From: an uncultured Candidatus Saccharibacteria bacterium
Lineage (GTDB): Bacteria; Patescibacteriota; Minisyncoccia; Phycocordibacterales; UBA9973
Length of the DNA stretch: 64,000 bases
NCBI GenBank assembly: GCA_964591445.1
Contig: CAZQAW010000002.1
Location: 67,394 to 131,393 of the forward strand
Reading direction: 5' to 3'
Shown: in pieces, positions 1-64,000 of the stretch
How the letters are laid out: each line of letters opens with the position of its first letter
Position numbering within the stretch: position 1 is the first letter of the stretch
Notes under the pieces: model-generated
Seen by the model: the letters and a program-made list of their open reading frames with translations, nothing else
Databases searched by the model: none
What the model was told of the DNA's origin: nothing
Made by a program: the position numbers and the translations under genes

Positions 1-879
1 GTGATGCGGCGAGCGGAACGGCGGAGCCGTGACAAGCTCCCTGGCGAGGTTTCCTGCAATAGAATAAATTCCCGTTGCTTCCAAAATTTCTGGAAGTGTC
101 AACCGCGGAAGTATGCCGGCAAATGCTTTTGCGAGCATCGTCTTTCCGGTTCCCGGCGGGCCCGACATGACGACATTGTGCCCGCCGGCTGCGGCAATTT
201 CGAGTCCGCGTTTTGCGGCTTCTTGTCCACGAATATCAGAAAAGTCTGTCGTGTGGTCTTCTTCGGCATACGTTATTTCTGTTTGCGGTTGCTTTTGTAT
301 TTTTCCTCCCGTGCCAAGGGGAGGTGTCAGCCCTTTGGCTGACGGAGGGGTGTGTGGTTTTTCGTCCAAATGTTCTATGACTTCCTTCAAATAGTTCACT
401 CCGAAAATCGTAATGCCATCAATCAGTGCTGCTTCAGCTGCATTTTCCATCGGCACGTAGACTTCTTGAAATCCTTTTGCTTTCGCTTCGCGCACAAGTG
501 GCAATGTTCCTTTGATCGGTTTTATTTCTCCGTTCAATGCAAGCTCGCCCAAGAAAAGTTTTTTCTCCGGTTCAAAATGTATATCGCCAAGCGAAAGCAG
601 ATATCCGAGCGCAATCGCCAAGTCAAAATATGGACCTTCTTTTTTCAAATCCGCCGGCGAAAGCGAAACAACTATTTTCTGATTCTGACTTTTAGGCGAA
701 GTGTAACCAGAATTTTTAAGCGCGCCGGAAACGCGGTCTTTCGATTCATCGACTGCTTTGTCTGGAAGCCCAACCACGGTAAAAGCATGAAGCGAATTCT
801 TGGTGATATCCGCTTCGATAGTGACGATTGCACCTTTCAGTGCATGAGTTTGTGCGCTGTAGACTCTTGAGAAGGACAT
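1..879 (-). CDS. comM: YifB/ComM family Mg-chelatase-like AAA+ ATPase (N-terminal part; C-terminus lies beyond the window start)
   Basis: Minus-strand translation from ATG at 879 reads MSFSRVYSAQTHALKGAIVTIEADITK...GLPDKAVDESKDRV...VVMSGPPGTGKTMLAKAFAGILP (Walker A). The listed + strand ORFs at 1..870 are antisense artefacts. Confidence 0.8.
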   Translation of the reverse strand, partial: MSFSRVYSAQTHALKGAIVTIEADITKNSLHAFTVVGLPDKAVDESKDRVSGALKNSGYTSPKSQNQKIVVSLSPADLKKEGPYFDLAIALGYLLSLGDIHFEPEKKLFLGELALNGEIKPIKGTLPLVREAKAKGFQEVYVPMENAAEAALIDGITIFGVNYLKEVIEHLDEKPHTPPSAKGLTPPLGTGGKIQKQPQTEITYAEEDHTTDFSDIRGQEAAKRGLEIAAAGGHNVVMSGPPGTGKTMLAKAFAGILPRLTLPEILEATGIYSIAGNLARELVTAPPFRSPHH

Positions 880-905
880 AGTATGCCCTTCTCCAAAAAG
901 AAGAG

Positions 906-1259
906 CTAGTTATTCATATGAGCTTTGCAAGTGCGTGCTGCTGGGTTTGCCATCAAGCGATCTTCTTCGATTGGCTCGCCAGAGATTTCGCACTTACCAT
1001 AGTTGCCGCCTTCGATTTTGTCGAGTGCGACGTTCACATCAGCATAGCGTGCTTCAAGTGTTTGCAAAATAGAAGTTCGTTCTTGGAAGTCTTCTGCTCG
1101 GTCTGCCAAGTCATTCTCGTCTGCTTCCGGCAAACCTGCTTCGGGAATTGCTTCCCAATCGCCGGTTTCAGTGTTTACTACGCGGCCAAGGGCCTTCAAT
1201 TCTTCGAGCAAAACACCTTTTTCTTCCAACAATTTTTCTTTATATACTGATGTATTCAT
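906..1259 (-). CDS. DksA/TraR family C4-type zinc-finger protein
   Basis: 117 aa with coiled-coil N-terminus and C-terminal CxxC...CxxC (GKCEISGEPIEEDRLMANPAARTCKAH). Confidence 0.7.
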   Translation of the reverse strand: MNTSVYKEKLLEEKGVLLEELKALGRVVNTETGDWEAIPEAGLPEADENDLADRAEDFQERTSILQTLEARYADVNVALDKIEGGNYGKCEISGEPIEEDRLMANPAARTCKAHMNN

Positions 1260-1306
1260 AGTTGTATCATAACACTGATAAAGGAAATATCAACTTCCGC
1301 GAGATG

Positions 1307-2245
1307 TTACCGGCGAATCCGGCTCGCATTGTATCGAGTCATAATTTCGGCAAACGTTTCTTGGGTTGTGGTGATGATGACGGTGTTTTGGTTGACGAAT
1401 CCATAGAGAAGTATTGTCTTGCCGTCTTTGTCGAGGAGTGTGCGCACGTCGATATTTCTGATCGTCGTATCTTGGAAGGGTTTTGCCAAGAGATAAGCGC
1501 GTTCACCGGAAACCGATATGTCAAACATTGTGAAAAAATCATCCACCATTTTTTTCTCCCATTCGAGCAAGCCCGCGTACATGTTGTCGTAGTCGCTTGT
1601 GTTAAGAAGCATGAACGGCGTATTGGCGCCCGAGCTTACTCCTTTGTGCACGCCGACCATAAATTCATTTTGCAAACTTCGAGATGCCCGGCCCGGAATG
1701 CTGGAAGCTACGGTTGTAAAAAATGCTTGCGCGCCAAGTTTTGTCGCGACGTCGCCACTCTTGGTGATGAAATACATATACAGCACACCGCCGTCTTTGA
1801 GAGTAACTTTTTCGACGTCGTTTTTTATCATCGTCTGCACTTGGTTTTTCAAAAGTCCGGTTACGTCGTAGCCTTTGTTTTCATCTGCATAGACGAGCGA
1901 CTGGATCTGCGGAGTGCTGTCGGTGACTTTCGGAGTCGCATCTTTTCTCATGTATAAAAAGTAATACCCGACTGCAATGATTCCAAGTGCGACAAGCACC
2001 GAACTTCCTGCAATGAAAGCTTTATTTTTTCGCGAAGCCGGAGAAAAGTTTTCGTACTCAGCGGTTTTCTTTTTTTGCTCAGCCATCGCAATCTTCACCA
2101 CGCTCGCTTCCCCGCTTTTGATGGCCTCGGCCATGTCAGAAGAAAAAGTGCGAAGCACAGTCGGCTGCGAATTTATTTTCTCTGTACTTTTGTCGACAAA
2201 ATTCTCGCGACCCGTATTGTTATTTCCATTATTTCCCGGTGGCAT
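1307..2245 (-). CDS. hypothetical single-pass membrane protein
   Basis: 312 aa; Asn/Gly-rich N-terminus, one hydrophobic helix (AFIAGSSVLVALGIIAVGYYFLY), large extracytoplasmic domain; no family recognised. Confidence 0.5.
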   Translation of the reverse strand: MPPGNNGNNNTGRENFVDKSTEKINSQPTVLRTFSSDMAEAIKSGEASVVKIAMAEQKKKTAEYENFSPASRKNKAFIAGSSVLVALGIIAVGYYFLYMRKDATPKVTDSTPQIQSLVYADENKGYDVTGLLKNQVQTMIKNDVEKVTLKDGGVLYMYFITKSGDVATKLGAQAFFTTVASSIPGRASRSLQNEFMVGVHKGVSSGANTPFMLLNTSDYDNMYAGLLEWEKKMVDDFFTMFDISVSGERAYLLAKPFQDTTIRNIDVRTLLDKDGKTILLYGFVNQNTVIITTTQETFAEIMTRYNASRIRR

Positions 2246-2278
2246 ATGCTTTGTAGTATAGCATCTTTTAGAAATGCG

Positions 2279-3085
2279 TTATTTCACATTTTTTACCACG
2301 CTTGCGCATTCTTCTTCTGAGATGACGGTGTGGAGGAGCGCTTGCAAGACTTTTGCCTTTGTTTCTTTCGGCAAGTTACTCCCTACACCCACCCCTCTTT
2401 TCTTGGCTTTTGCCGCGATAATGAAATCTATTTTCTCTGCAACATCTTGGTAAGCATTTGCCCCGTGTGCTACTAGGTGCAAATCTGGTCTGTCGACGGC
2501 TATCATTTCCATAACACCCTGCATCATTGTTTCTGCCAAGACTCCCATTTGTTCGTTATTCTTCCCTGTTCGCTCGGCAATTTTCTGGTAAGCCATCGAC
2601 ATGAGCATGTCTTTCTTGCGAGTTTCTTCGGTCAATTTTTCTGCCAGTATTTTATTTGTGTGGTTTTGGTAATCGTCTTCTCCTATTTTTTCTGTGTACA
2701 TTTTACGCAATCGTTTCCCTTCAAAAGTTCCTACTGTCCCCTTTTCTATCGCAACCTTCGCGCCAAAATGCCGGCTGGCGATTATTTCCCCGAGAGTTAC
2801 TTGTTCGTTCCCAATATAAAAAGATTTCTTGTATTTGTTATAAGAAATTACATTATCTTCACCCTCCAAAAGTTGGGCATCAGCAAGTTGCTCTGCACGA
2901 TGCTTTTCTTCTGTTGCTTGTAAAATTGCATCAGTTCCCACCAGCGCCCGCTCCATATCACCTAGAAAGTGAGGTTCTGTTTCCGGTGTTTCGTTTGTAC
3001 GACGCGGCGCTTCCATCAAGTTTGATTCGTTAAACATGTCTGTAGTATAGCAGGTCTGATAGCGAAAGAAATTATCATTTGACAA
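2279..3085 (-). CDS. hypothetical protein
   Basis: 268-aa ORF, coding-like composition, no recognisable motif. Confidence 0.45.
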   Translation of the reverse strand: MSNDNFFRYQTCYTTDMFNESNLMEAPRRTNETPETEPHFLGDMERALVGTDAILQATEEKHRAEQLADAQLLEGEDNVISYNKYKKSFYIGNEQVTLGEIIASRHFGAKVAIEKGTVGTFEGKRLRKMYTEKIGEDDYQNHTNKILAEKLTEETRKKDMLMSMAYQKIAERTGKNNEQMGVLAETMMQGVMEMIAVDRPDLHLVAHGANAYQDVAEKIDFIIAAKAKKRGVGVGSNLPKETKAKVLQALLHTVISEEECASVVKNVK

Positions 3086-3133
3086 AATATATTTTTAAAT
3101 GTAATATAAAGAAAAATATAAAACAAAAAAGAA

Positions 3134-3790
3134 ATGAAAAAGCACATATTATTTCGAATAGACTACTATTCGTATCTTGGTTCTGATGCATCAAATGAGC
3201 ATTTTCTCTACAACACAAAATTAAGTAAGGAATGCATTGAAACGTTTACTCAGTTGCTTGAAACAACAAAGCTGCCGGTATTGTTTATAAATATGGCAAG
3301 CTCAAGCTATTCAATTTGGGGAAAGGATAAATTCCCTATTACTTATACAAACACAGATATACTGACTAACCTTTGTAAAAAACATAGGACTAAGGGTGAA
3401 ACGCTCTATTCTTTTATAACAGGTCAGCGAAGAAAAGACGGGTTAAAGTGGATGTATCGAAAAAGAGAGAAAATAAATGCTGAGCTTGATAAGATCATTA
3501 AGAGAATTAATAATGATGAAGCGATGATTATTGTGGCCTCTTTCCGTGATGCAGAATATTTACAAAAAAATTTGCTGGATATCAAAAAAGTATTTTCTGA
3601 TGTAGCCCCCTCTACTCAAATTCTGAATTCCTGGCGAATCATGTGTCGTGAAAATTGGGGTGGTACTTCTAAGCAACTATTTGTTAATGATTTTGCAAAT
3701 GGTAAAGGAGATAGTCAGGTAAATGTGTATCCACCTTCAAACACATTTGTAAGTAAAGCGCCTAGGCCTAGACAGAAAAAAGCTGCATAA
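3134..3790 (+). CDS. hypothetical protein
   Basis: 218-aa ORF followed by a strong bidirectional terminator; AT-rich upstream region. Confidence 0.5.
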   Translation: MKKHILFRIDYYSYLGSDASNEHFLYNTKLSKECIETFTQLLETTKLPVLFINMASSSYSIWGKDKFPITYTNTDILTNLCKKHRTKGETLYSFITGQRRKDGLKWMYRKREKINAELDKIIKRINNDEAMIIVASFRDAEYLQKNLLDIKKVFSDVAPSTQILNSWRIMCRENWGGTSKQLFVNDFANGKGDSQVNVYPPSNTFVSKAPRPRQKKAA

Positions 3791-3805
3791 ATAATAAATG
3801 CGGTA

Positions 3806-3845
3806 TCAAAAAATCCTGAAACTCAAGTGAGTTTCAGGATTTTTA
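3806..3845. terminator. bidirectional rho-independent terminator
   Basis: A-run, perfect 13-bp stem ATCCTGAAACTCA/TGAGTTTCAGGAT, T-run; sits between convergent genes. Confidence 0.65.
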
Positions 3846-4676
3846 TTTCCCCAAAAGTTCAAACTGTTCTTGCAGATCTTTCGGTATGTAGAATCTTGCT
3901 GACATTCTTTTTCTTAGAGCTAATGCTTTTTTGCTGTTGTTCTCTACTATAATTTTGATCGTGCCTGGTCTTTTGAAAAGGTGGTTGAGTTTTGTTATGA
4001 GAACTGCTTCTTCTTTTTCTGTTTCGTATAGTTTGTCTATTTCTTCCGCAAGTCTTTTTGAAATCTTGGTTGTGATGATGTAGTCTTTCATCAGGCTTAT
4101 GTGGTCTCGCCTGCTAAAGTTCGCTTTGTGGTTGAGATCGACTTGGTGGAATTCATTTTGCAAACGCAGTTTCATTTTCTTGTCGAGTTCTGTTTCTCCG
4201 CCAAGAATCGAGAAATAATGAATTTTATTTTTAGTAAAGTTTTCTTCGTACTCGATTTCACTTTCTGTTCGTCCGTCGGCATAGTACCAAAAGTGATGCG
4301 GAAGGAATGCAAATGTCGGATACTGCCCAATTTCTTTTTGAATGTCGTTTAAAGTATGTTTCCAAAACGCATCCAAGTGCGCGATCTTGTTGAAGCTAAA
4401 AACAACATCTTCGCCGGGCGAAAGGCTGAAGCGATATTTTTCTTGGAATAGCGCCGAAGTCTTTTCTCTCCAGACACTGCTGACTGAGTACATTTTCTTC
4501 TGTTTCACCACGATATCCTCGGTAATTAATTCCCGAAGCGCTTTGTAGACACCCTGAATAGTGGCTTTTACTTGTAAGCTTCCCAAATAAGCTGAAATAC
4601 CGGCAACATCTGCCTCTTTTGCCAAAAGAAGCTCTATTATATGGTCATAAAGGGTTTTTCTTGTCCCAAGTAGCAT
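3843..4676 (-). CDS. hypothetical protein with N-terminal winged-helix-like domain
   Basis: 277 aa; N-terminus (LYDHIIELLLAKEADVAGISAYLG...VYKALRELITEDIVV) resembles a wHTH DNA-binding fold; remainder unassigned. Confidence 0.5.
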   Translation of the reverse strand: MLLGTRKTLYDHIIELLLAKEADVAGISAYLGSLQVKATIQGVYKALRELITEDIVVKQKKMYSVSSVWREKTSALFQEKYRFSLSPGEDVVFSFNKIAHLDAFWKHTLNDIQKEIGQYPTFAFLPHHFWYYADGRTESEIEYEENFTKNKIHYFSILGGETELDKKMKLRLQNEFHQVDLNHKANFSRRDHISLMKDYIITTKISKRLAEEIDKLYETEKEEAVLITKLNHLFKRPGTIKIIVENNSKKALALRKRMSARFYIPKDLQEQFELLGK

Positions 4677-4805
4677 ATAGAGACTATATCACTTTTAAAC
4701 TAATAGTTTAATTTATATTAATAATAAGTAATAAAATGGAAACTTTGTCAAATAACAGTTATACTTCCTTTAAATAAACACATTCACAATTTAAAAAATA
4801 AAACT

Positions 4806-5237
4806 ATGGATACTCAACTATTCAACCAAATGATTTCAAACGGAGGACTTGAATCATATAGAAAAAGCAGAACAATTCTTCTACCACTAGCTAGTTTTCT
4901 TAGCTTGTTTATACCATTCATTCTGACTCTGAGTTACTGCTATCTCAAAGTATCATCTGCGGGTACGAATATTGGATATGCAATTCTTATCTTATGTGCT
5001 TCTTACTTTCTTTCAATTTTTATCTTTAATAAAATTCTCAACTCGGGCTATAAAAAGAATCCTGAAAAATGGCAGAAGGCATTTCTATTTGAAAAGAAAA
5101 ATGAGCTTGAAAGATGCATCTTGGCACTTGATAATGCCAGGAAGATAAAAGCGGAAGAAGATAAAAAGAAAATTGATCAATTCAATGAGTCAATAAAAGA
5201 AATTGATAATTACTTAAACAATAAAAAAACTAAATAA
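4806..5237 (+). CDS. small membrane protein (2 TM) with C-terminal coiled coil
   Basis: 143 aa, two hydrophobic helices then KKNELERCILALDNARKIKAEEDKKKIDQF. Confidence 0.45.
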   Translation: MDTQLFNQMISNGGLESYRKSRTILLPLASFLSLFIPFILTLSYCYLKVSSAGTNIGYAILILCASYFLSIFIFNKILNSGYKKNPEKWQKAFLFEKKNELERCILALDNARKIKAEEDKKKIDQFNESIKEIDNYLNNKKTK

Positions 5238-5238
5238 A

Positions 5239-5514
5239 ATGAAAAAAGATAGAACTCATGATGAAGAATCCTTTATCATTGATATAAAATTTCACATTGT
5301 TTTCTTTATTCTAGCTGCCGTGAGTGTTTTTGCAGATACGAATGTTGGTTGGCATTTCGGAAATCATTTTGTAAATGAACATATCGTAATTTCCTGTATT
5401 ATTTTTGTTGTATATGCAATGGGTTGGTTTGCTACATTTATATATGGTTTATTTTGCGCAAGACCGGTTATTCTTTTCGGCAGTGTAGTATTATTCATTT
5501 ATTGTCAGTTTTAA
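5239..5514 (+). CDS. small membrane protein
   Basis: 91 aa, three hydrophobic segments; start abuts the stop of the upstream gene. Confidence 0.4.
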   Translation: MKKDRTHDEESFIIDIKFHIVFFILAAVSVFADTNVGWHFGNHFVNEHIVISCIIFVVYAMGWFATFIYGLFCARPVILFGSVVLFIYCQF

Positions 5515-5516
5515 TC

Positions 5517-5552
5517 AAAAATCCCATCACGAGTTGTGATGGGATTTTTTTT
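5517..5552. terminator. bidirectional rho-independent terminator
   Basis: ATCCCATCACGAGTTGTGATGGGAT stem-loop flanked by A and T runs. Confidence 0.65.
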
Positions 5553-5556
5553 AAAA

Positions 5557-6642
5557 TTACTTAAGAATTTTTAGCAAAGGATCAAACCGGAAAAGTTTAT
5601 TTCGACTTCGCTGTCCAACTTCAGAAATGTAGTTTTTTTCCTGTAAATTCTTTATGAGACTTGTTGCGGTAAGGTAGCTTGAACATTTTGTTGAATCCTG
5701 AACCATTTTAATAGTGAAAATCGGAGATTCGAAGAGCATATCAATAAATGGAATTATATATGGAGATTTATTAGTACTGTATTCTTTTCTCACCTTGTCA
5801 TATAAGGAATATATTTCTTCTATGATTTTTTGTGTTTCGTTGAGTTGTTCAGAAACAGAACGAAGGAAAAATTTTAACCACTCCTCGATATCATTACCCT
5901 CATCCACTGCATGCAATTTATCGATGTATTCATCTTTGTGGTCTTCAAAATAACCACTCAAATAGAGAATCGGGGCAGAAAGTCGTTGGTGTTTATGTAA
6001 GACTAATGGAATAAGTAGTCTACCAATACGCCCGTTTCCGTCATCAAAAGGGTGGATTGCTTCAAATTGATAATGCATCACGCCAGCTTTTATAAGTGCA
6101 TTTTCTTTGCCATTATTTATATAGTCAAACAGATTATCGACACCGCTTCTTACGTGTATTGGTTCTGGTGGAACATAAATTGCTTTCTCGATTGGATCTC
6201 CTGCACGTTCTGCAATCCATACTTGGCCTTCACGAAATTTCCCTAGTAAACCTTTATGGCGAACATCTTTCAATAGTATCCCGTGTAAGCTCTCAATGAG
6301 ATGACTACTTACACCTCTGCCTTTCTGAATTTCTTTTACTGCAAGCCCCATTGCTGTTCGGTAGTTTATGACTTCCTGAATGTCTGCGTGTTTAGTTTTT
6401 TCACCAGCATCAAATAGGAAAACATCCGCGACATCGCTTTGTGTTCCTTCGATCTTAGAACTCATAACGGCTTCTTTCGCTGTAAGAGGTGAAATAAGAA
6501 GTGAAGAGTTTTGTAATTTTTTTTGAGAACCTTCAAGTAAGCCAAGGGCGTACTCGGCGGTTGATAGTTCTTCTGCAAATTTGTTATAGTCTAACTTCAG
6601 CCCTTTAGGGTCCAAGTTTTTTACGATTGCTGGTTTTTTCAT
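5557..6642 (-). CDS. Fic/DOC family protein (AMPylator-type) with N-terminal inhibitory motif
   Basis: Canonical Fic motif HPFDDGNGRIGRLL; upstream SKIEGT matches the (S/T)xxxE(G/N) auto-inhibitory helix of class II Fic proteins. Confidence 0.85.
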   Translation of the reverse strand: MKKPAIVKNLDPKGLKLDYNKFAEELSTAEYALGLLEGSQKKLQNSSLLISPLTAKEAVMSSKIEGTQSDVADVFLFDAGEKTKHADIQEVINYRTAMGLAVKEIQKGRGVSSHLIESLHGILLKDVRHKGLLGKFREGQVWIAERAGDPIEKAIYVPPEPIHVRSGVDNLFDYINNGKENALIKAGVMHYQFEAIHPFDDGNGRIGRLLIPLVLHKHQRLSAPILYLSGYFEDHKDEYIDKLHAVDEGNDIEEWLKFFLRSVSEQLNETQKIIEEIYSLYDKVRKEYSTNKSPYIIPFIDMLFESPIFTIKMVQDSTKCSSYLTATSLIKNLQEKNYISEVGQRSRNKLFRFDPLLKILK

Positions 6643-6741
6643 ACAATTACAGTGTATTATGTGTACATAAGAATGTCAAGTTTCTTATGTATAAGTATTT
6701 TTTGTACATAACACCTTATATACATCGTAAGAAGAATTTTA

Positions 6742-8931
6742 CTATTGTGTCATAGGAGCTTGAGTGTACGGATTCTTGATGAAGTCTTTGTTTGCTTCTT
6801 TGATTGAAAGGCTGATGCGGCCGCGCTCTGGGTCTACCGCTACGACTTTTACTGGCACTCTTTGCCCTTCTTTTAATACATCTGTAACTTTTTGAACTCG
6901 AAACGGTGCGATTTCAGAAATGTGCACAAGTCCGTCGGTGTATTCAGAAAGTGCGACCACTGCGCCGATTTCAAGAATTTTTATTACAAGTCCTTCGGCA
7001 CTGTCACCCACGCGCCATTCTTTGGTCAGTGCTTCGATAATTTTCTTTGCAGCTTCGGCACTTCCGTCTTTGCCGGTAATGAATACTGTTCCGTCATCTT
7101 CGATATTGATTTCCGCGCCTGTTTTATCTTTGATGCCGTTCACTGTTTTGCCTCCGCCTCCGATCACAAGACCGATCTGTTCTGTCTTGATTTTGATCAC
7201 AAAAATCTTCGGAGCTTTTGCAGATATGTCAGCGCGAGGTTTCGCGATTTCTTTTTCAATCGTGTCGAGGATAGTGTAGCGCGCAGTTTTTGCTTGCTCG
7301 AGTGCAGCTTTCAAAATCTCTGGTGCGATGCCGCCAACTTTGATGTCGAGCTGAAGCGCAGTGATTCCCTTTCGTGTTCCGGCAATTTTAAAATCCATGT
7401 CGCCGTGATGGTCTTCCGGGCCTTGGATGTCGGTCAAGATTTTATAGTCGGTGTGATTTTCTTCATCGATCATTGCGCCCATTGCAATCCCGGCAACCGC
7501 GGCTTTGATCGGTACGCCTCCGTCCATGAGCGCAAGAGATGATGCACAAATAGAAGCTTGAGAAGTCGAGCCGTTCGATGCCATAGATTCAGATACGACG
7601 CGGATCGTGTAAGGAAAATCCATTTTAGATGGAAGCACCGGTACAAGCGCTTTTTCGGCGAGCATGCCGTGTCCCATTTCGCGGCGGTTCATGCCACCCA
7701 CGCGTCCAGTTTCTCCGGCAGAATACGGCGGAAAGTTGTAGTGATGCATAAATCTTTTTTCTCCGCGCACTTCCATGCCGTCCAAAATGTACATGTCGGC
7801 CGGGCCGCCAAGCGTAAGCGCAGAAAAGACGTGTGTTTCTCCGCGATAAAAAATGCCTGTGCCATGAAGCATTGGAGACACGCCGCCTGCTTGCGCAAAA
7901 AGGTTTCGAACTTCATCCATTCTTCGTCCGTCTGCACGGCGATTTTCTTTGAGCGCACCAACGTGAAGCACTCGGTCAACTTCGTGATGGAAATAGTCGA
8001 CCGCAATGTTTCGCAGTTCGTCGTTTGCTTTGTTTGTTTTATAATCTGCGGACGGCGGATACATTTCTTCAGCAATTTCTTTCCATTTGATTTCAAAATC
8101 GGTAATGTTGTCTTTTGAAAGTGTGCCTTCGAACTTCCCTTTCATGAAAAGTCCGTCCATGAGTTCTGTGCCGATAGTTTCTGCAAATTTCTGCTTCACT
8201 TCTTCTGGAGTTGCAGGCTTTGGAAATGAAAGTTTTGCTTTGCCGATTTCAGAAACGATTTTCTTCTGCCAGTTTTCAATTTCTGTAATGTGCGTTACCG
8301 CTTTGTCAAAAGCAATGCCCACGTTCGCTTCGTCCATTTCAAATGTCATCGCTTCGATCATCATGATCTTGCCTTCTTTTCCGCACACGGTAAGATCCAT
8401 GTCATACACCGCTTCGCCTTGGTGCGGTACGTATTCGTCGTATTTGATTTCGCTTTCACCTTTTACTTTGCCAATGTGCACCGCGCCCACTGGCCCGTCC
8501 CAAGGAATGTCTGACACCGCAAGCGCAAGCGATGCTGCGTTGATACCAAGCACTCCCGGGTCTGCTTGCCCTACAGAAAGTACGGTGATGATGACTTGCA
8601 CTGCGTTCTTGATATGCTTTTCAAACAAAGGACGGATCGTGCGGTCGATGATGCGAGAAGAAAGCACTGCTTCGTCGCTCGGCCGGCCTTCGCGCTTGTT
8701 GTATTGTCCGCCCAAGATGAGCCCTGCTGCATAATGCTTTTCCAAATACTCGACTGTAAGATTAAAAAATCCCAAACTTTTTTCTGCAGATTTTGAAATC
8801 ACTGCAGTTGCCATAACTATAGTGTCTTCACATTTGAGCATCACCGAGCCGTTTGCTTGGTCTGCCAAATCTGAAAAAATAGCGGTCATAGTCTTGCCGC
8901 CTACCTCTAAAGAATACTCTTTTTGTTTCAT
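6742..8931 (-). CDS. pnp: polyribonucleotide nucleotidyltransferase (PNPase)
   Basis: Two RNase PH-like cores, KH (GPKIFVIKIKTEQIGLVIGGGGKTV) and S1 (GDSAEGLVIKILEIGAVVAL) domains. Start chosen at MKQKEY (ATG at 8931) rather than the ORF-track extension to 9000. Confidence 0.9.
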   Translation of the reverse strand: MKQKEYSLEVGGKTMTAIFSDLADQANGSVMLKCEDTIVMATAVISKSAEKSLGFFNLTVEYLEKHYAAGLILGGQYNKREGRPSDEAVLSSRIIDRTIRPLFEKHIKNAVQVIITVLSVGQADPGVLGINAASLALAVSDIPWDGPVGAVHIGKVKGESEIKYDEYVPHQGEAVYDMDLTVCGKEGKIMMIEAMTFEMDEANVGIAFDKAVTHITEIENWQKKIVSEIGKAKLSFPKPATPEEVKQKFAETIGTELMDGLFMKGKFEGTLSKDNITDFEIKWKEIAEEMYPPSADYKTNKANDELRNIAVDYFHHEVDRVLHVGALKENRRADGRRMDEVRNLFAQAGGVSPMLHGTGIFYRGETHVFSALTLGGPADMYILDGMEVRGEKRFMHHYNFPPYSAGETGRVGGMNRREMGHGMLAEKALVPVLPSKMDFPYTIRVVSESMASNGSTSQASICASSLALMDGGVPIKAAVAGIAMGAMIDEENHTDYKILTDIQGPEDHHGDMDFKIAGTRKGITALQLDIKVGGIAPEILKAALEQAKTARYTILDTIEKEIAKPRADISAKAPKIFVIKIKTEQIGLVIGGGGKTVNGIKDKTGAEINIEDDGTVFITGKDGSAEAAKKIIEALTKEWRVGDSAEGLVIKILEIGAVVALSEYTDGLVHISEIAPFRVQKVTDVLKEGQRVPVKVVAVDPERGRISLSIKEANKDFIKNPYTQAPMTQ

Positions 8932-9202
8932 AGATACTTGTCCGCCTGTGGCGGGTTGTACGAATCTACAAGCTTTAGAACTGAAACCAGCTGGCTTCAA
9001 TACTACATGCTCACAGACTCGTGGTTAGTTGTAATGTCTGTACTCTAACACGAAATACTTTCTATGTGAAACAAAAAAATAAACCCCTCGGCAATCACTG
9101 CGGAGGGGTTTGAACCTAAAACTTATGCAATCTCACCGAATTGTAAAGCTTCTTTATTATATCACATGAGTCTATTGACTTACCACATCCTAGGTGTATC
9201 AA

Positions 9203-9234
9203 TAAAAAAACAGGCTTTGCAATTGCAAAGCCTG
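9203..9234 (-). terminator. rho-independent terminator for the 9278..10213 gene
   Basis: Perfect 12-bp palindrome CAGGCTTTGCAA/TTGCAAAGCCTG followed (on the minus strand) by a T-run. Confidence 0.55.
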
Positions 9235-9277
9235 TACCCTAATGATGAACCTTCATTCAGAGAGTTTTTTCACTTGA

Positions 9278-10213
9278 TTAAAGGTGCATAAACAAATACA
9301 AGTTGATCGTATTTATTTTCTCCTCCATTACTACTTCGTTCTGCCAACCGATAGCTACAAGGCCGGAAAAGGCAAACGGTGTCTTTCCAAAATCTTTCGA
9401 TTTGAAATTTTTGATAATCCCCCACTCTCCGCGCGGCCTGTCTCCGCTATTTAAGTTGAAGCCCATATCAGAATAAATATCAAAGCGATTTGTTTTAATC
9501 ACAAAGAAATTTGAAAAGATATAGTCTTTCGGAAGAGCCTCGCCTGCTTTCGGAACTTTTGTGCCGACCGCAATTGTTGTGAAATGCTTGGTGTCGAATT
9601 TCGCAGTAGCGCTCCAGTTATTTTCTTCAACCGAACCGCCCACACTTACGTCTCCAAATTTTATTTTTCCGGCAAGCATCGGATTGTTATTATTCGCGCT
9701 GTTTACTGTTCCGGAAACCGATATTTCAGTAAGGCCTGACACGTAGTTGATCTTCCCACCTGTACGAACTCCGGGAAGAAGTGCTTCGGTAAAAGTTTCG
9801 AACTGCCCGTCTCCGGTTGCCGGATTGGGACGAAATTCTGCAGTAGCGCTTGGCAGATGTCCACCAGAAAGTTTCCATTTTTTGGAAATATTCCACGTAA
9901 GGTACGTTGCAGAAAGCGTGTAAGGATTTCCCACGTTTTCATTGTGGAAAATTCCCCACGCATTAATCGCAAGCGTACGTTTTTTGTTGGTGATTTTCAA
10001 AATTCCACCTGCGCGCACACTTGCCCATTTGTAGAGCGAGCCAGAATCTGCGTTGAATTTTGCGGCAGTAAGCACTCCTGCGTATGGAGTGATTTCCATT
10101 AAAGCTGAAGTATCTTTCAACCCGTCAAATTTTGATGTCGTATCTTGTTCCTGAGCGTTTACATGGATTGCAAGAGTAAGGCAGAGTGCTGCCAAAGCAG
10201 TAAGTTCTTTCAT
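9278..10213 (-). CDS. secreted beta-strand-rich protein (possible porin-like beta-barrel; function unknown)
   Basis: Signal peptide MKELTALAALCLTLAIHVNA; alternating hydrophobic beta-strand pattern throughout; no enzymatic motif. Confidence 0.5.
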   Translation of the reverse strand: MKELTALAALCLTLAIHVNAQEQDTTSKFDGLKDTSALMEITPYAGVLTAAKFNADSGSLYKWASVRAGGILKITNKKRTLAINAWGIFHNENVGNPYTLSATYLTWNISKKWKLSGGHLPSATAEFRPNPATGDGQFETFTEALLPGVRTGGKINYVSGLTEISVSGTVNSANNNNPMLAGKIKFGDVSVGGSVEENNWSATAKFDTKHFTTIAVGTKVPKAGEALPKDYIFSNFFVIKTNRFDIYSDMGFNLNSGDRPRGEWGIIKNFKSKDFGKTPFAFSGLVAIGWQNEVVMEEKINTINLYLFMHL

Positions 10214-10270
10214 TTTCTTAAGTTTGAATGTTTAATTATATGATAGCATATTTATGTATACTTGTCAAAC

Positions 10271-10299
10271 AAAAAACACCCCACAAGGAGGTGTTTTTT
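10271..10299. terminator. stem-loop terminator
   Basis: AAAAACACCCCACAAGGAGGTGTTTTTT between the 10310..10822 gene and 9278..10213. Confidence 0.5.
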
Positions 10300-10309
10300 A
10301 GTTAAGAAT

Positions 10310-10822
10310 TTATCTCATCCCGATCAAATATTTTCGGGCGTTTTCTGAGAGGTCCATGAAGTCGTCTGCGGCTTCTTTCAATTTCATTGAAGAAGATTTG
10401 CCGAATGACGCAACTTCGACTTGGATGCCGGCGTTGATCTGCAAATATTCGACAAGCGGAATGAAGTCTCCGTCGCCTGTTACCAAGACGACAGCGTCAA
10501 GCTTGGGTGCCATGGTAATGGCGTCGACTGCAAGACCTACGTCCCAGTCGGCTTTCTTTGCGCCGCCGGAAAAGACTTGCAAATCTTTGGTGCGAGTTTC
10601 GATGCCTATTTTTGTAAGTGCTTCGAAAAAGCTTTTCTCGTCCCCCGCTTCGCTGGTTATCACGTACGCTATCGCGCGCACGAGCTTGCGTCCGGCAAGT
10701 GCGTCTTTGACGATCTGGCCGAAATTTACTTTTCTCTTGTACAAATTCTTTGCACTGTGATAGAGATTTTGCGCGTCGATGAAAATAGCGACACGCTGCT
10801 CTTTATGTTTAATGATACTCAT
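10310..10822 (-). CDS. NYN/LabA-like domain protein (predicted RNA-binding nuclease fold)
   Basis: VAIFIDAQNLY ... WDVGLAVDAI ... DAVVLVTGDGDFIPL are the conserved NYN/LabA Asp-rich motifs. Confidence 0.75.
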   Translation of the reverse strand: MSIIKHKEQRVAIFIDAQNLYHSAKNLYKRKVNFGQIVKDALAGRKLVRAIAYVITSEAGDEKSFFEALTKIGIETRTKDLQVFSGGAKKADWDVGLAVDAITMAPKLDAVVLVTGDGDFIPLVEYLQINAGIQVEVASFGKSSSMKLKEAADDFMDLSENARKYLIGMR

Positions 10823-10875
10823 ATAAAAAATGACTAACTATTTATTAAAAAATACTTAACAGACTAAGTCTAACA

Positions 10876-10901
10876 CAAAATCCGCCGAGCGGCGGATTTT
10901 G
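10876..10901 (-). terminator. rho-independent terminator of rpsO
   Basis: AAAATCCGCCGAGCGGCGGATTTT directly 3' of the rpsO stop. Confidence 0.6.
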
Positions 10902-10909
10902 AAAATACT

Positions 10910-11176
10910 TTAAGCTTTTATCTTCTTTACGATCTCGGCATGAGCTTCCTTGTTCTTTCGTTCAAGATATTTCAAATGCTTTCGTCGGTCTGCCACCATC
11001 TTGATGAGTCCGCGGCGAGAGTGGTTGTCCTTCTTGTGCGTCTTCAAATGGCTTGCAAGTTCGTCGATCCGAGCGCTTAGGATACCGATCTGCGCTTGAG
11101 AAGAGCCGGTGTCTTTGTCGTGAATCTGAGACTTTTTGATAACTGCTTGTTTTTTCTTTGTCGTAAGCATGGGCAT
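10910..11176 (-). CDS. rpsO: 30S ribosomal protein S15
   Basis: 88 aa, MPMLTTKKKQAVIKK...GILSARIDELASHLKTHKKDNHSRRGLIKMVADRRKHLKYL. Confidence 0.9.
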   Translation of the reverse strand: MPMLTTKKKQAVIKKSQIHDKDTGSSQAQIGILSARIDELASHLKTHKKDNHSRRGLIKMVADRRKHLKYLERKNKEAHAEIVKKIKA

Positions 11177-11206
11177 ATAATAGCATACTTATTTGTACAT
11201 TGCAAG

Positions 11207-11318
11207 CCCCTTCTCCTGAGGTAGGAGAAGGTGGCCTTTAGGCCGGATGAGGTATGTGTATAATCCAATACCTCACCCCGAACCTTCGGTCGACCCTCTC
11301 CTACTTTAGGAGAGGGAG
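11207..11318. repeat. family-A palindromic interspersed element, full copy (copy 1)
   Basis: 112 bp with hairpin-forming ends (CTTCTCCTGAGGTAGGAGAAG ... CCCTCTCCTACTTTAGGAGAGGG) and internal GAGGTAT..ATACCTC inverted segment; its exact reverse complement occurs at 26008..26119. Confidence 0.85.
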
Positions 11319-11344
11319 GAATTCAAAAATGCTATACTCTCTAC

Positions 11345-12370
11345 ATGTCACAAATCGACACGCTCAAGCGCCAATTTCTCGAATATTTGGAAATCGAAAA
11401 AGGTTCAAGCATCCGCACGGTAGAAAATTACCAGCGCTATCTCGAGCGTTTTTTTGAACAAGCGAAAATCGCGAATGCTTCTGACATTACCGACGACGCG
11501 GTGCGAGATTTTCGTTTGTGGCTCAACCGCCAATACGCAAAACATCAGAAAAGCAATCGCTTGCCGGGGAACACTATTTCCAAGCGCACGCAAAACTACT
11601 ATATGATCGCGCTCCGCATGTTCCTCAAATTTTTGATGAAACGCGAAATCAAATCTTTGCCAGCAGACCGCATCGAACTTGCAAAAACGACCGAGCGGCA
11701 CCTTGATCTCATTTCCAAAGACGAGCTCAACCGTTTGCTTGCAGCGCCCAAAGGCACCGACTTGAAATCGCTACGCGACAAAGCGATTTTGGAATTACTT
11801 TTTTCTACCGGGCTTCGCGTGTCGGAACTTTGTTCGCTCGGAAGTGATTTGGATGTGAACCGCGACGAATTCTCTATCCGCGGAAAAGGTGGCAAAGTGC
11901 GCGTAGTGTTTCTTTCCGACGATGCAAAAAATGCGGTGCGTGCGTATATGAAAGCCCGCAAAGATATGTCTGAAGCGTTGTTCGTGCAAGTTTCTGATAT
12001 GGAAGGCGGAAAAAAGAAAAAAGAAAAAGAGACACACCTCTCCGTCAGCAAAGCCGACACCTCTCCTTCAAAAGGGGAGGAAAACTTAAAGAAGAAAAAA
12101 AATAAAACTACTCTTGAGGCCGTTGCTCTCACTCGCCGTTCGGTCGAACGTATTGTGAAGCATTATGCAGTCGTTGCAGGCATTTCCAAAAAAGTAACTC
12201 CGCACGTCATCCGTCACAGCTTCGCGACAGATTTGCTGGGCAACGGCGCAGATATCCGCAGTGTGCAAGTCATGCTCGGCCACGCGAACATTGCAACCAC
12301 ACAAATATATACGCATGTCACAGACAGCCAGCTCCGAGAGATCCACAAAAAGTTTCATGGGAAAAAATAA
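11345..12370 (+). CDS. tyrosine site-specific recombinase, XerC/XerD-like
   Basis: N-terminal core-binding domain; C-terminal VTPHVIRHSFATDLLGNGADIRSVQVMLGHANIATTQIYTHV (R..H..R..Y catalytic set). Contains a Lys/Glu-rich insertion of about 45 aa at 11985..12125. Confidence 0.8.
   Translation: MSQIDTLKRQFLEYLEIEKGSSIRTVENYQRYLERFFEQAKIANASDITDDAVRDFRLWLNRQYAKHQKSNRLPGNTISKRTQNYYMIALRMFLKFLMKREIKSLPADRIELAKTTERHLDLISKDELNRLLAAPKGTDLKSLRDKAILELLFSTGLRVSELCSLGSDLDVNRDEFSIRGKGGKVRVVFLSDDAKNAVRAYMKARKDMSEALFVQVSDMEGGKKKKEKETHLSVSKADTSPSKGEENLKKKKNKTTLEAVALTRRSVERIVKHYAVVAGISKKVTPHVIRHSFATDLLGNGADIRSVQVMLGHANIATTQIYTHVTDSQLREIHKKFHGKK
12037..12110. repeat. family-B palindromic element copy embedded in frame in the recombinase gene
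   Basis: CACCTCTCCGTCAGCAAAGCCGACACCTCTCCTTCAAAAGGGGAGGAAAAC is about 80% identical to 37143..37200; it encodes the extra loop SVSKADTSPSKGEEN... absent from canonical XerC/D. Confidence 0.5.
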
Positions 12371-12418
12371 AAAGCAGAACTATACGTTCTGCTTTTTATG
12401 CAGTTATGAAATTTTGGA

Positions 12419-13198
12419 TTAAGCACCTGCTCCTTGCAAATCATCCGCAGGTTTCTCTTCGGTTTTGAAGTAAGGAAGTCCTTCAAAAAAATTGAGAATT
12501 AGAATCCCAGTAATAAATACAAAAGTCATTATTTGTATGGTAAACGGGAATTCTTTAACATAAAACCACCCACCGCCAATCAATAAGAAGTATGCTGTCA
12601 CAACTACACCCAGTCCTTTGTAAACACTACTTCTTAATTCAGTTTCTTGTGCAACAGCCAGAGCTTTTTCTTCTTCGTCTGTGGTTGTGCTAGCTTTTTC
12701 AAGAAATGCGTTACATTTTTTTATGGACCCTTGCAGTTGTATGCCAAACAGAAGCGCTATTATACAATTAAGCGCAAAAAACACTATTGTAGCAGTCAAA
12801 TGTTCGTGTACATCTATAATTGAATGTGAAAAGCATATGCAGACCAACCATAGACTAAGAACAATGATAAGAAGGGGTCGCATTTGTTTTTCAAAAAGAT
12901 AAGGTTGTTTACTCTTACCTGTTCTCTCACCTGCTACCCACAGAGCTAGTCCTAATAGTAGTTTAACGCCTACTCCCAGAATAAAAACAGGATGTGGTTT
13001 AAGCGATCTAAACGGTACCCATTCCGGGTAAAGTACTGCAAAAGGAACAACAATCGCTCCAATGATAATAGAGATAAGGTACAAGAAAATTCTTTTTGTG
13101 TTGTACTCACTGTGCGTAAAGTACAGGTAAACAGTGATTCCGAGGGCTACGAGCGAAATAGTTTCCGCTAGTATGTAAGTGCTTGTGATTTTTTCCAT
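12419..13198 (-). CDS. hypothetical polytopic membrane protein
   Basis: 259 aa with about 7 hydrophobic helices. Confidence 0.5.
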   Translation of the reverse strand: MEKITSTYILAETISLVALGITVYLYFTHSEYNTKRIFLYLISIIIGAIVVPFAVLYPEWVPFRSLKPHPVFILGVGVKLLLGLALWVAGERTGKSKQPYLFEKQMRPLLIIVLSLWLVCICFSHSIIDVHEHLTATIVFFALNCIIALLFGIQLQGSIKKCNAFLEKASTTTDEEEKALAVAQETELRSSVYKGLGVVVTAYFLLIGGGWFYVKEFPFTIQIMTFVFITGILILNFFEGLPYFKTEEKPADDLQGAGA

Positions 13199-13653
13199 AA
13201 TTAACTTCGTTTTGTTTTGTGTGTGATTTTGTTTTGTTGTTTGAATTATTTTGTTTTAAAATGTGCGAAATTCCATTGTACCCAAAACAATAGTTTTGTC
13301 AATTTTGTTTTTGGGTAAAAATAAAAAGCAAACCTACAGAGTTTGCTTTTTAATCATTAAGCAGCTTCAATTTATTCGAGGTATGGCACCTCCCGGGCAC
13401 AAAATTCTTCAGTCTGTTTTCCTTTAGGAGCATCTTCGCTTTTTACAAATGAACCATTCAATGATTCGGCATTCACACCTGTGGTGTGCGGAGAAATAAA
13501 CTTTTTCATCGTATTTTGGTATTTGTTTTCGACTACAGAGTCCCCTGCTGTCGATTCCGGGTAATGTACTTTGTTTGATTACAACTATACTCCTATCGAT
13601 TTTTCGTGTCAAACAAAAAAGTGCATAACTTTGGGGTATGTTATTATGGAAAT

Positions 13654-14427
13654 ATGCGAATCATTTCATGGAACACCAACGGCTTGCGGGCAACCATCAA
13701 GCAAGGACATTTTGAACCAATTTTCGACAAATACGATCCTGACATTTTGTGTTTGCAAGAAACAAAAGCCGAGAAAGATCAGATCGCGGTAGAAATCCAA
13801 AACCATAAAAAATATTTTTCGTTCTTCTCTTCATCAAAAGTAAAAAAGGGTTACAGCGGCGTTGCGATTTTTTCTCGCACGATGCCAGAGAAAGTTGAAT
13901 TCGGTATCGGCATTTCAGAATTCGACGACGAAGGCCGCACGATCATCGGCTACTACAAAGACTTCGTGCTCATCAACTGTTACTTCCCCAACGGTGGCGG
14001 AGGTCCGCACCGGCTTGACTACAAACTGCGATTTTACGATGCGTTTCTTTTGTTTGTCGATAAATTAAAAAAAGAAGGGAAAAATATTATTTTCTGCGGA
14101 GACGTGAATACTGCTCACACACCCATAGATTTGGCTCGTCCAAAAGAAAATGAAGAGAACACCGGTTTCTTGCCGGAAGAGCGCGCGTGGGTGGACGAAG
14201 TTGTTGCGCATGGCTACATCGATATTTTCCGCATGTTCTACCCTTCCAAAAAAGACGTCTACACATATTGGGATCAAAAAACTCGCGCGCGAGAACGCAA
14301 TGTCGGATGGCGCATCGACTATTTCTTCATGAACACAGCCTTTGCAAAAAAAGCTGCAAAGCTTCAAACTTTGGCGGACTATTATGGGTCAGACCATTGC
14401 CCTGTTTTGCTCGATATAAAGCTCTAA
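13654..14427 (+). CDS. xth: exodeoxyribonuclease III (Xth/APE1 family)
   Basis: MRIISWNTNGLRA...ILCLQETK...WDQKTRARERNVGWRIDYFF...YGSDHCPV are the EEP-fold catalytic motifs. Start at ATG 13654 rather than the ORF-track 13606. Confidence 0.85.
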   Translation: MRIISWNTNGLRATIKQGHFEPIFDKYDPDILCLQETKAEKDQIAVEIQNHKKYFSFFSSSKVKKGYSGVAIFSRTMPEKVEFGIGISEFDDEGRTIIGYYKDFVLINCYFPNGGGGPHRLDYKLRFYDAFLLFVDKLKKEGKNIIFCGDVNTAHTPIDLARPKENEENTGFLPEERAWVDEVVAHGYIDIFRMFYPSKKDVYTYWDQKTRARERNVGWRIDYFFMNTAFAKKAAKLQTLADYYGSDHCPVLLDIKL

Positions 14428-14525
14428 AATGACCCCAAAGTTATCCCCAGAAAGCTTGACTTTTGTATTTTTTCTGATATAATGCATTTAAATAACGTTT
14501 CGTCTCACCTTTAAAAATAAATACT

Positions 14526-15788
14526 ATGAAAAATTTCTTCAAATTGGTAATCACCGCGCTTGTTGCGATCTACCTACTACTTTCTCCTGCCTATAGCCAG
14601 ACTATCGACTCGCTCATTACCGGCTCAAAGCCGGAAAGTGTAAAGTTTGCTGACATAAACAAAGACGGCAAATCAGACATAATCGTCAATGTTGGCATCT
14701 TTATGGATTCATTAAATGACGCCACTGTACAACTTTTTACAAACACAGGAAACAGTTTTCAAAAAACCGTCCTGTCGTATAAAAGACATGCATTAGCAAA
14801 TAGCATGAAGCATTATATTGAAGTGTATGATGTCGACCAGAATACCTGGCCCGATATCGTAGTAAATTGTTATGATTCCCTCGGCATCTTTTTTCAAGAT
14901 TCACTGGGCGGGTTCACCCTTACAACTACTTATGTTGGGGAAGTGGTGGAAAAATTTTCCATTAGTTCGACAGGTCTCATAGTAATGAGCACTCTTAACC
15001 CAAACGTTATTGGCTTACTTGAAGACGGTCTGCCCGTTACATTTATCCCCGTGAGCTTTTCTGCTTACGAGAATGCAACATTCATATCAGACGATGTGTT
15101 TGTGGCAACAGGAGTAAGTGGGGCTGCGAAATATTTCATAAATACTTCGCAGAAAACTATTGATAGCGTTCAGTTGTTTTCCGGTGTAAAAAACTTTTGT
15201 TTCAACACCCAAGGAGACATGATCACCTCTACAAACACTAACGGTGGGGTTGTATATCTCAATGATGGAGATGCTGTGCCTGACTCACTCTTCTCTTTTC
15301 CGTTTGGTTTTGTTCCGGAAGCGATTGAAGTGAAAGGTACAGATATTCTTGCGCTCAAGCAAAATATGCTTTCGGTAAATGGCGTTGTTGATACGTTCGG
15401 CATGTATGGCTTTAGCCAACACATGCAAGCAATTGCAGTCGGTGATGTTACAGGCGATGGTGATCTTGATTACGGCTTCACTTTATGTGACCCCATGTCT
15501 GGTATTAAGGGAATAATCTTTATGAATTCTGGCTGGGGAAATTTTACTTCAGCGGAAAATCAGGAAGTTCAAGCAACTTCCGAAATCAAGATTTATCCTA
15601 ATCCAGCTACGGATTTTGTGAACATAGGCAATATGCCCGCATCTGTGAAAGAAGTTATTCTCTATGATCTGTTGGGCAAAGTTGTACTTTCTAGTACAAG
15701 TGCTACACTGGATGTAAGAGCTTTGCCTGTAGGAAAGTATATAATCCGAATAGGTGAAGTGAGAAAAAAGTTCATAAAAATAAGATAA
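14526..15788 (+). CDS. secreted FG-GAP/beta-propeller repeat protein with T9SS-type C-terminal sorting-like domain
   Basis: Signal peptide; repeated ADINKDGKSDIIVN / DVDQNTWPDIVVN / GDVTGDGDLDYG calcium-binding-like FG-GAP motifs; C-terminus KIYPNPATDFVNIGNMPASVKEVILYDLLGKVVLS...LPVGKYIIRI matches Por-secretion C-terminal-domain consensus. Confidence 0.6.
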   Translation: MKNFFKLVITALVAIYLLLSPAYSQTIDSLITGSKPESVKFADINKDGKSDIIVNVGIFMDSLNDATVQLFTNTGNSFQKTVLSYKRHALANSMKHYIEVYDVDQNTWPDIVVNCYDSLGIFFQDSLGGFTLTTTYVGEVVEKFSISSTGLIVMSTLNPNVIGLLEDGLPVTFIPVSFSAYENATFISDDVFVATGVSGAAKYFINTSQKTIDSVQLFSGVKNFCFNTQGDMITSTNTNGGVVYLNDGDAVPDSLFSFPFGFVPEAIEVKGTDILALKQNMLSVNGVVDTFGMYGFSQHMQAIAVGDVTGDGDLDYGFTLCDPMSGIKGIIFMNSGWGNFTSAENQEVQATSEIKIYPNPATDFVNIGNMPASVKEVILYDLLGKVVLSSTSATLDVRALPVGKYIIRIGEVRKKFIKIR

Positions 15789-15814
15789 GTTTTCATAGGT
15801 TAGTTTAGGTTAGT

Positions 15815-15848
15815 TACCCCGGCAACTGCGAAGTTCCCGGGGTTTTTT
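15815..15848. terminator. bidirectional terminator between the 14526..15788 gene and cca
   Basis: CCCCGGCAACTGCGAAGTTCCCGGGG stem then TTTTTT. Confidence 0.5.
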
Positions 15849-15854
15849 ATTTGA

Positions 15855-17405
15855 CTACTTCACCCCGTGCTTCCCGCGGAGTTTTTTTATTTCTTCTTCT
15901 TCTGTCTCTTCTTTCTTTTCTTTTCCTTTTTCTCCCAGCTCTCGCAACTTTTTGTCTTCAAGTTTGTCGAGTTCTAGTGCTCGAGATTTCAAATAGTCAA
16001 TGTTGTTTATCCCCACGTCGCCAAGGCTTTGCGGGGCTGGCGCTTCCAAACATTCTTCAAGCAGTGCGTGAAGAATCCAACCCATACGTGGGCCCGGTTT
16101 GATATTCAATTCTTTGATCAGCACTTCCCCGTTTATTTTCAGCATGCCAACAGAAGTCGGCGCGCGAAGCGCTTCTTCGATCATCGCATGATATTTTCGC
16201 AAGCGATATGGTGCTTCTTTCTTTTTCATCCCAACACGGTCGCATTCGCGGACTTGCATCAAATCCCAAATATGTTCGCGGCCGACGTTTACGATGGTGC
16301 GACGAACAGCCGAAAGCGTAATCGTTTCGGTATCAGAGAAAAACATATGGTAGCGCACGAGCTTTACCACTCTTTCACTCAAGTCTTTTGAAAAGCGAAG
16401 CCGATCCATGATCTTTGCAACCATGCGTGCGCCGACAACTTCGTGCCCATAGAATGTGTACTTCCCTTTTCCGCCAGCTTTTGTGCCGTCCCAGCGGCGA
16501 GTTCGCGGTTTGCCAATATCGTGAAAGAGCGCCGCGAGCCGAATATCGAGCCCCCAGCCTTTTTCTTCTGCGTGGCCAAGCGCGTGAAGCATGTGTTCAA
16601 ACACATCGTAGATGTGCTCCCCTTTTTGGTCGCAGCCAATTCCCTCTTCGAGTTCTGGAATAAAGTGTTTGAGCAATCCAAGTTTCGCAAACATCCCTAC
16701 TCCGGCCATCGGGTTTTGTGATTCAATCGTTTTTGTAAATTCATCGCGAATGCGCTCCATCGAAATGTGTTTCAGTAAGTCTGCATTTTTTGCAATGCTC
16801 GCAATTACTTCTGTGGATAACGCAAAGCCTTGCCCGCCTTTTGGCGCGGTGAGCTGACATGAGAAACGAATGGCTCGCAGCATGCGTAATGCGTCTTCAG
16901 CGAAGCGCACGTCCCCTTCCCCCACCGTTCGCACCACTTTGTCCTTTATGTCTCTTAAACCGTCGTATAAGTCGATTAAACGTCCGTTAGATGGACTATA
17001 AGCTAGTGCGTTGATGGTAAAGTCGCGTCGCATAAGGTCGTCCTTTATATCTTTACTAAAAGTTACTTTGTCTGGATGACGAAAATCGCTATAATCCCCT
17101 TCGCTTCGGTAAGGAGTTACTTCTATGACCTTTAGTTGTGGGCTCACGTCCAATTCTTCATTTATAACAGCCACAGTACCAAAATCGTTTTCGTATACTG
17201 TCTTTGAGAAAAGCGAAATGATCTCTTCAGGGACAGCGTTGGTTGTCACATCCCAATCCTTTGGCTCTTTGCCTAAAATGAGATCGCGCACGCACCCGCC
17301 CACGAGAAAAGCCTCAAACCCAGCTTTTTCTAAAGTTTGTGTTACATGCAAAACTTCTTGCGGAATGCGTGAAGCGTCTATTGTGTTTTCTAAAATATGG
17401 CTCAT
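15855..17405 (-). CDS. cca: CCA tRNA nucleotidyltransferase with HD phosphohydrolase domain and Lys/Glu-rich C-terminal tail
   Basis: GGCVRDLILGKEPKDWDVTT polymerase-beta head motif, then an HD domain (ALFHDIGKPRT). Start set at MSHILEN (ATG 17405). Confidence 0.85.
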   Translation of the reverse strand: MSHILENTIDASRIPQEVLHVTQTLEKAGFEAFLVGGCVRDLILGKEPKDWDVTTNAVPEEIISLFSKTVYENDFGTVAVINEELDVSPQLKVIEVTPYRSEGDYSDFRHPDKVTFSKDIKDDLMRRDFTINALAYSPSNGRLIDLYDGLRDIKDKVVRTVGEGDVRFAEDALRMLRAIRFSCQLTAPKGGQGFALSTEVIASIAKNADLLKHISMERIRDEFTKTIESQNPMAGVGMFAKLGLLKHFIPELEEGIGCDQKGEHIYDVFEHMLHALGHAEEKGWGLDIRLAALFHDIGKPRTRRWDGTKAGGKGKYTFYGHEVVGARMVAKIMDRLRFSKDLSERVVKLVRYHMFFSDTETITLSAVRRTIVNVGREHIWDLMQVRECDRVGMKKKEAPYRLRKYHAMIEEALRAPTSVGMLKINGEVLIKELNIKPGPRMGWILHALLEECLEAPAPQSLGDVGINNIDYLKSRALELDKLEDKKLRELGEKGKEKKEETEEEEIKKLRGKHGVK

Positions 17406-17418
17406 GAGCCTGTTATTG

Positions 17419-17490
17419 TGCACTCGGAGGGATTCGAACCCCCAACAACGGTTCCGAAGACCGGTATGATATCCATTTCACCACGAGTGC
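17419..17490 (-). tRNA. tRNA-Arg (anticodon TCG)
   Basis: 72-nt cloverleaf by hand: acceptor GCACTCG/CGAGTGC, anticodon loop CTTCGGA, T-arm GGGGGTTCGAATCCCTC; one mismatch in the anticodon stem. Confidence 0.7.
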
Positions 17491-17600
17491 GTTTATTTTT
17501 AATGCACTTCATTATATGTTATTTATCGAAATATGTAAAATATGTGTTTATTTTATTGCACTTTTATTTCAAACATAGTACAATTCACCTACATAAATTT

Positions 17601-17671
17601 GCGGTGTTGGTTTAGTGGTAGAACACGTCCTTGCCAAGGATGAGACAGGAGTTCGATTCTCCTACGCCGCA
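17601..17671 (+). tRNA. tRNA-Gly (anticodon GCC)
   Basis: Acceptor GCGGTGT/ACGCCGC, D-arm TAGTGGTAGA, anticodon loop TTGCCAA, T-arm GGAGTTCGATTCTCC. Confidence 0.8.
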
Positions 17672-17844
17672 CATTAGTTTTACTCAATCTATATTAAAAA
17701 AGTCCTTGATGGATGTCTGACCTTTATTCCCCATTTTTACCCATATTTTTCAACAAACTGTGGATAACTATGTGTACATTGGTGATAAAAGACACATTTT
17801 TAGTCTTTTATAGTCAATAAGTCTGAAATTAAGATATATCAGTC

Positions 17845-17883
17845 GCAGCAAAAAATCCTTATTTTATAAGGATTTTTTGCTGC
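17845..17883. other. perfect 17-bp stem / 5-nt loop hairpin (GCAGCAAAAAATCCTTA-TTTTA-TAAGGATTTTTTGCTGC)
   Basis: Exact inverted repeat in the 350-bp non-coding region between tRNA-Gly and yraN; the T-runs lie inside the stem, so it is not a classical intrinsic terminator. Confidence 0.6.
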
Positions 17884-17927
17884 TTATCCTATAAATCTTG
17901 TCTTTTTTGGCTTTTAACATACTTATA

Positions 17928-18016
17928 TGTTTCACGTGAAACAGTTTCATATGAAACACCACATAAAATCTCGATTTTTGGCATCTTTAGAAAAAATTCA
18001 TGTTTCATATGAAACA
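17928..18016. promoter_or_regulatory. three palindromic operator-like sites TGTTTCAYRTGAAACA upstream of yraN
   Basis: 17928..17943 TGTTTCACGTGAAACA (perfect 16-bp palindrome), 17944..17957 GTTTCATATGAAAC (abutting), 18001..18016 TGTTTCATATGAAACA (perfect; 9 bp before the ATG at 18025). Confidence 0.55.
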
Positions 18017-18024
18017 ATAGCCTT

Positions 18025-18480
18025 ATGCCAAAGGTTTTTACTTCAAAAAGCCAAAAAATAGGGGAGTTGGGTGAAGAAATTGCCTGTAAATATCTTATTT
18101 CTAAAGGATTTAGAGTTTTGGAACGCAATTATACAAAGAAGTGGGGAGAAATAGACATAATTGCAGAACGTGATAGGAAAATCTACTTTATAGAGGTAAA
18201 AGCGGTTTCATGTGTAACATTGCCGGAGGTTTCTCAGTCAGACAATACCTCACCCCGGGCCTCTGGCCGACACTCTCCTACCTTAGGAGAGGGAAGAAGC
18301 CTTTTCCGTCCAGAAGAAAACATGCATCCAATGAAAGTCCGCAAGTTCTTAAGGACAATTCAAACGTACTTGATCCAAAGGAAAATAGAAGGGGAGTGGC
18401 AAGCAGATCTGTATTGCGTGTATATCCAGCTTGAAAGCCGCAAGGCAAGGGTGACGAAAATAGAAAACATTATTGGTTGA
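18025..18480 (+). CDS. yraN: YraN/UPF0102 family endonuclease-like protein carrying an in-frame repeat-derived insertion
   Basis: KYLISKGFRVLERNYTKKWGEIDIIAERDRKIYFIEVKA ... DLYCVYIQL matches the YraN core; about 30 extra residues (SQSDNTSPRASGRHSPTLGEGRSLF) are encoded by a family-A repeat fragment. Confidence 0.7.
   Translation: MPKVFTSKSQKIGELGEEIACKYLISKGFRVLERNYTKKWGEIDIIAERDRKIYFIEVKAVSCVTLPEVSQSDNTSPRASGRHSPTLGEGRSLFRPEENMHPMKVRKFLRTIQTYLIQRKIEGEWQADLYCVYIQLESRKARVTKIENIIG
18224..18302. repeat. family-A palindromic element, partial copy inside the yraN reading frame
   Basis: CAATACCTCACCCCG...CCGACACTCTCCTACCTTAGGAGAGGGAAG shares the ACCTCACCCCG and CTCTCCTACnTTAGGAGAGGG blocks with 11207..11318. 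Confidence 0.6.
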
Positions 18481-18564
18481 CAAAAATATATTTTTGTATA
18501 TAATTTTCTTAAATAATCCAACAAGTAACAAACAAAACAATTAAACTATTTAAACTTTGACACA

Positions 18565-19134
18565 ATGAAACCATCATTATTAGTAATTAACAAAGACCCA
18601 AGAACTGAGCAAAATGTTAATTTGGCTGCTCAAGTGAACCAAAACTTTTTTCGTGACAGAAAAGAGTTTGCAAAACTCTATACTCTGTTTATGCAAACAG
18701 ACAAGAAAAAATGGCTCGATTTATTTTTTCTCAAAGCAAAGATGATACATTTTGCTTGTGGCAAGCATCATGAGAGTATACTTCGTGCATTGCCCACAGT
18801 AAAAATTCCGGAAATGACTCCGGAGGAACGCTTCAATACTTTTTTTGACTATTACCACGAACACCACAAAGATCTGTTTGTTCGTAATGCGATTGTAAAA
18901 ATAATATGCGAAGATCCGGATATTTCTACAGGCCTACGGGTTTCGCTTATTGGTATTCATTATGGTTTTGCTGAGAAAAAGCTCACTTTTGGAGACTATA
19001 TGAAACGTCTCCGTGAAGGAGATTTGAGTCCTAAAACAATCAGTCAAGCTTTTGATCATGCCCATCGTATTACTGAGTGGGAGCAACTAACTACTTTTTT
19101 GACTGCAAAGAACATTATATATATGCATAATTAG
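18565..19134 (+). CDS. hypothetical protein
   Basis: 189-aa ORF, His-rich central region (HHESILRALP...YYHEHHKD), followed by a terminator. Confidence 0.5.
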   Translation: MKPSLLVINKDPRTEQNVNLAAQVNQNFFRDRKEFAKLYTLFMQTDKKKWLDLFFLKAKMIHFACGKHHESILRALPTVKIPEMTPEERFNTFFDYYHEHHKDLFVRNAIVKIICEDPDISTGLRVSLIGIHYGFAEKKLTFGDYMKRLREGDLSPKTISQAFDHAHRITEWEQLTTFLTAKNIIYMHN

Positions 19135-19158
19135 CACTTTAGCTCCATCATTTTGCAA

Positions 19159-19186
19159 AGAACCCCAAATCAGGGGTTCTTTTTTA
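19159..19186 (+). terminator. rho-independent terminator
   Basis: AGAACCCCAAATCAGGGGTTCT then TTTTTT. Confidence 0.6.
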
Positions 19187-19234
19187 TTGTAAAAAACGAA
19201 AAATATGCTAAGATAGGGGAGTTATATGGGCTTT

Positions 19235-19306
19235 CGGGGTGTAGTATATCGGTAGTATACATGTTTTGGGAACATGAGGGCAGGGTTCGATTCCCTGCAC
19301 CCCGAC
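19235..19306 (+). tRNA. tRNA-Pro (anticodon GGG)
   Basis: Acceptor CGGGGTG/CACCCCG, anticodon stem ATGTT/AACAT with loop TTGGGAA, T-arm CAGGGTTCGATTCCCTG. Confidence 0.75.
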
Positions 19307-19333
19307 ACGGTTTCTGGTAGAATGATTGAAAAT

Positions 19334-19403
19334 GCGGGATTAGTTTAGTGGTAGAACTACAGTTTTCCAAACTGTTGGCAAGAGTTCGATTCTCTTATCC
19401 CGC
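19334..19403 (+). tRNA. tRNA-Gly (anticodon TCC)
   Basis: Acceptor GCGGGAT/ATCCCGC, anticodon stem ACAGT/ACTGT with loop TTTCCAA, T-arm AGAGTTCGATTCTCT. Confidence 0.8.
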
Positions 19404-19415
19404 ACAGACAAACAA

Positions 19416-19445
19416 AAATCCCTCAGCCTAGGCTGAGGGATTTTT
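19416..19445. terminator. bidirectional terminator (tRNA cluster / hup)
   Basis: AAATCCCTCAGCCTAGGCTGAGGGATTT flanked by A/T runs. Confidence 0.6.
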
Positions 19446-19458
19446 GTAAGTGGTGATG

Positions 19459-19731
19459 CTATTTGACTGCATCTTTCAAAGCCTTTGCGGCTCGGAATTT
19501 TGGAACTGTTGTAGCGGCAACTTTTACTTGCTCGCCAGTTTTTGGGTTGCGGGCCATGCGCGCAGCACGAGCCTTCACAGAAAAGATTCCAAGTCCTGCG
19601 ATAGAAACTTCTCCTCCTTTCTTGAGAGTGCCGACGATAGCGTCGATCATTCCGCTTACGATTTCTTCGGCTTGTACTTTTGTACCGCCAAGTTTACCGT
19701 GAACCCATTCGATTAAGTCTTGTTTGTTCAT
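19459..19731 (-). CDS. hup: HU family DNA-binding protein
   Basis: 90 aa, [15 protein letters not shown]...[26 protein letters not shown]-like arm motif. The real start is 28 codons inside the ORF-track call. Confidence 0.85.
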   Translation of the reverse strand: [90 protein letters not shown]

Positions 19732-19961
19732 AATGTAATTTTTTTTATCAATTTCCAATAAAAAACACATTCGACCCAAGGCTTCCGGCCTTTCCAAAAG
19801 CCTTAAAAAACCCATATATCTATTATACCCCCAAGCAAATTGAGCGCAATAGCCGTCAAAATTGATCAGATTTTGACAAAATAAAGTAATTATTTTCTAT
19901 TATTAGCTAGAAAAGATGGTTTTAGTCACAAAGTTTTCATTCGACATGTTATACTTCATAT

Positions 19962-20720
19962 ATGAACAACAACAATTCATTTTTCAATAAGCCTTATGTT
20001 GCCGCGGCTTTTGTGCTCGGCCTCGCTTTCGTTGTGGCTTTTATTATCGGTGGCTCTGCGGTGAAGTCGCTTCGAGCAGGGGAGCAGTCTATTAATGTGA
20101 CTGGCTCTGCAAAAGAACGAGTGGAATCTGACGTTGCAAAAATCGGTGGATCTTTTGAGCGCAAAGTTGCTCGAGAAGCTTTGGCAACTGGTTACAAACA
20201 GATCAACGCTGACAAAGACACTTCAGTAAAAATATTAAAAGATTTAGGGGTGAAAGATGAAGAATTGACAGTAAACCCAGTTTCTTCGTATGAAACTTTT
20301 GATTACGACCAAAATGGTAACCGTGTTCAAGGTTCAGGCATGATGGTGCTTAACCAGTCGTTCTCTGTTTCATCGAGCGATATTGCAAAAGTAAAAACGA
20401 TTTCCGAGAAAGCGAACTTGTTTGCTGATAAAGGAATTTTCGTCCAGATGCAATCTCCGCAATTTCTTTATTCTCAGGAAAAGTTGGCAGGACTCCGTGT
20501 TTCACTTCTTGGCAAGGCTATTGAAGACGCAAAAGCTCGAGCAGATGTGATAGCTAAAGGTTCTGGAACGAGTGTTACGAAGCTTGTTGGCGCGTCATCT
20601 GGAGTTGTACAGCTTCTTTCTCCTGACTCTGTGAATGTCGAAGACTATGGTTCGTATGATACATCTACAGTTTCCAAAGATGTGATGGTGACGGTGAAGG
20701 CTCAGTTTCGGTTGAGATAG
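19962..20720 (+). CDS. SIMPL (DUF541) domain membrane-anchored protein
   Basis: N-terminal TM helix; the two-lobe pattern and C-terminal VMVTVKAQFRL are typical of SIMPL/YggE-like proteins (family assignment tentative). Confidence 0.5.
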   Translation: MNNNNSFFNKPYVAAAFVLGLAFVVAFIIGGSAVKSLRAGEQSINVTGSAKERVESDVAKIGGSFERKVAREALATGYKQINADKDTSVKILKDLGVKDEELTVNPVSSYETFDYDQNGNRVQGSGMMVLNQSFSVSSSDIAKVKTISEKANLFADKGIFVQMQSPQFLYSQEKLAGLRVSLLGKAIEDAKARADVIAKGSGTSVTKLVGASSGVVQLLSPDSVNVEDYGSYDTSTVSKDVMVTVKAQFRLR

Positions 20721-20778
20721 AAGGGGAAATAGACTAAAAGAACTGAAACAGCCGCGCAGGCTACGCCTGCGCGGCATT

Positions 20779-21165
20779 TTGGTTGACTTCTTCTTATTAA
20801 TAGTGTATTTTGTATACAAATCACAAATAAATAATCTTATGAATACAACCACTATTTTGATTAAAAGCGAAGAAATTGTATTTTCTAATTATATAAGAGA
20901 TATAGAATTTATTCACCCAGGACGGCCAAGAACTGTCCTAGCAACTGAAGATAAAATCATCGTTCTCTTTTTTGAAGTAGAAAATTCAAAGTTAGATAAC
21001 GTAAGTGATTGTAGGACTTTCTATGCTCATGCACTTTCAAAGCTACTTAAACCTACTGCCGAGCCTTGTGTTAAATATGAATCAAAAACATACGCAGGCA
21101 TTAGTTTTCCAAAGCCGGAACATTTTTCTTCTTTTGATGTATATTTTAAGACTTTATTTAAGTAG
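20779..21165 (+). CDS. hypothetical protein
   Basis: 128-aa ORF, no motif; alternative start at MNTTTIL (20839). Confidence 0.35.
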   Translation: MVDFFLLIVYFVYKSQINNLMNTTTILIKSEEIVFSNYIRDIEFIHPGRPRTVLATEDKIIVLFFEVENSKLDNVSDCRTFYAHALSKLLKPTAEPCVKYESKTYAGISFPKPEHFSSFDVYFKTLFK

Positions 21166-21186
21166 GAGCTATCAATTAAAAACCAA

Positions 21187-21224
21187 AAGGCCGATCTCAA
21201 TTGAGATTGGCCTTCATTTTTTTT
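21187..21224. terminator. bidirectional terminator
   Basis: AAGGCCGATCTCAA/TTGAGATTGGCCTT stem (1 mismatch) then T-run; overlaps the rny stop. Confidence 0.5.
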
Positions 21225-22749
21225 ATCTTGCGTATTCGATGACTCGTGTTTCTCGTATCATGGTTACTTTGATTTCTCCCGGATACTTGAGTTCTTGCTC
21301 GATCTTGAGCGCTATTTCTCGTGCCATATTTTTTGCTTCAACGTCAGACACTTTGTCTGGAGTAACGAAGATGCGGATTTCGCGGCCGGCAGAAAGTGCA
21401 TATGATTTCTCGACACCTTCGAAACCATTTACGAGCGCTTCCAAATCTGCCAAGCGTTTCAAATAGTTTTCGACAGAGTCTCGGCGTGCGCCTGGGCGTC
21501 CACCAGAAATGTAGTCGGCTGTTTGGACGATCACTGCTTCGATAGTTTCATGCGGGCAGTCGTCGTGGTGAGATTTCATCGCAACGATTATGCGTTCATC
21601 TGCGCCAAATTTCTGAAGGATGCGGATACCGATGTCGATGTGTGTTCCTTGCACTTCATGGTCAAGCGCTTTTCCGATGTCGTGTACAAGCGCGCCAGCT
21701 TTTGCAACGTAGACATCTGCTCCCAATTCTTCGGCAATCATGCCGGCAATGTGCGTCATTTCAATAGAGTGTTGAAGCACATTTTGTCCATAACTTGTGC
21801 GGAAGTAGAGTCGTCCGAGAATTGCGATCAAACGCGGATCGAAGTTGAAGATGCCACATTCGTATACCGCTTGTTCGCCTTTTGTTTTGATAATCTTATT
21901 AATTTCTTCTTTTGCTTTTTCAACGATTTCTTCAATCTTTGCTGGCTGGATGCGTCCGTCCAAAATCAAATTTTCGAGCGCAACGCGGGCGATCTGTCTT
22001 CGTACTGGGTCAAACGATGAAATGATGATCACTCCTGGTGTGTCGTCAACAATAAGTTCAACTCCGGCTGCTTTTTCAAATGCGCGAATATTTCGGCCTT
22101 CTTTTCCGATGATTTTTCCTTTGATATCGTCTGAAGGAATTGCAACGTTGGTCGTCATCATTTCGCTGGCAGTGCTTGATGCAAGTCGCTGGATCGATGT
22201 CGCAAGGATTTCTTTTGCGCGATTTTCCAACTTCTCTTCGTTGGTATTTTCAAGCTTTTGCATGCGCACCAAGAAATCTTCTTCGTATTTTTTCTCGATA
22301 CTTACGTTCAAAAGTTCGCGTGCGTCATTTTCAGAAAGTCGTGCAACTTTCTCGAGCTCTTTCATTTTTTCTTCTTCCATCACGCCCACTTTCTCGCGAG
22401 CTTTTTTCACTTCTTCTACTTTGAGTTTGATGTTCTCAACTTCTTTGTCGATTTCAACTTGGCGAGCGTCCAAGAGTTCTTCTTTTTTGATCAATCGTTC
22501 TTCTGTTTTCTTGAACTCATGCTCTTTCTGCTTTTCTTCTTCTTTCAATTCTTCTGCACGCTCGTCGGCCTTTTTCTTGGCTTCGTCGCGGATGCGTTCT
22601 GCTTCTTCGCGTGCGCCCACCATCATCTGCTTGATCTCAAGCTCCATGCTTCCGCGCTTTCCCTGAGAAATGATGATGCGGAGGTAGTAGCCAAGTCCAA
22701 GCCCGAGAGCGATGCCCGCGAACAAAAGTACTATGGTAATAAAGCTCAT
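21223..22749 (-). CDS. rny: ribonuclease Y
   Basis: N-terminal TM helix, long Glu/Lys coiled coil, KH domain (IGKEGRNIRAFEKAAGVELIVDD), HD domain (LVHDIGKALDHEVQGTHIDIG). Confidence 0.9.
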   Translation of the reverse strand: MSFITIVLLFAGIALGLGLGYYLRIIISQGKRGSMELEIKQMMVGAREEAERIRDEAKKKADERAEELKEEEKQKEHEFKKTEERLIKKEELLDARQVEIDKEVENIKLKVEEVKKAREKVGVMEEEKMKELEKVARLSENDARELLNVSIEKKYEEDFLVRMQKLENTNEEKLENRAKEILATSIQRLASSTASEMMTTNVAIPSDDIKGKIIGKEGRNIRAFEKAAGVELIVDDTPGVIIISSFDPVRRQIARVALENLILDGRIQPAKIEEIVEKAKEEINKIIKTKGEQAVYECGIFNFDPRLIAILGRLYFRTSYGQNVLQHSIEMTHIAGMIAEELGADVYVAKAGALVHDIGKALDHEVQGTHIDIGIRILQKFGADERIIVAMKSHHDDCPHETIEAVIVQTADYISGGRPGARRDSVENYLKRLADLEALVNGFEGVEKSYALSAGREIRIFVTPDKVSDVEAKNMAREIALKIEQELKYPGEIKVTMIRETRVIEYAR

Positions 22750-23019
22750 ATGCTATTGTCTGCCAAAAGAAAAATCCGCCTCGTGAGACGTCTAAAAAGC
22801 ACTGAAGGAGAAAGGAAATAAAGCGAGAGTTGTCATGCGGGAAGTCATATCGAGAAAATAGGCGTTTGCGGGAAGGAAATTCTTTCGGTCAAACCAAACT
22901 AAAATAATAAAATTCGATACTTGTATAGTACCAAACTGAACTTATCTTGTCGAATGGTCTATATTGACTTTTTTATATTAATATTATATAATATAATTAA
23001 ATTTGAAAAATCATACATA

Positions 23020-23250
23020 ATGAAAAAAGAAGAAAAGTACAAAGCTATTTTAGCCTTTGGTATCATAGTTATTGCGACTATATGTTCTGCAATTATGGCA
23101 CCTATCGGTGCTAAAAATTTCCCTTATGTCTCTTATTCGCAGGATCTCCAAATAGTGGCATATTTCCTTGTTACCGGTTCTCTGGTAGGTTTCTGGCTCT
23201 ATTTTGGGAAAAAGTATTTCCAGAAAAAACTGGAAGAAAAGAGAGTTTAA
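23020..23250 (+). CDS. small membrane protein (2 TM)
   Basis: 76 aa from MKKEEKY; two hydrophobic helices; terminator immediately downstream. Confidence 0.4.
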   Translation: MKKEEKYKAILAFGIIVIATICSAIMAPIGAKNFPYVSYSQDLQIVAYFLVTGSLVGFWLYFGKKYFQKKLEEKRV

Positions 23251-23272
23251 AAAACAAAGTTGTACATATGTG

Positions 23273-23305
23273 AAATCCCACAGATTACTCTGTGGGATTT
23301 TTTTT
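23273..23305 (+). terminator. rho-independent terminator
   Basis: AAATCCCACAGATTACTCTGTGGGATTT then TTTTTT. Confidence 0.6.
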
Positions 23306-23351
23306 ATTGCACGTTATTTCTTATTTATATGGATTTTTGTAAAATAGACAT

Positions 23352-23876
23352 ATGAAAAATGTCGCAAAAAGTTTGACGTATGTTCCAAATGAAAGAGTAA
23401 TAAATAAAATATTTTTACTTCGTGGCAAGAAAGTAATGTTGGATCGTGATTTAGCAGAGCTTTACGGAGTGGAAACTCGAGTTCTCAATCAGGCAGTAAA
23501 AAGAAACTATGAGCGTTTTCCGAACGATTTTATGTTTCAACTTACGAGTACTGAAATAAAAAACTTGAAGTCACAAATTGTGATATCAAGTTGGGGTGGC
23601 ACAAGAAAACCATCTATGGTTTTTACCGAACAAGGTGTTGCGATGCTTTCAAGTGTTCTCAAAAGCAAACGTGCGATAGAAGTTAATATTCAAATTATTC
23701 GTACGTTTACAAAGTTGCGCGAACTCTTGGCGAGTCATACCAAGCTTCGCGCTAAGCTTGAAAATATGGAAAAGAAATATGATACGAAACTCAAACAAGT
23801 ATTTGATATTTTAAAGCAGCTGCTTATGCAAGAGACCAAAAAACCAAAAGGTCAAATTGGTTTCCGTGTTAAATAA
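23352..23876 (+). CDS. ORF6N (KilA-N-like) domain protein
   Basis: VMLDRDLAELYGVETRVLNQAVKRNYERFPNDFMFQLT matches the ORF6N/KilA-N DNA-binding family usually found on phage/mobile DNA. Confidence 0.65.
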   Translation: MKNVAKSLTYVPNERVINKIFLLRGKKVMLDRDLAELYGVETRVLNQAVKRNYERFPNDFMFQLTSTEIKNLKSQIVISSWGGTRKPSMVFTEQGVAMLSSVLKSKRAIEVNIQIIRTFTKLRELLASHTKLRAKLENMEKKYDTKLKQVFDILKQLLMQETKKPKGQIGFRVK

Positions 23877-23903
23877 AAATCTCGCCTAAGGGCGAGATTT
23901 TTG
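23877..23903. terminator. bidirectional terminator (ORF6N gene / clpP)
   Basis: AAATCTCGCCTAAGGGCGAGATTT. Confidence 0.55.
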
Positions 23904-23905
23904 TG

Positions 23906-24490
23906 CTATTTCTTCTTATTTCCGATGATTTCGTCTATCAATCCGTATTTCTTTGCTTCTTCGGCGCTCATGTAGTAGTCGCGGTCGGAGTCTTTTTCTA
24001 CTTGTTCAAATGTCTTGCCGGTGTTTTTTGCGAGTAGCTTATTTAATTTCTCTTTTGTCTTCAAGATATGTTTTGCAACGATCTCGATATCAGACGCTTG
24101 CCCTTCTGCGCCGCCCATCACTTGGTGGATCATAACTTCGGCGTTTGGGAGAGCGAAACGCTTGCCTTTTGTGCCAGAAGAAAGAAGTACTGCTCCGGCT
24201 GAAGCTGCAAGTCCGACGCAGATAGTCTGCACGTCTGGCTTGACGTGGTTCATCGTGTCAAAGATTGCCATTGCTGCGGTGACAGATCCGCCCGGAGAGT
24301 TGATGTAAAGCATAATGTCTTTCTTTGGGTCTTCATGTTCAAGGTGAAGAAGCTGCGCGATGACGATATTTGCAATGTTGTCATCGATTGGGCCGCCCAA
24401 GAATATGATGCGTTCGTTCAAAAGGCGAGAGTAGATGTCGTACGCTCGCTCGCCAAACTGAGATTTTTCTATAACTGTTGGGATTAACAT
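23906..24490 (-). CDS. clpP: ATP-dependent Clp protease proteolytic subunit
   Basis: [21 protein letters not shown]...[16 protein letters not shown]...[11 protein letters not shown]...MIHQ (Ser-His-Asp triad context). Confidence 0.9.
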
Positions 24491-24567
24491 AAAAAGCTTT
24501 AAAATTAAGGTTTATAAGTGGTTTAGAGCTACAGTATAGCACAGATTTAACCTAATGTCTGTGGTTA

Positions 24568-24596
24568 TTGACATACTAGCTTATTTGTGATACAAT
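24568..24596 (+). promoter_or_regulatory. sigma70-type promoter (TTGACA-17 bp-TACAAT) for the 24621 lipoprotein gene
   Basis: TTGACA at 24568..24573, 17-nt spacer, TACAAT at 24591..24596, about 25 bp upstream of the ATG. Confidence 0.45.
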
Positions 24597-24620
24597 ATAG
24601 GTAAGAAAAACTCAAAAAAT

Positions 24621-24869
24621 ATGCGCAGAAAAATAGTTATTGTATTAGGAATGGCAGCATTGTGTTTATCACTTAATAGCTGCGATGTTTACCATTCAGC
24701 CAGTTTGACAACTACCAGTTATGTTGTTGACACGCCCGTGCTTCTGGTTCCTCAGGGAGCGCAATACAACAATGGAGGATATACAAATCCTAACAACAGT
24801 AGTGGAGGTTGTATAAATCCTAACGGTTCCGATTTTGGACCAAGACGCCCGTCTGGTTCCAATAGATAA
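24621..24869 (+). CDS. small putative lipoprotein
   Basis: MRRKIVIVLGMAALCLSLNSC lipobox-like signal; Asn/Gly/Pro-rich mature part. Confidence 0.45.
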   Translation: MRRKIVIVLGMAALCLSLNSCDVYHSASLTTTSYVVDTPVLLVPQGAQYNNGGYTNPNNSSGGCINPNGSDFGPRRPSGSNR

Positions 24870-24922
24870 AAAAGTAAACATGTTACAACAAAAATGCCCC
24901 GCACTGAAGCAGGGTATTTTTT

Positions 24923-25978
24923 TTATTTCTGATCTTCCAAGAATTTGAAGACGAGCTCGTTGGTCATGATGCTTTCGATGTAGACTCTTGCGCGGATCGG
25001 GTCTGCGCCTTTGTAATGTTCTACGAGGTGGCCGACTTGCGTCTCAACTTCTTTTTCGTCCGGCTTCAAGTTTTCTTTGACGCTTATTGCATGAAGAATG
25101 AGCTCGAGCTTTGCGCGCTTTTCTGCATCCGGAGCGATTTCTTTTTTGATATCGTCTTCGGTTTTGTTCAAGTGTTTCAAATAATCTTCGTATTTCATGC
25201 CCGCTTGCTCGATGTCAGTTTTCACTTTATAGATCGTCTTGTCGATTTCAGAATTGATGATGACTTGCGGAACGTCTATTTCAGAAGTTTTCACGAGTTC
25301 TTCGACAAGCTGCGCTCGAGATTTGCTTTGCGCTTGCTGAGCTTTTTCAAGCGCGATGTTTTCTTTCATTTTTGCTTTGAATTCCTCGACAGTTTTGAAC
25401 GGTCCAAAACCTTGCACGTATTCATCATTGAGTTCTGGCAAGTCTTCGTCTTTGAGTGCGTCATGCGGAGCGTGTTCGCCTGGTTTATCATTCTTATGAA
25501 ATTCGTTGTGCTGTCGCATGCGGCGAACTTCGAGTATTGCGTCTTCAACTTCTTTATCTGTCACTTCGCTTGCGATTTCTTTTTTATTTTCTTTCGCAGC
25601 TTTTTTATAATCGCCAAGTTTCACTTCCGGCATCACCGCTGTGGTGATTTTGAAACCAAGTGGGTTGTCTTGCGCAAGTTTGGTGATCATGATTTCCGGT
25701 CGGCCAATCGCGTCAATTTTATTTTCTTCAAGAATTTTTGGGTACGCTTCGCTCATTGCAAGTTCGGCCATTTCTTCAAGAATTGCAGAAGGCTGGACTT
25801 TGCTTTCAAGCACGCTTGTTGGTACTTTGCCTTTGCGGAAGCCGTCGAGCTCTACGTCTTTGCCGATAATTTCAAGCGCTTTTGCACGGTAAGAAGAGAA
25901 TTGCTCAGCGGCAATTTCTCCGGAAATTTCTATTTGGCTTTTGGCTAATTTCTTTATGTCGATATTCATAGTAGCCAT
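24923..25978 (-). CDS. tig: trigger factor lacking the PPIase domain
   Basis: The N-domain signature LDGFRKGKVP and the C-domain block DLPELNDEYVQGFG align with E. coli TF on both sides; the roughly 100-aa FKBP insert is absent (351 aa vs 432). Confidence 0.8.
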   Translation of the reverse strand: MATMNIDIKKLAKSQIEISGEIAAEQFSSYRAKALEIIGKDVELDGFRKGKVPTSVLESKVQPSAILEEMAELAMSEAYPKILEENKIDAIGRPEIMITKLAQDNPLGFKITTAVMPEVKLGDYKKAAKENKKEIASEVTDKEVEDAILEVRRMRQHNEFHKNDKPGEHAPHDALKDEDLPELNDEYVQGFGPFKTVEEFKAKMKENIALEKAQQAQSKSRAQLVEELVKTSEIDVPQVIINSEIDKTIYKVKTDIEQAGMKYEDYLKHLNKTEDDIKKEIAPDAEKRAKLELILHAISVKENLKPDEKEVETQVGHLVEHYKGADPIRARVYIESIMTNELVFKFLEDQK

Positions 25979-26007
25979 ACTTTAGCAGAAAGTTCGTGTT
26001 TTGGCGA

Positions 26008-26119
26008 ATCTCCCTCTCCTAAAGTAGGAGAGGGTCGACCGAAGGTTCGGGGTGAGGTATTGGATTATACACATACCTCATCCGGCCTAAAGGCCACCTT
26101 CTCCTACCTCAGGAGAAGG
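26008..26119. repeat. family-A palindromic interspersed element, full copy (copy 2, inverted relative to copy 1)
   Basis: Exact reverse complement of 11207..11318 over 112 bp (checked base by base). Confidence 0.85.
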
Positions 26120-26125
26120 GGTACC

Positions 26126-26155
26126 AAAAAAGCCGCGCGGTAGCGCGGCTTTTTT
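26126..26155. terminator. bidirectional rho-independent terminator
   Basis: AAAAAGCCGCGCGGTAGCGCGGCTTTTTT. Confidence 0.65.
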
Positions 26156-26162
26156 GAGGTTC

Positions 26163-26465
26163 CTATTCCTCCAAAGAATTCAAATCTGTTTCATTCAAGT
26201 CTTTGTCGATCGAGTCCAAATCGTCGGAATTTGATTGCGAACTTTGGTCGATTGTCGTTGTCGAGTTGATGTTGAGCTGTGAACCACTTTCGTTTGGCAT
26301 TTCGCTTACGTTCATTTCTTCGTTCATCATTTGTGTTTCATGCGGTCGGTTGTACATATAGATGCCACCGATGATAAGCAAAATGACTACAATAATAGAA
26401 CCCACAAGTGCACCCGAACCCTTTTTGTTTCCAGTATTCACAGAACTCATATTGTTGTTTTCCAT
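26163..26465 (-). CDS. small membrane-anchored acidic protein
   Basis: 100 aa; one TM helix (GALVGSIIVVILLIIGGIYMY) then a Ser/Asp/Asn-rich tail. Confidence 0.4.
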   Translation of the reverse strand: MENNNMSSVNTGNKKGSGALVGSIIVVILLIIGGIYMYNRPHETQMMNEEMNVSEMPNESGSQLNINSTTTIDQSSQSNSDDLDSIDKDLNETDLNSLEE

Positions 26466-26488
26466 GTGGCTTTATATATAAATAATAA

Positions 26489-27130
26489 TTATTGAACCGT
26501 TGTTGTTGAGTTTGCGTTTGTTGAAGTTGTTGCACCTGCATTTCGAAGCTCTTTCACTGCTTTCACAATGTTGTCAAAAGCGCTTTTAAGTTCTTCTTTT
26601 TCTTTTTTCATCCAGTCTTTAAGTTGAGTTTTTTCTGCGTCAGTAAGTTCTACTGTGCTATTTGCGCGAGTATCCATAAATGCTTTTACTTGTGCGTGAA
26701 TTGTTTTTGCGTCAGCAATGTCTACTTTTGCGTTTGCGATAAATGTTTCTGAAGCGCCGACAGATTTGCCTTCAGTCTTCATCTTCGCGATGCGAGACTC
26801 GACTCGAACAATAATTTTCTCAAGGCGTTCAACGGCAACGTCGAACTTTTTGTGAGCCATCATCTTTATGCGCATATATTCGCCAAGGTGCAAACCGCGA
26901 TTGTCTTTGTCTCCGCGAAGTACGTCGTCTGTACCAAAACGCATTTTTGCTTCGGCTTCTGCGCGGTCATGTTCGGAATCCATTCCGCGATCTTTATTTC
27001 CAAAAAGGTTTATTTTTACCCCACCACGAACTTCGCCTTCGCTGCCGCGTCCGCTTTCAGCATGAGCGTTTATGCTTGCAAACGGAGACATAAGCATCGC
27101 ACATATTGCAACAATAATGTATTTTTTCAT
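26489..27130 (-). CDS. secreted hypothetical protein (helical, Lys/Glu-rich)
   Basis: Signal peptide MKKYIIVAICAMLMSPFASINAHA; no catalytic motif. Confidence 0.5.
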   Translation of the reverse strand: MKKYIIVAICAMLMSPFASINAHAESGRGSEGEVRGGVKINLFGNKDRGMDSEHDRAEAEAKMRFGTDDVLRGDKDNRGLHLGEYMRIKMMAHKKFDVAVERLEKIIVRVESRIAKMKTEGKSVGASETFIANAKVDIADAKTIHAQVKAFMDTRANSTVELTDAEKTQLKDWMKKEKEELKSAFDNIVKAVKELRNAGATTSTNANSTTTVQ

Positions 27131-27202
27131 AACTATATCTAAATTAATTTGCTAATTGCTAACAAGAACTCTTACACTAGTATATAACGTTTTCGCTCTT
27201 TT

Positions 27203-27250
27203 GCCTGTGACTTGCCAAAAACCCTCTCCTGGCTAGGAGAGGGTTAGGGT
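27203..27250 (-). terminator. terminator of ppa built from a family-A-like palindrome
   Basis: AACCCTCTCCTGGCTAGGAGAGGGTT hairpin with a T-run on the minus strand; resembles the CCCTCTCCTAC..TAGGAGAGGG end of family A. Confidence 0.5.
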
Positions 27251-27260
27251 GAGGTTGAGT

Positions 27261-27848
27261 TTATTCAGCTACTTTTGGAGCATAGTCTTTCTGATATCGC
27301 TCCATGCATTCTTTGACTATGTGCATCGCTTCTTCTGGATCAAGGAATTCTCCAACTGCGCCAGTACCTGGTTTTTTGAGTGCTTTGTAATTTTCCCAAT
27401 AGTATTTTGTTTCTTTTACAAAGTATTCGCCAAGGTCTGTGTAGCTTTTAATATGGTCAGAGCGTTTGTCGCTTGCGAGGACCGCAATTATTTTGTCGTC
27501 AACTTCGCCGCCGTCAACGAACTTCATCGCGCCAATGATGCGGATTTCTGCAACACATCCTGGCACCAAGGGCTCGGTAATGTTTACAATTTCAACATCA
27601 AGCGGGTCGCCATCCAAATCCCAAGTCTGTGGAATTGCTCCGTATGTAAATGGATACGCAAGAGAAGAGTATCCAACACGGTCGAGCTTGAGCTGTCCGC
27701 TTTCGGTAATAAGTTCGTATTTATTGATCGAGCCTGCAGAAACTTCGACAATAGTGTTAGCGATTTTTCCCGCCTCGTCGACAACTGCCGGTAAAACATG
27801 CAAAAGGTTGAGCATGTATTTTGAAGGTTTGTGATTGATGTTTGCCAT
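27261..27848 (-). CDS. ppa: inorganic pyrophosphatase (family I)
   Basis: 195 aa from MANINHK; EVSAGSINKYE...DGDPLDV...DDKIIAVL motifs of soluble PPase. Confidence 0.9.
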   Translation of the reverse strand: MANINHKPSKYMLNLLHVLPAVVDEAGKIANTIVEVSAGSINKYELITESGQLKLDRVGYSSLAYPFTYGAIPQTWDLDGDPLDVEIVNITEPLVPGCVAEIRIIGAMKFVDGGEVDDKIIAVLASDKRSDHIKSYTDLGEYFVKETKYYWENYKALKKPGTGAVGEFLDPEEAMHIVKECMERYQKDYAPKVAE

Positions 27849-27956
27849 AGTGCTTTTATAGTAGCAGAAATGGTGCAAAATTGCATCTTTGCCTATGTTT
27901 CACAAAGAAGCGCGACACGTTAGTGTCGCGCTTCTTCTTTTTCGTAATGTGATTTC

Positions 27957-29264
27957 TTACTGTGCTTCCTCACTATCAAGCACATTTGGATCAGCATCTT
28001 TTTCTTCAGTTGCTTCCGCTTCGGGCACTGTGTCGATCATTTCATCCACGATTTCTTCTGTTTCAATATTCTCGTCTTCATCTTTCAAATCTGAAAGTTT
28101 CATAAATCCTTCGTCACTGTCGACACCGTCGCCGTCTCCAACAACTTCTTCACCTTTCACGCCTTTGATATCGATTCTCCAACCTGTAAGCTTTGCAGCA
28201 AGTCGAACGTTCTGTCCGCCTTTGCCGATTGCAAGAGATAGTTGGTCGTCTGCAACATCGATAGAAGCTTTGCGTTCGTCTTCATTGATTTCAATGTCCA
28301 ACACTTTCGCTGGAGAAAGAGAATTCGCTACGAATGTAAGCACGTTTTCAGACCAAGGAATGATGTCGATCTTTTCTCCGCCAAGTTCGCTCATGACTGT
28401 TGTTACGCGAACGCCTTTTTGTCCGACGCATGCACCGACAGGGTCGATGTGTTCATCGTTGCTCATCACCGCGATCTTGCTTCGGCTTCCTGCTTCGCGA
28501 GCGATGGATTTGATTTCGACAACTCCGTTGGCAATTTCCGGGGCTTCCATTGCAAAGAGTTTTTCAATAAGCTTTGGATGGCTGCGAGAAAGTCGCAAGT
28601 TTACTCCGCGAGGAGATTCTTCGACAGCGTAGAGATACGCCTTGATGCGGTCGCCTCGGCGATAGTGTTCGCCCGGGATCTGTTCTTCAAATGGAATCAC
28701 GCCTGTCGCTCGGTTGAAGTCGACGTACACCATACCGCGTTCGATTTTAGAAACCATACCGTTGATGATTTCGCCTTCTTTGTTTCCGTATTCATCGATA
28801 ATGCTTCCGCGTTCTGCTTCTCGGATGCGCTGGATGATCACTTGCTTTGCAGTTTGCGCTGCAATGCGTCCGTAGTCGTCTTTGCCTTCAAGAGGGAAGA
28901 CCATTTCGTCTTCGATCTCGGCATCCTTTTTCATTTTCTTCGCGTCTTCGAGCAAGATGTGATGTTCCGGGTTGAAGCGAACTCGTTCGTCGCCCTCAAT
29001 TTCTTCTGGCATGTCATTTTCGTCTTCGCCTTCAACTGGTATGCGAGTTGTCGTTTCGTCTACTACGATTTTCACTTGGTAGAAATCTGTCTTGCCTGTT
29101 TCAACGTCGAACTTCGCGCGGATGATCTGGCCTTTCTTTCCATAATCTTTCTTGTACGCGGCAGCAAGCGCTTGTTCGATCGCTTCAATAATTTTTTCTT
29201 TTGGAATCCGTCGCTCTTCTTCGAGTTGTTGAAGTGCGGAATTCATTGTTTTGAGGTCTAACAT
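27957..29264 (-). CDS. nusA: transcription termination/antitermination factor NusA
   Basis: N-terminal domain, S1 (GEIINGMVSKIERGMVYVDF), two KH domains (IDPVGACVGQKGVRV; AIGKGGQNVRLAAKLTGW), acidic C-terminal tail. Confidence 0.85.
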   Translation of the reverse strand: MLDLKTMNSALQQLEEERRIPKEKIIEAIEQALAAAYKKDYGKKGQIIRAKFDVETGKTDFYQVKIVVDETTTRIPVEGEDENDMPEEIEGDERVRFNPEHHILLEDAKKMKKDAEIEDEMVFPLEGKDDYGRIAAQTAKQVIIQRIREAERGSIIDEYGNKEGEIINGMVSKIERGMVYVDFNRATGVIPFEEQIPGEHYRRGDRIKAYLYAVEESPRGVNLRLSRSHPKLIEKLFAMEAPEIANGVVEIKSIAREAGSRSKIAVMSNDEHIDPVGACVGQKGVRVTTVMSELGGEKIDIIPWSENVLTFVANSLSPAKVLDIEINEDERKASIDVADDQLSLAIGKGGQNVRLAAKLTGWRIDIKGVKGEEVVGDGDGVDSDEGFMKLSDLKDEDENIETEEIVDEMIDTVPEAEATEEKDADPNVLDSEEAQ

Positions 29265-29449
29265 ATATTTAATTTTTTTAACCCCACTTCACTTACGTTT
29301 CGCGGGGCAAGCTTTTAATAAAAACGTCCGGGTTTCGTGACCGGACTTGTACTTTATGTATACCAAAAATGGTTCTCTTTGTCAAAAAGTATATTTATCC
29401 ACAAGAATTTTCTTAACGTCAACAACAAAGGTGATACTATATATAGTAT

Positions 29450-29752
29450 ATGGAACCGATTCCTTCCCAACCTCACGCATCGCGACGTCTTTTTATTTCG
29501 CTTATCGCGCTTATTGTTGTGGTTTTGATTGGGCTGTACCTTCATCGCGAACATGTCGTAGATGTTCCGTCGTTTCTTGATCGCGACACTACTCTTTCTG
29601 AAGAAGAACAAAAGGGAATTGTAAATATGAACGCATCGGGTCAAGCAAGTGAAGCGCAACTTTCTGCTCAGCAGAAAGCTATTACTTCAACACAGAAATC
29701 TTCTGGAAAACAAGGCATCTCCCTCGAAGAGCAGCAAAGTATTTTCAAATAA
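29450..29752 (+). CDS. small membrane protein
   Basis: 100 aa, one TM helix (LFISLIALIVVVLIGLYL); its stop abuts the next gene. Confidence 0.4.
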   Translation: MEPIPSQPHASRRLFISLIALIVVVLIGLYLHREHVVDVPSFLDRDTTLSEEEQKGIVNMNASGQASEAQLSAQQKAITSTQKSSGKQGISLEEQQSIFK

Positions 29753-29753
29753 T

Positions 29754-31541
29754 ATGTTCCGCCACTTCTTTCACTTCAATATGAATCTCAAAAGAGCGCT
29801 CGCTCCGCTCGCGCTCTTCCTCATTGTCGGCATCTCATCCGTCGTTTTTCCCATGATGGCAAAAGGCGCGCCGGTTCCTCCGACTGCTCAGCAGTCTCTT
29901 GTCGGCTACGCACTTACAAATACGTATGGACTCATCAGTTTTAGTGGGCCTTCGCACGGTGTTTTTGTCGACGCATTGGGCAATCTTACAGGATACGCTT
30001 GGAGTGAAAACGTTGGTTGGCTCAAATTTGGCGGACTTTCCGGTTTCCCTACGACAGACCCGACGGTAACAAGCGCCAACGCAAAGATCGTTACGAGCGG
30101 CGGAGTAAGATACTTGAAAGGCTGGGCGCGATTTTGCTCGCCAGTTGCCGGATTGCCAAGCTGTATTCCGGGAGAAAACTATTCTATGAATGGTGGATGG
30201 ACTGGCTGGGTGTCTTTTGATGGATCAAACCGCACTATTTCTATTTCAAACACAGAAACTCCTGCCGGCTCTGACAAATATCCACTTTCTGGCTATGGCT
30301 GGGGTGCAGATATGGTAAGTATCAATGGCCTTCCTGAACCGCAGACTGTTTCTGGCACGCCTCCTACTATATATAATATGCGTCCCGGTGTGGGCTGGGT
30401 AGATATGTCTGGTGTTGCGCTTGTTGACGATGTTGTAGTAGAAGAAGAGCTCACTCCAAAACTTTATATTTCTGCTTCACCAAACCCAACTTCAAGCGGA
30501 GATACGAACCTCACATACTACACAGACCCTGGTTCAAGCTTCCAAACTTGCGCGGGCGGTTTGGCGGTAGACAATATTACGGGTACTTCACAAAGTGTTG
30601 CTGGTTGGACAGGCCCACTTCTGACGCTTGGCGGATCGACCATCACTCGCACGGTGTTAAACGTAAACGTGCCATATGACGAAACAGTCTTTGCCGTTTC
30701 GTGTTACCATGCAGCGACAACTACTACAGTTACAACAACTATTTTAGTAGAAAAACTTCCACTTGCTCTTACTCCAAAAATCGATTTGTGTTTAGTAGAT
30801 CCAACTACTGGCTTGAATGCTTCTGGTTGTGGCGCTGGTACTGTAAACGTTACTCAGAACTACGCTTCAACTGCAACTATCGCGCAGCTTATTTGGAAAT
30901 CTGTAACGCCGGGTGTGACTTACACAAGTTGTGCCGGTGTCGGCGGAATGGCTTCCGACTGGGATCGTGTTAACCAAACTCCGGTGCCGGGCACAAGCTA
31001 TTCTCCTGTCAGATCTCGACTCATGCATCCAACTCAAGCAACAACTGTGTACCAACTCAAATGTACTGACGCAGACACTGGTTTGCCTGTTGTCTCAAAC
31101 ACAGCAACTGCGTTCCGTGTGCCAGACGTTCTTGATCCACAAGTCGATCTCAAAGTAGATATCGCTGGCGACTCTATTCCAAGCTTCTCTGACGGACCAC
31201 TCATCTTCTCTACAACTTCTGGTGGAAGTGTTGACCTCATGTGGGAAACACAAGACATCACCAGCCCTTACTGCCAAGTGACTTCAACGCAAGTATACGA
31301 AGATCCGGTTACAGGAACACAAACTAATGTACAAGGCGCATGGCCGCTTCACAATGTTTCCTCAGCATCATTCTCGACCGAAAGTGTAAGCATTTCTTCA
31401 ACAACAACATTCCGTATCGACTGTCCGGATCCAACTGGAGTTTCTCGAAGTGTTTCTGACTTGGCAAAAGTTCGCGTGCCAGGTACGTTAGACCCAGCTG
31501 ATCCTGCCGGTCCGAAGAAGCCAAAGTTTATTGAAATATAA
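29754..31541 (+). CDS. large secreted protein carrying a GYAWSENVGWLKF repeat motif
   Basis: 595 aa from MFRHFF (ATG 29754); signal/TM LAPLALFLIVGISSVVFPMMA; the motif is shared with the 50827..52785 protein. Confidence 0.6.
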   Translation: MFRHFFHFNMNLKRALAPLALFLIVGISSVVFPMMAKGAPVPPTAQQSLVGYALTNTYGLISFSGPSHGVFVDALGNLTGYAWSENVGWLKFGGLSGFPTTDPTVTSANAKIVTSGGVRYLKGWARFCSPVAGLPSCIPGENYSMNGGWTGWVSFDGSNRTISISNTETPAGSDKYPLSGYGWGADMVSINGLPEPQTVSGTPPTIYNMRPGVGWVDMSGVALVDDVVVEEELTPKLYISASPNPTSSGDTNLTYYTDPGSSFQTCAGGLAVDNITGTSQSVAGWTGPLLTLGGSTITRTVLNVNVPYDETVFAVSCYHAATTTTVTTTILVEKLPLALTPKIDLCLVDPTTGLNASGCGAGTVNVTQNYASTATIAQLIWKSVTPGVTYTSCAGVGGMASDWDRVNQTPVPGTSYSPVRSRLMHPTQATTVYQLKCTDADTGLPVVSNTATAFRVPDVLDPQVDLKVDIAGDSIPSFSDGPLIFSTTSGGSVDLMWETQDITSPYCQVTSTQVYEDPVTGTQTNVQGAWPLHNVSSASFSTESVSISSTTTFRIDCPDPTGVSRSVSDLAKVRVPGTLDPADPAGPKKPKFIEI

Positions 31542-31628
31542 GTTGTGCACTCGCGGTTTATACAAAGTGTCGTATACTTATAGTATTGAAATCCATTAGC
31601 AATTATCAATTTTATTTTTGTAAGTAGT

Positions 31629-33032
31629 ATGAAAAAACAATTCGTCACATATGCAAAGATGTTCATAGTCGCAGTCGCCATTTTTTCTGGCGTGGGTTAC
31701 ATCTCTGCGCAAACTCCTCCGCCATGTTCAAGCCCGAGCGCTTGTAACGTTGCAGCTCCGGTAAATATTGGCACGACTGGCCAGATCAAAAATGGCAGTT
31801 TCGGAGTCGGTGGTGCATCGAGCAGTTTCTTTGTTTCGTTCTTCAAGTCATACTTGATGGGCGAAACGTGGGTAGGTCATGATGGAAGTATTATCAGCGC
31901 TGCAGGTTTTGCTGCGCCGGGAACACTTAAGGTGTATGGTGGTGCAAATAAATACGGCATCTTTGATGGAGCCTATGCAAAATTCGGTGATGTAAACAAT
32001 GGCAAATATCTCGAACTTGGTTACGACGGAGCGCATTCGACTATCGATGGCAAGCATTCAAATTCGGGCGACCGTGGACTTCTTCTCAATTATTATTCTG
32101 GTGGCAATGTTGGCATCGGTGGTGGGCCTGGTGGAAACAGTAACCTTACTGTTTCTGGTGATGCAACTATTTCTGAAAATGCTTACATACAAAACGGCAA
32201 ACTTGCTATAGGTAACAACGGAGGACAAGTTGAACGTTTGCAAGTTACCGGAGGTGCGAGAATTGACTCCGGATATGTTGTCGGAAACCTTGATGTTGGA
32301 AATGAACTTACTGTTGATGTTGATATCCGTGTATCAAGCAAGGGAGGTTCAGGCAATGCATACGCATGTTTTGATGCCAGCGGAAATCTATTTCGTTCAG
32401 ATACTCCATGTATCACCGCTCCACCACCTGCAACGGGTACCGCGACATTCTCTACTCCTGGAACTTCAAACTGGACAGTACCAGCCGGCGTAACTTCTAT
32501 CACAGTTAAGATTTGGGGCGCTGGCGGAGGCGGAGCTTCAGGTTCTTTTTTTGGTCCAGGAGTTGATGGTACAGATGGCGGTAATTCTGAATTCAAAAAT
32601 GGCGGCACTACAGTATTGTTTGCCGGTGGAGGTGAAAAAGGTATATCTATGTCAACTTACCCTGGTAATGGAAATTCACGTGGGGGTGATGGAGGAACCG
32701 CTTGGGGAGGTACAATAAATAATACGGGAAGTGATGGTGGCGAGACTTGTTCTTTTGTGCCGTCTCAAACTACGGGGGGTGTTCCAAGTCCTTCTGCGCC
32801 GGTTGCTGGTAAGGGTGTAGGTGGAGGTGGTAATTGTGGTTCAGGTGGAGCTGGAAACAACAAAGGACCTGGTGCGGGTGGAGGTGGCGGTTATTCTCAA
32901 GGAACATTTACTGTAGTTCCTGGTGGAGCTTATACTCTTGTTATTGGTGGTGCTGGTCTTGGTGGAGATGTTTTTGGAAGCCAAGATGATGGTTATCCTG
33001 GTGGTGCTGGTTACGCAACGATTTCTTACTAA
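31629..33032 (+). CDS. secreted glycine-rich beta-helix-like protein
   Basis: Signal peptide; long Gly-rich repeats (GGGPGGNSNLTVSGDATIS..., GGGGASGSFFGPGVDGTDGGN...) typical of fibre/beta-helical surface proteins. Confidence 0.55.
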   Translation: MKKQFVTYAKMFIVAVAIFSGVGYISAQTPPPCSSPSACNVAAPVNIGTTGQIKNGSFGVGGASSSFFVSFFKSYLMGETWVGHDGSIISAAGFAAPGTLKVYGGANKYGIFDGAYAKFGDVNNGKYLELGYDGAHSTIDGKHSNSGDRGLLLNYYSGGNVGIGGGPGGNSNLTVSGDATISENAYIQNGKLAIGNNGGQVERLQVTGGARIDSGYVVGNLDVGNELTVDVDIRVSSKGGSGNAYACFDASGNLFRSDTPCITAPPPATGTATFSTPGTSNWTVPAGVTSITVKIWGAGGGGASGSFFGPGVDGTDGGNSEFKNGGTTVLFAGGGEKGISMSTYPGNGNSRGGDGGTAWGGTINNTGSDGGETCSFVPSQTTGGVPSPSAPVAGKGVGGGGNCGSGGAGNNKGPGAGGGGGYSQGTFTVVPGGAYTLVIGGAGLGGDVFGSQDDGYPGGAGYATISY

Positions 33033-33052
33033 TACTAAAAAATATACAGCAC

Positions 33053-33080
33053 AAAAAATCAGCCTTCGGGCTGATTTTTT
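33053..33080 (+). terminator. rho-independent terminator
   Basis: AAAATCAGCCTTCGGGCTGATTTTTT. Confidence 0.65.
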
Positions 33081-33114
33081 GTGCTTGGTCTTTCTGCCGT
33101 GCTACAATGCTCGT

Positions 33115-33867
33115 ATGAAAACACTCATCATTGGTAACTGGAAGGCGAACCCTGCGCATTTCAAACAAGCAGAAGAACTTTTCAAGAATGCAAAAAAAGT
33201 TGGAAGCAAACTTCGCAACGTCGAAGTCGCGCTTGCAGCGCCGGCAGTATTTCTTTCCGGATTGAAATCGTACAAAGCTATGCTCGCTGCACAAGATGTT
33301 TCGACAGTTGGAGAAGGCCCGCACACCGGTGAAGTTACCAGCGCAATGCTTCGAGATATCGGAGTACAATACGTCATCGTTGGACATTCAGAGAGACGCG
33401 CGGCAGGCGAAACAAACGAAATCGTTTCAATAAAAATAAAAAATGCTTGGAAAGCGCACCTTACTCCTGTGGTATGTGTCGGAGAAATGGAACGCGATGC
33501 GTTTGGAAAGTTTTGGAACGCTTTGCGAGAACAGATCGAGAGCACATTTGCTGGTGCGCAGAAGTCTTGGTTGAAAGATATCATTGTTGCGTACGAGCCC
33601 GTGTGGGCGCTTTCGACAACTGCAAATCGCCACGATGTTACAAGTGCGGAAGTTCACGAAGCCACTATTTTTATCCGCAAAGTATTGGCAGACATGTTCG
33701 GACAAAAAGAAAGCATGAGTGTGAGAATCATTTACGGTGGATCAGTGAATAGTAAAAACGCAGAAGACATTTTAAAAAACGGAAATGTGACAGGTCTTCT
33801 TCCTGGCAAAGCAAGTTTGAATGCAAAAGAATTTGCACGCATACTTACTATAGCGAACACAAAATAG
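33115..33867 (+). CDS. tpiA: triosephosphate isomerase
   Basis: MKTLIIGNWKANP...VIVGHSERR...AYEPVWA...IIYGGSV. Start at ATG 33115, not the ORF-track 32923. Confidence 0.9.
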   Translation: MKTLIIGNWKANPAHFKQAEELFKNAKKVGSKLRNVEVALAAPAVFLSGLKSYKAMLAAQDVSTVGEGPHTGEVTSAMLRDIGVQYVIVGHSERRAAGETNEIVSIKIKNAWKAHLTPVVCVGEMERDAFGKFWNALREQIESTFAGAQKSWLKDIIVAYEPVWALSTTANRHDVTSAEVHEATIFIRKVLADMFGQKESMSVRIIYGGSVNSKNAEDILKNGNVTGLLPGKASLNAKEFARILTIANTK

Positions 33868-33868
33868 T

Positions 33869-34996
33869 ATGAACTACCCAACTCTCAAAGAACTCAAAAA
33901 CTTGAAAGGTACACGCGTCATTGTCCGAGTAGATTTCAATGTTCCGCTTGATGCAAAAGGAAAAATCGAAGACACGTTTCGGATCGATTCTGCGCTTCCG
34001 ACTTTGGAATACTTGCGAAATAAAGGCGCGCGGATTATTCTTGTTTCACATATCGGCAAAGATGGCGCGACCAGTTTGAAAGTTGTGCACGCATATTTGA
34101 ATAAGAAATTCCCGCTCGCATTCTCAAAAGATGTGGTTGGCTCTGAAGTAGAAAAGCAAGTCTACGCAATGAAAGCTGGCGATGCGATTTTGCTTGAAAA
34201 TGTTCGTAAAGAAGTTGGAGAAATGGGAAATTCAAAAATCTTTGCGCTTGAACTTGCAAAGCTTGGCGAAGCATACGTGAACGAAGCTTTTTCTGTTTCT
34301 CATCGTGCACATGCGAGCTTGGTGCTTGTGCCAAAACTTGTGCCCTCATATATTGGTTTGCAGTGTGAAAAAGAAGTCAAAGAACTTTCTAAAGTGCACG
34401 ACAATGTAAAACACCCTTTTCTTTTTATCTTGGGTGGTGCAAAGTTTGAAACGAAAATGCCGCTTATCAAAACGTTTTTGAAAACTGCCGACACGGTGTT
34501 CGTGGGCGGTGCGCTTGCAAACAACTTTTTGAAACTCGAAGGCTACAATGTCGGTAAAAGTTTGATCGATGAAGACGTGAAAGGCTTAGAAAAAATTGCC
34601 AAGAACAAAAAGCTTCTGCTTCCGGTAGATTTGATAGTTGAAAATGGAAAGACGAAAAAAGAAATCGGTCTTGATGAAGTAAAACATGGCGACATGATAG
34701 TCGATATGGGCAAAGCAAGCGTTGCGCTTTTGGAAACATATATCAAAAAAGCAAAAATGATTGTCTGGAACGGCCCGCTTGGCAAAGGCTCAAACACAAA
34801 AGCAACTTCCGCAATTTTACATTTACTTGCACAAAATAAAGCAACGAGAATTATTGGTGGGGGAGATACGGCAGAGATTATTGATGAACTGAAACTCAAA
34901 GACAAAGTTGGATTTGTTTCAACCGGCGGCGGAGCAGCGATAGATTTCTTGATAGACGAAAAACTTCCTGCGCTTCAAGCCCTCAAAACTAAATAA
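33869..34996 (+). CDS. pgk: phosphoglycerate kinase
   Basis: RVDFNVPLD...ILVSHIGKDG...FILGGAKFETK...GGGDTAEII. Confidence 0.9.
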   Translation: MNYPTLKELKNLKGTRVIVRVDFNVPLDAKGKIEDTFRIDSALPTLEYLRNKGARIILVSHIGKDGATSLKVVHAYLNKKFPLAFSKDVVGSEVEKQVYAMKAGDAILLENVRKEVGEMGNSKIFALELAKLGEAYVNEAFSVSHRAHASLVLVPKLVPSYIGLQCEKEVKELSKVHDNVKHPFLFILGGAKFETKMPLIKTFLKTADTVFVGGALANNFLKLEGYNVGKSLIDEDVKGLEKIAKNKKLLLPVDLIVENGKTKKEIGLDEVKHGDMIVDMGKASVALLETYIKKAKMIVWNGPLGKGSNTKATSAILHLLAQNKATRIIGGGDTAEIIDELKLKDKVGFVSTGGGAAIDFLIDEKLPALQALKTK

Positions 34997-35300
34997 GTGT
35001 TCGCGGGATCAAATGAATATGAAAGTGTGGGACATCTTTGCCTATTACTTTGAGTTCAACGTATTCGCAACCAAGGCGTGATTTCATTTCGAGCATCATG
35101 TGTTTTGCTTGCACAAATATTTTTGCAATGATTTCATCCGGAGCATCTTGCATCCACACGTAAGGATGTTTTGAAATAAGCAGTGTGTGGCCTGGTGCGG
35201 CGGGATGAATATCTAAAAATGCGATCATTTCGTCGTTTTCAAATACGATGTCTGCTGGAATTTCTCTGTCTATAATCTTTTGAAATATTGTTTTCTCCAT
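34989..35300 (-). CDS. HIT family (histidine triad) hydrolase
   Basis: FQKIIDREIPADIVFENDEMIAFLDIHPAAPGHTLLISK...VPHFHIHLIP (HxHxHxx). Confidence 0.8.
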   Translation of the reverse strand: MEKTIFQKIIDREIPADIVFENDEMIAFLDIHPAAPGHTLLISKHPYVWMQDAPDEIIAKIFVQAKHMMLEMKSRLGCEYVELKVIGKDVPHFHIHLIPRTLI

Positions 35301-35322
35301 ATGGGTTCATTATATGGTAAAA

Positions 35323-35471
35323 TAGAAAAAGTGGAAAATATGATTTGAAATGCCTTGCGCAAGGTCGTCTACAGATGTCTGTCTTACCCGACAGACCCGT
35401 CGGGCCGAGCAGAGCAAAAATTCAGCAGAATTTTATGTCGTGCATTTCAAATCATATTTTCCACTTTTTCT
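35323..35471. repeat. 30-bp perfect inverted repeat flanking an 89-nt structured core in the HIT/recJ divergent intergenic region
   Basis: AGAAAAAGTGGAAAATATGATTTGAAATGC (35323..35352) and its exact reverse complement (35442..35471). The core contains the palindrome CCTTGCGCAAGG and the stem GTCTGTC-TTACCC-GACAGAC; the right arm ends 4 nt before the recJ ATG. Confidence 0.65.
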
Positions 35472-35474
35472 TAT

Positions 35475-37151
35475 ATGAAACCTATCCCAGACGAACTATC
35501 TACATATACGCCGCTACTCGGCCGACTGCTTACAAACCGCGACATTGTCACTTTCAAAGACGCAGAACATTTTTTGAATCCTTCTTTTACGCGCGACTTG
35601 GCAGACCCGTTCGGTATTCACGATATGGAAAAGGCGACGGTGCGGATTTACGAAGCAATGGAAGCGAAAGAAAAAATTGTGGTTTTTGCGGATTATGATT
35701 GCGACGGCATTCCAGGTGCGGTGATTATGCATGACTTTTTTACAAAGCTTGGTTATGAGAACTTTGAAATATACATTCCCGACAGACATCACGAAGGATA
35801 TGGCTTGAGTATTCCCGCGATAGAAAAGTTTCGTGACAACGAAGTAAAATTAATTATTACCATCGATCTTGGAACTTCAAACGTCGAAGAAATCGCGCAA
35901 GCGGAAGCGTTTGGAATTGATGTTATAGTCACTGATCACCATTTACCGAAAACAGATGTGCCGCATGCGTACGCAATTGTGAATCCAAAACTAAGTCCTG
36001 ATTATAACGATATCATGCTCTGCGGTTCCGGAGTTGTATTTCGTCTTGTGCAAGCATTCCTTACAAAGTATCGTGAATACTACAAAGTCCAAGACGGATG
36101 GGAAAAATGGTTGCTCGACATGGCCGGCCTCGCAACGCTTTCAGACATGGTGCCGCTGGTCAAAGAAAACCGCGTGCTCGCATACTACGGCATGATGGTG
36201 TTGAAAAAAAGTCCACGACCTGGTTTGCTTCGCTTGCTTTATAAAATGAAAGTCGATCCGCGTACAATGACCGAAGACGATATTGCCTTTATGCTCACTC
36301 CGCGCATCAATGCTGCTTCGCGCATGGACAATCCGCTTCGCGCTTTCGAACTTCTTTCTACTCGCGATAGTGTGAAAGCGGGTGCACTTGCTGACCATTT
36401 GACAAACATAAATGACGAACGAAAAACACTGGTTGCAACGATCATGAAAGAAGCGCATCACACTTTGCGCGAGAGAGAAGAGAAGCATGTGATCGTCATT
36501 GGCAACCCAAAATGGCGCGTTGGTGTGCTTGGGCTTGTCGCTTCGAAGATTATGGAAGAATATAAAAAGCCGACATTTGTGTGGGGGCTTGAAGGTGCGA
36601 GCGTGATCAAAGGTTCGTGTCGAAGCGACGGCAGTGTGAACTTGGTGTCGCTTATGGCGCACATTCCAAAAGATTCACTTCTCGAATTCGGCGGGCATGA
36701 ACTTGCCGGAGGATTTTCTGTGAGTCACGAAAGCGTGCATTTTCTCGAAGAGCATCTTAGTGCAAGTTACACCGAAATAAAAAAAGAAGGAGCGATTGTT
36801 TCTGCAAATCCTATCGACATGCATTTGACGCTCGACGATGTGACGATGAAGAATTACAAAGACATTGCAAAGCTCGCACCGTTTGGTGTTGGGAATCCGA
36901 AGCCGACATTTCTGTTTGAAAATGTGATGATCCAAAACGTCAAAGAATTTGGGAAAGAGCAAAACCACCTTGAACTGTGTTTTGAAAATTCAAACAGCAG
37001 GCCGATCAAAGCGATAGCATTCTTTAAAACGCGCGCGTCCTACGGCCGCGCGCTTCAAAAAGGCGTTGCCATAAATCTTGTAGCAACCTTTGAACTTTCC
37101 AACTTTGCCGGCAGGGAAGAGCTGCGGCTACGCATAGTTGATATTTTATAA
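35475..37151 (+). CDS. recJ: single-stranded-DNA-specific exonuclease RecJ
   Basis: DHH motifs (DYDCDGIPGAVIMHDF; VTDHH) and DHHA1 domain (GGHELAGGFSV). Start at ATG 35475. Confidence 0.85.
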   Translation: MKPIPDELSTYTPLLGRLLTNRDIVTFKDAEHFLNPSFTRDLADPFGIHDMEKATVRIYEAMEAKEKIVVFADYDCDGIPGAVIMHDFFTKLGYENFEIYIPDRHHEGYGLSIPAIEKFRDNEVKLIITIDLGTSNVEEIAQAEAFGIDVIVTDHHLPKTDVPHAYAIVNPKLSPDYNDIMLCGSGVVFRLVQAFLTKYREYYKVQDGWEKWLLDMAGLATLSDMVPLVKENRVLAYYGMMVLKKSPRPGLLRLLYKMKVDPRTMTEDDIAFMLTPRINAASRMDNPLRAFELLSTRDSVKAGALADHLTNINDERKTLVATIMKEAHHTLREREEKHVIVIGNPKWRVGVLGLVASKIMEEYKKPTFVWGLEGASVIKGSCRSDGSVNLVSLMAHIPKDSLLEFGGHELAGGFSVSHESVHFLEEHLSASYTEIKKEGAIVSANPIDMHLTLDDVTMKNYKDIAKLAPFGVGNPKPTFLFENVMIQNVKEFGKEQNHLELCFENSNSRPIKAIAFFKTRASYGRALQKGVAINLVATFELSNFAGREELRLRIVDIL

Positions 37152-37200
37152 CCCCACCCCTCCGTCTCGGAATACCGAGCCACCTCCCCTTTAAAAGGGG
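37143..37200. repeat. family-B palindromic element copy downstream of recJ
   Basis: ACCCCACCCCTCCGTCTCGGAATACCGAGCCACCTCCCCTTTAAAAGGGGAGGAAAACACG; related to 12037..12110; hairpins CTCGG/CCGAG and CCTCCCC/GGGGAGG. Confidence 0.5.
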
Positions 37201-37300
37201 AGGAAAACACGAGTTCTTGACTTTTTATACAATATGGTGTAAAGTGTGGTCAAACGAATTTTAAAATAACAAATAATTAAACTAAAACAAATTTACAACA

Positions 37301-38230
37301 ATGAAAAGACTCATTATTCTCTTGGCGGTTATAGCGTCTACGCTTCCGTCTACGTCCAATGCTCAGTGTACTGGACTTGGTTTTACTGCTGGTGCTTCAC
37401 CGACTATCCCTTCTTGTATGCGTACAGGGGATACTACTAGTGTTTGGTTGTCCTGGTGTTCTGATGCTGGATATACTTATGACATTGTAAAGCCGGATGG
37501 AAGTTCAGAGGTTACTCAGTTACAGACAGGATTTTACACTTTGGGCTCGATTGGTGCCCAAACAGCCACGAAGTACAATGGTAACTGGAAAGTTAAAAAA
37601 TACTTCAACGGTAATCCTTTGCCTGTAGATAGTGGTGTGTGTACAATTGCTTACGCTGCACCTGCGGTATATGTTACACCTATGCCAAGCACACCAACGC
37701 CCGAAATCTATATTTGGCAATGCGCAACCATTACTGTTTCCCCTCAGTCACCCTGTTATACTTATCAGTGGCACAAGAAACAATCAAACGGAAGCTGGGC
37801 TATGATTTCTGGAGCAACAGGTCTAACTTATAAGACAAAACTCTTGGAATTAGGCACATTTGCTTGCGAAATTATCGATCAAACAGGCGGGCACAGCGTT
37901 TTTACTACCTACACGGTAACAATCAAACGCAAAAAACTGTTTTCTTGGTTCAGACAATCTGATCAAACACAAGACGATGTACCGATGTTTGAAGAAAAAC
38001 AGATAGCGGAACCGGAAATTGCTAAAATTCCATACTCACCTCGTGTGTATGACAAAGTCATTATTTATGATATAACTGGCAAAGAAATAGTACATTTTAC
38101 GAATATTTCATCAGATGTGAAAAATCATGAAATAATACAGAAATTGTCAGCCCGTCCAGGAATTTACTTTATATGCAAAATAAGCAACAATCAGGTTTTT
38201 GCAAAAGATAAAGTTATTAAGCAGCAATAA
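37301..38230 (+). CDS. secreted protein with T9SS-type C-terminal sorting-like domain
   Basis: Signal peptide MKRLIILLAVIASTLPSTSNA; C-terminus ...VYDKVIIYDITGKEIVHFTNIS...GIYFICKI matches Por-secretion C-terminal-domain consensus. Confidence 0.55.
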   Translation: MKRLIILLAVIASTLPSTSNAQCTGLGFTAGASPTIPSCMRTGDTTSVWLSWCSDAGYTYDIVKPDGSSEVTQLQTGFYTLGSIGAQTATKYNGNWKVKKYFNGNPLPVDSGVCTIAYAAPAVYVTPMPSTPTPEIYIWQCATITVSPQSPCYTYQWHKKQSNGSWAMISGATGLTYKTKLLELGTFACEIIDQTGGHSVFTTYTVTIKRKKLFSWFRQSDQTQDDVPMFEEKQIAEPEIAKIPYSPRVYDKVIIYDITGKEIVHFTNISSDVKNHEIIQKLSARPGIYFICKISNNQVFAKDKVIKQQ

Positions 38231-38263
38231 TTAATTTTTTCGTTCATCTTGTTTTGTTGAAAT

Positions 38264-38297
38264 AAAGCCCTCGATCAAATTGATCAGGGCTTTTTTT
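38264..38297 (+). terminator. rho-independent terminator
   Basis: AAAGCCCTCGATCAAATTGATCAGGGCTTT then TTTTTTT. Confidence 0.55.
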
Positions 38298-38447
38298 ATT
38301 TGTTTTTACTTTATGTTTACTTGAAGTTATACACACATTTTATATACACGCTTGTTGAGACATTGTATACTTATATCTAATGGAGGCGTCTGTATGTAAC
38401 GCCTCGTCCGTTATTTTATTAATTATTTTTTATAAGCGTATTCGTAT

Positions 38448-41400
38448 ATGAAAAAAAATACTTTCCTTGTCGGTTTGAGTGTTGTGGTGGTGTTCGTGCT
38501 CATCTTCAACATTTTCAAAACTGACAGTTTGCGTGGGATCTTGAAGCGTGTCGGCAATCGCGGCCAGCAGGCAGCGGTCAATAGCGTCCCGACGACGATC
38601 CCAGACTATTATTGGCGTTTCGAAGGCGGAATGACTCCAACCAACGGTTCTGGTAACTACCCGGTTACCGGTGGCTCCGTTGCTACTGGCTGTAGCGCAG
38701 CTGGCGGATGCTTAAACACGACTGTTTCAAGCGTTAACGGCACATTCCCAAGCATCGGCAGTGTAAGCAAGCTCTCGTACGAGTTCTTGTTTAAAGCTGG
38801 CCCACGCTTTGAAACGACTATTTTCTTCGATGATCGACCTTCTCAGACAGCATTCTCTGCCATGCTTGAATGGCCTGCCTCCGGTCTTACTATTCCGAAG
38901 CTCTGGTTCCAGGTCAACGGAGACCGACTTTCTGTCGATCTTACTGGTATTGGCCAGAAACGATGGGGGTATTTTGCCGATGGCAATTTCCACCACATGG
39001 TCTTTACTTATGATGGCGCGTCAGGAAAGCGCACTATCTACGTTGATGGAGTAAAATTTGCTGAAAAAACTGGCACTACAGGCAACGTAAACCTAAGTTC
39101 AAACAACCTTTACTCTGGAGGTCTTACGAGCTATGAACGTTTGAGTGGCTCTATAGATGAAGTCGCTATCTATAAAAATGTAGCTATCGACCCTCTTCTC
39201 GTCGCCCAGCACTACCAAGATGCGGTAGTAAACGGCGTTGCATACAATACAACAAACACCACAGTAGCAAACGTGCCAGCTGCACCTGCTTCAACTGCTG
39301 GTATCGATTCTTCTGAATATCCAGTTGGCTACCCTACTCCAGGATCTATGGCTTCTGCTACCACACAGTTGAAGTCATATCCGCTTCCTCGATACAAGCC
39401 AGGAAACACTCTTATGAAAAACGTTGACTGGATAGACGGTATGTATTTTGGAGGACGCTTCCAACCGGGCGTGTCTGATCCTCAAGCCGTGACGAACAGT
39501 ACAACTATCAAAGACGAACTTGCAAAGAACTGGAACTATGCGGTGATGATCAACTGGTCAAGCGGTAATGAATTCGTTCCTGCATGGAAGACGCTTATTA
39601 ACAACAATCCAAGTTACCAGTTTGATTTCACGACGCTTCGAGCGCAAGTCAACGGTGGTACAAAAATTACTAACCAAACTCTTCCAAATGATCGTTATTT
39701 CCAAAACGCATCAGGATCAGCTTTGGTCCCCGCTGGTTGCGGAACAGCGTCAGGTACAAAATATTGGCGTGCTGTTCCAAATTTTGAAGCAGACTATATG
39801 AGCGATGGTACTTCTGCGGCAGGGTGGGTAGCTGGCGCATTGTCAGGACTCAATGCCGACCGAAAGGTTCGTATCTTGAACGAAAACGGAGAAGTACATT
39901 TGTACTACACGAATGGTTGCGGATCTCAAGACCCTCTTATCGAATCAAGCCGTGCAGCTTATAACAGCGCAAACGGTACAAGCTTGACCACAAAGCAATA
40001 TATCGGCGAACAATATCGTCGAAGTATGCAGAACGAATATTTTACTCCAATCAAGAATGCAAGCCCGTCACGACTTACTGACACAAAGTTCACTTTGTAC
40101 CAGGTGTCTGGACGTGGAGAATATGCTTACGATTGGTCCACTGCTCGAAAAATCAACACCCCAATTAATGGCCAATACTACTCAACACTCGATTTCTACC
40201 AAGGTTTCTATGGAGCGACTGGACCAAACAACTGGGCAAACGGTGTTGGGGCAGGTAATGGACTCGGAGTATTTCTTGAAGCTCGCAAGAACGAAATTGC
40301 GCTTGGAGATAAACTCTTCTCTCCATTCGTAGCAGCAGGTTGGATGCATTCGAATATACATCCTTATACAAATACAACGTATTCTCAGACAGACGTCCGA
40401 CCTGGACAATGGCTTGGAATGCTCAAGCTTTTGGGTGCTATCGGTGCCGAATTTTATTACACAGGTTACTTTAACGAAGGTGGTAACTACCAGAACTGTA
40501 CGACATCTGGTGGTACATGCCCTGCTCTACCACAGACATATGCATGGCAAGCAGTCATGCCTTCATACGCACAAGGCGCAATGAGCCGAGCTGAAGATTT
40601 GCTTCGAGGCACACTCATTACAAACACTGCGGGTAACTTGCCGGCTGTGTACACTAACCCAACATCCAACGATGGCTTCTTGCTTGCAACAGGAGACAAG
40701 ACAGTTCCCGCATTCGCTCGACAAAGCGGTAGTAAATATTTGATCACCGCCGCGGTCATGCGCAACCACAATATGCAAGAGTCTGCCCAAGAACAGACAA
40801 AGAACGTGAATGTCACTGTCGGTGGAGACAACCTCCGTATCCAAGCTCGTCAACAAGGAAGCATGTACGTGTATGACAAATCAAACACGGCGGCGCCGAT
40901 CTTTTACCAGATCGACGGATGGCATGAACGTGCTCACCCAAGCTACTGGACTGGCGACTTTAGTATCGAAGCTGAAATGCCTGACTCTGGTACAGCACAG
41001 CTCGTCACATACGGCCCAGGTGTTGCTTCAAAAGATTTTACTCCTGGCAACTACACGACAGCCGTCAAGAATGCTTCAGGAACTCTTTCATACAATTTCC
41101 AACCTCGAAACGCTGCATCAAGTGGTACAGAAACGCGTTACCTCTGGTTCCGCGCAAACAACAACTCTACGACAGCTGCTTCAACGGGAAGCTTTGCTGT
41201 AGATTCTGGTGCTGCACAAACAGTAAGCTTGCCAGCAAATAGCGGCAACGTTTGGTGCAACAAGAACTCTGCTGGCCAAGTCATGGCGTTCTCTGTGAGT
41301 CAAAATGCAGACCATCAGTTGAAGTACACTGCATCAAATGCAAACCTTTATGTTGATCAGTTCGTCCTTACGACAAATCCAAACCTCGGACTTGGTACAT

Positions 41401-43631
41401 GTACCGGCGGCGCGGGAACTTCCGACACGATTCTACCCAGTATATCCATCACCTCGCCAACTACTAGCGCGACCTACTCTACTTCCACTCCTTCTATTAC
41501 TCTCTCTGGTAGCGCTTCTGACAATGTGGCTGTTACGTCGGTCGTCGCGGTAAACGCAGCAGCAGGCGCATCCGCAATCAGTATCAGCGGTACGACATCT
41601 TGGACCGGAAGTGTGTCACTTGTGTCCGGCTTGAACAGTCTTGTTGTGACAGCATACGATGCAGCTGGAAACCAAAAGCAAGCAACGCTTGATGTTACGT
41701 ACACACCAGCAGACACTGTTCTTCCAAACGTTTCTATTGTGGCACCGGTTGCTTCTGGTGGAACATATCTTGCAACTTCTAACTCCCTCACCACTCTTGC
41801 CGGCACCTCTTCCGACAACGTCGGAGTCACCCAAGTAACATGGGTCAACTCACTCGGCGGCTCTGGTACAGCAACAGGAACAACAAGCTGGTCTGTGCCT
41901 TCGATTGCGCTTTCCAACGGCTCTAACGTGATTACGGTCACAGCCAAAGATGCGGCAAACAATACGAAGACTGCAAGTATCACAGTAGTTCGAGATACGA
42001 CAGCCCCAACAGTTTCTGTCACAGTTCCTACAGCTGGTGCATCATTTACTGGCACAAGCCCTATCACTTTGACTGCAAATGCGACTGACAACGTAGCTAT
42101 CGACCATGTCGACTTCTACTATGGCTCAAACCAATTCATCGGCGGCGCGACAACTGTCACCGGTGGCAACTACACTCGCACATGGACACCAAGCACAAGC
42201 GGGTCTATCGGCCTTTACGCTATCGCATATGACACATCTGGAAATCCAAAGACTTCTGCAACAGTTACAATCTCTGTCAGTCTTTCAACTCCGGACACTA
42301 TCGCTCCGACAGTACAAATGTCTGCTCCGGCAGCTGGTGCAACAGTGTCTGGCACAGCGGTCACTCTTGGTGCAGTTGCAAGTGACAACACGGGTGTATC
42401 TTCTGTAGCATTCTACTTGGATGGAGTGGCGATCTCTGGCGCAATCGATACGACAGGCAACAATCCAAACACGAATGGCACCGGCATCACCGGCCAACTC
42501 TATGAAGCGGTATGGAATACATCTTCAGTTTCAAATGGAACACATACACTTTCTGCTCGAGCAACAGATGCGGCTGGTAATATCAAAAATTCATCGACAG
42601 TTTCGATCACGGTTTCAAATGTAGTCGGCCAACCAGATCTTATAGTTACAGATCTCAGCTGGACTCCGGCATCACCAGTTCTTGGTTCAGTTATTACATT
42701 TAGTGCAGTGGTGAAAAATGTAGGAAATGCAGCAACACCTGCAGGAAAAGTGACAAGCGTTACTTTCTACAACAACGAAGGCACTGTCATCGGTTGTGGT
42801 GACTCTTATACTCAGTCCATCGCAGCTGGCGCAAGCATTACGGTGACAGCTGGACAGACTTCATCTGTCACAAGCAACTGGTGTAACACTACTCTTGGCG
42901 GACAAATTCCTCCAACGTGGATTGCTACAGGTAGTGCATTTGAAGCACGAGCTGAAGTTGACGACATCAACCGTATTACTGAAAGCAATGAGACAAACAA
43001 CATGTTGACTACTGTATATAATCCTCCGGCAGATACGACTGCTCCAACTGTTGCTATCACTTCTCCGACAACGTCTGCAACATACAGTTCAACAAGTGCT
43101 ACACTTGCGAACCTTGCCGGCACCTCTTCCGACAACGTCGGAGTCACCCAAGTAACATGGGTCAACTCACTCGGCGGCTCTGGTACAGCAACAGGAACAA
43201 CAAGCTGGTCTGTGCCTTCGATTGCGCTGCTTAGTGGTACAAATGTGATTACAATCACTGCTTATGATGCATCAGGAAATACTGCAACCAAGCAGCTTGC
43301 AGTGTCATACGCAGTTGCATCAAGCGATACAGTTGCACCAACGGTCACTATTACGAGCCCGGCTAACAATGCCAATGTCTCAAACACTTCTAATACGACA
43401 TTTGTTGCCACAGCAACGGACAATGTCGGCGTAACTGAAGTGAAATTTTTTCTCGGGGGCACTACAACGGCAGCGAAATGCACTCTTTCTTCTCCTACTA
43501 CTGCACCTAGTACTTACACATGTTCGTTCAAAGTACCGTCCGTCTTCTTCGGATGGGGAACTTCGACCATAACAGTACAGGCAAAAGACGCAGCAGGAAA
43601 TACGAAAGTGACAAGCATCAAAGTTCGCTAA
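38448..43631 (+). CDS. giant (1727 aa) membrane-anchored adhesin-like protein: LamG/ConA-like domain, about 600-aa unassigned central domain, about 7 Ig-like repeats and a CARDB-like domain
   Basis: N-terminal TM; LamG-like block FHHMVFTYDGASGKRTIYVDGVKF...GSIDEVAIYK; repeated DTxAPTVxITSP...SDNVGVTxV Ig-like modules; CARDB-like PDLIVTDLSWTPASPVLGSVITFSAVVKNVGNAATP. Confidence 0.75.
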   Translation: MKKNTFLVGLSVVVVFVLIFNIFKTDSLRGILKRVGNRGQQAAVNSVPTTIPDYYWRFEGGMTPTNGSGNYPVTGGSVATGCSAAGGCLNTTVSSVNGTFPSIGSVSKLSYEFLFKAGPRFETTIFFDDRPSQTAFSAMLEWPASGLTIPKLWFQVNGDRLSVDLTGIGQKRWGYFADGNFHHMVFTYDGASGKRTIYVDGVKFAEKTGTTGNVNLSSNNLYSGGLTSYERLSGSIDEVAIYKNVAIDPLLVAQHYQDAVVNGVAYNTTNTTVANVPAAPASTAGIDSSEYPVGYPTPGSMASATTQLKSYPLPRYKPGNTLMKNVDWIDGMYFGGRFQPGVSDPQAVTNSTTIKDELAKNWNYAVMINWSSGNEFVPAWKTLINNNPSYQFDFTTLRAQVNGGTKITNQTLPNDRYFQNASGSALVPAGCGTASGTKYWRAVPNFEADYMSDGTSAAGWVAGALSGLNADRKVRILNENGEVHLYYTNGCGSQDPLIESSRAAYNSANGTSLTTKQYIGEQYRRSMQNEYFTPIKNASPSRLTDTKFTLYQVSGRGEYAYDWSTARKINTPINGQYYSTLDFYQGFYGATGPNNWANGVGAGNGLGVFLEARKNEIALGDKLFSPFVAAGWMHSNIHPYTNTTYSQTDVRPGQWLGMLKLLGAIGAEFYYTGYFNEGGNYQNCTTSGGTCPALPQTYAWQAVMPSYAQGAMSRAEDLLRGTLITNTAGNLPAVYTNPTSNDGFLLATGDKTVPAFARQSGSKYLITAAVMRNHNMQESAQEQTKNVNVTVGGDNLRIQARQQGSMYVYDKSNTAAPIFYQIDGWHERAHPSYWTGDFSIEAEMPDSGTAQLVTYGPGVASKDFTPGNYTTAVKNASGTLSYNFQPRNAASSGTETRYLWFRANNNSTTAASTGSFAVDSGAAQTVSLPANSGNVWCNKNSAGQVMAFSVSQNADHQLKYTASNANLYVDQFVLTTNPNLGLGTCTGGAGTSDTILPSISITSPTTSATYSTSTPSITLSGSASDNVAVTSVVAVNAAAGASAISISGTTSWTGSVSLVSGLNSLVVTAYDAAGNQKQATLDVTYTPADTVLPNVSIVAPVASGGTYLATSNSLTTLAGTSSDNVGVTQVTWVNSLGGSGTATGTTSWSVPSIALSNGSNVITVTAKDAANNTKTASITVVRDTTAPTVSVTVPTAGASFTGTSPITLTANATDNVAIDHVDFYYGSNQFIGGATTVTGGNYTRTWTPSTSGSIGLYAIAYDTSGNPKTSATVTISVSLSTPDTIAPTVQMSAPAAGATVSGTAVTLGAVASDNTGVSSVAFYLDGVAISGAIDTTGNNPNTNGTGITGQLYEAVWNTSSVSNGTHTLSARATDAAGNIKNSSTVSITVSNVVGQPDLIVTDLSWTPASPVLGSVITFSAVVKNVGNAATPAGKVTSVTFYNNEGTVIGCGDSYTQSIAAGASITVTAGQTSSVTSNWCNTTLGGQIPPTWIATGSAFEARAEVDDINRITESNETNNMLTTVYNPPADTTAPTVAITSPTTSATYSSTSATLANLAGTSSDNVGVTQVTWVNSLGGSGTATGTTSWSVPSIALLSGTNVITITAYDASGNTATKQLAVSYAVASSDTVAPTVTITSPANNANVSNTSNTTFVATATDNVGVTEVKFFLGGTTTAAKCTLSSPTTAPSTYTCSFKVPSVFFGWGTSTITVQAKDAAGNTKVTSIKVR
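41796..41911 (+). repeat. intragenic 116-nt exact duplication, copy 1
   Basis: CTTGCCGGCACCTCTTCCGACAACGTCGGAGTCACCCAAG...TCGATTGCGCT identical to 43113..43228 (encodes LAGTSSDNVGVTQVTWVNSLGGSGTATGTTSWSVPSIAL). Confidence 0.85.
43113..43228 (+). repeat. intragenic 116-nt exact duplication, copy 2
   Basis: Identical to 41796..41911 at nucleotide level. Confidence 0.85.
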
Positions 43632-43642
43632 ATAGTTTCCAC

Positions 43643-43668
43643 AAAAAACCGCCATTCGGCGGTTTTTT
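43643..43668 (+). terminator. rho-independent terminator
   Basis: AAAAAACCGCCATTCGGCGGTTTTTT. Confidence 0.65.
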
Positions 43669-43690
43669 GTTATCTTGGTATAATAAAGCC

Positions 43691-44422
43691 ATGCTACAGA
43701 ACAAAGTGGTCATCTATACCGACGGAAGCTCGCGCGGAAATCCTGGCAACGGTGGCTGGGGAGCAATTATTATCGACAATAAACACAACAAAGTGCTCGA
43801 GATCGGCGGCTCGGCAGCCCAGACAACGAACAATAAAATGGAACTTCAGGCGGCGATCCGCGCGCTTGGTCACAGAGACTTTTTGAAATCCGACATCGTT
43901 ATCCATTCGGACTCGGCATACGTGATCAACGGCAGCACCAAATGGATCCATGGTTGGAAGAACAACGGCTGGAAGACGTCGACCAAAGAGCCGGTATTGA
44001 ACGTAGAAGAATGGCAGAAGATCATGCACTTGCTTGCGACTCGCGGCGGCAAGGTTGAATGGGTGAAAGTGAAAGGCCATTCGGGTGAGAGCTTGAACGA
44101 GCGCGCAGACATTATTTGTACTTCATTTGCCGACGGGAAACCCGTGCCGCTTTTTGAGGGCAAGTATACTGACTACATGTCTCAAATAAAAAGCGATGAA
44201 AGTGCGGTAAAAAAAATCACTCCTCGCAAAAAAACCAAACATAATACCAAAGAAGCGTATTCGTATGTGTCGTTTGTTGGTGGTGTAATTAAAACAGATA
44301 AAGATTGGGCTACGTGCGAAAAACGTGTCAAAGGCAAGAAAGGCGCTCAGTACAAAAAAGTATTTTCAAAACAAGAAGAACAAGAGCTGATAGCTTTGTG
44401 GTCTTTAAAATCGCTTTTCTAA
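43691..44422 (+). CDS. rnhA: ribonuclease HI with a C-terminal hybrid-binding (caulimovirus VI-like) domain
   Basis: RNase H core VVIYTDGSSRGNPGNGGWGAII...NNKMELQAAIRAL...IHSDSAYV...HSGESLNERADI (DEDD). C-terminal YSYVSFVGGVIKTDKDWATCEKRVKGKKGAQYKKVFSKQEEQEL fits the Y..V..G...G....W..C...V.G..GA.YKKF pattern of the HBD. Start at ATG 43691. Confidence 0.8.
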   Translation: MLQNKVVIYTDGSSRGNPGNGGWGAIIIDNKHNKVLEIGGSAAQTTNNKMELQAAIRALGHRDFLKSDIVIHSDSAYVINGSTKWIHGWKNNGWKTSTKEPVLNVEEWQKIMHLLATRGGKVEWVKVKGHSGESLNERADIICTSFADGKPVPLFEGKYTDYMSQIKSDESAVKKITPRKKTKHNTKEAYSYVSFVGGVIKTDKDWATCEKRVKGKKGAQYKKVFSKQEEQELIALWSLKSLF

Positions 44423-44423
44423 T

Positions 44424-45896
44424 ATGCGCGATCGACTTCTCATTGCAGCGGTCGTTGGGTTTCTTTCTGGAATTTGTGCGCGTTCGTATGTGTTTGTTTC
44501 AATTCCGCTTGTTGGATTTATTTGTCTGCTAGGCGTTGTTTTGCTTGTTTCGTATTTTGTTTTCTATACACGCATGCGGATATTGTTTGCCTCGCTTTTT
44601 CTCATTTTTCTTTCGGTGGGTGTTGTGCGATTCCATATTTCCGATACGCCTCTTTATACATCAGATTTATTTTCAAGTGTAGATTCGCTTGTTGCAGTAG
44701 ACGGCAAGGTGGTCACCGATGTCGACACAAAAGAAAAAACTTCCGACTTTGTGCTCAAAGTAGGGAACGACAAAATCCTTGTCAAAGACGAAGTATTTTC
44801 AAAAGTTGAATACGGAGACATGGTGCATGTCGAGGGCATGCTCAAACTTCCGGAGAATTTTCTTGGCGACAACGGCAAAGCATTTGATTATGTAAACTAT
44901 CTTCGCAAAGACGGCATTGTATATATTGTTGAAAACGGGAACATAACTATACAAGAAAGTAACGGTGGATTTTTCTTGAAGCGATGGTTGTATAGCTTCA
45001 AGCATTTTCTCATGCATACTATCGACAAGCTCTTTACCATGCCAGAGTCCGGGCTTCTTTCTGGTGTGCTGCTTGGAACAAAAAGCTCTTTGGGTAATGA
45101 CTTGCGAGAGGAATTCATACAAACCGGAACGATACACATCGTCGCGCTTTCTGGTTACAACGTGACTATCATTGCCGAAGCGGTGATGGCATTGTTCACT
45201 CGAGTATTTCCGTTTTATGCGGGTATTGCCGGTGGTGCGGTTGGTATTATTTTGTTTGCACTTATGACCGGTGCCGGCTCGACTGTGGTACGAGCGGCAA
45301 TCATGGCTATTATGGTTTTGGTTGCAAAGGCGCTTGGGCGCGCGGCCGATGTCGGCCGCGCGCTGGTCTTTACCGCAGTTTCCATGATACTTTTCAATCC
45401 GTGGATCCTTGTCTATGATATATCATTCCAACTTTCATTTCTTGCAACTGTCGGCTTGGTGTATCTCACGCCAAAAGTGGAGCCGTATCTGAAACGTATT
45501 CCAGCAAAGTTTGGTTTCCGCACTATCATTGCTTCTACCATTGCCACGACGATATTTGTCATGCCGTTTATTGCTTACACCATGGGCAATTTCTCGCTTG
45601 TCGCAATTCCGGCAAACCTTTTCATCTTACCGCTTATGCCGCTTGTCATGCTTGTCGGCACGATTTCGCTTGCCGTTGGTGCGCTGTCATCTTTTATCGC
45701 ATTTCCAATTACGTTCATTTCATACGCGCTTCTTCATTATGTACTCGCAGTCATTCACTTTTTCGCCAAACTTCCATTCGCCTCAAAAACAATATCCCAC
45801 GTACCGCTTCTAGTCGTGGGAATTGTCTACGCTCTACTTTTGTACTATATGTTTAAGAAGCCGAAGCAAAGTTTGCTTCAATCACTTTCCAGTTAA
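44424..45896 (+). CDS. comEC: ComEC/Rec2 DNA-uptake channel protein, membrane (DUF4131 + competence) part only
   Basis: 490 aa; N-terminal OB-like DUF4131 region, then a polytopic competence domain (GTIHIVALSGYNVTIIAE...LSFLATVGLV); no MBL domain in this ORF. Confidence 0.8.
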   Translation: MRDRLLIAAVVGFLSGICARSYVFVSIPLVGFICLLGVVLLVSYFVFYTRMRILFASLFLIFLSVGVVRFHISDTPLYTSDLFSSVDSLVAVDGKVVTDVDTKEKTSDFVLKVGNDKILVKDEVFSKVEYGDMVHVEGMLKLPENFLGDNGKAFDYVNYLRKDGIVYIVENGNITIQESNGGFFLKRWLYSFKHFLMHTIDKLFTMPESGLLSGVLLGTKSSLGNDLREEFIQTGTIHIVALSGYNVTIIAEAVMALFTRVFPFYAGIAGGAVGIILFALMTGAGSTVVRAAIMAIMVLVAKALGRAADVGRALVFTAVSMILFNPWILVYDISFQLSFLATVGLVYLTPKVEPYLKRIPAKFGFRTIIASTIATTIFVMPFIAYTMGNFSLVAIPANLFILPLMPLVMLVGTISLAVGALSSFIAFPITFISYALLHYVLAVIHFFAKLPFASKTISHVPLLVVGIVYALLLYYMFKKPKQSLLQSLSS

Positions 45897-46446
45897 GGTT
45901 TGCGAAAAAGTCTTCTACGTATTGTTTTTTGCCGGAAGGTTGATAGTCTGCCACGTATGAATGCTCCCACATGTCGAGCGCGAGTACGATTGCGCAATCT
46001 GTGAGATGTCCCACATGTTGTTCGTCTACCCATTGGAGGATAAGCTTGCTATTTTTCTTGTCGTAGAAAAGTATTGTCCAGCCGATACCACGTGTGAGCG
46101 CAGTTCCCTTGGTGCGGGCCATGAATGCGTCCCAACTTCCGAAATCTTTTGTAACTTGCGCTACAAATGCGCCAGCTGTGTCGACTGCTTGCGCGCCGCC
46201 TTCGAGCGAATGGAAATAATATTCGTGGTTGCGCATGCCGTCAAACTCGAAAGAAAATCTGCGCTGAAGTTCGCCAAGTTCGTAGGCGTATTTTTCAGAA
46301 TCCTTCATAAGCTCGGCCATATGCTCGTTTATCAAATTCGCATGCTTCACGTAGCCTTGATAAAGCTTCATGTGCTCTTCGATATTTTTGGTCGAAATGC
46401 CTTGTAATTCTGGGATGGTAAATGTGTGCGCTGTAAATGGTTGCAT
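45853..46446 (-). CDS. sodA: Fe/Mn superoxide dismutase
   Basis: 197 aa from MQPFTAHTFTIPELQ...HHSKHH-like N-domain...DMWEHSYV (metal ligand D-x-W-E-H). The ORF-track extension to 46971 is antisense to the next gene and rejected. Confidence 0.85.
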   Translation of the reverse strand: MQPFTAHTFTIPELQGISTKNIEEHMKLYQGYVKHANLINEHMAELMKDSEKYAYELGELQRRFSFEFDGMRNHEYYFHSLEGGAQAVDTAGAFVAQVTKDFGSWDAFMARTKGTALTRGIGWTILFYDKKNSKLILQWVDEQHVGHLTDCAIVLALDMWEHSYVADYQPSGKKQYVEDFFANLNWKVIEANFASAS

Positions 46447-46482
46447 AGTATAAGTGGTTACGAGTAATGTCTTTATTATATC

Positions 46483-47367
46483 ATGATCCTGTTTTGGTAT
46501 ACTTGCTGTATGCAATTCTTGAAACGGAACCGCTGGCTTATACTTTTGTGTCTTGTTTTGCTGTGTATTTTTGTCTGGTGGAAATTGTGGTCTGCCAATA
46601 CCGGCAAGTTGCAAGTTTCTTTTCTGGATATTGGACAAGGGGACAGTATTTTTATCCAAGCGCCCAACGGCCGGCAAGTTTTGATAGACGGCGGCAGAGA
46701 CCAGACTGTTTTGAAACGCCTCGGCGAAGTGATGCCGTATGGCGACCGCTCGATAGACGTGATGATTGCGACGCATCCGGACGCTGACCACATTGGCGGG
46801 CTGCCTTTTGTGCTTGCACACTACAATGTTGCGATGGTAATGGAGCCTGGCGTGGGCTCGGATTCTGACGTGTATCAAACTTTTGAAGAAAAAATAGGGG
46901 AAGAGAAAGCGGCGCGCGAGTACGCGCGCCGCGGCATGACCCTCGTTCTCGACCAAGAAAAAAACATCCACCTCGATATTTTATTCCCAGACCAAGACGT
47001 TTCAACGTGGGAAACGAACGAAGCCTCCATCGTTGCCAAGCTTGTCTATGGACACACTTCTTTTTTGTTGACCGGCGACGCGCCACGACAAACCGAACTT
47101 TATTTGGACAAACTCAACAAGAAAGAACTCGACGTCGACGTGCTCAAGCTCGGCCACCACGGTTCGCACACGTCTACTTCGCCGACATTTATCCAAGACA
47201 CAACGCCCGACTACGCCATTATTTCAGCAGGCAAAAACAACAGCTACGGCCACCCGCACCCAGAAGTCTTGCAAGTGCTGGAAGCTTTCCAAGTGCCGTA
47301 TCTTGCAACGTACGAACAGGGAACTATTACATTTGTAAGTGATGGAGAAGTGCTTATTAAGAAATAG
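46483..47367 (+). CDS. stand-alone ComEC-type metallo-beta-lactamase domain protein (membrane-anchored)
   Basis: N-terminal TM; VSFLDIGQGDSIFIQ...ATHPDADHIGG...LKLGHHGSHTS motifs of the ComEC C-terminal MBL nuclease domain. Confidence 0.75.
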   Translation: MILFWYTCCMQFLKRNRWLILLCLVLLCIFVWWKLWSANTGKLQVSFLDIGQGDSIFIQAPNGRQVLIDGGRDQTVLKRLGEVMPYGDRSIDVMIATHPDADHIGGLPFVLAHYNVAMVMEPGVGSDSDVYQTFEEKIGEEKAAREYARRGMTLVLDQEKNIHLDILFPDQDVSTWETNEASIVAKLVYGHTSFLLTGDAPRQTELYLDKLNKKELDVDVLKLGHHGSHTSTSPTFIQDTTPDYAIISAGKNNSYGHPHPEVLQVLEAFQVPYLATYEQGTITFVSDGEVLIKK

Positions 47368-47475
47368 CCAGAACATACTTTTTAAAAGCACGACATAAAA
47401 TCCTGGTGGATTTTTGCTCTGCTCGGCTCGACAGCCTGCGCAAGGCTTTTCAAAAGCATGTTCTGGCTATTTCTT
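47360..47475. repeat. 24-bp inverted repeat (1 mismatch) with 68-nt spacer bridging the stops of two convergent genes
   Basis: AGAAATAGCCAGAACATACTTTTT (47360..47383) versus AAAAGCATGTTCTGGCTATTTCTT (47452..47475). Confidence 0.45.
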
Positions 47476-47478
47476 TTC

Positions 47479-49266
47479 TTATTTAAAACAATAATGCTCC
47501 CAGGTAGTAGTCGGTTTGATGGTCGGAGTTTTGTAGTCCGGCAATGTGTCTTCGCGCATGTAGATTATTTTAAAGTTGTCGAGCTTCTGCCCGTCTTCCT
47601 TGTGGCTGTTGTTCCACTGTCGGCACAAATATTGCCCGTAGTACAAACGATACTTGCTGTAATCGCTTCGCCACAAATTCATCATGTATTTTTGCCAGCG
47701 TTGGTCGAAATACGTTTTCGAAACGAGCATCGGTTTGCCATAGTTTACCGGGCCGCCGTTTTTGTAGAGGTCAACCAAAGTTCCATCGCTCAGCGTGCCG
47801 GGAATAATGTACCAGCCGTCATCTATGAGCGGGTAAGGCGCAAACATGTCGAACTTTTGGTCGAGGCGTGTGACCCAGGCAAAAGGTTTCAAACTTTCGG
47901 GAATGATTTTCTTTGCACCGCCAAGCGTGTCGACGTTCCACAAAACAATATAAATAGTCACAAGCACAAGCGCTGTACTTTTCACTGCACGCACAACATT
48001 CTTCCGTTTTTCTTTGCCCGGAGAAAATATAACTTTCTTTGGTGGCAAGCAAATGGTGAGTCGTGAGTTTGCAGTTGTGCGATACAAATATTCTCCCACA
48101 TGGTGAATACCTGGTAATTTGAATACGAATACAAGCGGCCACCAGAGCGGAGAAAAACGAAGTGTGGCGATCAAACCATCAAATCCAAAAAACTTCCTGC
48201 CTTTTTCGTCTACTACAACCCATGAATTTTCTTTGCGCATGAGAGCTTCTATTTCTGCATCATTTTGCGCAGGCAAAATAGTTGTTTTCGGAGAAAGGAA
48301 AAGCAAACGTTTCAAGTATTGTACTGTGCGAGTGCAGAATCCGCAGTCTTTATCAAAGTAAATCGTGAGCCCAGCTTTGCGAGAAAATGCGAACCATGGG
48401 AGCACTTTGTCCCAGAAGATCGAAGGCAGAAGCCCGAGTGTGATAGCAATGCTGATCGCTCCGAAAAGCCCGATCGACATGGAAAGATTGATACCGATCT
48501 GGAACATTGCGAACAAAACAACTCCGACAAGGCGTGTATATTGATTCCATAAAGGGAAAATAAAAAGAAGGGTGCCATAAATCTCAAGCCAGATAGTCGA
48601 ATATGTGAGAAACGTAAGCGCGCGCGGGAAGCCAAGCAAAAAATGCCCGAACGGAGTAGTGAGCTGGTCGATGCTCAGTGCATAATACAGTGCGGTGCCA
48701 TCTTTCCATTGCACGCCTGTTTTCAAAAGTCCGGCAAAAAGATAGAAGACGAAAATCTGCGCAATGTAGCCGACAGTTGCGGCAGAAAACACGAGCTTTT
48801 CTTCGGCCGGTTTTGTATAGTTGCGGAAATTGTCAAAGCTCCATCGTGCGCCCCACGGCAGGAACATTGCAAAAAACATCACGCATCGCAAGATGACGTC
48901 GCCGCCTTGAATAACGAGAGGATTTCTATTTTGTACAGAAATAATAAGGAACCACGAAAGTACTGTTGCTAAAGTCGTGCGGTAGCCAATGAATACTGCG
49001 ACGGCAAGCAAGCCGGTGATGATGAAAAGAATTCCTTCAAAAAAAGCCGTGCCGCTCATGTGATGCACCGAAATGAGCCAAGGATTGTTGAAAAGTTCAA
49101 GAAGATGCGCGCGCGGCAATACGCCCAGATCTGTATAATGCGCCACCAAGCTCCGCCCGCGTTCGATAGTATCAAGCACAAGTATGAGCCCGATCGAGAT
49201 ACGCATCAAAGCCAAAGATCGGTAGTCGAGAGAGAAAAGCTTCTTCAAGTATTCGGTTATTTTCAT
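47479..49266 (-). CDS. HTTM domain membrane protein fused to a DCC1-like thiol-disulfide oxidoreductase (DUF393) and a C-terminal domain of unknown function
   Basis: N-terminal polytopic region with the HTTM (vitamin-K-carboxylase-like) topology; central IYFDKDCGFCTRTVQYLK matches the DCC/DUF393 CxxC motif; roughly 200-aa C-terminal domain unassigned. Confidence 0.7.
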   Translation of the reverse strand: MKITEYLKKLFSLDYRSLALMRISIGLILVLDTIERGRSLVAHYTDLGVLPRAHLLELFNNPWLISVHHMSGTAFFEGILFIITGLLAVAVFIGYRTTLATVLSWFLIISVQNRNPLVIQGGDVILRCVMFFAMFLPWGARWSFDNFRNYTKPAEEKLVFSAATVGYIAQIFVFYLFAGLLKTGVQWKDGTALYYALSIDQLTTPFGHFLLGFPRALTFLTYSTIWLEIYGTLLFIFPLWNQYTRLVGVVLFAMFQIGINLSMSIGLFGAISIAITLGLLPSIFWDKVLPWFAFSRKAGLTIYFDKDCGFCTRTVQYLKRLLFLSPKTTILPAQNDAEIEALMRKENSWVVVDEKGRKFFGFDGLIATLRFSPLWWPLVFVFKLPGIHHVGEYLYRTTANSRLTICLPPKKVIFSPGKEKRKNVVRAVKSTALVLVTIYIVLWNVDTLGGAKKIIPESLKPFAWVTRLDQKFDMFAPYPLIDDGWYIIPGTLSDGTLVDLYKNGGPVNYGKPMLVSKTYFDQRWQKYMMNLWRSDYSKYRLYYGQYLCRQWNNSHKEDGQKLDNFKIIYMREDTLPDYKTPTIKPTTTWEHYCFK

Positions 49267-49374
49267 GAGTTTAGTATAGCAAAATATGCTTTTCTCGCAG
49301 ACTTGCTTTTTCTATAAGATGTTATATAATGCATTCAAACAAAAATTAAGTCAAGTCTCTAAAAATAAATAAAA

Positions 49375-49887
49375 ATGAAAAAAACAAAAATCTTTGATTT
49401 TAAAGTACGTCCTTCACAAATACTTCTTGAAGAATTCGAGAAAAGGGGCTTGGAATATCGCGCTCATGAAATTGCACCGGGAGGGAATGCTTCGGAATTA
49501 TTTTTTGCTGTCCCTTCAGACTCTCAGGAAAGATCGTTAGCCCTTATATCTATCAAAGAGTGTTCTTGGAATAAGTATTCTAAAAATGCTGAGGAAGAGT
49601 TTACAAAATATATTGCTGCTCTTGGGTATAAACCTGTTGCAAATGCCCACCCAACTCTTCTCATTAACTCTTTGAAAAAGCTAAATGAAGGTGTATTCAA
49701 AAAAGTGGGGATGAGGTGGTTTGAGTCCTTGCTTTTGGTGCAGGATAAAAAAGGATATAACATTGTGGTCGATAACGGTGAGGATTGTGTTTTCTCAATT
49801 CAAAGAGGCATGTCGAAAAAATATCTTTTTGGTCTGCATCAAAGAATTTTTCATGAAGAGGATGCTTATATTGTAGAGAAAATTTAA
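49375..49887 (+). CDS. hypothetical protein
   Basis: 170-aa ORF with terminator downstream. Confidence 0.45.
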   Translation: MKKTKIFDFKVRPSQILLEEFEKRGLEYRAHEIAPGGNASELFFAVPSDSQERSLALISIKECSWNKYSKNAEEEFTKYIAALGYKPVANAHPTLLINSLKKLNEGVFKKVGMRWFESLLLVQDKKGYNIVVDNGEDCVFSIQRGMSKKYLFGLHQRIFHEEDAYIVEKI

Positions 49888-49891
49888 TTTT

Positions 49892-49924
49892 AAAAAACCT
49901 TTCCGAGCGGAAAGGTTTTTTTAT
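49892..49924. terminator. bidirectional terminator (49375 gene / rpmB)
   Basis: AAAACCTTTCCGAGCGGAAAGGTTTTTTT. Confidence 0.65.
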
Positions 49925-50166
49925 TTGATTACTCCAGCTTTTTTCAAAGTTGCGTAGGCTCCGTTTTTTGCTAGTGTGCGCATGCCTTCTGTTGAGACTG
50001 AAAGCGTAAATGTTTTGCCGAGTTCTGGAACAAAAATGCGCTTTTTCTGGAGGTTTGGATACTTGCGGTGGCTGCCAGTCGGAGTAAAGATGGTAGCACG
50101 AGTACGGTTGGCGTATTTACCGCCGACAAGTGAGCTCTTTTTAGTTATTGCGCAGACTTTTGACAT
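49921..50166 (-). CDS. rpmB: 50S ribosomal protein L28
   Basis: MSKVCAITKKSSLVGGKYANRTRATIFTPTGSHRKYPNLQKKRIFVPELGK. Confidence 0.85.
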   Translation of the reverse strand: MSKVCAITKKSSLVGGKYANRTRATIFTPTGSHRKYPNLQKKRIFVPELGKTFTLSVSTEGMRTLAKNGAYATLKKAGVIK

Positions 50167-50207
50167 ATAGGTTTTGTGCCCCTTATGCTATCATATAGCT
50201 ATACATT

Positions 50208-50825
50208 ATGCAAGAGCTCGACGCTTTGTTCTATATAGTCATACTCATTATGTCCGTCGTGGTGCACGAGGTTGCTCACGGCTATGCGGCGTACTATTTT
50301 GGCGATACGACTGCCCGCGACCAAGGTCGGCTTACTTTGAACCCGATCAAGCATTTGGACATGTTTGGGTCGGTCATCATCCCGCTTATTCTTATCCTTA
50401 CCAAAGCTGGCTTCGTTTTTGGCTGGGCAAAGCCGGTGCCTTACAATCCGAACAATTTGTCTGACCGAAAAACGGGAACATTGTGGGTCGCAAGCGCAGG
50501 CATCATTGCAAATCTTGTGCTCGCAGTTTTCTTTGGGCTTATACTTCGTTTTGCTGGCGCGCATTTGCCGGGTGCGGTTAGTATTATTCTAAGCACTATC
50601 GTTTTTGTAAATATCGTCCTTGCAATCTTCAATCTCATTCCGCTTCCGCCGCTTGATGGTTCGAAAATTCTTTTTACTTTACTCGGACATCGCTCACATA
50701 AAGTCGAACGATTTCTAGAAACGTACGCACTTGCATTCGTGCTTATATTTGTGTTTTTCATTTGGAGGTATGTCGCACCGGTGATCGTTTGGCTCTTTAC
50801 TATTATTACAGGCATTCACCCATAA
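50208..50825 (+). CDS. site-2 protease family (peptidase M50) intramembrane metalloprotease
   Basis: HEVAHG (HExxH) in TM1 and NLIPLPPLDGS (LDG motif) in a later TM. Confidence 0.8.
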   Translation: MQELDALFYIVILIMSVVVHEVAHGYAAYYFGDTTARDQGRLTLNPIKHLDMFGSVIIPLILILTKAGFVFGWAKPVPYNPNNLSDRKTGTLWVASAGIIANLVLAVFFGLILRFAGAHLPGAVSIILSTIVFVNIVLAIFNLIPLPPLDGSKILFTLLGHRSHKVERFLETYALAFVLIFVFFIWRYVAPVIVWLFTIITGIHP

Positions 50826-50826
50826 T

Positions 50827-52785
50827 ATGAAAAAGTTCGTCACAGCATCTCTTTTTTTGCTTGCTACACTTTTTGTTTTTTTTCTCGCGCCTCGTTTTTC
50901 TCAAGCATCTGCAACAGTTGGAAGCATTGACCCAACGTCTTCTGGCAACTACAAAGCAAAACTTTTGTATGATGGAAGCGTTGTTAATTTCGGATATTTT
51001 CCGACGACGAATCCAAGCAAGCAAGTTTCGGTAACGACAAGCGAGCTTGATGGATACATCTGGGGTGAGACGATCGGCTGGGTGAGTTTGAATTGCTCAA
51101 ACAACAGTTCGTGCGGATCTTCCAATTTCAAAGTTTCCAATACTTCAAGCGGAGTTCTTTCTGGCTACGCGTGGGGAGAAAATGCTGGTTGGGTAAACTT
51201 TGGTCCGTTTGCAAATTCTGCTACTCCGTCCGTTGCTATCGACTCGACCGGATATTTTTCTGGTTTCGCATGGAGTGAAAATTTTGGCTGGATACAGTTT
51301 GATTGCGGAGTAGTAAATGCTTGCGTGAACACCGACTGGCGATATCCGTCTGGCACAAGCGGCGGAGGCGGCGTTGTTATTCCACCAACGACTACAGGCA
51401 CGAGCGGCACGACAACCACAAATGGTACGACAGATGGAAATGGAAACACTGTCGGCTCCACTGATGCAGGTGGAACAACCGATACTTCTGGCACAACCGG
51501 AACCGGGTTTGGAACTACGAGCGGCGGAAGCACTGGCTCATCTGGCAGTACAACCGGAAGCGGATTTGACCCGGGAACTTCCGGAGGCACAGGCGGGTTT
51601 GTGGGTGGATTTTTCTCGACCGGCGGCGGTGCGCAAGGTGGAAACAATGGCGGAAGCGGAAATGGCGCAAGTTCTGGCGGGCAAAGCAATCCGAACAATC
51701 CAACTTCAGATTCTTCTTGTGGCTCGCTCAGTATATTAAACGCTATCGTTTGCACGGTTCTTGAAACGTATCACTTCACGCAAGAATCTTTTATTGACGT
51801 AGTTGGCGGCATACGAAATGTGCTCTCAACTCCGGAAGGCGATAGCATTACGAAAATCATTGCAATCGTCGGACTTATTTTCGGTGCGCTTTTTGCGGTA
51901 CTGCCCGTGCTCTTTGGCACACCGCTTTCATTTTCTGAAATCGTTCTCATCCCGTATCGTTTGTGGTCGCTGCTTATGACGCTCTTTGGGTTGCGCAAGC
52001 GTTCACGTCCATGGGGAACGGTGTATGACTCTGTCACCAAGCAGCCTCTTGATCCGGTAATGGTGACACTTTCCGACATGGATGGAAAAGAAATCGCAAC
52101 GTCGATCACCGATATGGATGGCCGCTACGGATTCTTGGTCGGCCCCGGCATGTATCGCATCACTCCGGCAAAAACACACTATTCGTTTCCATCGGCAAAG
52201 CTCGTCGGCAAGACGAGCGACGAAGTGTATCCGAATTTGTATTTCGGTTATCCAATAGAAATCACTCAAGAAAGTGAAGTCATCACCAAAAATATTCCGA
52301 TGGATCCGGACAATTTTGATTGGAACGAATTTGCAAAACGCGACCAGCATTTGATGACGTTCTATTCAAAACAAACTGTCATTGTGGCAAAAGTTGCAAG
52401 CGTGTTGTTCTCTGTCGGGTTTACGCTTTCGTTCATCGCGCTCGTGTCTTCGTTTGAACTGTACAATGTTTGTATCTTCGCGCTCTACATCGCCCTCTTT
52501 ATTTTGCGCGAAACTGGTTTGAAGACTCGCCCTGGCGGCAAACTTGTAGATAAAAGCGGCGCACCGCTTTCGTTCGGCGTTGTTCGAGTCTTTACTGCAA
52601 CTTCCAAAACGAATGTGGCTACGCGCGTTGCCGACAAATACGGCACGTATTATTGTCTTATCCAAAATGGCGAGTACTACGTGACCATCGAACGCAAAAA
52701 TGCCGACCAATCTTACACTGTACTCCTTACCTCACCAACTATTCATGTCACGAACGGATTTATCAACACGACCTTCACTATATAG
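50827..52785 (+). CDS. large membrane/surface protein with three G[YF]AW[SG]ENxGW repeats, a Gly/Thr/Ser-rich linker, TM helices and two CarbopepD_reg-like beta-sandwich domains
   Basis: GYIWGETIGWVSLNC, GYAWGENAGWVNFG, GFAWSENFGWIQFDC; (G/T/S)n region 51350..51700; TVYDSVTKQPLDPVMVTLSDMDGKEIATSITDMDGRYGF resembles carboxypeptidase-regulatory-like domains. Confidence 0.6.
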   Translation: MKKFVTASLFLLATLFVFFLAPRFSQASATVGSIDPTSSGNYKAKLLYDGSVVNFGYFPTTNPSKQVSVTTSELDGYIWGETIGWVSLNCSNNSSCGSSNFKVSNTSSGVLSGYAWGENAGWVNFGPFANSATPSVAIDSTGYFSGFAWSENFGWIQFDCGVVNACVNTDWRYPSGTSGGGGVVIPPTTTGTSGTTTTNGTTDGNGNTVGSTDAGGTTDTSGTTGTGFGTTSGGSTGSSGSTTGSGFDPGTSGGTGGFVGGFFSTGGGAQGGNNGGSGNGASSGGQSNPNNPTSDSSCGSLSILNAIVCTVLETYHFTQESFIDVVGGIRNVLSTPEGDSITKIIAIVGLIFGALFAVLPVLFGTPLSFSEIVLIPYRLWSLLMTLFGLRKRSRPWGTVYDSVTKQPLDPVMVTLSDMDGKEIATSITDMDGRYGFLVGPGMYRITPAKTHYSFPSAKLVGKTSDEVYPNLYFGYPIEITQESEVITKNIPMDPDNFDWNEFAKRDQHLMTFYSKQTVIVAKVASVLFSVGFTLSFIALVSSFELYNVCIFALYIALFILRETGLKTRPGGKLVDKSGAPLSFGVVRVFTATSKTNVATRVADKYGTYYCLIQNGEYYVTIERKNADQSYTVLLTSPTIHVTNGFINTTFTI

Positions 52786-52800
52786 TGCTATACTAGCTGT

Positions 52801-54357
52801 ATGAAGAAGTTTCCTTTTCTCTCGCGCGTACAACATCATCCGCTTTTCACGCTCGTATTTTTCATCGCTTTCGGGCTTGTGGTTTCTTTCGTAAGCGTTT
52901 TTGCCGTGCCACCGGCAACAAAGTATGATCCTGGCGCAACGCTTGACCCAACATGTGCTCCGGGTGATACGAATTGTTCGGTTGCGGTGGGGACGGTTAC
53001 GCAAAGTTCTGGAACGCAAACTGATGGATATATTCCTTATTGGACTTCAAATGATAGAGAGCTTTTTATCGGAGGTCCGCAATTCCAGTGGGATGCAAAT
53101 CGGCGCCGTCTGGGTATCAACACAAACAGCGGACCGACCGCCACTCTCGATGTAGCTGACAATGGCGATTATGAAAATGATATTTTTCGCATTGCTGGTG
53201 CAACTTCGACTGTTGGGGATAGTGCTGGAATTTCAATAAGCTTGGGTACGGCTCTTGCTCAAAATGGCGTTGGTCAAACGGGATATGACGGTGGTGCTAT
53301 ATCTTTCTTAAGCGGTCGTGGTGGCGCTGGTGACGTAAGCGGTGGACTTGGTGGAAATGTCACTATTGGTGCACACAAGGGTGGCAATGCAAGCAGTGGT
53401 GTTGGTGGCGTGGGTGGTGGTGTTGTTATTAACGCTGGCGGCGCAGGGAACTCTGCAAACTCTGCAAATGGCGGGAATGGGGGCAGTATAAGTCTTAACG
53501 GGGGAGCACCAACTACTGGTGAATCTGTCGGCGGCGCAGGAGGTACTATAACACTTACTTCAGGTGCTGGAGGAGATATTACCAATGGCGCGGGCGCGAC
53601 AGCTGCTTCTGGTGCGCATATTCTTCTTACTTCGGGCAACGGCGGAAGCGCGCCGTCGGGCAGTACAAATGGCAATGGTGGAAATATTATTCTTGCCCCA
53701 GGAGTTGCAGGTACTGGTGGAGGCAACAGTGGTTCTATTGGCAATGTACTTCTTGCTGTTTCTGGTGGAAATGTTGGCGTGGGTATTACGAGCCCTCTTT
53801 ATCGGCTTCATGTTAAAGGCGACAACGGCGCTGGTGTCGTTGCAAAATTTGAAACTTCTGGTGGTGCAACAGCCTGTACGCTTTCTGCAACGACTGGACT
53901 TCTCAACTGTTCATCTGATTCTCGTTTGAAAAAAGATATTGAAAATATCGGCAGTGTACTCGACAAGATGCTTGCGCTTCGTCCGGTGTCTTACCGATGG
54001 AATACAGAAGACTCTGATGCTCCGCTTAAATACGGTTTCATTGCGCAAGAAGTCGAAGAGCAATTTCCGGCAACTGTTACGACTGATGAAGAAAGTGGAT
54101 ATAAACTTTTTTCACTCCAAGGTTTGATTCCTTACATTGTTAAATCTCTTAAAGAATTGAACGACAAAGTTGATTCTATTTCTGGCAATATTTCAAGCCA
54201 GGTTACGCAGGTGGTGCAAAGCATCATGCCGAGCCTGACTGTCGGCTCGGCCGAAGCTCCGACAGGTATTACGTTGTTCGACAAAACTACAACCGAACCG
54301 CATTGCCTTTCTATAAATAACGGCATCATCGAAACTACTCCTGGTGCGTGCCAGTAA
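52801..54357 (+). CDS. membrane-anchored tail-fibre-like protein with glycine-rich beta-helix repeats and C-terminal Peptidase_S74 intramolecular chaperone domain
   Basis: C-terminus SDSRLKKDIENIGSVLDKMLALRPVSYRWNTEDSDAPLKYGFIAQEVEEQFPATVTTDEESGYKLFSLQGLIPYIVKSLKEL closely follows the phage endosialidase/tail-fibre chaperone consensus (SDxRLKxDI ... GxIAQEVEE). Confidence 0.7.
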   Translation: MKKFPFLSRVQHHPLFTLVFFIAFGLVVSFVSVFAVPPATKYDPGATLDPTCAPGDTNCSVAVGTVTQSSGTQTDGYIPYWTSNDRELFIGGPQFQWDANRRRLGINTNSGPTATLDVADNGDYENDIFRIAGATSTVGDSAGISISLGTALAQNGVGQTGYDGGAISFLSGRGGAGDVSGGLGGNVTIGAHKGGNASSGVGGVGGGVVINAGGAGNSANSANGGNGGSISLNGGAPTTGESVGGAGGTITLTSGAGGDITNGAGATAASGAHILLTSGNGGSAPSGSTNGNGGNIILAPGVAGTGGGNSGSIGNVLLAVSGGNVGVGITSPLYRLHVKGDNGAGVVAKFETSGGATACTLSATTGLLNCSSDSRLKKDIENIGSVLDKMLALRPVSYRWNTEDSDAPLKYGFIAQEVEEQFPATVTTDEESGYKLFSLQGLIPYIVKSLKELNDKVDSISGNISSQVTQVVQSIMPSLTVGSAEAPTGITLFDKTTTEPHCLSINNGIIETTPGACQ

Positions 54358-54477
54358 CTATGTAAAAAATCCATAGAATAAGCCCCAAAAATCCCCGAGT
54401 GGTTATCCACAAGGGGATTTGACATTGACAAATAAATAGTGTATAGTGTAGAAAACCTTTAAAAAACAAAAAAGATA

Positions 54478-55239
54478 ATGAAAAACTACAAATCTATTCC
54501 GAAAGCACAGTACTCTAATAAGGAAATGCGTCTGATTCTGTTAAAGATTTTTATTTTCCACCTGTTAACGGTCATGTTGATGTTCAATCATGCACATGCC
54601 AACGTAAAAATCATTCGTTTTGATAAACAAAATGGTTTTACAGTAGATTCAACATCGTCCACAAATTTCAACAGAATTACTCCTCAGATGGAGGTTTGGG
54701 CAATAGGTGACACGTTCAATGTTGTCCCTACGGGGTCACCTCAGCCGTATCCCCAGTGGAGATTCATGAGATATTTCCATGTTTCGACTGGTACAAATCC
54801 GGTCGCGTATGCAGGTTTAAAACTTACACTTGCTGCTGACACAACCAATCCGGCAACATTTATCGAATACACTTTGAACACACCTGTAATGATACAGCCA
54901 ACAGATGATAGTTTGTTGATAGACATGGGAGTATTAGACGAGTGCACCGTTTATTCTTACGGTGTTGATATGTTTTACAGTATCGACACTGTAAAATCTG
55001 CTTTTTCGCAGATAAAGATTATGGAGTGTACCACAGGAATTACTTCACAAGAAATCAACTTCACGCTATATAACGGTACTATTGTTGCACCACTAAAGGC
55101 CACAATTGAAGTGTACGATCTTGCAAGCCGAAAAATCCGGCACGGCATTTCAGAGCTTAATGTTTCTGATCTACATGGTATATATCTGGTGAGGGTTTCT
55201 GTGGCTAAGAATTTTAGTACCAGAAAATATAGTTTTTAA
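54478..55239 (+). CDS. secreted protein with T9SS-type C-terminal sorting-like domain
   Basis: Signal peptide MRLILLKIFIFHLLTVMLMFNHAHA (probable start at 54526); C-terminus TIEVYDLASRKIRHG...GIYLVRVSV. Confidence 0.5.
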   Translation: MKNYKSIPKAQYSNKEMRLILLKIFIFHLLTVMLMFNHAHANVKIIRFDKQNGFTVDSTSSTNFNRITPQMEVWAIGDTFNVVPTGSPQPYPQWRFMRYFHVSTGTNPVAYAGLKLTLAADTTNPATFIEYTLNTPVMIQPTDDSLLIDMGVLDECTVYSYGVDMFYSIDTVKSAFSQIKIMECTTGITSQEINFTLYNGTIVAPLKATIEVYDLASRKIRHGISELNVSDLHGIYLVRVSVAKNFSTRKYSF

Positions 55240-55297
55240 AAAATAAGCGAAACTGTGTCATTGAAAGAAATGGGTTTTTCTGTAACAGCTAGCTTTT

Positions 55298-55330
55298 GCC
55301 ACCTCTACTGCACGGGGTGGCTTTTTTTTA
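55298..55330 (+). terminator. rho-independent terminator
   Basis: GCCACCTCTACTGCACGGGGTGGC then TTTTTTTT. Confidence 0.5.
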
Positions 55331-55419
55331 TTACCCATCCAATCCAAGGGCACTTGCATTTATTTAGCCCATATAGTAGAGTAGGAGCACTAGTCCGTAA
55401 GGACTTTTTTTATAGAAAT

Positions 55420-55845
55420 ATGCCAACAATCAACCAGCTCGTAAAAAAGAGCCGAAAGAAAGTACAGTACAAATCTAAAGCGGTCGCTCTCGCCCGCGGT
55501 TTCAACGCGATCCACAATCGTCCTGTATTTTACCCTGCGCCATTCAAAAGAGGCGTATGCTCAAAAGTGACGACAACTACTCCAAAGAAGCCTAACTCTG
55601 CGCTCCGAAAGATCGCCCGCGTACGACTTACGAACGGAATGGAAGTTACTGCGTACATCCCGGGTATGGGCCACAACTTACAAGAACACTCTGTAGTAAT
55701 GCTTCGCGGCGGTCGCGTGAAGGACTTGATCGGAGTACGTTACACTATCGTTCGCGGACGTTTGGATGCAACTGGTGTCGACAAGCGACGACAAGCACGT
55801 TCACGATACGGTGCAAAACGCCCAAAGGCAACAGATAAGAAATAA
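55420..55845 (+). CDS. rpsL: 30S ribosomal protein S12
   Basis: [14 protein letters not shown]...[61 protein letters not shown]. Start at ATG 55420 (the ORF track extends to 55255). Confidence 0.9.
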
Positions 55846-55850
55846 TTCAT

Positions 55851-56318
55851 ATGCGAAGAAAGATAAAGAACAAACGAATAGTAGAAGCTGACATGGTATA
55901 CAGCTCAGAGCGTCTTGCAAAATTCATCAACAACTTGATGTGGGATGGAAAAAAGGAAACAGCTCGCAAAGTTGTCTACGCATGCCTCGCGATGATCAAA
56001 GAAAAGACAACGCTTGACCCGCTTGAAGTCTTTGAAACAGCGATCAAGAACGCAAGCCCTCTTACTGAAGTCCGTTCTCGACGTATCGGTGGTGCAAACT
56101 ACCAGGTGCCTCGCGAAGTCCGACCAGAACGAAGACAGGCTCTTGCATTCCGATGGATCCTCGATGCTGCTCGCAGCAAGAAAGGCCAGCCAATGCACAT
56201 CAAGCTTGCGGAAGAATTGATCCTTGCTTCAAAGAACGAAGGAGCTGCGGTCAAGAAACGCGAAGACACGCACAAGATGGCAGAATCAAACAAAGCTTTT
56301 GCTCACTTTGCTTGGTAA
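55851..56318 (+). CDS. rpsG: 30S ribosomal protein S7
   Basis: 155 aa; ...RRIGGANYQVPREVRPERRQALAFRWILDAAR... Confidence 0.9.
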   Translation: MRRKIKNKRIVEADMVYSSERLAKFINNLMWDGKKETARKVVYACLAMIKEKTTLDPLEVFETAIKNASPLTEVRSRRIGGANYQVPREVRPERRQALAFRWILDAARSKKGQPMHIKLAEELILASKNEGAAVKKREDTHKMAESNKAFAHFAW

Positions 56319-56331
56319 TAATATACAACTC

Positions 56332-56370
56332 AAAAACAGCGGCGCCGGTAAACCGGCGCCGCTGTTTTGT
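56332..56370 (+). terminator. strong rho-independent terminator directly after rpsG
   Basis: ACAGCGGCGCCGGTAAACCGGCGCCGCTGT (13-bp GC-rich stem) then TTTTGTT. Confidence 0.7.
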
Positions 56371-56447
56371 TATACACATACAACTTTCGCGTCTCATGGT
56401 ACGCTATAAGTATATACAAGTCGCTTTATAAGCAATTTATTTTTATT

Positions 56448-57623
56448 ATGAAAAAAACTATCTGGGGCCTGGTGATAGCCATCATCGTAGTGCTCATTGT
56501 CATTATCAACATGCGCGTGCCGGGAGACAATCAGGAAGCATCTGGTGTCAGTACGCAACCAGGAGATGTGATTTCTTTTGTATTGGAACGTTCAGTTGCA
56601 AACAATGTAGATTATAGATCTAACTATCGTCTTGCAGGACCAAACGTGGGGCCTGCACGAGTGAAAACCTCCAATTCTCATCCAGGTTCGACGGCAACTA
56701 TCACCGAACTGAAAATCAAAGTTGCTTCAAATGTTGTAAATCCGGCAAGCGGCATTGGTATGTACGTAGGTTCGACATATACCACATTTCCTCTTGGTGC
56801 AGGTGGTATTGCTCACATCACAGGGCTCTCGATTCCCGTCACTTATGGAATGACTCAAAGCTTTCCTTTTGATATCATGTTTAGTCCGCTTGGCGGAACT
56901 GTAGTTTCTGGTTCGGTAGTCAACGCGGCAATCCAATACATCAAATATAATTTAAATGGAAGTACCTATACTAAATGTACGACATTTGGAGCTTGTAACT
57001 TCTGGATCAGTCCCTCTCAGTTGTACTATTATAATACTTCTACTTACATGCTTACGGGTTCTGTCTTTACAAACGGTCCTACCAAGCGTATACAACTTTC
57101 AAAACCTGCAGGAGCTCAGCTTACAAACGGAGTAAATAAACTTGCTGACTTTACGTTTGACACCAACAGTACTATTTTGGGACAAATGCGGATCAAAGAA
57201 GTTCCAATCACCATCAAATCTACCGGTACTGCAAACATCCCAGCCTCTGCAAACAATTTGAAAATCACAAGCGGGTCAAGCTCGTGTGCTACGGGAATAA
57301 ATCTTATACAAAATACTTCTGTTACACTTCTGGCTGGAGGTACAACGACTGTGCAAGCGGTGTTTCCTGGGAACGGCGTGCTCATCGTTCCAGGAACTTC
57401 CGTCACATTCCATGTCTGTGTTACGAACGTCGCTGGTGCAAATGGAGCAAACCCAACTTCACTTTCTACAACATTTGGACCGTCTTCAACATTCAAGTGG
57501 CAAGACGTAACTGGTAATAATCCCGCGTATTTTACTACTACGAACCCACAATTCTTGCAGGACTATCCAACCAATGCATCTGTTGTTGGCAACACTGCGT
57601 TCCCAATAAATCCGACTGAATAA
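56448..57623 (+). CDS. hypothetical membrane-anchored secreted protein
   Basis: 391 aa from MKKTIWGLVIAIIVVLIVIINM; Thr/Ser/Asn-rich beta-rich ectodomain; no motif. Confidence 0.5.
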   Translation: MKKTIWGLVIAIIVVLIVIINMRVPGDNQEASGVSTQPGDVISFVLERSVANNVDYRSNYRLAGPNVGPARVKTSNSHPGSTATITELKIKVASNVVNPASGIGMYVGSTYTTFPLGAGGIAHITGLSIPVTYGMTQSFPFDIMFSPLGGTVVSGSVVNAAIQYIKYNLNGSTYTKCTTFGACNFWISPSQLYYYNTSTYMLTGSVFTNGPTKRIQLSKPAGAQLTNGVNKLADFTFDTNSTILGQMRIKEVPITIKSTGTANIPASANNLKITSGSSSCATGINLIQNTSVTLLAGGTTTVQAVFPGNGVLIVPGTSVTFHVCVTNVAGANGANPTSLSTTFGPSSTFKWQDVTGNNPAYFTTTNPQFLQDYPTNASVVGNTAFPINPTE

Positions 57624-57661
57624 ATCCGCCCAAGGCGGATCAGCCTAGGGCTGAAATAAAA

Positions 57662-57696
57662 AAACCCGACTGCGATAAGCCGTCGGGTTTTTGTTT
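57662..57696. terminator. bidirectional terminator
   Basis: AAACCCGACTGCGATAAGCCGTCGGGTTT then TTTGTTTT; preceded by a second hairpin ATCCGCCCAAGGCGGAT. Confidence 0.6.
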
Positions 57697-57713
57697 TAGT
57701 TTTGCCAAAATAT

Positions 57714-58205
57714 TTATGGCTGGGTTCTGTATGTTTCCCATGGGGTAGCATCTGCTCCGAACTCGTTCTGGTAAACGATCCTTATATCATAATCAGTATT
57801 CGGTATCAGGTTATTGATATCCTGAAAGACGAGCCAAAAACTATATCCAGGAATATGGCACCATGTTGAGGAGGTGACTGCTGTTATCCCAGTAAGTCTT
57901 ACTTCGATCCGCATCTGCGATGTGAGCGCATTTGCATGATAGTACATCAACATCACTTGCAACTTGTTGGTAAAACGATCTACGATTACCGTGTCAATTG
58001 TAGGTGCTTGGTGGAAGGGAATAATAGTTGTAGGCGGGATTCCTAGTCTTGGGCTTTGCATCACATCGAGTGGCTCAAAACGCGGTTCCGAAAAAGTAAT
58101 TTCAGGAGCAGGTTTTGAAGGCGCTACTTCTTCACCTGTATCCTTAGTACAAGATGAAAAACCAATAATTAGCATTGCAATTAGGGTGAAGGTTTTTATG
58201 TTCAT
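57714..58205 (-). CDS. putative lipoprotein
   Basis: MNIKTFTLIAMLIIGFSSC lipobox; 163 aa beta-rich. Confidence 0.5.
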   Translation of the reverse strand: MNIKTFTLIAMLIIGFSSCTKDTGEEVAPSKPAPEITFSEPRFEPLDVMQSPRLGIPPTTIIPFHQAPTIDTVIVDRFTNKLQVMLMYYHANALTSQMRIEVRLTGITAVTSSTWCHIPGYSFWLVFQDINNLIPNTDYDIRIVYQNEFGADATPWETYRTQP

Positions 58206-58377
58206 TTTGTTGAATTTTTAAAGGGTTTGAATATCTAGCTATTTACTTATATTATATACTATTTTACCATATTTGTCAATCTCTATTATGTGGATAAATA
58301 TAAGGCTTATTTGACAAAAAATATACAATATGTATGATTTATAAAAACTGAAACTCATAATTTAAAAATTAAAAATC

Positions 58378-58974
58378 ATGGTAAAAAAAGAAAATTCCTC
58401 GCAAACTTTTCTTGCAAGAAAACTTGCATCTGTTGGAGTCACTCAGGCAGACTTCAAAAGTGCCTTTACAGAAGATAACAAGACAAATATAGGGTCATTC
58501 GGAGAAAGCGATCCCACATTTGCTAAGCTTTTGTTTCCGGAAAAAAAATTTACTAAAAAAGAAATTGCACTTTTGGACGAAGCTGTAGATTGCGCCATGT
58601 GCATCAAGAGCTCTAACAGCTACAAAAAAGCCTATGCAAGTTTGGAAGCGAAGTGTCCTGGTATTGCGGAAGTTGGACAGAAGCTTTTTCACGCTTATAA
58701 CATTATTACATATAGCGGGAGAAGAGATTTAAATAAGAATGAGCAGAAAGTCATGGATCAACTGATGAGCACGGAAATTTCTGCTAAAATGGTGAAAGAA
58801 TTACAGATTGAAGATCTGTGGGAAGACGTAAGAGGGGAAAGAAAAAATGCTGCTTCCCGGCTCCGTAAGATTCTCGAAGATCCTCTATGGAAAAGATTTT
58901 TCATTACCAAATTTGTTTCAGACTTCTCTATAACGACCGCCATATCTGAGGCGCTGAACAAGAAGATTCCTTAG
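58378..58974 (+). CDS. hypothetical protein
   Basis: 198-aa ORF, helical, no motif; terminator downstream. Confidence 0.45.
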   Translation: MVKKENSSQTFLARKLASVGVTQADFKSAFTEDNKTNIGSFGESDPTFAKLLFPEKKFTKKEIALLDEAVDCAMCIKSSNSYKKAYASLEAKCPGIAEVGQKLFHAYNIITYSGRRDLNKNEQKVMDQLMSTEISAKMVKELQIEDLWEDVRGERKNAASRLRKILEDPLWKRFFITKFVSDFSITTAISEALNKKIP

Positions 58975-58989
58975 CAGTAATAGTTTGTG

Positions 58990-59020
58990 AAAAGCCGCTT
59001 GATACCGAGCGGCTTTTTTA
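58990..59020 (+). terminator. rho-independent terminator
   Basis: AAAAGCCGCTTGATACCGAGCGGCTTTTTT. Confidence 0.65.
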
Positions 59021-59021
59021 T

Positions 59022-59050
59022 TTGCAAAAAGGGGGAGAATGTCGTATAGT
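59022..59050 (+). promoter_or_regulatory. sigma70-type promoter (TTGCAA-17 bp-TATAGT) upstream of fusA
   Basis: TTGCAA 59022..59027, 17-nt spacer, TATAGT 59045..59050; 75 bp upstream of the fusA ATG. Confidence 0.45.
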
Positions 59051-59125
59051 CTATGTATATAAGCCCTTCGGCTTTTTATTTTTATCAAGGTATTAATGTG
59101 TATGAGTTTATAAAGAATTAGTTAT

Positions 59126-61267
59126 ATGGAACGAGATTATCCACTAGAGAAAGTACGAAATTTCGGTATTATCGCGCACATCGATGCGGGTAAGACCACG
59201 ACATCAGAGCGCGTGCTCTATTATACCGGCATGAGCCACAAGATCGGTGAAGTTCACAACGGTGAAGCGACAACCGACTGGATGGAACAAGAAAAAGAAC
59301 GCGGAATCACTATTACTTCTGCGGCTATTACTTGTTTCTGGACACCGACATACGCTGGTGCTGACAAGAACAAAAAGCACCGCTTCAACATTATCGACAC
59401 TCCTGGACACATCGACTTTACTGTTGAAGTAAAGCGATCTCTTCGCGTGCTCGACGGAGCGGTTGTGGTATTTGACGGCGTTGCCGGAGTAGAACCGCAG
59501 TCAGAAACAAACTGGCGTTACGCTGACGAAGCGATGGTGCCACGAATCTGTTTCGTGAACAAGCTCGACCGAACAGGTTCTTCGTTTGAACACTCATACA
59601 AAACAATCCTTGATCGTCTCTCTAAAAAAGCGATCCGTGCTCAACTTCCAATCGGTGCTGAAGACAAGTTCGAAGGTGTTGTCGACCTTTTGAAAATGAA
59701 GGCGTACTACTTTGAAGGCGCGATGGGCGAAAAAGTTATCGAAAAAGATATTCCAGAGAGCATGTTAGCTGACGCCGAAAAGTATCACGGCGAACTCGTT
59801 GAAAAAATCGTTGAACAAGACGACGCTGTCATGAACGCGTACCTCGAAGGTAAAGTTCCGGAAGTAGACGTTTTGAAAAAGCTTCTCCGAAAAGGCGTTA
59901 TCGCAAACGAAATCTTCCCAGTGTTTACAGGAACTGCGCTCAAGAACAAAGGCGTGCAGCTCGTGCTTGATGCTGTTGTCGACTACTTGCCAGCGCCAAC
60001 AGATATTCCTCCGGTAAAAGGTATTAACCCGGACACCGAAGAAGCAGTAGAGCGAAAAGCTTCAGACGCGGATCCATTCTCAGCGCTTGCTTTCAAGGTT
60101 GCAACAGATCCATTCGTCGGACAACTCATCTTCTTCCGAGTCTACTCAGGTTCACTTGCTGCAGGTTCATACGTGTACAACCCACGAACTCGCAACAAAG
60201 AACGTATCGGACGAATCCTTCGAATGCACGCGAACGAACGAGAAGAAGTGAAGAAAGTATTTGCAGGAGAAATCGCAGCTGCGGTTGGTCTTAAAGATAC
60301 TATCACTTCAGACACACTTTGTGATGAAAACAATCCTGTTGAGCTCGATCGTATCGTGTTCCCAGAACCAGTTATCTCTCTTCGTATTGAACCAAAGACA
60401 AAAGCCGACCAAGAAAAAATGGGTATGGCGCTCAACCGACTTGCGCAAGAAGATCCAACATTCCGAGTTACTTCTGACCAAGAAACAAACGAAACGATCA
60501 TTGCGGGAATGGGAGAACTTCACCTTGAAATTATCGTTGACCGAATGAAGCGAGAATTCAACGTTGAAGCAAATGTTGGCAAGCCACAAGTTGCGTACCG
60601 AGAAACCATTCTTGGCAATGCAGAAGCAGAAGGAAAATACATCAAGCAGTCTGGAGGTAAAGGTAACTACGGTCACGTACGCATTCGCGTTAAGCCTATT
60701 GATTACTCAATCCCAGTAGAAGATTTGCCAAAGAACGTGAAGCGAGATGGATTCTTCGAATTCATCAACACTATTAAAGGAGGTGCTATTCCACAAGAAT
60801 TTATCGCTCCATCTGAAAAAGGATTCCGAGAAGGTCTCGACCGAGGTGTCGTTGCTGGATTCAAAATGGTCAACGTTTCGGTTGAACTCTACGATGGTAG
60901 CTACCACGAAGTTGACTCGAACGAAATGGCCTTCAAAATTGCCGCTTCAATGGCTGTGCAAGACGCGACAAAGCGAGCTCGCCCAGTGATCCTTGAACCG
61001 ATGATGAAAGTTGAAGTTGTAACTCCAGACAAATTCATGGGAGACGTGACTGGAAACTTGTCTTCAAAACGCGGACTTATCGAAGGAATGGAAGAACGCG
61101 GTATGAACAAAGTGGTGAACGCTGTCGTTCCTCTTTCTGAAATGTTCGGATACATGACAAACCTTCGCTCTATGACAGAAGGTCGCGCAGGATTCACAAT
61201 GGAATTCCTCCGCTACGATGTCGTGCCGCAGAACGTTGCAGACGAAATTGCAAAGTCTCGAGCTTAA
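59126..61267 (+). CDS. fusA: elongation factor G
   Basis: [24 protein letters not shown]...[12 protein letters not shown]...NKLDR GTPase motifs and full EF-G domain order. Confidence 0.95.
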
Positions 61268-61280
61268 AATAAGAACTCAA

Positions 61281-61316
61281 AATGCCCCGCGCTGAAAAGC
61301 GCGGGGCATTTGTTTT
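61281..61316 (+). terminator. rho-independent terminator of fusA
   Basis: AATGCCCCGCGCTGAAAAGCGCGGGGCATT then TGTTTT. Confidence 0.65.
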
Positions 61317-61368
61317 CCCCTTGTTTACTACAATCTCAATCTCAGATTTGGTATACTTTACTCATCAC

Positions 61369-64000
61369 ATGAAACACTTGGGAACAAAAACTCTCGCTAT
61401 CGCAGTTCTTGTTTTTTCTCTTGGAGGAATTATTTTGAATGGGATTGACCGTGCGTATGGAAACTTCAACGCCACAGACTTGTTTGGTCAACTTGACGGT
61501 TTAGGTGTTCCGGATTTTGCGGCAGTTACTGCGAACAACAGTGCTGGAGTAGGTAATACGAACAATATTGGTTTTGATGATCCGCAGTCTATTGCGCTTG
61601 ATACTGTGAACCACCGACTGTTTGTGGCAGATTCAGACAATAACCGCATTCTTATGTTCAATCTTTCGGCGACAAACAATATTAACGATTATGTTGCGGA
61701 TGCGGTTATCGGTCAGGACAATTTTACTTCCAACCAGATCAATAAAGGATTGGGTTCGATCAATGCTGCGGGCTTGAATGATCCTCAGGGTGTCGAGTAT
61801 GTCAATAACGAACTTTTTGTTTCTGATAGCTTAAACCATCGCGTGCTTATCTTTTCTGTTCCTGTCGGTTTTGCGAACGGTATTTCTGCGATAGAACAAT
61901 TTGGCCAAGCAAATTTTACTTCAGGTTTACCAAACCGCGGCAATCCTACTCCGAACAACAATACGTTGAACAATCCAAAAGGTTTAACCACTGATACAAG
62001 TCGAAATTTGCTTTTTATCGCTGACTTGCTGAACGACCGCGTGCTTGTATTTGATATCAATCCCGCGACCCGAACAAATGTCGCATCATATGTACTTGGG
62101 GAACCGAATTTTACAACAGGTACTGGTACTGCAGCCCAAAATCGCATTAACAACCCTTATGATGTTGATTTTGATCCGATTAATACAAGACTTTTTGTTG
62201 CTGACGGACAGAACCGTCGTGTCGTTGTATTTGATGTACGAAATGCTGGGAGTGCGCCGATCAACTTGTGTCCGCTTATCGACCCGGTTATTACAACAGG
62301 TCTAGCAAATGGTATGAATGCATCATGTAGACTTGGCCAGGCCGATTGGATAAGTAACACTCCGGGAGTGACGGACCACGATTTTGAAATTATTACTGGT
62401 GTCACATACGATCCCGATAAAGAAATTTTGTATGTAATGGATACTAGTAGTCGTGTCACTACTTTTGATATTTCTACTTTCTCTCCTTATCCAACCGAAA
62501 CAGCCATCGGTGTGTTTGGTCAACCGGATTTTACGACTGCTGGCGCAGAAGACCATACGGCCGGAGGTATGCGCGATCCGGCTGCGCTTGTGTACAACCC
62601 TGTCAACCAAAACTTCTTTGTCGCTGACAGATACAACCGCGTGCTTTATTTTGAGTTTATTGATATTACGAGTACATTGGTCTCCGATGGAACAGTGGGG
62701 ATTGCGTATAATGAACCTATTTCATACATCGATTCGCAAGGGACGGTAACAATGCAAGTAACAGCAGGATCTCTTCCGCCGGGTATTTCGATTTCCGGAA
62801 CGTCACTCGTCGGCATGCCGACTTTGCAAGGCGTATATAACTTTACACTGCAGATGATTGACAGTTCTGCAGGAGTTGGAGCGTTTTATTCCGAAGAAGT
62901 GCCGTTCACTCTTACCGTCAACTTGCTTCCCCCAGGCTTTGATATCTCGCCGATTTCTGGAGATACGACTGAGCTTGGCGCAGGCACTGCAACATTTACC
63001 ATGGCACTTGCATCACCGACACTTCCTGGCGAAGATGTGACCATTGCGCTTTCATCAAGCGATCTGACTGAAGGAACGGTTTCTCCGGCGTCTTTAACCT
63101 TTACACATGGCAACTGGAATGTGCCGCAGACGGTTACTGTAACAGGTCAAGATGACCCCATTGCTGACGGAAATATTTCATACAACGTCGTGACTGCAAA
63201 TGCGGTGAGTACGTACGCAGAATATTCAAATAGAGATGTTCCAGATATCGGAGTTGTGAACATCGACAATGAAATTCCTGGATTTACTGTCGGTGCGATC
63301 AGTGCGCATACGACAGAAGCTTTGGGTACTGCAACATTTGATATCAGTATTAACACGCAACCAACATCTGCCGTTTCGGTTTCGCTTGCTTCCAATGACT
63401 CAACCGAAGGAACAGTTGCTACGCCTCTTGTCATATTCACTCCACTCAACTGGCAGACTGTACATACCATTACTGTTACCGGCGTGAACGATGATATTGA
63501 TGACGGAGATATTGCGTACAGTATTATCACTGGTGCAGCCACAAGCTCTGACCCAGTGTATTCCGGTATGTCTGTCAACAATGTTCCGGCGATCAACGAC
63601 GACGATGGTGACACGGCCGGAGTATCTCTCTCTTTGATCGACCAAAATACGACCGAAGGTGGCACGAATGGCACGTTCAGCATTGTGCTTACTTCCGAGC
63701 CGACTGCCGATGTCACTATTACACTTCTTTCGAGTGATACTTCCGAGGGCGTGATCACTACTCCGTCGGTAACATTTACCTCAGCCGACTGGGATACGCC
63801 ACAGCTCATACTTGTCGAAGGAGTTGATGACACTATCGATGATGGAGATATTGCTTATAGTATCATTACCGGTGATGCCACTTCGCTTGATGCAACATAC
63901 GATACTATGATCGTCGATGATGTTGCGGTAATAAACATTGATAATGATGCGACACCGACTGGCGGCGGAGTCGTACTGATTGAGACATTCGATCTGCATA
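61369..64000 (+). CDS. very large secreted protein: NHL/beta-propeller repeats followed by tandem Calx-beta-like/Ig-like repeats (partial, continues beyond the window)
   Basis: Hand translation from ATG 61369 gives 877 codons with no stop. Signal/TM LAIAVLVFSLGGIILNG; NHL-like blades NHRLFVADSDNNRILMF / LNHRVLIFS / LNDRVLVFD / NRRVVVFD / YNRVLYFE; then repeats ...SSDLTEGTVSPASLTFTHGNWNVPQTVTVTGQDDPIADGNISY... (at least 3 copies). Not in the ORF track because it lacks a stop inside the window. Confidence 0.7.
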   Translation, partial: MKHLGTKTLAIAVLVFSLGGIILNGIDRAYGNFNATDLFGQLDGLGVPDFAAVTANNSAGVGNTNNIGFDDPQSIALDTVNHRLFVADSDNNRILMFNLSATNNINDYVADAVIGQDNFTSNQINKGLGSINAAGLNDPQGVEYVNNELFVSDSLNHRVLIFSVPVGFANGISAIEQFGQANFTSGLPNRGNPTPNNNTLNNPKGLTTDTSRNLLFIADLLNDRVLVFDINPATRTNVASYVLGEPNFTTGTGTAAQNRINNPYDVDFDPINTRLFVADGQNRRVVVFDVRNAGSAPINLCPLIDPVITTGLANGMNASCRLGQADWISNTPGVTDHDFEIITGVTYDPDKEILYVMDTSSRVTTFDISTFSPYPTETAIGVFGQPDFTTAGAEDHTAGGMRDPAALVYNPVNQNFFVADRYNRVLYFEFIDITSTLVSDGTVGIAYNEPISYIDSQGTVTMQVTAGSLPPGISISGTSLVGMPTLQGVYNFTLQMIDSSAGVGAFYSEEVPFTLTVNLLPPGFDISPISGDTTELGAGTATFTMALASPTLPGEDVTIALSSSDLTEGTVSPASLTFTHGNWNVPQTVTVTGQDDPIADGNISYNVVTANAVSTYAEYSNRDVPDIGVVNIDNEIPGFTVGAISAHTTEALGTATFDISINTQPTSAVSVSLASNDSTEGTVATPLVIFTPLNWQTVHTITVTGVNDDIDDGDIAYSIITGAATSSDPVYSGMSVNNVPAINDDDGDTAGVSLSLIDQNTTEGGTNGTFSIVLTSEPTADVTITLLSSDTSEGVITTPSVTFTSADWDTPQLILVEGVDDTIDDGDIAYSIITGDATSLDATYDTMIVDDVAVINIDNDATPTGGGVVLIETFDLH

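Follow-up and report, generated by a model that had tools for sequence, protein, structure and literature searches.

BoxC or PIT elements have been known from Escherichia coli since the 1990s, and to our knowledge it has not been established what they do or how they spread. The Rickettsia palindromic elements (RPEs), which Ogata et al. are said to have described in 2000, are reportedly small palindromic repeats that occur both between genes and in frame within protein genes. They add short peptides in tolerant regions, belong to a host with a reduced genome and are confined to Rickettsia, and we know of no triplex (mirror) third block described for them. Likewise, the small dispersed repeats (SDRs) of heterocystous cyanobacteria, which Elhai et al. 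reportedly treated in 2008, are said to be very small, hairpin-forming mobile repeats in both intergenic DNA and genes. REP, BIME and REPIN sequences are GC-rich hairpin units, often arranged as inverted dimers, which lie mostly downstream of genes with few intragenic copies and lack target-site duplications (PMC3733652, PMC3116915). The E. coli family, named BoxC, then PIT element and then TM_ECO, was defined by Holder et al. 2015 (PMC4666352, citing Bachellier et al. and Hoyne/Maher 2000 for BoxC/PIT) as an intrastrand-triplex motif of the form 5'-CCCTCNCCC N3-6 GGGNGAGGG N3 GGGNGAGGG. That study counts 23 copies in E. coli K-12, always intergenic and some in palindromic pairs, and 3610 copies in 262 proteobacterial genomes, and it links the motif to local genomic variability. 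Single-stranded DNA of the E. coli motif forms a triplex in vitro, which was not detected in vivo; PIT elements lack promoter or terminator activity in E. coli, no transposase is known for them and their function is unknown (PMC4666352).

The 64-kb stretch of DNA analyzed here (the window) has 43.5% G+C, and its proteins find their best homologs in Patescibacteria (Nomurabacteria, Paceibacterota, Minisyncoccia). A repeat search of the window recovered two inverted 112-nt segments that are 100% complementary and separated by 14,691 nt, a match that cannot be of chance origin in 64 kb. This agrees with the perfect 112-bp inverted pair of the original prediction, except that the second interval given there (26008..26119) was off by 2 nt. 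The terminal hairpins that it described (CTTCTCCT/AGGAGAAG and CCCTCTCCTA/TAGGAGAGGG) and its internal inverted segment GAGGTAT/ATACCTC are likewise present on direct reading. Treated as RNA and with Watson-Crick folding only, the first copy gives a minimum free energy of -66 kcal/mol on the plus strand (z = -7.9 versus shuffles) and of -63.8 kcal/mol on the minus strand (z = -6.1). The closest known family, which the original prediction did not name, is that of the BoxC/PIT/TM_ECO intrastrand-triplex motifs (PMC4666352). We consider it probable, at roughly 60%, that two motifs of this type, joined tail to tail as an inverted dimer, make up the 112-nt element, and that it belongs to a recently expanded, dispersed, non-coding and non-autonomous repeat family of this Patescibacteria lineage.

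The grammar common to the units consists of a pyrimidine block, a complementary purine block with which it forms a hairpin, and then a further purine block, the mirror image of the earlier one. The mirror rule is that of the purine-motif triplex triads G.G-C, A.A-T and T.A-T, and valid triads are found at 9/9 positions in both halves of the dimer, which differ by one three-way covariation, namely T-A.A in the left half versus C-G.G in the right. The right half carries its blocks in minus-strand order (CCCTCTCCTA, AAG, TAGGAGAGGG, TCGACCgaaGGTtCG, GGGTGAGGTAT), and the two second purine blocks (R2) pair together, which accounts for the "internal" hairpin noted above. Triplex formation by the units of the window is predicted from the triad rule. 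With a unit finder that takes an 8-bp Y/R hairpin and a mirrored block no more than 24 nt away, each with up to one mismatch, we recovered eight units in the window (0-1 mismatch to the mirror rule) versus none in 20 local shuffles. A ninth, slightly degenerate unit at 18226-18298 brings the family to nine units at seven loci in 64 kb, the copy counts covering the 64-kb window and short contigs. Moreover, all 8-bp Y/R hairpins of the window are members of the family, each with a mirrored block on one side. The four shorter relatives listed in the original prediction all belong here, and a fifth single unit, absent from that list, lies near the start of the window (Table 1).

Table 1. Positions of the repeat units, neighboring genes and predicted promoter elements in the window
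Feature	Position	Strand	Remarks
Dimer copy 1	11207..11318	+	112 nt; repeat search, direct reading, unit finder
Copy 1, left unit, Y1	11209-11217	read on +	CCTTCTCCT
Copy 1, left unit, loop	11218-11222	read on +	
Copy 1, left unit, R1	11223-11231	read on +	AGGAGAAGG
Copy 1, left unit, mini-hairpin	11233-11244	read on +	GGCCtttaGGCC, preceded by T
Copy 1, left unit, R2	11245-11253	read on +	GGATGAGGT
Copy 1, central spacer	11254-11269		
Copy 1, right unit, Y2	11271-11279	grammar on opposite strand	CCTCACCCC
Copy 1, right unit, mini-hairpin	11279-11292		
Copy 1, right unit, Y1	11294-11303		CCCTCTCCTA
Copy 1, right unit, loop	11304-11306		
Copy 1, right unit, R1	11307-11316		TAGGAGAGGG
Dimer copy 2	26010..26121	-	exact reverse complement of copy 1; units 26076-26119 and 26012-26057
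comM unit	305..351	-	subfamily B; in frame in comM (ORF on the minus strand, cut off by the window start); encodes ..HTPPSAKGLTPPLGTGG..
xerD unit	12036..12080	+	subfamily B; ACCTCTCC / mini-hairpin / CCTCTCCT-loop-AGGGGAGG; in frame in xerD-like gene
yraN unit	18226..18298	+	long-loop type; 78% identity to dimer right half; in frame in yraN (18025..18480)
ppa unit	27222..27254	-	short-loop type; CCTCACCC-TAA-CCCTCTCC-TAGCCA-GGAGAGGG, then TTTTT; begins 6 nt past ppa stop codon
recJ unit	37156..37203	+	subfamily B; begins 5 nt past recJ stop (ORF 35355..37151), upstream of next gene's promoter
rpsO	10910..11176	-	
Predicted rpsO promoter	11177..11205	-	promoter scan; -35 TTGCAA 11205-11200, 17-nt spacer, TG-extended -10 TATTAT ending at 11177
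Predicted xerD extended -10	11330..11338	+	TGCTATACT; 6 nt before ATG at 11345; 11 nt downstream of copy 1 right end
xerD-like recombinase gene	11345..12370	+	
tig	24923..25978	-	
Predicted tig extended -10	25987-25979	-	TGCTAAAGT; 9 nt before probable tig ATG
Terminator-like hairpin upstream of copy 2	26122-26155		belongs to ORF 26163..26465
ORF preceding copy 2	26163..26465	-	

The mirror rule could also be followed beyond the window, in Y/R hairpins lying outside the matches to our search pattern. Among the genome loci a perfect mirror block accompanies 37/118 hairpins, versus 8 with a direct repeat and 6.2 for the permuted control, and among the viral loci 61/164, versus 18 and 8.0. A perfect mirror block is thus 5-8 times commoner than a permuted one and 3-5 times commoner than a direct repeat, figures to be read with the mirror symmetry being partly confounded with subfamily ancestry and with the collection scans having fixed much of the block sequence. 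The C-run lengths of the third block (Y2) and the hairpin block (Y1) are correlated (r = 0.64). The second loop is bimodal in the collected units, measuring either 2-5 nt or 12-17 nt, the latter as a mini-hairpin. In an alignment of 26 long-loop units, drawn from the window and from other phyla, all four pairs of this mini-hairpin (4/4) show compensatory changes on both sides and 93% of the cells are paired. Its covariation score is 0.287 versus 0.067 when shuffled, a value reached by 0/500 shuffles, and controls with a slid register stay at or below 0.084.

When set beside the E. coli family, the units of the window share its C-rich block, the complementary G-rich block and the mirrored second G-rich block, and some blocks are nearly identical in sequence (CCCTCTCC / GGAGAGGG / GGGTGAGG), including the characteristic T in the third block. 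The unit behind ppa, read as CCCTCTCC-TGGCTA-GGAGAGGG-TTA-GGGTGAGG, is nearly identical to the E. coli TM_ECO type A with its "TTA" second loop, and fits the consensus except at the block ends. The dimer, in turn, is collinear with the BoxC pair between E. coli hrpB and mrcB (L235:147-233), both reading [Y1-R1-R2]-spacer-[Y2-Y1-R1], and is also in keeping with Table 1 of PMC4666352. Both families are dispersed and multi-copy, vary in presence and absence between strains, and have no known transposase. The differences are equally definite. The host is a member of the Patescibacteria (CPR) with 43% G+C; the dimer halves and the units of subfamily B have a second loop of 13-19 nt in place of N3, and they carry variant blocks (CCTTCTCC, CCTCCCCT). 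In the dimer and several monomers a covarying mini-hairpin of 12-15 nt takes the place of the 3-nt loop, and a second loop of 13-15 nt falls outside the published definition. Furthermore, the stems in the window end in TA/AT, whereas those of TM_ECO end in C/G, and three of the seven window loci are in-frame insertions in genes, a location at odds with TM_ECO, for which only intergenic copies are reported. Thus, what is new relative to BoxC/PIT is the host phylum, the expanded covarying second loop, the 112-nt dimer and the in-frame coding copies. No paper treating CPR jointly with MITE, REP or RPE sequences turned up in the literature.

The three in-frame loci are comM, xerD and yraN. In yraN the unit lies in a length-variable loop between VKAVSCVTLP and RPEENMHP, with about 20 extra residues versus P0003, and encodes ..NTSPRASGRHSPTLGEGRS..; its Y1 is slightly degenerate (CACTCTCC) in the window and perfect in a 97% relative (L001). 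The xerD unit occupies a variable, Lys-rich linker exceeding that of E. coli XerD by about 36 residues, and the comM unit the linker that joins the Lon-like domain to the AAA+ domain, with 18 extra residues versus Legionella ComM 8rxd. In other CPR genomes 7/16 units lie in long ORFs versus 55% of random positions, and units interrupt Dus, MurG, LigA, HtpX and FemAB proteins (Pfam). By comparison, only 14-17% of the units in other phyla and in viral contigs fall in ORFs, versus 65-74% of random positions. The placement of three relatives inside ORFs had been overlooked in the original prediction. Its analogy to RPEs is apt, as three units are in frame in genes, and the resemblance extends to the combination of intergenic copies with copies in housekeeping protein genes and to a host with a reduced genome. 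The two differ in that no sequence relationship is known, no RPE family was matched in Rfam, and the motif of the window spans many phyla and phages. The SDRs of cyanobacteria, as described, are similar in being very small hairpin-forming repeats of both intergenic DNA and genes.

A comparison of orthologous sites in relatives bears directly on the age of the two dimers. The spacer between rpsO and xerD measures 168 nt in the window and likewise in L123, a JGI contig with an identical element. It is 51 nt long, with no element, in L234, whose XerD is 97% identical and which has about 89% nucleotide identity over 4 kb, and 54 nt long, again with no element, in L231-233 (72% identity). Alignment of the window with these empty sites places the element plus GAATTCAAAAA exactly between the rpsO -35 and the xerD -10. 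The site upstream of tig is filled in L226 (95% identity in Tig), a contig that begins inside the element, and empty in L228, L229 (76%) and L230 (70%), which have a terminator and a promoter only. A further candidate filled site, in L227, was discarded, the additional 128 nt there being a run of Ns and unrelated sequence inside the terminator hairpin, i.e. a scaffolding artifact. In the sister species (L227-L233) no units were found in about 34 kb of syntenic DNA spanning five of the window sites, and about 60 nt of yraN are missing from L002, whose protein is 84% identical. The xerD unit is common to the window and L234, being structurally perfect in the latter versus three transitions in the former, two of which fall where the third block and the hairpin block mirror each other, a suggestive but anecdotal observation.

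Because the orthologous sites are empty in close relatives, the dimer copies are best understood as recent gains, which supports, as far as gain is concerned, the recent mobility that the original prediction offered beside strong constraint. Transposition proper is no more than a candidate route, since neither a target-site duplication nor a shared target sequence is seen at the dimer sites. The flanks read ..TGCAAG|..|GAATTC.. and ..TTGGTA|..|ATTCGC.., with no duplication at either copy or versus the empty site, and no common target sequence or tetranucleotide was seen at the two dimer sites. A scan of about 20 ORFs of the window showed no transposase, RAYT or TnpA, and among metagenome sequences the dimer core (GGCCGGATGAGGT..ACCTCACCCCG) was matched at the orthologous rpsO-xerD locus of L123 only.

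The first dimer copy lies between the divergent rpsO and the xerD-like recombinase gene, with the predicted rpsO -35 adjoining its left end and the rpsO -10 ending beside the start codon, and the second between the terminator of the preceding minus-strand ORF and the tig promoter. As the predicted promoter boxes stand between the copies and the apparently leaderless genes, both copies are upstream of the predicted promoters and outside the 5' leaders, contrary to the earlier placement in the leaders of rpsO and tig. The -10 boxes of rpsO (in L234 and L231), xerD and tig are kept in relatives without the element. An rpsO (S15-type) or other leader RNA is ruled out by these promoter positions together with the empty orthologous sites. 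At the gathering threshold Rfam recognized only four tRNAs in the whole window, and the sole matches near the element in a search by E-value were spurious ones of miRNA and PyrR type, of at most 19.7 bits and far below thresholds. The earlier suggestion of a structured RNA, taken as a leader RNA, accordingly fails on the lack of an Rfam match and on the absence of the element from orthologous loci. Both dimer copies, which lie upstream of the predicted promoters, are probably neutral or close to it.

To survey the family more widely we used the pattern CCTCACCC N3-22 CTCTCCT N3-7 AGGAGAG on one-genome-per-species contigs and on IMG/VR. At least 120 genome loci match. Those among the matches listed come from Cyanobacteria, Bacteroidota, Ignavibacteria, Chloroflexota, Armatimonadota, many CPR lineages, Verrucomicrobia, Nitrospirota and a few Proteobacteria, with many of the listed cross-phylum matches being in Nostoc, Rivularia and Scytonema. 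In IMG/VR 102 loci in viral contigs carry the pattern. A Mu-like phage fragment encoding a terminase, a Mu portal and a Mu F protein has five copies, two of them inside the Mu F and terminase ORFs. In plasmids the 112-mer found no more than weak, partial matches (E 0.02-1), to rhizobial repeats that share R1, the mini-hairpin and R2; a repeat on a Sinorhizobium megaplasmid has GGAGAAGGTGGCCnnnAGGCCGGATGAGG in common with the left half (26/29 nt).

Several other accounts of the element need to be weighed against a BoxC/PIT-type dispersed repeat. One is that the units are host-selected structural elements, such as terminators, 3'-end mRNA stabilizers or insulators, which were repeatedly recruited rather than being selfish DNA. 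The ppa unit speaks for this, as it lies 6 nt past the stop codon, ends in TTTTT and replaces the ordinary terminator hairpin found at this position in the sister species, and so do the recJ unit 5 nt past its stop, a phage copy directly after a capsid gene, the strong depletion from ORFs outside CPR documented above, and the structural covariation, which shows selection on the fold. Against it stand the dimers upstream of promoters, the second of which follows an already good terminator, the three units inside ORFs, the close relatives whose orthologous sites function without the element, and the lack of promoter and terminator activity of PIT elements in E. coli (PMC4666352). The terminator scan was also silent at the ppa site; as it flagged neither this unit nor the terminator upstream of copy 2, both are terminator-like by inspection only (stem and T-run). 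We regard host selection as an unlikely general explanation; a terminator or insulator role is possible for the monomers behind ppa and recJ, and does not suit the dimers or the coding copies. Within the preferred reading, too, a few monomers, such as the one behind ppa, may have been recruited as 3'-end or terminator hairpins. The idea that the two copies are the terminal inverted repeats of a single 14.9-kb composite mobile unit, which the presence of only two full-length copies in the window in inverted orientation might suggest, was checked and can be dismissed as next to impossible. The interval consists of xerD, an exo/endonuclease-phosphatase gene, the CCA-adding enzyme, tRNAs, yraN, a SIMPL-family protein, RNase Y, clpP and tig, the same gene order recurs in L227 and L231, which lack both copies, and in L234 one copy is absent beside neighboring genes that are 97% identical. 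Conserved housekeeping synteny and the independent presence and absence of the copies thus refute a composite transposon.

The remaining accounts concern the kind of mobile element involved. Like Correia/NEMIS MITEs, the element is small, has inverted termini and lies near promoters; a classical MITE would be a deletion derivative of an IS with terminal inverted repeats, moved by cut-and-paste by a cognate transposase, and the imperfect 23-nt inverted termini (CCCTTCTCCTGAGGTAGGAGAAGG / CCCTCTCCTAAAGTAGGAGAGGG), the identity of the copies and their presence/absence polymorphism would suit it. However, there is no target-site duplication at either copy, no IS parent and no transposase among the ORFs examined, and half-units and short-loop monomers disperse alone, so that the supposed terminal repeats are the units themselves; moreover, it is the three-block grammar, and not the termini as such, that is conserved across copies. 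We therefore consider a MITE very improbable. The MITE/REP/Correia/RPE-type family of the original prediction stands insofar as these are dispersed small palindromic repeats, and falls with regard to classical MITE and Correia elements, since neither a target-site duplication nor, among the ORFs examined, a related transposase was seen and the "TIRs" are themselves hairpins of the three-block motif. A more specific version of the preferred reading would have the units mobilized, as REPs or REPINs are, by a RAYT or an IS200/IS605-type HUH (Y1) single-strand transposase. Like REPINs, the window units are GC-rich hairpins in inverted dimers and lack target-site duplications, as expected for Y1 transposases; they would depend on folded single strands, and a GTAG stands at each terminal hairpin (GAG-GTAG-GAGAAGG, and AAA-GTAG-GAGAGGG on the other strand). 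This GTAG is partly within the stem and loop, however, and is not the unpaired 5' tag of GTAG REPs (PMC3733652); more generally the units show no clear unpaired GTAG/CGTC tag as defined, their defining feature being the mirrored third block. With no RAYT or TnpA gene among the ORFs examined and no common tetranucleotide beside the two insertion sites, this version appears improbable to us. Gene conversion or ectopic recombination could be an alternative copying route.

For a BoxC/PIT-type repeat we would envisage a copy-and-paste process in which the unit is recognized or propagated in a single-stranded folded form, either hairpin or triplex DNA. Copying might occur during replication or repair, or through an enzyme acting in trans that leaves no target-site duplication, and of the resulting insertions selection would then retain only those in intergenic spacers and those placed in frame in tolerant protein loops. 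No mobilizing enzyme was identified in the window ORFs scanned, nor is one known for the BoxC elements of E. coli. As a wider and more speculative proposal, which we hold to be possible but doubtful, BoxC/PIT motifs might constitute a single horizontally spreading and partly phage-borne mobile family across phyla, whose propagation depends on the folded single-stranded hairpin-plus-third-strand and whose routine in-frame insertion in essential proteins of CPR bacteria and phages (ComM, XerD, YraN, Dus, MurG, LigA, HtpX, terminase, Mu F) acts as a source of loop insertions. If this were true, the three-way and mini-hairpin covariation would be the first comparative evidence for in vivo selection on the whole structure, beyond the hairpin.

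Filled and empty sites between near-identical genomes date the two insertions, and the covariation of the third (mirror) block makes the triplex-type fold testable as the selected unit. The variant with a mini-hairpin as second loop is found also in Cyanobacteria, Bacteroidota, Armatimonadota, rhizobia and phage contigs. At a practical level, the units break short-read assemblies, as in the contig that begins inside one, and yield peptides of the "SP..GE" type in predicted proteins. Units in frame are tolerated in housekeeping enzymes of CPR bacteria, as also in a Mu-like phage at least, and they may help explain many of the lineage-specific loop insertions in CPR proteins.

Apart from the triplex-motif repeats, the window carries two related elements of 120-150 nt on opposite strands, one of which lies directly upstream of recJ. 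Each is closed by a perfect or near-perfect stem of 30-31 bp, the sequence of which is wholly unlike between the two, while the core inside the stems, CCTTGCGCA(A)GG..GTCGRGCCGAGCAGAGCAAAAATYCASCAGRATTTTATGTCGTGC, is 89% identical and shows a compensatory change in its inner hairpin. RNA folding gave z-scores of -10.0 and -9.1. A search of Rfam recovered no family for these elements; the sole match was a spurious miRNA that scored 29 bits, where the gathering threshold is 211. With differing ends around a conserved core, the pair is the opposite of a MITE, and so has the appearance of a structured RNA not yet classified, or of a recombination site.

Features of the window and of the loci compared with it (window coordinates unless stated)
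Feature	Location	Strand	Remark
Long-stem element	35324-35471	+	related to 47359-47475
Long-stem element	47359-47475	-	related to 35324-35471
TG-extended -10 regions	11170-11205, 11330-11347, 25967-25987		rpsO, xerD, tig
CTTGAC-N17-TATAAT family	14455-14495, 18476-18516, 49302-49342		intergenic
Terminator-like hairpins	12358-12398, 13312-13352		flank ORF 12419..13198
170-nt direct repeat	41796-41965, 43113-43282		within ORF 38448..43631
Degenerate palindrome GGTTTCATGTGTAACA	18204-18219		yraN loop
Perfect palindrome TGTTACACGTGTAACA	L002 ~545-575		yraN loop
Rhizobial repeat GGGGAGAAGGTGGCCGGCAGGCCGGATGAGGGG	Sinorhizobium meliloti pSINMEB02 1217585-1217627		locus L236
Triplex-motif units (five)	L128 1895-7237		all one strand
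Extra DNA	L227 9790-9935		upstream of tig

Triplex-motif units and a related repeat also occur outside the window. The 112-nt element has, in its left half, 26 of 29 nt, mini-hairpin included, in common with a multi-copy rhizobial repeat that occurs in about 100 rhizobial plasmid records, at up to 26 places per record. Five units lie within 7.3 kb of a Mu-like phage fragment (L128, IMGVR_UViG_3300048592_001291) encoding a terminase, Mu portal, Mu F and a virion morphogenesis protein, and two or three of these are inside ORFs (Mu F, terminase linker). In many CPR relatives the yraN loop that hosts the unit encodes a putative parS-like palindrome ('VSRET' = GTTTCACGTGAAACA); it is perfect in L002, a relative with an 84% identical YraN, and degenerate at the same position in the window.

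The fast-evolving ORF 12419..13198, the most divergent of all segments between the window and the relative L234, is flanked by two 80% identical hairpins of the form TGGGnAAAAATAAAAAGC-stem-loop-stem-GCTTTTTA, the stems of which show compensatory changes. Further downstream, the 88% identical direct repeat falls in an ORF of 1727 residues whose product is repetitive, of the secreted or surface type, and bears Ig-like 'DNVGVT' repeats. Upstream of tig, the terminator hairpin of the sister-species contig L227 (public scaffold YANG21-1...scaffold_16) is interrupted by an N-run together with ~130 nt of G+C-rich DNA that is unrelated. This insertion is absent from L228 and L229, both of which encode an identical Tig protein, and is probably a scaffolding or misassembly artefact.

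With respect to promoters, three intergenic regions share a family of promoter-like sequences in which CTTGAC-N17-TATAAT precedes ..TTAAATAA. In rpsO, xerD and tig alike a TG-extended -10 box lies just 6-9 nt before the start codon and is kept in relatives, and therefore suggests that these mRNAs are leaderless and that leaderless mRNAs are a common mode in this organism.

Follow-up and report, generated by a model that had tools for sequence, protein, structure and literature searches.

A probable REP-like double-hairpin repeat read in frame within a Lys/Glu-rich loop of a XerC/D-like recombinase from Patescibacteria

Results

The window analysed here (the whole stretch of 64 kb, part of a 133-kb contig) carries an intact gene for a XerC/D-like tyrosine recombinase of 341 aa (11345..12370, + strand), and within it a 51-nt segment, B1, which is very probably a copy of a non-autonomous REP-like double-hairpin repeat that landed in frame in a pre-existing disordered loop of the protein and is now decaying. 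B1 (12035..12085, + strand) consists of the box CACCTCTCC, a first hairpin at 12044..12058, a second hairpin at 12060..12080 and an A-run. Its 17 codons correspond to Xer residues 231-247 (peptide HLSVSKADTSPSKGEEN), in agreement with the first-pass annotation, which had placed a repeat copy in frame in this gene. The peptide of the B1-bearing Xer reads ...ETHLSVSKADTSPSK... in this region.

When B1 was used as a query against both strands of the rest of the window, the top local scores were 26 (copy B2) and 23 (copy B3), compared with a mean of 11.8 (sd 1.06, maximum 16.5) for 300 shuffled queries, which corresponds to z values of ~10-13. The B1 and B2 cores are identical at 44 of 54 positions (81%), with a single indel (3 nt) that falls in hairpin 1, and the similarity of about 80% to sequence near recJ that had been noticed earlier is thus confirmed far above the shuffle maximum.

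Copies in the window

B2 is an intact extragenic copy of 54 nt (37155..37208, + strand; hairpin 2 at 37183..37203) in the same orientation as recJ (35355..37151, + strand; DHH/DHHA1/RecJ_OB), and it begins 3 nt past the recJ stop codon (TAA, 37149..37151). The true start of recJ is probably at ~35445, because a 95% homologue has 568 aa. The earlier coordinates of this copy (37143..37200) pointed to the right region with a shift of ~10 nt to the left, and both hairpins described for it exist (CTCGG-AATA-CCGAG and CCTCCCC-TTTAAAA-GGGGAGG). Its designation as a sister copy of B1 is correct in the sense of family membership, but the relationship is not close: B1, B2 and B3 share 71-81% pairwise identity, and their first-hairpin stems differ.

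The third family-B copy, B3 (300..352, - strand), lies in frame in comM/yifB (1..879, - strand), a Mg-chelatase-like AAA+ ATPase gene of which the N-terminal 293 codons are present before it runs off the window. B3 is read there in a different reading frame (KPHTPPSAKGLTPPLGTGGK). Homologues of the host protein are named as YifB family members and carry PF13541/PF01078. B3 sits where the ChlI and AAA+ domains are joined by a variable linker, which spans 34-73 aa in 90 homologues; the B3 sequence was found in none of them and is also missing from the comM orthologue of L195, a syntenic outgroup.

Family A comprises a head-to-head dimer of two B-like units (112 nt) in the rpsO|xer spacer (11207..11318, + strand), an older dimer upstream of tig (26010..26121, - strand) and a single right-hand unit (18226..18298, + strand), which was found as a 78% match to 11249..11321. 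The single unit is located in frame in yraN/UPF0102 (18025..18480; peptide EVSQSDNTSPRASGRHSPTLGEGRS), where the Pfam UPF0102 match ends at position 42 of the 80 in the profile, and the yraN orthologues of L002 and L195 do not contain it. A short relative without hairpin 1 (27222..27254, - strand; CCTCACCC-TAA-CCCTCTCCT-AGCC-AGGAGAGGG) has the same orientation as ppa, lies ~7 nt past the ppa stop codon and is 100% conserved in L204. Together, the window contains seven element loci (B1-B3, both A dimers, the single A unit and the short unit). Outside the window, gatA of L146, an unrelated low-GC metagenome contig, carries an in-frame copy in the same entry frame (PSVSTADTSPSQGRK). The RPE-like phenomenon suspected in this genome is borne out by the further in-frame copies in comM/yifB and yraN.

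Element architecture and distribution

B1, B2 and B3 have a common layout with CACCCCTCC-GTC followed by hairpin 1, a (C/A)CA tail, hairpin 2 (CCTCCCC/GGGGAGG) and an A-run; the same (C/A)CA tail was present in 46 aligned copies. Hairpin 1 has a stem of 5-8 bp in which the sequence is free and the pairing is conserved. Among 160 distinct copies, we found 75 different hairpin-1 stems with 5-8 Watson-Crick pairs (2-4 after shuffling), and 85.5% of the cells in the hairpin-1 alignment were paired, compared with 58.9% in shuffled alignments. The covariation score was 0.546, versus 0.118 for shuffled alignments and <=0.10 when the alignment was slid. Non-Watson-Crick oppositions were represented by two G.T and four A.C cases, small numbers without an excess of G.T, which argues that the palindrome acts at the DNA rather than the RNA level. 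The window elements were all listed by a direct hairpin scan; MAFFT alignment of the copies misaligned the 3' arm of hairpin 2. Polypyrimidine/polypurine hairpins occurred at six loci in the perfect-stem scan, with 0.5 expected, and at eight once the imperfect B1 and A-left arms are added.

The same core was detected in genomes and contigs whose GC content spans 34-72%, most of them from Alphaproteobacteria and including Sphingomonas replicons with 11-22 copies each. The boxes were fixed in the search patterns, so part of the agreement between phyla in these boxes is a product of the search itself, and some MAG labels are doubtful (a locus labelled Prosthecochloris has 67% GC). Clustering of the ORFs within 2.5 kb of ~190 element loci revealed no transposase or other recurrent gene associated with the elements, and Pfam scans of 39 ORFs in the window showed no transposase or RAYT-like gene. 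The ORF clusters which did recur around the ~190 loci were syntenic housekeeping genes only. Our literature searches turned up no REP-like elements described for Patescibacteria.

History of the copies

The orthologue comparison proposed with the first-pass annotation dates the insertion. The same xer insertion, with perfect hairpins, is present in six sister-strain assemblies (L001 and L199-L203) from different samples and runs (JGI 3300045379, 3300045398, 3300045395, and SRR23702481-83), and is missing from L195 and from the other 118 of the 120 Xer homologues listed. B1 was therefore inserted in the interval between the divergence from the L195-like lineage and the separation of the window strain from its sister strains. 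Compared with the sister copies, the window B1 has five substitutions (at 12039, 12047, 12064, 12085 and 12087), three of which, all those located inside boxes or stems, move away from the consensus or break stem pairs. Its stems contain one A.C mismatch in hairpin 1 and one G.T pair in hairpin 2, and its fold energy is -19.0 kcal/mol versus -27.0 for the sister copy. B1 is no longer under evolutionary constraint, and we therefore infer that it represents a footprint of the repeat, not a functional module of Xer.

A second event is more recent. The dimer at 11207..11318 is 100% identical to that at 26010..26121, and is missing at the DNA level from L001, L199 and L201, where the rpsO|xer spacer has 25 nt versus 142 in the window. 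In L200, L202 and L203, the gene coordinates give the same short spacer, and the dimer is also missing from the outgroup L195. The tig-side dimer, which is the probable donor, has an orthologue in L204 (~93% nucleotide identity) with the loop CTAGT versus GAGGT. Thus, the 112-nt dimer was recently duplicated into the rpsO|xer spacer in the window strain only, and this duplication shows that the repeat superfamily is mobile in the window lineage. In contrast to family A, family B by itself shows no sign of recent activity, since its copies are 19-29% diverged and have different hairpin-1 stems.

Alternative explanations

These elements could instead be mainly functional RNA modules (3'-end stabilisers, processing hairpins or switches hiding the Shine-Dalgarno (SD) sequence by pairing of CCTCC/CACCTCC with GGAGG), which are kept because they regulate adjacent genes; the xer copy would then affect the xer mRNA. 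We regard this as unlikely, even though several observations are in line with it. B2 and the ppa short unit are located 3-7 nt past stop codons in sense orientation and are 98-100% conserved between strains with coding DNA only 93-95% identical. B2 has no differences in L197 and one in L198 (in the trinucleotide immediately 5' to the core), strains in which recJ itself is ~95% identical to the window gene. The C-rich strand is the mRNA strand in each of the six singletons looked at (five from the window, plus gatA of L146), and the conserved boxes look like anti-SD and SD sequences, a likeness that would link them to the 16S 3' end. However, searches with Rfam covariance models gave no match for B1, B2 or B3 at the gathering score or at E<=10, and the stems have no G.U excess. 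Hairpin 2 is followed by AAAAC or AAAAA and lacks a U-run, which excludes an intrinsic terminator. The orientation rule breaks down in other low-GC contigs, where the elements have mixed orientation relative to neighbouring genes. Moreover, the intragenic B1 is decaying, and the duplication of the A dimer to a new locus is transposon-like behaviour.

Another explanation, which we consider slightly less probable still, is that ectopic gene conversion or template switching through A-rich microhomology copied B1 from another locus of the genome, without enzyme-mediated transposition. It would account for the lack of both a transposase and a target-site duplication, two negative findings that also count against the mobile-repeat explanation. 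The sequences bordering B1, B2, B3 and the newly placed A dimer show no such duplication, and for B1 neither a duplication nor a clean empty site is definable against element-free relatives, because the nearest of these is only 71% identical in Xer. The element 3' end and the linker are both A-rich, and GAAAAC is present at the B1 junction in both the window and L195. These points are opposed by the recurrence of the same architecture, with intact hairpins, at many unrelated sites in many genomes, which argues for a hairpin-dependent copying process, and by the spacer that received the new A dimer, which has no evident homology to the donor flanks.

The proposal that the whole insert is an ancestral low-complexity linker, with only a compositional likeness to the sequence downstream of recJ, concerns the host protein itself. 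The xer ORF matches Phage_integrase (7e-41) and SAM-like N-domains in Pfam, and its best matches in PDB are XerD and XerA (1.7e-36 for E. coli XerD, 1a0p). The catalytic residues R158, K181, H287, R290, H313 and Y322 are all present and invariant in the alignment of homologues, and the protein has both the R-K-H-R-H-Y set and the two-domain architecture of XerC and XerD. Between the beta-sheet with the catalytic Lys and the helix preceding the H-x-x-R motif lies a hypervariable Lys/Glu-rich surface loop of 45 aa (residues 217-261; 11993..12127, + strand), flanked by EALFVQV and LTRRSVER. E. coli XerD (1a0p) has 20 residues where the window protein has 55, as expected from the earlier remark that canonical Xer proteins have a short loop, and the phmmer alignment of the two proteins breaks at residues 203/259. 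Modelling had been suggested with the first-pass annotation as a check of the active site. AF2 predicts that the loop holding B1 is disordered (residues 218-257 with pLDDT <50, coil, no secondary structure), and the catalytic R-K-H-R-H-Y residues are intact.

A long Lys/Glu-rich loop is indeed found in most homologues: in 101 Paceibacteria-type Xer proteins without the palindrome, it has 8-45 aa (median 18) and is mostly K/E-rich. The flanks of KKEKE and KKKK type are common to relatives, and L195 has ...KNKKEKETE--NKSAQKTKKKGKEETL... at the insertion position, sharing the KKEKE...KKK flanks with the window. Since these 101 palindrome-free homologues and L195 already have such a loop, the K/E-rich flanks of B1 are an ancestral low-complexity linker. 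The core is different. It is GC-rich amid an A-rich linker, its matches to B2 and B3 stand far above those of shuffled sequences, its two hairpins are perfect in the six sister assemblies, and it is missing from nearly all homologues listed. An ancestral origin of the entire insert is therefore very improbable; it is refuted for the core and stands for the flanks only. This divides the original claim of a ~45-aa K/E-rich insertion: a repeat was inserted there, but only 17 codons came from it, and the flanks were pre-existing. Likewise, the concern that a K/E-rich insert conserved in Xer homologues lacking the palindrome would be ancestral proved justified for the flanks, and the core withstood it. 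The mobile-element footprint is the 51-nt core (17 aa) only.

Finally, a chimeric read path which placed a repeat inside xer during assembly or binning, a general risk of repeats in metagenome assemblies, can be dismissed as refuted, because the same in-frame insertion occurs in six other assemblies from different samples and a record from an NCBI contig contains the exact window Xer protein as well.

Proposed explanation and implications

The most probable scenario for xer remains the landing of a mobile repeat. One repeat copy probably entered a surface loop of the XerC/D-like recombinase that was already long, disordered and rich in Lys/Glu; with no stop codon in the frame used, the 51-nt core is read through as 17 hydrophilic Pro/Ser/Gly/Lys-rich residues, which were tolerated. 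By analogy with REPs and RAYT-type HUH transposases, on which this step is modelled, each copy would be propagated as DNA, in the form of a single-strand hairpin on which a putative trans-acting enzyme acts. The extragenic copies behind stop codons (B2 at recJ and the short unit at ppa), in which no change was seen between strains, might have been co-opted as 3'-end RNA hairpins.

A broader and distinctly speculative extension is that the double-hairpin core, with the layout CCCTCC-GTC, covarying hairpin, CACCTCCCC, loop and GGGGAGGAA, might be a single, very widely distributed and undescribed mobile or structural module common to Patescibacteria, Alphaproteobacteria, Actinomycetota and others. 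Its boxes would mimic anti-Shine-Dalgarno (CACCTCC) and Shine-Dalgarno (GGAGG) sequences, and it would be propagated in minimal CPR genomes without an element-encoded or RAYT-type transposase, acting as a systematic source of new linker peptides in housekeeping proteins.

So far, in-frame palindromic repeats had been known as an oddity of Rickettsia and of a few proteobacteria, and the same process appears here in a minimal-genome CPR bacterium. The strains provide a dated series: in the sister strains the insertion still bears perfect hairpins, in the window its copy is decaying, and a related dimer has been freshly duplicated there. The case also shows the long odd loops of CPR housekeeping proteins to be permissive landing pads in which different lineages captured different palindromes. 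An apparently cross-phylum core without a recognisable transposase bears on the question of how RAYT-less tagged REPs are copied, for which the strain-level polymorphisms described here are natural material.

Comparison with known systems

The B1 element is REP/RPE-like, and of the features of published CGTC-tagged REPs it has only the CGTC head and the CCA tail in common. RPE-1-type elements are ~100-150 bp long and AT-rich, whereas the window element has 51-54 nt, is GC-rich and is formed by two short hairpins. It also differs from the RPEs in its patescibacterial host and in a core common to many non-rickettsial genomes. The Rickettsia RPEs (Ogata et al. 2000/2002), as cited in PMC3733652, are dispersed palindromes with intergenic and in-frame genic copies. 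As in that account, the elements described here appear in frame in several housekeeping genes of a reduced genome, in surface or linker regions and with the protein preserved; fold-compatible in-frame insertions were found in xer, comM, yraN and gatA (L146).

The CGTC-tagged REPs (Di Nocera, De Gregorio & Rocco 2013, PMC3733652) have stems of 8-9 bp with A-T pairs at the first two positions and loops of 4-5 nt (families CGTC-1 to -4), and their intragenic copies encode VIPGLDPGI or WMPGTRPGMT-type peptides. Like the window elements, they carry an unpaired head (CGTC, in the published elements also TGTC or CCTC) on the 5' side of a short stem-loop rich in GC, have a tail of CCA type, form head-to-head dimers, lack a dedicated transposase, are mostly alphaproteobacterial with outliers in other phyla, and have intragenic copies, often in DNA replication/repair genes (PMC3733652). 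CCGTC stands immediately before hairpin 1 in B1, B2, B3 and the copy of L001; where a copy has GAC as its 3' foot, this foot and the GTC can pair. The tail is CCA in B2 and ACA in B1 and B3. The published REPs have many dispersed copies per genome, often as head-to-head dimers; the 64 kb of the window contain seven loci, with family A as such a dimer. A feature of the elements described here which PMC3733652 does not describe is the constant association of the stem-loop with a C-rich 5' box and a second polypyrimidine/polypurine hairpin. Membership in the CGTC-1..4 families was rejected, as the window-element stems are 5-8 bp long and GC-rich with loops mostly of 3-4 nt, and the encoded PSVSxADTSP is unrelated to VIPGLDPGI-type peptides.

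A double-hairpin layout is also known from the GC-cluster/double-hairpin elements of fungal mitochondria, which are organellar and unrelated in sequence. These and the Coxiella MITEs inserted in frame in genes (PMC5896051) resemble, by description, the copies found here as small structured repeats which survive in frame and add short peptides. MITEs carry terminal inverted repeats matching an IS and are bordered by target-site duplications; classification as a MITE was rejected, because the ends CACCCCTCC... and ...GGAGGAAAA are not mutual inverted repeats and the junctions show no duplication. The GTAG REPs/REPINs, mobilised by RAYT (Y1 HUH) transposases, have a different tag and flank a RAYT gene, whereas no RAYT-like gene was seen here; with their short tagged hairpins, dimers and hairpin-dependent propagation, they are the likely functional analogue of the elements in this window.

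A double-hairpin repeat in xer and elsewhere in the window

The XerC/D-type tyrosine recombinase (11345..12370, + strand, 341 aa) has Pfam Phage_integrase (7e-41) and SAM-like N-terminal domains; among proteins of solved structure, XerD (1a0p, 1.7e-36) and XerA match it best. A 51-nt segment of its gene (B1 core, 12035..12085, + strand), encoding residues 231-247 (HLSVSKADTSPSKGEEN), resembles a 54-nt segment downstream of recJ (B2 core, 37155..37208; 44/54 positions, 81%), as the first-pass annotation had noticed, with a sole 3-nt indel in the first hairpin. A third copy (B3, 300..352, − strand) shares 77% identity with B1 and 71% with B2. In a search of the rest of the window with B1, the two top local scores were those of B2 (26) and B3 (23), compared to 11.8 ± 1.06 (maximum 16.5) for 300 shuffled queries. 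Thus, the B1-B2-B3 repeat is real and B1 belongs to the family.

All B copies share the layout CACCCCTCC-GTC-[hairpin 1]-(C/A)CA-CCTCCCC-[loop]-GGGGAGG-AAAA. The stems of hairpin 1 vary between copies yet stay complementary (CTCGG/CCGAG in B2, GTCAGCC/GGCTGAC in B3, and GTCGGC/GCCGAC in B1 of the sister strains). A hairpin scan detected perfect polypyrimidine/polypurine hairpins at six window loci against 0.5 expected from shuffles. The count rises to eight hairpin sites, distributed over seven element loci, once B1, with its one G.T pair, and the left arms of the A dimers (a related family, described below) are included.

Host loop, age and decay of the xer insertion

The core lies in a 45-aa loop segment of Xer (residues 217-261, SDMEGGKKKKEKETHLSVSKADTSPSKGEENLKKKKNKTTLEAVA) between EALFVQV and LTRRSVER, exactly where the phmmer alignment with XerD breaks; at this break the window protein has 55 residues versus 20 in XerD, in agreement with the proposal that canonical Xer proteins have a shorter loop. 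Among 101 homologues (62-76% identity), the loop ranges from 8 to 45 aa (median 18) and is usually Lys/Glu-rich. The Xer protein of the syntenic outgroup L195 (71% identical) reads RKEKNKKEKETE-NKSAQKTKKKGKEETLDLPP at this position, sharing the Lys/Glu-rich flanks and lacking the core, which was confined to a 97%-identical cluster among the best 120 Xer homologues. Judged from these homologues, the Lys/Glu-rich linker is therefore ancestral, and only the 51-nt core is the element. The first-pass annotation, which took some 45 Lys/Glu-rich residues for the insertion, was thus right in kind but overstated its size: the inserted part is 17 aa, and Lys/Glu-rich sequence without the palindrome occurs in homologues for the flanks, not for the core.

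Catalytic residues R158, K181, H287, R290, H313 and Y322 are all present and do not vary across 29 aligned homologues. In an AlphaFold2 model based on a 29-sequence alignment (mean pLDDT 69), residues 218-257 had pLDDT <50 and no secondary structure, with well-predicted elements on either side; the loop leads from the strand after the catalytic-Lys hairpin to the helix preceding H287-x-x-R290. B1 is thus in frame within a pre-existing variable loop predicted to be disordered, and nothing in the model, which the first-pass annotation had proposed as a check, suggests a disturbed active site.

The same in-frame insertion is found in six sister assemblies (L001 and L199-L203; JGI samples 3300045379, 3300045398 and 3300045395, runs SRR23702481-83) with 95-97% nucleotide identity to the window, and its presence in independent assemblies excludes an assembly artefact. 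The six sister copies are mutually identical, with perfect stems GTCGGC-AAA-GCCGAC and CCTCCCC-TTCAAAA-GGGGAGG. The window copy differs from them at five positions: 12039 (C>T) loses a consensus box base, 12047 (G>A) breaks a hairpin-1 pair, 12064 (C>T) converts a hairpin-2 G-C pair to G.T, and the last two, 12085 and 12087, fall on the 3' boundary of the core or immediately beyond it. Folding energy is predicted at −27.0 kcal/mol for the sister copy and −19.0 kcal/mol for the window copy, and the 20 codons of the region contain three replacements and two silent changes, the rest of the protein being 97% identical. Since the sisters carry a perfect copy, L195 lacks the core and the window copy is eroded, the insertion occurred after the L195-like split and before the window-sister split, and window B1 has been decaying since the latter.

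Directly downstream of xer, a membrane protein gene (12419..13198, − strand; 259 aa versus 240 aa in the sisters) has no blastn match to L001 2083..2805 or L199 11080..11802, with flanks 95-98% identical; this gene is hypervariable or replaced.

A recently duplicated dimer

The 112-nt family-A element is present in two copies (11207..11318, + strand, and 26010..26121, − strand) that are 100% identical. On the appropriate strand, its halves read CCTCATCC-GGCC-TAAA-GGCC-A-CCTTCTCCT-ACCTC-AGGAGAAGG and CCTCACCC-CGAACC-TTCGGTCG-A-CCCTCTCCT-ACTTT-AGGAGAGGG. Because each half shows the B architecture on its strand, family A is, by its layout, a head-to-head dimer. The dimer between rpsO and xer occurs in the window strain only, being absent from all six sisters and from L195. 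The rpsO-xer spacer is 25 nt at the DNA level in L001, L199 and L201 versus 142 in the window; gene coordinates give the same short spacer in L200, L202 and L203, and it is likewise short in L195. The copy upstream of tig is found at the same place in L204, a strain ~93% identical, with the loop CTAGT versus GAGGT in the window, and by this comparison it is the older of the two. Thus, the rpsO-xer copy, being window-only and identical to a tig copy whose loop differs in L204, arose recently by duplication of the tig copy of the window strain itself. No comparable event was seen for family B in the strains compared.

A short unit without hairpin 1 (27222..27254, − strand; CCTCACCC-TAA-CCCTCTCCT-AGCC-AGGAGAGGG) lies ~7 nt 3' of ppa (27261..27878, − strand) and resembles the GGAGAGGGTTAGGGTGAGG-type repeats of many bacteria.

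Other in-frame copies and palindromes in permissive loops

The first-pass annotation's suggestion of an RPE-like phenomenon in this genome is supported by in-frame copies in xer, comM and yraN, more than it had listed. B3 is located in comM/yifB (1..879, − strand, running off the window), where it reads HLDE-KPHTPPSAKGLTPPLGTGGK-IQKQPQT in a frame unlike that of B1. It occupies the variable ChlI/AAA+ linker, which spans 34-73 aa in 90 homologues; the B3 sequence was found in 0/90 of these linkers and is also absent from the L195 orthologue. A single right-hand family-A unit (18226..18298, + strand) is in frame inside yraN/UPF0102 (18025..18480), splitting the UPF0102 domain, which cuts the Pfam match short at profile position 42/80. 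The unit is absent from the L002 and L195 orthologues, and L195 has a different perfect palindrome with 12-bp arms at the same spot (CCACCCGTTTCA|TATGAAACGGGTGG). In L146, a 47%-GC metagenome contig, the element is found in gatA (..MRIN-PSVSTADTSPSQGRK-NSII.., entry frame as in xer), in a linker for which Pseudomonas aeruginosa GatA has 6 residues fewer. The Xer loops of homologues P0005 and P0017 contain a single CCTCCCCC/GGGGGAGG hairpin and an unrelated GC-rich palindrome, respectively.

In other Paceibacteria (P0005/L002, P0017/L205, P0174, P0014 and P0221), the loops of Xer, ComM and YraN contain peptides encoded by lineage-specific GC-rich palindromes, including HPHPTSPLAKGEE, ATHSVAGGG / ATRSVAGGG, SPKSDLG and LRQGYAGHG. 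Since different lineages hold different palindromes in the same loops, palindrome capture by linkers seems general in this group. On another metagenome contig (L129), tsaD contains a B-type copy (…TSH-PSVSVSTPSHLPLAGEE-…) shortly after which the frame appears to be lost, which suggests a disruptive or compound insertion.

Extragenic copies and other repeats

B2 is identical in the related strain L197 and differs at one position in L198, among the 3 nt immediately preceding the core on its 5' side, while recJ is ~95% identical in both; L204 has the ppa-proximal unit without any change (100%). These small counts hint that extragenic copies are under constraint, unlike the decaying B1. The stop-codon-proximal copies might have an RNA role, and the CCTCC/CACCTCC/GGAGG boxes might be linked to Shine-Dalgarno pairing. 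The whole spacer downstream of recJ (37209..37300), which includes a promoter-like TTGACT...TATACAAT, is 100% identical in three strains, with ~5% difference in coding DNA.

A separate repeat family, which looks MITE-like, has perfect 30-nt inverted arms (35324-35353 / 35442-35471) flanking 88 nt around the likely start of recJ; the palindromic structure at 47359..47475 (117 nt) is related, with an internal 53 nt that is 89% complementary to the 35324..35471 locus, and the family is also present in L197. L199 carries 208 nt extra (1301..1509) relative to window 2376/2377, inside gene 2279..3085 (− strand), a length that is not a multiple of three. A 170-nt direct repeat (41796..41965 and 43113..43282, 88% identical) within a 1727-aa ORF (38448..43631) probably reflects a domain repeated inside a giant surface protein. 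Accessory-type genes amid the housekeeping genes encode Fic/DOC (5557..6642, − strand), ORF6N-domain (23352..23876, + strand) and Peptidase_S74 (endosialidase chaperone, tail-fibre-like; 52801..54357, + strand) proteins.

Distribution and proposed mode of spread

By the source names of the nearest homologues found for Xer, ComM and RecJ, the organism belongs to the Patescibacteria, of the Nomurabacteria/Paceibacteria type; the window has 43% GC. A scan of species-representative genomes with the pattern CCCTCCGTC-N10-20-ACCTCCCC-N5-10-GGGAGGAA gave at least 120 loci; among the matches listed, most were from Sphingomonas, Reyranella, Phenylobacterium, Caulobacter and Brevundimonas, and a few were labelled Actinomycetota, Chloroflexota, Bacteroidota or Bacillota, some MAG labels being doubtful (one locus given as Prosthecochloris has a GC content of 67%). 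In metagenomes, an A/T-context variant of the pattern matched 72 loci on contigs of 34-72% GC. The boxes were preset in these patterns, and their invariance is partly imposed. Replicons of Sphingomonas parapaucimobilis carry 11-22 copies each, nearly all unannotated and intergenic.

Hairpin 1 showed 75 different stems in 160 distinct copies, with 5-8 Watson-Crick pairs versus 2-4 in shuffled sequences. In a 46-sequence alignment, 85.5% of cells were paired versus 58.9% shuffled, and the covariation score was 0.546 versus 0.118 shuffled and ≤0.10 for slid partners. Because G.T oppositions were no commoner than A.C (2 versus 4), the stems agree better with a palindrome at the DNA level than with structure in a single RNA strand.

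On the model of RAYT and GTAG REPs, a trans-acting enzyme may propagate the copies in the form of single-strand DNA hairpins; as candidates for it, no recurrent neighbour gene was found at ~190 loci and no transposase domain in 39 window ORFs. Inside genes, the survivors would be in-frame, stop-free copies in tolerant linkers, and the xer copy would represent a neutral footprint.

Comparison with known elements

The window element has no U-run, which rejects an intrinsic terminator, and it lacks the terminal inverted repeats and target duplications of a MITE; no Rfam family matched it. Compared to RPEs, it is similar in behaviour but shorter, GC-rich and from a different phylum. In-frame REP/RPE-like palindromes are a known phenomenon; here they occur in Patescibacteria, for which a literature search found no published description of REP-like elements. 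This case adds evidence from strain comparisons for the age and decay of the insertion and for recent mobility, and would be more significant if the cross-phylum double-hairpin core were one mobile module with a mobilisation mechanism not yet known.

As defined by Di Nocera et al. 2013 (PMC3733652), a CGTC-tagged REP bears CGTC as an unpaired head on a stem of 8-9 bp whose first pairs are A-T, with a loop of 4-5 nt and CCA as the tail. Such REPs, which include Rickettsia RPE-4 and RPE-6, come mostly from Alphaproteobacteria. They are frequently arranged as head-to-head dimers, lie within genes in some cases (replication and repair genes in particular) and lack a transposase of their own. The window element shares the CGTC head and (C/A)CA tail of hairpin 1 and, in family A, the head-to-head dimer. 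In contrast, its stems are shorter and GC-rich, its peptides are unrelated to the VIPGLDPGI and WMPGTRPGMT of published intragenic copies, and PMC3733652 describes neither its C-rich 5' box nor its second polypyrimidine/polypurine hairpin, which is obligatory here. Because of these differences in stems, encoded peptides, second hairpin and 5' box, we treat the window element as a member of the tagged-REP kind outside families CGTC-1 to -4.

Follow-up and report, generated by a model that had tools for sequence, protein, structure and literature searches.

A unit of a small palindromic repeat, probably inserted in frame, in a predicted surface loop of YraN

Results

An intact yraN gene with an enlarged loop

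The window, by which we mean the whole 64-kb stretch of DNA (64,000 nt) that was analysed, carries at 18025-18480 on the forward strand an intact open reading frame of 151 aa for YraN, a UPF0102 protein of the PD-(D/E)xK nuclease-like type and the host of the insert described here. The core of the protein is preserved, in line with the original prediction: it matches Pfam PF02021 (UPF0102) above the cut-off (E = 5.8e-17; 62.3 bits against a cut-off of 23.6), with the match ending at residue 61, immediately ahead of the loop, and the invariant family residues G41, E42, D44, E57, V58 and K59 are all present. Among solved structures, Foldseek places the AlphaFold2 model closest to the UPF0102 structure 3fov (E = 1.3e-7, TM 0.82), followed by Hjc Holliday-junction resolvases; the UPF0102-like model and the retained D...E-x-K motif together point to a PD-(D/E)xK fold.

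A search of 5.8 billion proteins returned 2,582 YraN homologues, 118 of which were aligned; those with names are labelled Patescibacteria YraN or 'putative endonuclease'. Across the 118, D44, E57, V58 and K59 show no variation, and the loop that follows is hypervariable in both length and sequence. Measured from the invariant E-V-K to the R-P-E-E-N motif, the loop ranges from 15 to 40 aa, with a mode of 18 aa (61/118 homologues). It is 35 aa long in the window YraN and 15 aa long in the nearest insert-free orthologue (P0003), an excess of 17-20 residues over the mode or this orthologue, which replaces the earlier estimate of about 30 extra residues. The AlphaFold2 model has a mean pLDDT of 81 and falls below 50 solely at residues 69-92, between the strand 52-62, which holds E57-V58-K59, and the helix 96-119. 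The insert maps to this low-confidence segment, as had been anticipated, and on the model it lengthens, in frame, a surface loop that is disordered, and leaves the rest of YraN intact.

A two-arm palindromic element and its other copies in the window

Two full copies of a 112-nt palindromic element are present in the window, both intergenic. Copy 1 (11207-11318, forward strand) lies between an rpsO-like ORF (10910-11176, reverse strand) and a XerD-like ORF (11345-12370, forward strand), and copy 2 (26010-26121, reverse strand) lies 32 nt upstream of a trigger-factor-like ORF (24923-25978, reverse strand), with a small ORF on its other side. The copies sit on opposite strands, 14.7 kb apart, and are 100% identical over their 112 nt, which argues for recent copying. 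The element folds into one long imperfect hairpin with its arms paired end to end (-65.5 kcal/mol, z = -7.0). Since a profile of the right arm matches the left arm on the opposite strand (nhmmer, E = 3e-4 and 9e-4, the latter for copy 1), the element can be described as an inverted pair of one unit. This unit is made up of an A-box, ACCTCACCCC, a mini-hairpin, CCGAaccTTCGG, and a terminal hairpin, CCCTCTCCTACTTTAGGAGAGGG; more generally, it consists of CCTCACCCC, a mini-hairpin that may be missing, and a terminal hairpin rich in G/C, CCCTCTCC-loop-GGAGAGGG.

No target-site duplication was found at either full copy, as the flanks (TTGCAAG/GAATTC and TTTGGTA/ATTCGCC) hold no common direct repeat. 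In a search against Rfam 15, only tRNAs reached the gathering score, and the element region gave just sub-threshold hairpin-shaped models (E >= 0.1). Both full copies stop 26-32 nt short of a start codon, in the same orientation; a promoter or Shine-Dalgarno role was set aside, two copies being too few to support it.

In total, three clear and about four weak copies were counted in the 64-kb window. Single intergenic units lie at 37152-37203 on the forward strand (CCCCACCC, mini-hairpin CTCGGaataCCGAG and hairpin CCTCCCCTTTAAAAGGGGAGG; nhmmer E = 0.016-0.03), directly 3' of the stop of a 598-aa ORF, and at 27222-27254 on the reverse strand (hairpin CCCTCTCCTGGCTAGGAGAGGG, then TTAGGGTGAGG; nhmmer E = 0.06). 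A degenerate unit is also found in frame inside the XerD-like recombinase gene (12033-12085, forward strand), where it encodes THLSVSKADTSPSKGEEN; its nhmmer match spans 12053-12082 (E = 0.002). It lies within an excess of about 35 residues (query residues 203-259 against E. coli XerD residues 192-213), and the segments on either side of it correspond to E. coli XerD residues 60-192 and 213-290.

The yraN insert matches one arm of the element

In a gapped local alignment, 18243-18298 (forward strand) is identical to 11266-11321 at 48/56 positions (86%), and by BLAST the insert matches the element at 86.5% over 52 nt (E = 3e-7). It encodes N74-S92, NTSPRASGRHSPTLGEGRS, and, with the ORF intact, a piece of the palindromic element does lie in frame inside yraN, as the original prediction proposed. 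The two strings it quoted as common to yraN and the full copies are both real and specific: in the 64-kb window, CTCTCCTAnnTTAGGAGAG occurs at 11296, 18273 and 26014 only (shuffle expectation 0), and exact copies of ACCTCACCCCG occur at 11270, 18247 and 26048. The 11-mer and the 19-nt palindrome within the 48/56 match are confined to repeat copies in the 64 kb, where shuffles expect 0-0.4. In the yraN unit, the A-box ACCTCACCCC (18247-18256, forward strand) encodes T-S-P, and the terminal hairpin CTCTCCTACCTTAGGAGAG (18273-18291, forward strand) encodes S-P-T-L-G-E. This hairpin is intact and is retained in the minimum-free-energy fold; the yraN region overall folds no better than shuffles (z = -1.3).

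The insert had initially been placed at 18224-18302, of which 18243-18298 stands and the 5' stretch does not. An ungapped repeat search does extend the match to 18226-18298 against 11249-11321 (78% over 73 nt); however, the similarity of 18226-18242 (forward strand) to the element is not significant on its own, and the left and central part of the element scores 7 against yraN, with a shuffle mean of 7.6. Matches to GCCGGA and GAGGT at 18222-18230 were discarded for the same reason, as an extension toward the element centre or left arm does not rise above shuffles. The stretch 18226-18242 aligns with GTTTCAnATGAAACA of three orthologues (L004, L005 and L006) and is probably ancestral loop DNA, at a place where orthologues have a second parS-like palindrome. 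Since the 5' stretch does no better than shuffles and orthologues have a parS-like palindrome there, we took 18243-18298 as the insert. What had been called a fragment is indeed element-derived but is not a random piece: judged by its sequence, it is exactly one complete unit, the right arm of the two-arm palindrome. The same insert is present in independent Logan assemblies from other sequencing runs, identical in one (L001, from run SRR12762304) and 98% identical in another (L002, from run SRR14932526), and the segment is accordingly not an assembly chimera.

A cluster of parS-like palindromes (17928-18219) lies at yraN and in its 5' half, as context and not as part of the element. All four matches to TGTTTCACGTGAAACA with up to three mismatches in the 64-kb window fall at yraN, no more than 300 bp apart. 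At 10/10 yraN loci examined, TGTTTCACGTGAAACA sits 18-127 nt upstream, either perfect or with one mismatch, and further variants of the palindrome are found upstream as well as in the variable loop; unrelated loci gave 2 hits in 690 kb. Given parS-like palindromes at all of these yraN loci, the hypervariable YraN loop seems to have been moulded largely by DNA-level elements.

Patchy and uniform occurrence of the unit in YraN lineages

Alignment with orthologues supported the expectation of a lineage-specific insert. The closest protein (P0001, 97% identical to the window YraN) has the same insert with two substitutions, P0003 (84%) has a 15-aa loop without it, and P0002 (77%) and P0004 (72%) have unrelated loop sequences; at the DNA level, the insert is absent from the orthologue L003. 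The unit recurs at the same site in other lineages. A diverged unit with a mini-hairpin, ACGACCCCTAACCGGACTTCGTCTCGATCCTCCCCTTATAAAGGGGAGGAGGAAATTC, is found in L006 (P0005, 67% identical), and a full two-arm element is found in L021 (P0011), in the order CCTCCCCCTTAACAAGGGGGAGG-TTGGGAGGGGGT, a 12-nt spacer and ACCTCACCCCAA-CCCTCTCCTTATAAAGGGGAGGGGG. P0024 is similar to P0011 and likewise has the full two-arm element, and P0030 and P0058 read TSPQ(A/P)SPY(Q/K)GE(E/G), the translation of a unit without a mini-hairpin.

All YraN carriers agree in orientation and frame (T-S-P = ACC TCA CCC), and in each the end of the hairpin falls 2-6 codons ahead of [Y/F]RPEEN. When the loop was masked, the nearest relatives of each carrier turned out to lack the unit, for example P0098 (distance 0.09 from P0011) and P0113 (0.05 from P0030), which gives at least five separate patches of presence among YraN lineages. 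At other loci, by contrast, the unit has been accommodated in at least three frame/orientation combinations. Set against this variety, the uniformity in yraN suggests either site- or orientation-specific insertion or the repeated loss of an old insert, and, as far as sequence comparison can tell, it argues against random hits.

The unit in other genomes and genes

The element was not found among GTDB representative genomes in a narrow scan with CCTCACCCCGNNCCTNNGGNCGAC, and the 13 hits, each a single match in a high-G+C genome (Actinomycetota, Acidobacteriota and the like), were rejected as due to chance. A metagenome scan with the pattern CCTCACCCC-N(1-20)-CTCTCCT-N(3-7)-AGGRGAGGG located the unit motif at 120 or more loci, on contigs of 36-70% G+C, across many unrelated genes and intergenic sites. 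Among the 120 loci listed, none carries the window's own element family, with which they have the unit motif alone in common, and none carries yraN. On low-G+C contigs, the unit lies in frame within six Pfam-matched ORFs among the loci listed. It falls inside the domain match in the DNA polymerase III delta' subunit HolB (L030; unit aa 91-103, match 41-224) and in UvrD (L091; unit aa 85-97, match 17-297), and QueG (L078) has 4-5 tandem units between DUF1730 and the 4Fe-4S domain. In the remaining three, the Pfam match lies on one side of the unit only: in TruB (L120), the unit (aa 162-175) is past the TruB_N match (28-125), which ends at profile position 101/149; in a Wzy-type ligase (L131), it (aa 209-221) is shortly ahead of the Wzy_C match (229-390); and in an S9 peptidase (L085), two units (aa 113-124 and 167-178) are N-terminal of the Peptidase_S9 match (216-400). 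Other copies are therefore also in frame, as had been suggested, both in the XerD-like gene of the window and in HolB, UvrD, QueG and TruB homologues elsewhere, and such in-frame units in several unrelated ORFs make RPE-like behaviour a property of the whole unit class.

A literature search on the motif strings returned just unrelated human and viral primer matches, and a non-exhaustive literature search found no paper on such repeats in Patescibacteria; the repeat family is apparently undescribed so far.

Discussion

The yraN locus is most likely to reflect a family of small palindromic repeats, one unit of which was inserted in frame into a surface loop of YraN in an RPE-like manner. Two inverted units would build the 112-nt intergenic element, and one unit of about 56-60 nt would have entered the DNA for the hypervariable, disordered loop after the E-V-K catalytic strand. 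The insertion would have been stop-free and in frame, by chance or by selection, and YraN would have gained about 19 loop residues while keeping its fold and catalytic motif. This reading brings together the homology of the insert to the intergenic copies, its in-frame state, its lineage-specific presence, its location in the loop and its recurrence in YraN lineages. From here we infer that the repeat is mobile and that the insert is neutral or tolerated, along with the mode of movement. Random insertion fits poorly with five YraN lineages that are alike in orientation and frame, and the unit could be a selected DNA or RNA structure instead of selfish DNA. The missing target-site duplications, the small number of copies and the failure to find a mobilising enzyme, for which the 64 kb were searched with DUF559, also speak against this reading.

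The closest parallel in behaviour is offered by the RPEs (Ogata et al. 2000, as summarised in PMC10969869), palindromic repeats that lie in frame inside ORFs. Like RPEs, the element is a palindromic repeat of the ~100-150-bp class found both between genes (11207-11318, 26010-26121, 37152-37203 and 27222-27254) and inside ORFs (18243-18298 and 12033-12085). As with RPEs, its copies within genes keep the reading frame and extend the host protein by a peptide at a surface position without ruining it, and unrelated housekeeping genes are hit; the yraN copy is in frame, missing from orthologues and located in a predicted surface loop. The comparison with RPEs made in the original prediction is upheld on these grounds, whereas its statement that such survival is rare elsewhere was too strong: a 2024 review describes in-frame fusions by intragenic MITEs as 'not unusual', with RPEs as an extreme case (PMC10969869), and the unit is widespread. 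The likeness claimed is one of behaviour and not of membership of the RPE families, and the sequence of the repeat looks unrelated. It also differs from RPEs in its phylum, which is Patescibacteria-type as inferred from the names given to homologues, in that yraN holds just one arm, of 56 nt, in that the same host site has been hit repeatedly in different lineages, and in that the unit occurs on contigs of 36-70% G+C instead of being limited to one genus.

Other repeat classes share some of these features. Bacterial MITEs of the ERIC, BOX, Correia, Chunjie and Nezha type are likewise small (< 300 bp) palindromes that fold strongly and are bounded by terminal inverted repeats, and QMITE2 and Chunjie, as reviewed, also combine identical dispersed copies with truncated one-arm copies (PMC10969869). 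Unlike MITEs, the element has no target-site duplication. No parent insertion sequence with matching ends was identified in the window, and the one gene that might serve as a partner codes for a DUF559 endonuclease and not for a classical transposase. REP/BIME sequences, 20-40-nt palindromes mobilised by RAYT transposases, resemble the unit in being small hairpins rich in G/C that commonly form inverted pairs, lie mainly outside genes and are present in many copies. However, the foot of the REP hairpin carries a GTAG or CGTC tag (PMC3733652), which was not seen at the hairpin feet by inspection of the sequences read, and membership of REP/BIME is not supported; our units also occur in frame within genes. 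Finally, there is a resemblance to Vsr-like/EDxHD homing endonuclease genes such as I-Bth0305I, in that a Vsr-like PD-(D/E)xK ORF occupies the same tgt position in two organisms. Unlike I-Bth0305I-type genes in introns or inteins, no intron or intein is evident, and the DUF559 ORF and its hairpin ends are translated within the host protein.

It is possible, if doubtful, that the yraN insert is what remains of the right end of a mobile cassette with unit-built inverted ends around DUF559 (PF04480, a Vsr-like PD-(D/E)xK endonuclease). Such a cassette might, just as tentatively, have entered a specific yraN site in frame, in a homing-like manner, before losing its endonuclease ORF, and the 112-nt intergenic element may conceivably be an internally deleted cassette, although we would not regard this as likely. 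We treat this proposal as a lead only, a mechanistic sub-hypothesis of the preferred reading. By tblastn, 5-6 of the 120 listed loci with the motif have a DUF559 gene immediately beside inverted units or enclosed by them. At L097, the order hairpin-GGGGTGAGG-DUF559-CCTCACCCC-hairpin matches that of the 112-nt element, except that the ORF stands where the element has its 12-nt spacer, and L062 and L135 are similar to it; the hairpin and A-box inverted ends of 11207-11318 are arranged as in these full cassettes. Six of the eight DUF559 loci examined, however, were found through the motif itself. On a Patescibacteria contig picked via the protein and not the motif (L144), a free-standing gene for DUF559 has perfect A-box and hairpin inverted ends (AGCCCCCTAA...CCCCCTAAAGGGGG and CCCCCTTTAGGGGGTTAGGGGGCT), whereas L147 has hairpins on the upstream side only. 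The units can point either way around the ORF, as [unit>]ORF[<unit] or as [<unit]ORF[unit>]. DUF559 genes might also just insert into palindromes already there. Two organisms (L120; L146/P0121) have DUF559 inside tgt, the gene for tRNA-guanine transglycosylase, where the domain is translated in frame together with the hairpins on either side of it, and DUF559 is also found fused to a LeuRS domain and to a protein that bears the name RecG. DUF559 has been grouped with Vsr and the homing endonuclease I-Bth0305I (PMC3424549; PMC9403480), and a site-specific invader would account for the common site, orientation and frame in the five YraN lineages. Against this, tblastn detected no DUF559 gene in the 64-kb window, a chimeric YraN-DUF559-YraN query returned no double-domain protein among its best 120 matches, and the DUF559 cassettes with unit-type ends lie on other metagenome contigs, none with the window element's own arms. 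The peptide motif was present in 11/120 called DUF559 proteins, a count that is uninformative without the DNA because most gene calls leave out the flanks. On a broader and equally speculative view, the unit might be the terminal repeat of an undescribed class of selfish DUF559 cassettes that enter tgt, leuS, recG, yraN and other conserved housekeeping genes at fixed sites, are translated in frame and unspliced, and decay to two- or one-arm palindromes; such remnants would then account for many odd loop insertions in Patescibacteria proteins, as well as for the cross-phylum palindrome motif.

Retention of the unit in the yraN loop for a function of its DNA or mRNA structure, as a protein-binding or cruciform site tied to the parS cluster or as an mRNA hairpin, appears improbable. 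Such a function would fit a segment already shaped by DNA-level features, with 1-3 parS-like palindromes in the yraN loop of every orthologue, and it would agree with the intact terminal hairpin of the yraN copy, with the recurrence of the unit at the same site and with mini-hairpin variants that keep their pairing despite differences (for example, GCCCTACGGGC, GTCCGACGGAC and TCGAAGAGTCTTCGA). Yet most YraN homologues, the nearest relatives of carriers included, do without the unit, the entire yraN region folds no better than its shuffles, the element matches no Rfam family, and the unit turns up between genes and in a wide range of genes that are unrelated to one another. That the loop merely expanded in this lineage and resembles the repeat by chance, or that the insert is an assembly chimera, is very improbable indeed. 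The loop is hypervariable across the family and the insert is compositionally simple (G/C-rich and palindromic), but this explanation is already contradicted by the 48/56 identity, with its 11-mer and 19-nt palindrome confined to repeat copies, and by the recovery of the insert in two independent assemblies. In-frame insertion of a repeat unit into the YraN loop remains our preferred reading.

An event of this kind is real but already familiar. The yraN locus provides a clear-cut and checkable case beyond Rickettsia of a palindromic repeat that persists within a protein, with orthologues that have and that lack the insert, intergenic copies homologous to it at the DNA level, and a structural model. 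What it adds is the repeated appearance of the unit at one site in different YraN lineages, the distribution of the unit over housekeeping genes of different phyla, and the lead to DUF559. Should the DUF559 link hold, it would identify what drives a palindrome motif of wide distribution and define a mobile element that is tolerated through translation, not splicing. That one loop of a small, conserved nuclease-like protein has been hit repeatedly in Patescibacteria points to a site preference, and such recurrent hits help to explain the unusual protein insertions reported for the reduced genomes of Patescibacteria.

Insertions within and beside host genes

Besides the unit in the loop of yraN, a degenerate second unit (THLSVSKADTSPSKGEEN) is carried in frame at 12033-12085 within the XerD-like ORF (11345-12370), within some 35 extra residues, rich in lysine, that E. 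coli XerD lacks. This ORF also follows one of the two full 112-nt elements of the window (11207-11318, forward strand), the other (26010-26121, reverse strand) preceding a trigger-factor-like gene. Both elements stop 26-32 nt before a start codon (gaps 11319-11345 and 25978-26009), and their orientation relative to the downstream gene is identical. Among the metagenome loci recovered with the unit motif, the 462-aa ORF of L078, a homologue of the epoxyqueuosine reductase QueG, carries the unit in 4-5 tandem in-frame copies (TSPPSPLLIGEGGNDSEI...), placed between the DUF1730 and 4Fe-4S domains.

DUF559 (PF04480) is a Vsr-like endonuclease domain. In two organisms, this domain is translated in frame within tRNA-guanine transglycosylase (L120, ~400-1570, reverse strand; L146, 35-748), flanked by G/C-rich hairpins, with the peptides SPTPALPKGEG and ALPFGEGLGEA. 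DUF559 is further fused to a LeuRS domain in protein P0202 and to a protein named RecG in P0143. At the metagenome locus L135 (~130-1150), a single 413-aa ORF encodes, in order, a unit, an inverted unit, DUF559, a unit, CBM_48 (the GlgB N-terminal domain) and an inverted unit; this order resembles that of a cassette lodged within the 5' portion of a glgB-like gene.

Other repeats

Among the motif matches listed, 44 form a conserved multi-hairpin family (for example, L034, L067, L095, L101 and L133), located mostly downstream of genes and laid out as ...ttatttatctaa-CCTCACCCCCTTTATCCCCCTCTCCTTCAAAGGAGAGGGGG-(~12 nt)-AGAGGGGCTTCGCCCCTCT. The second hairpin displays compensatory variation (GAAGGGGC/GCCCCTTC and GAGAGGC/GCCTCTC), and the family may represent either a structured RNA or an element resembling a terminator.

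A separate family of palindromic repeats, with no relation to the unit, is present in the window at 35324-35471 and 47359-47475. The 35324/35442 palindrome has 30-nt arms that are 100% complementary and 88 nt apart, the 47359/47445 palindrome has 31-nt arms that are 94% complementary, and their inner parts show 89% complementarity to each other (35399-35451 against 47380-47432). The window also contains a direct repeat of 170 nt with 88% identity (41796-41965 and 43113-43282), the copies lying 1317 nt apart.

parS-like palindromes and allelic variation at yraN

Differences between the yraN alleles of the window (18025-18480) and of locus L002 (708-1163) are unevenly distributed: alignment columns 14-163 contain 28, columns 164-252 contain none and the other 210 columns contain 11, a pattern that suggests a recombination mosaic. 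A cluster of parS-like palindromes occupies 17928-18219 and recurs at the other yraN loci (L001-L007 and L021-L023). Across the ten loci compared, representing seven organisms with 56-100% protein identity, a perfect TGTTTCACGTGAAACA is found 18-127 nt upstream of yraN in eight and a one-mismatch copy in two. Each of the ten also carries one to three variant palindromes upstream (GTTTCATATGAAAC and GTTACACGTGTAAC) and one to three variant parS-like palindromes in the DNA of the YraN variable loop, where they are translated as VSRET, VSHET, VSYET or VTRVT. All four parS-like matches in the 64-kb window (at most three mismatches) are at yraN, and unrelated loci yielded only two in 690 kb. In these Patescibacteria, yraN may be a marker of the centromere region.
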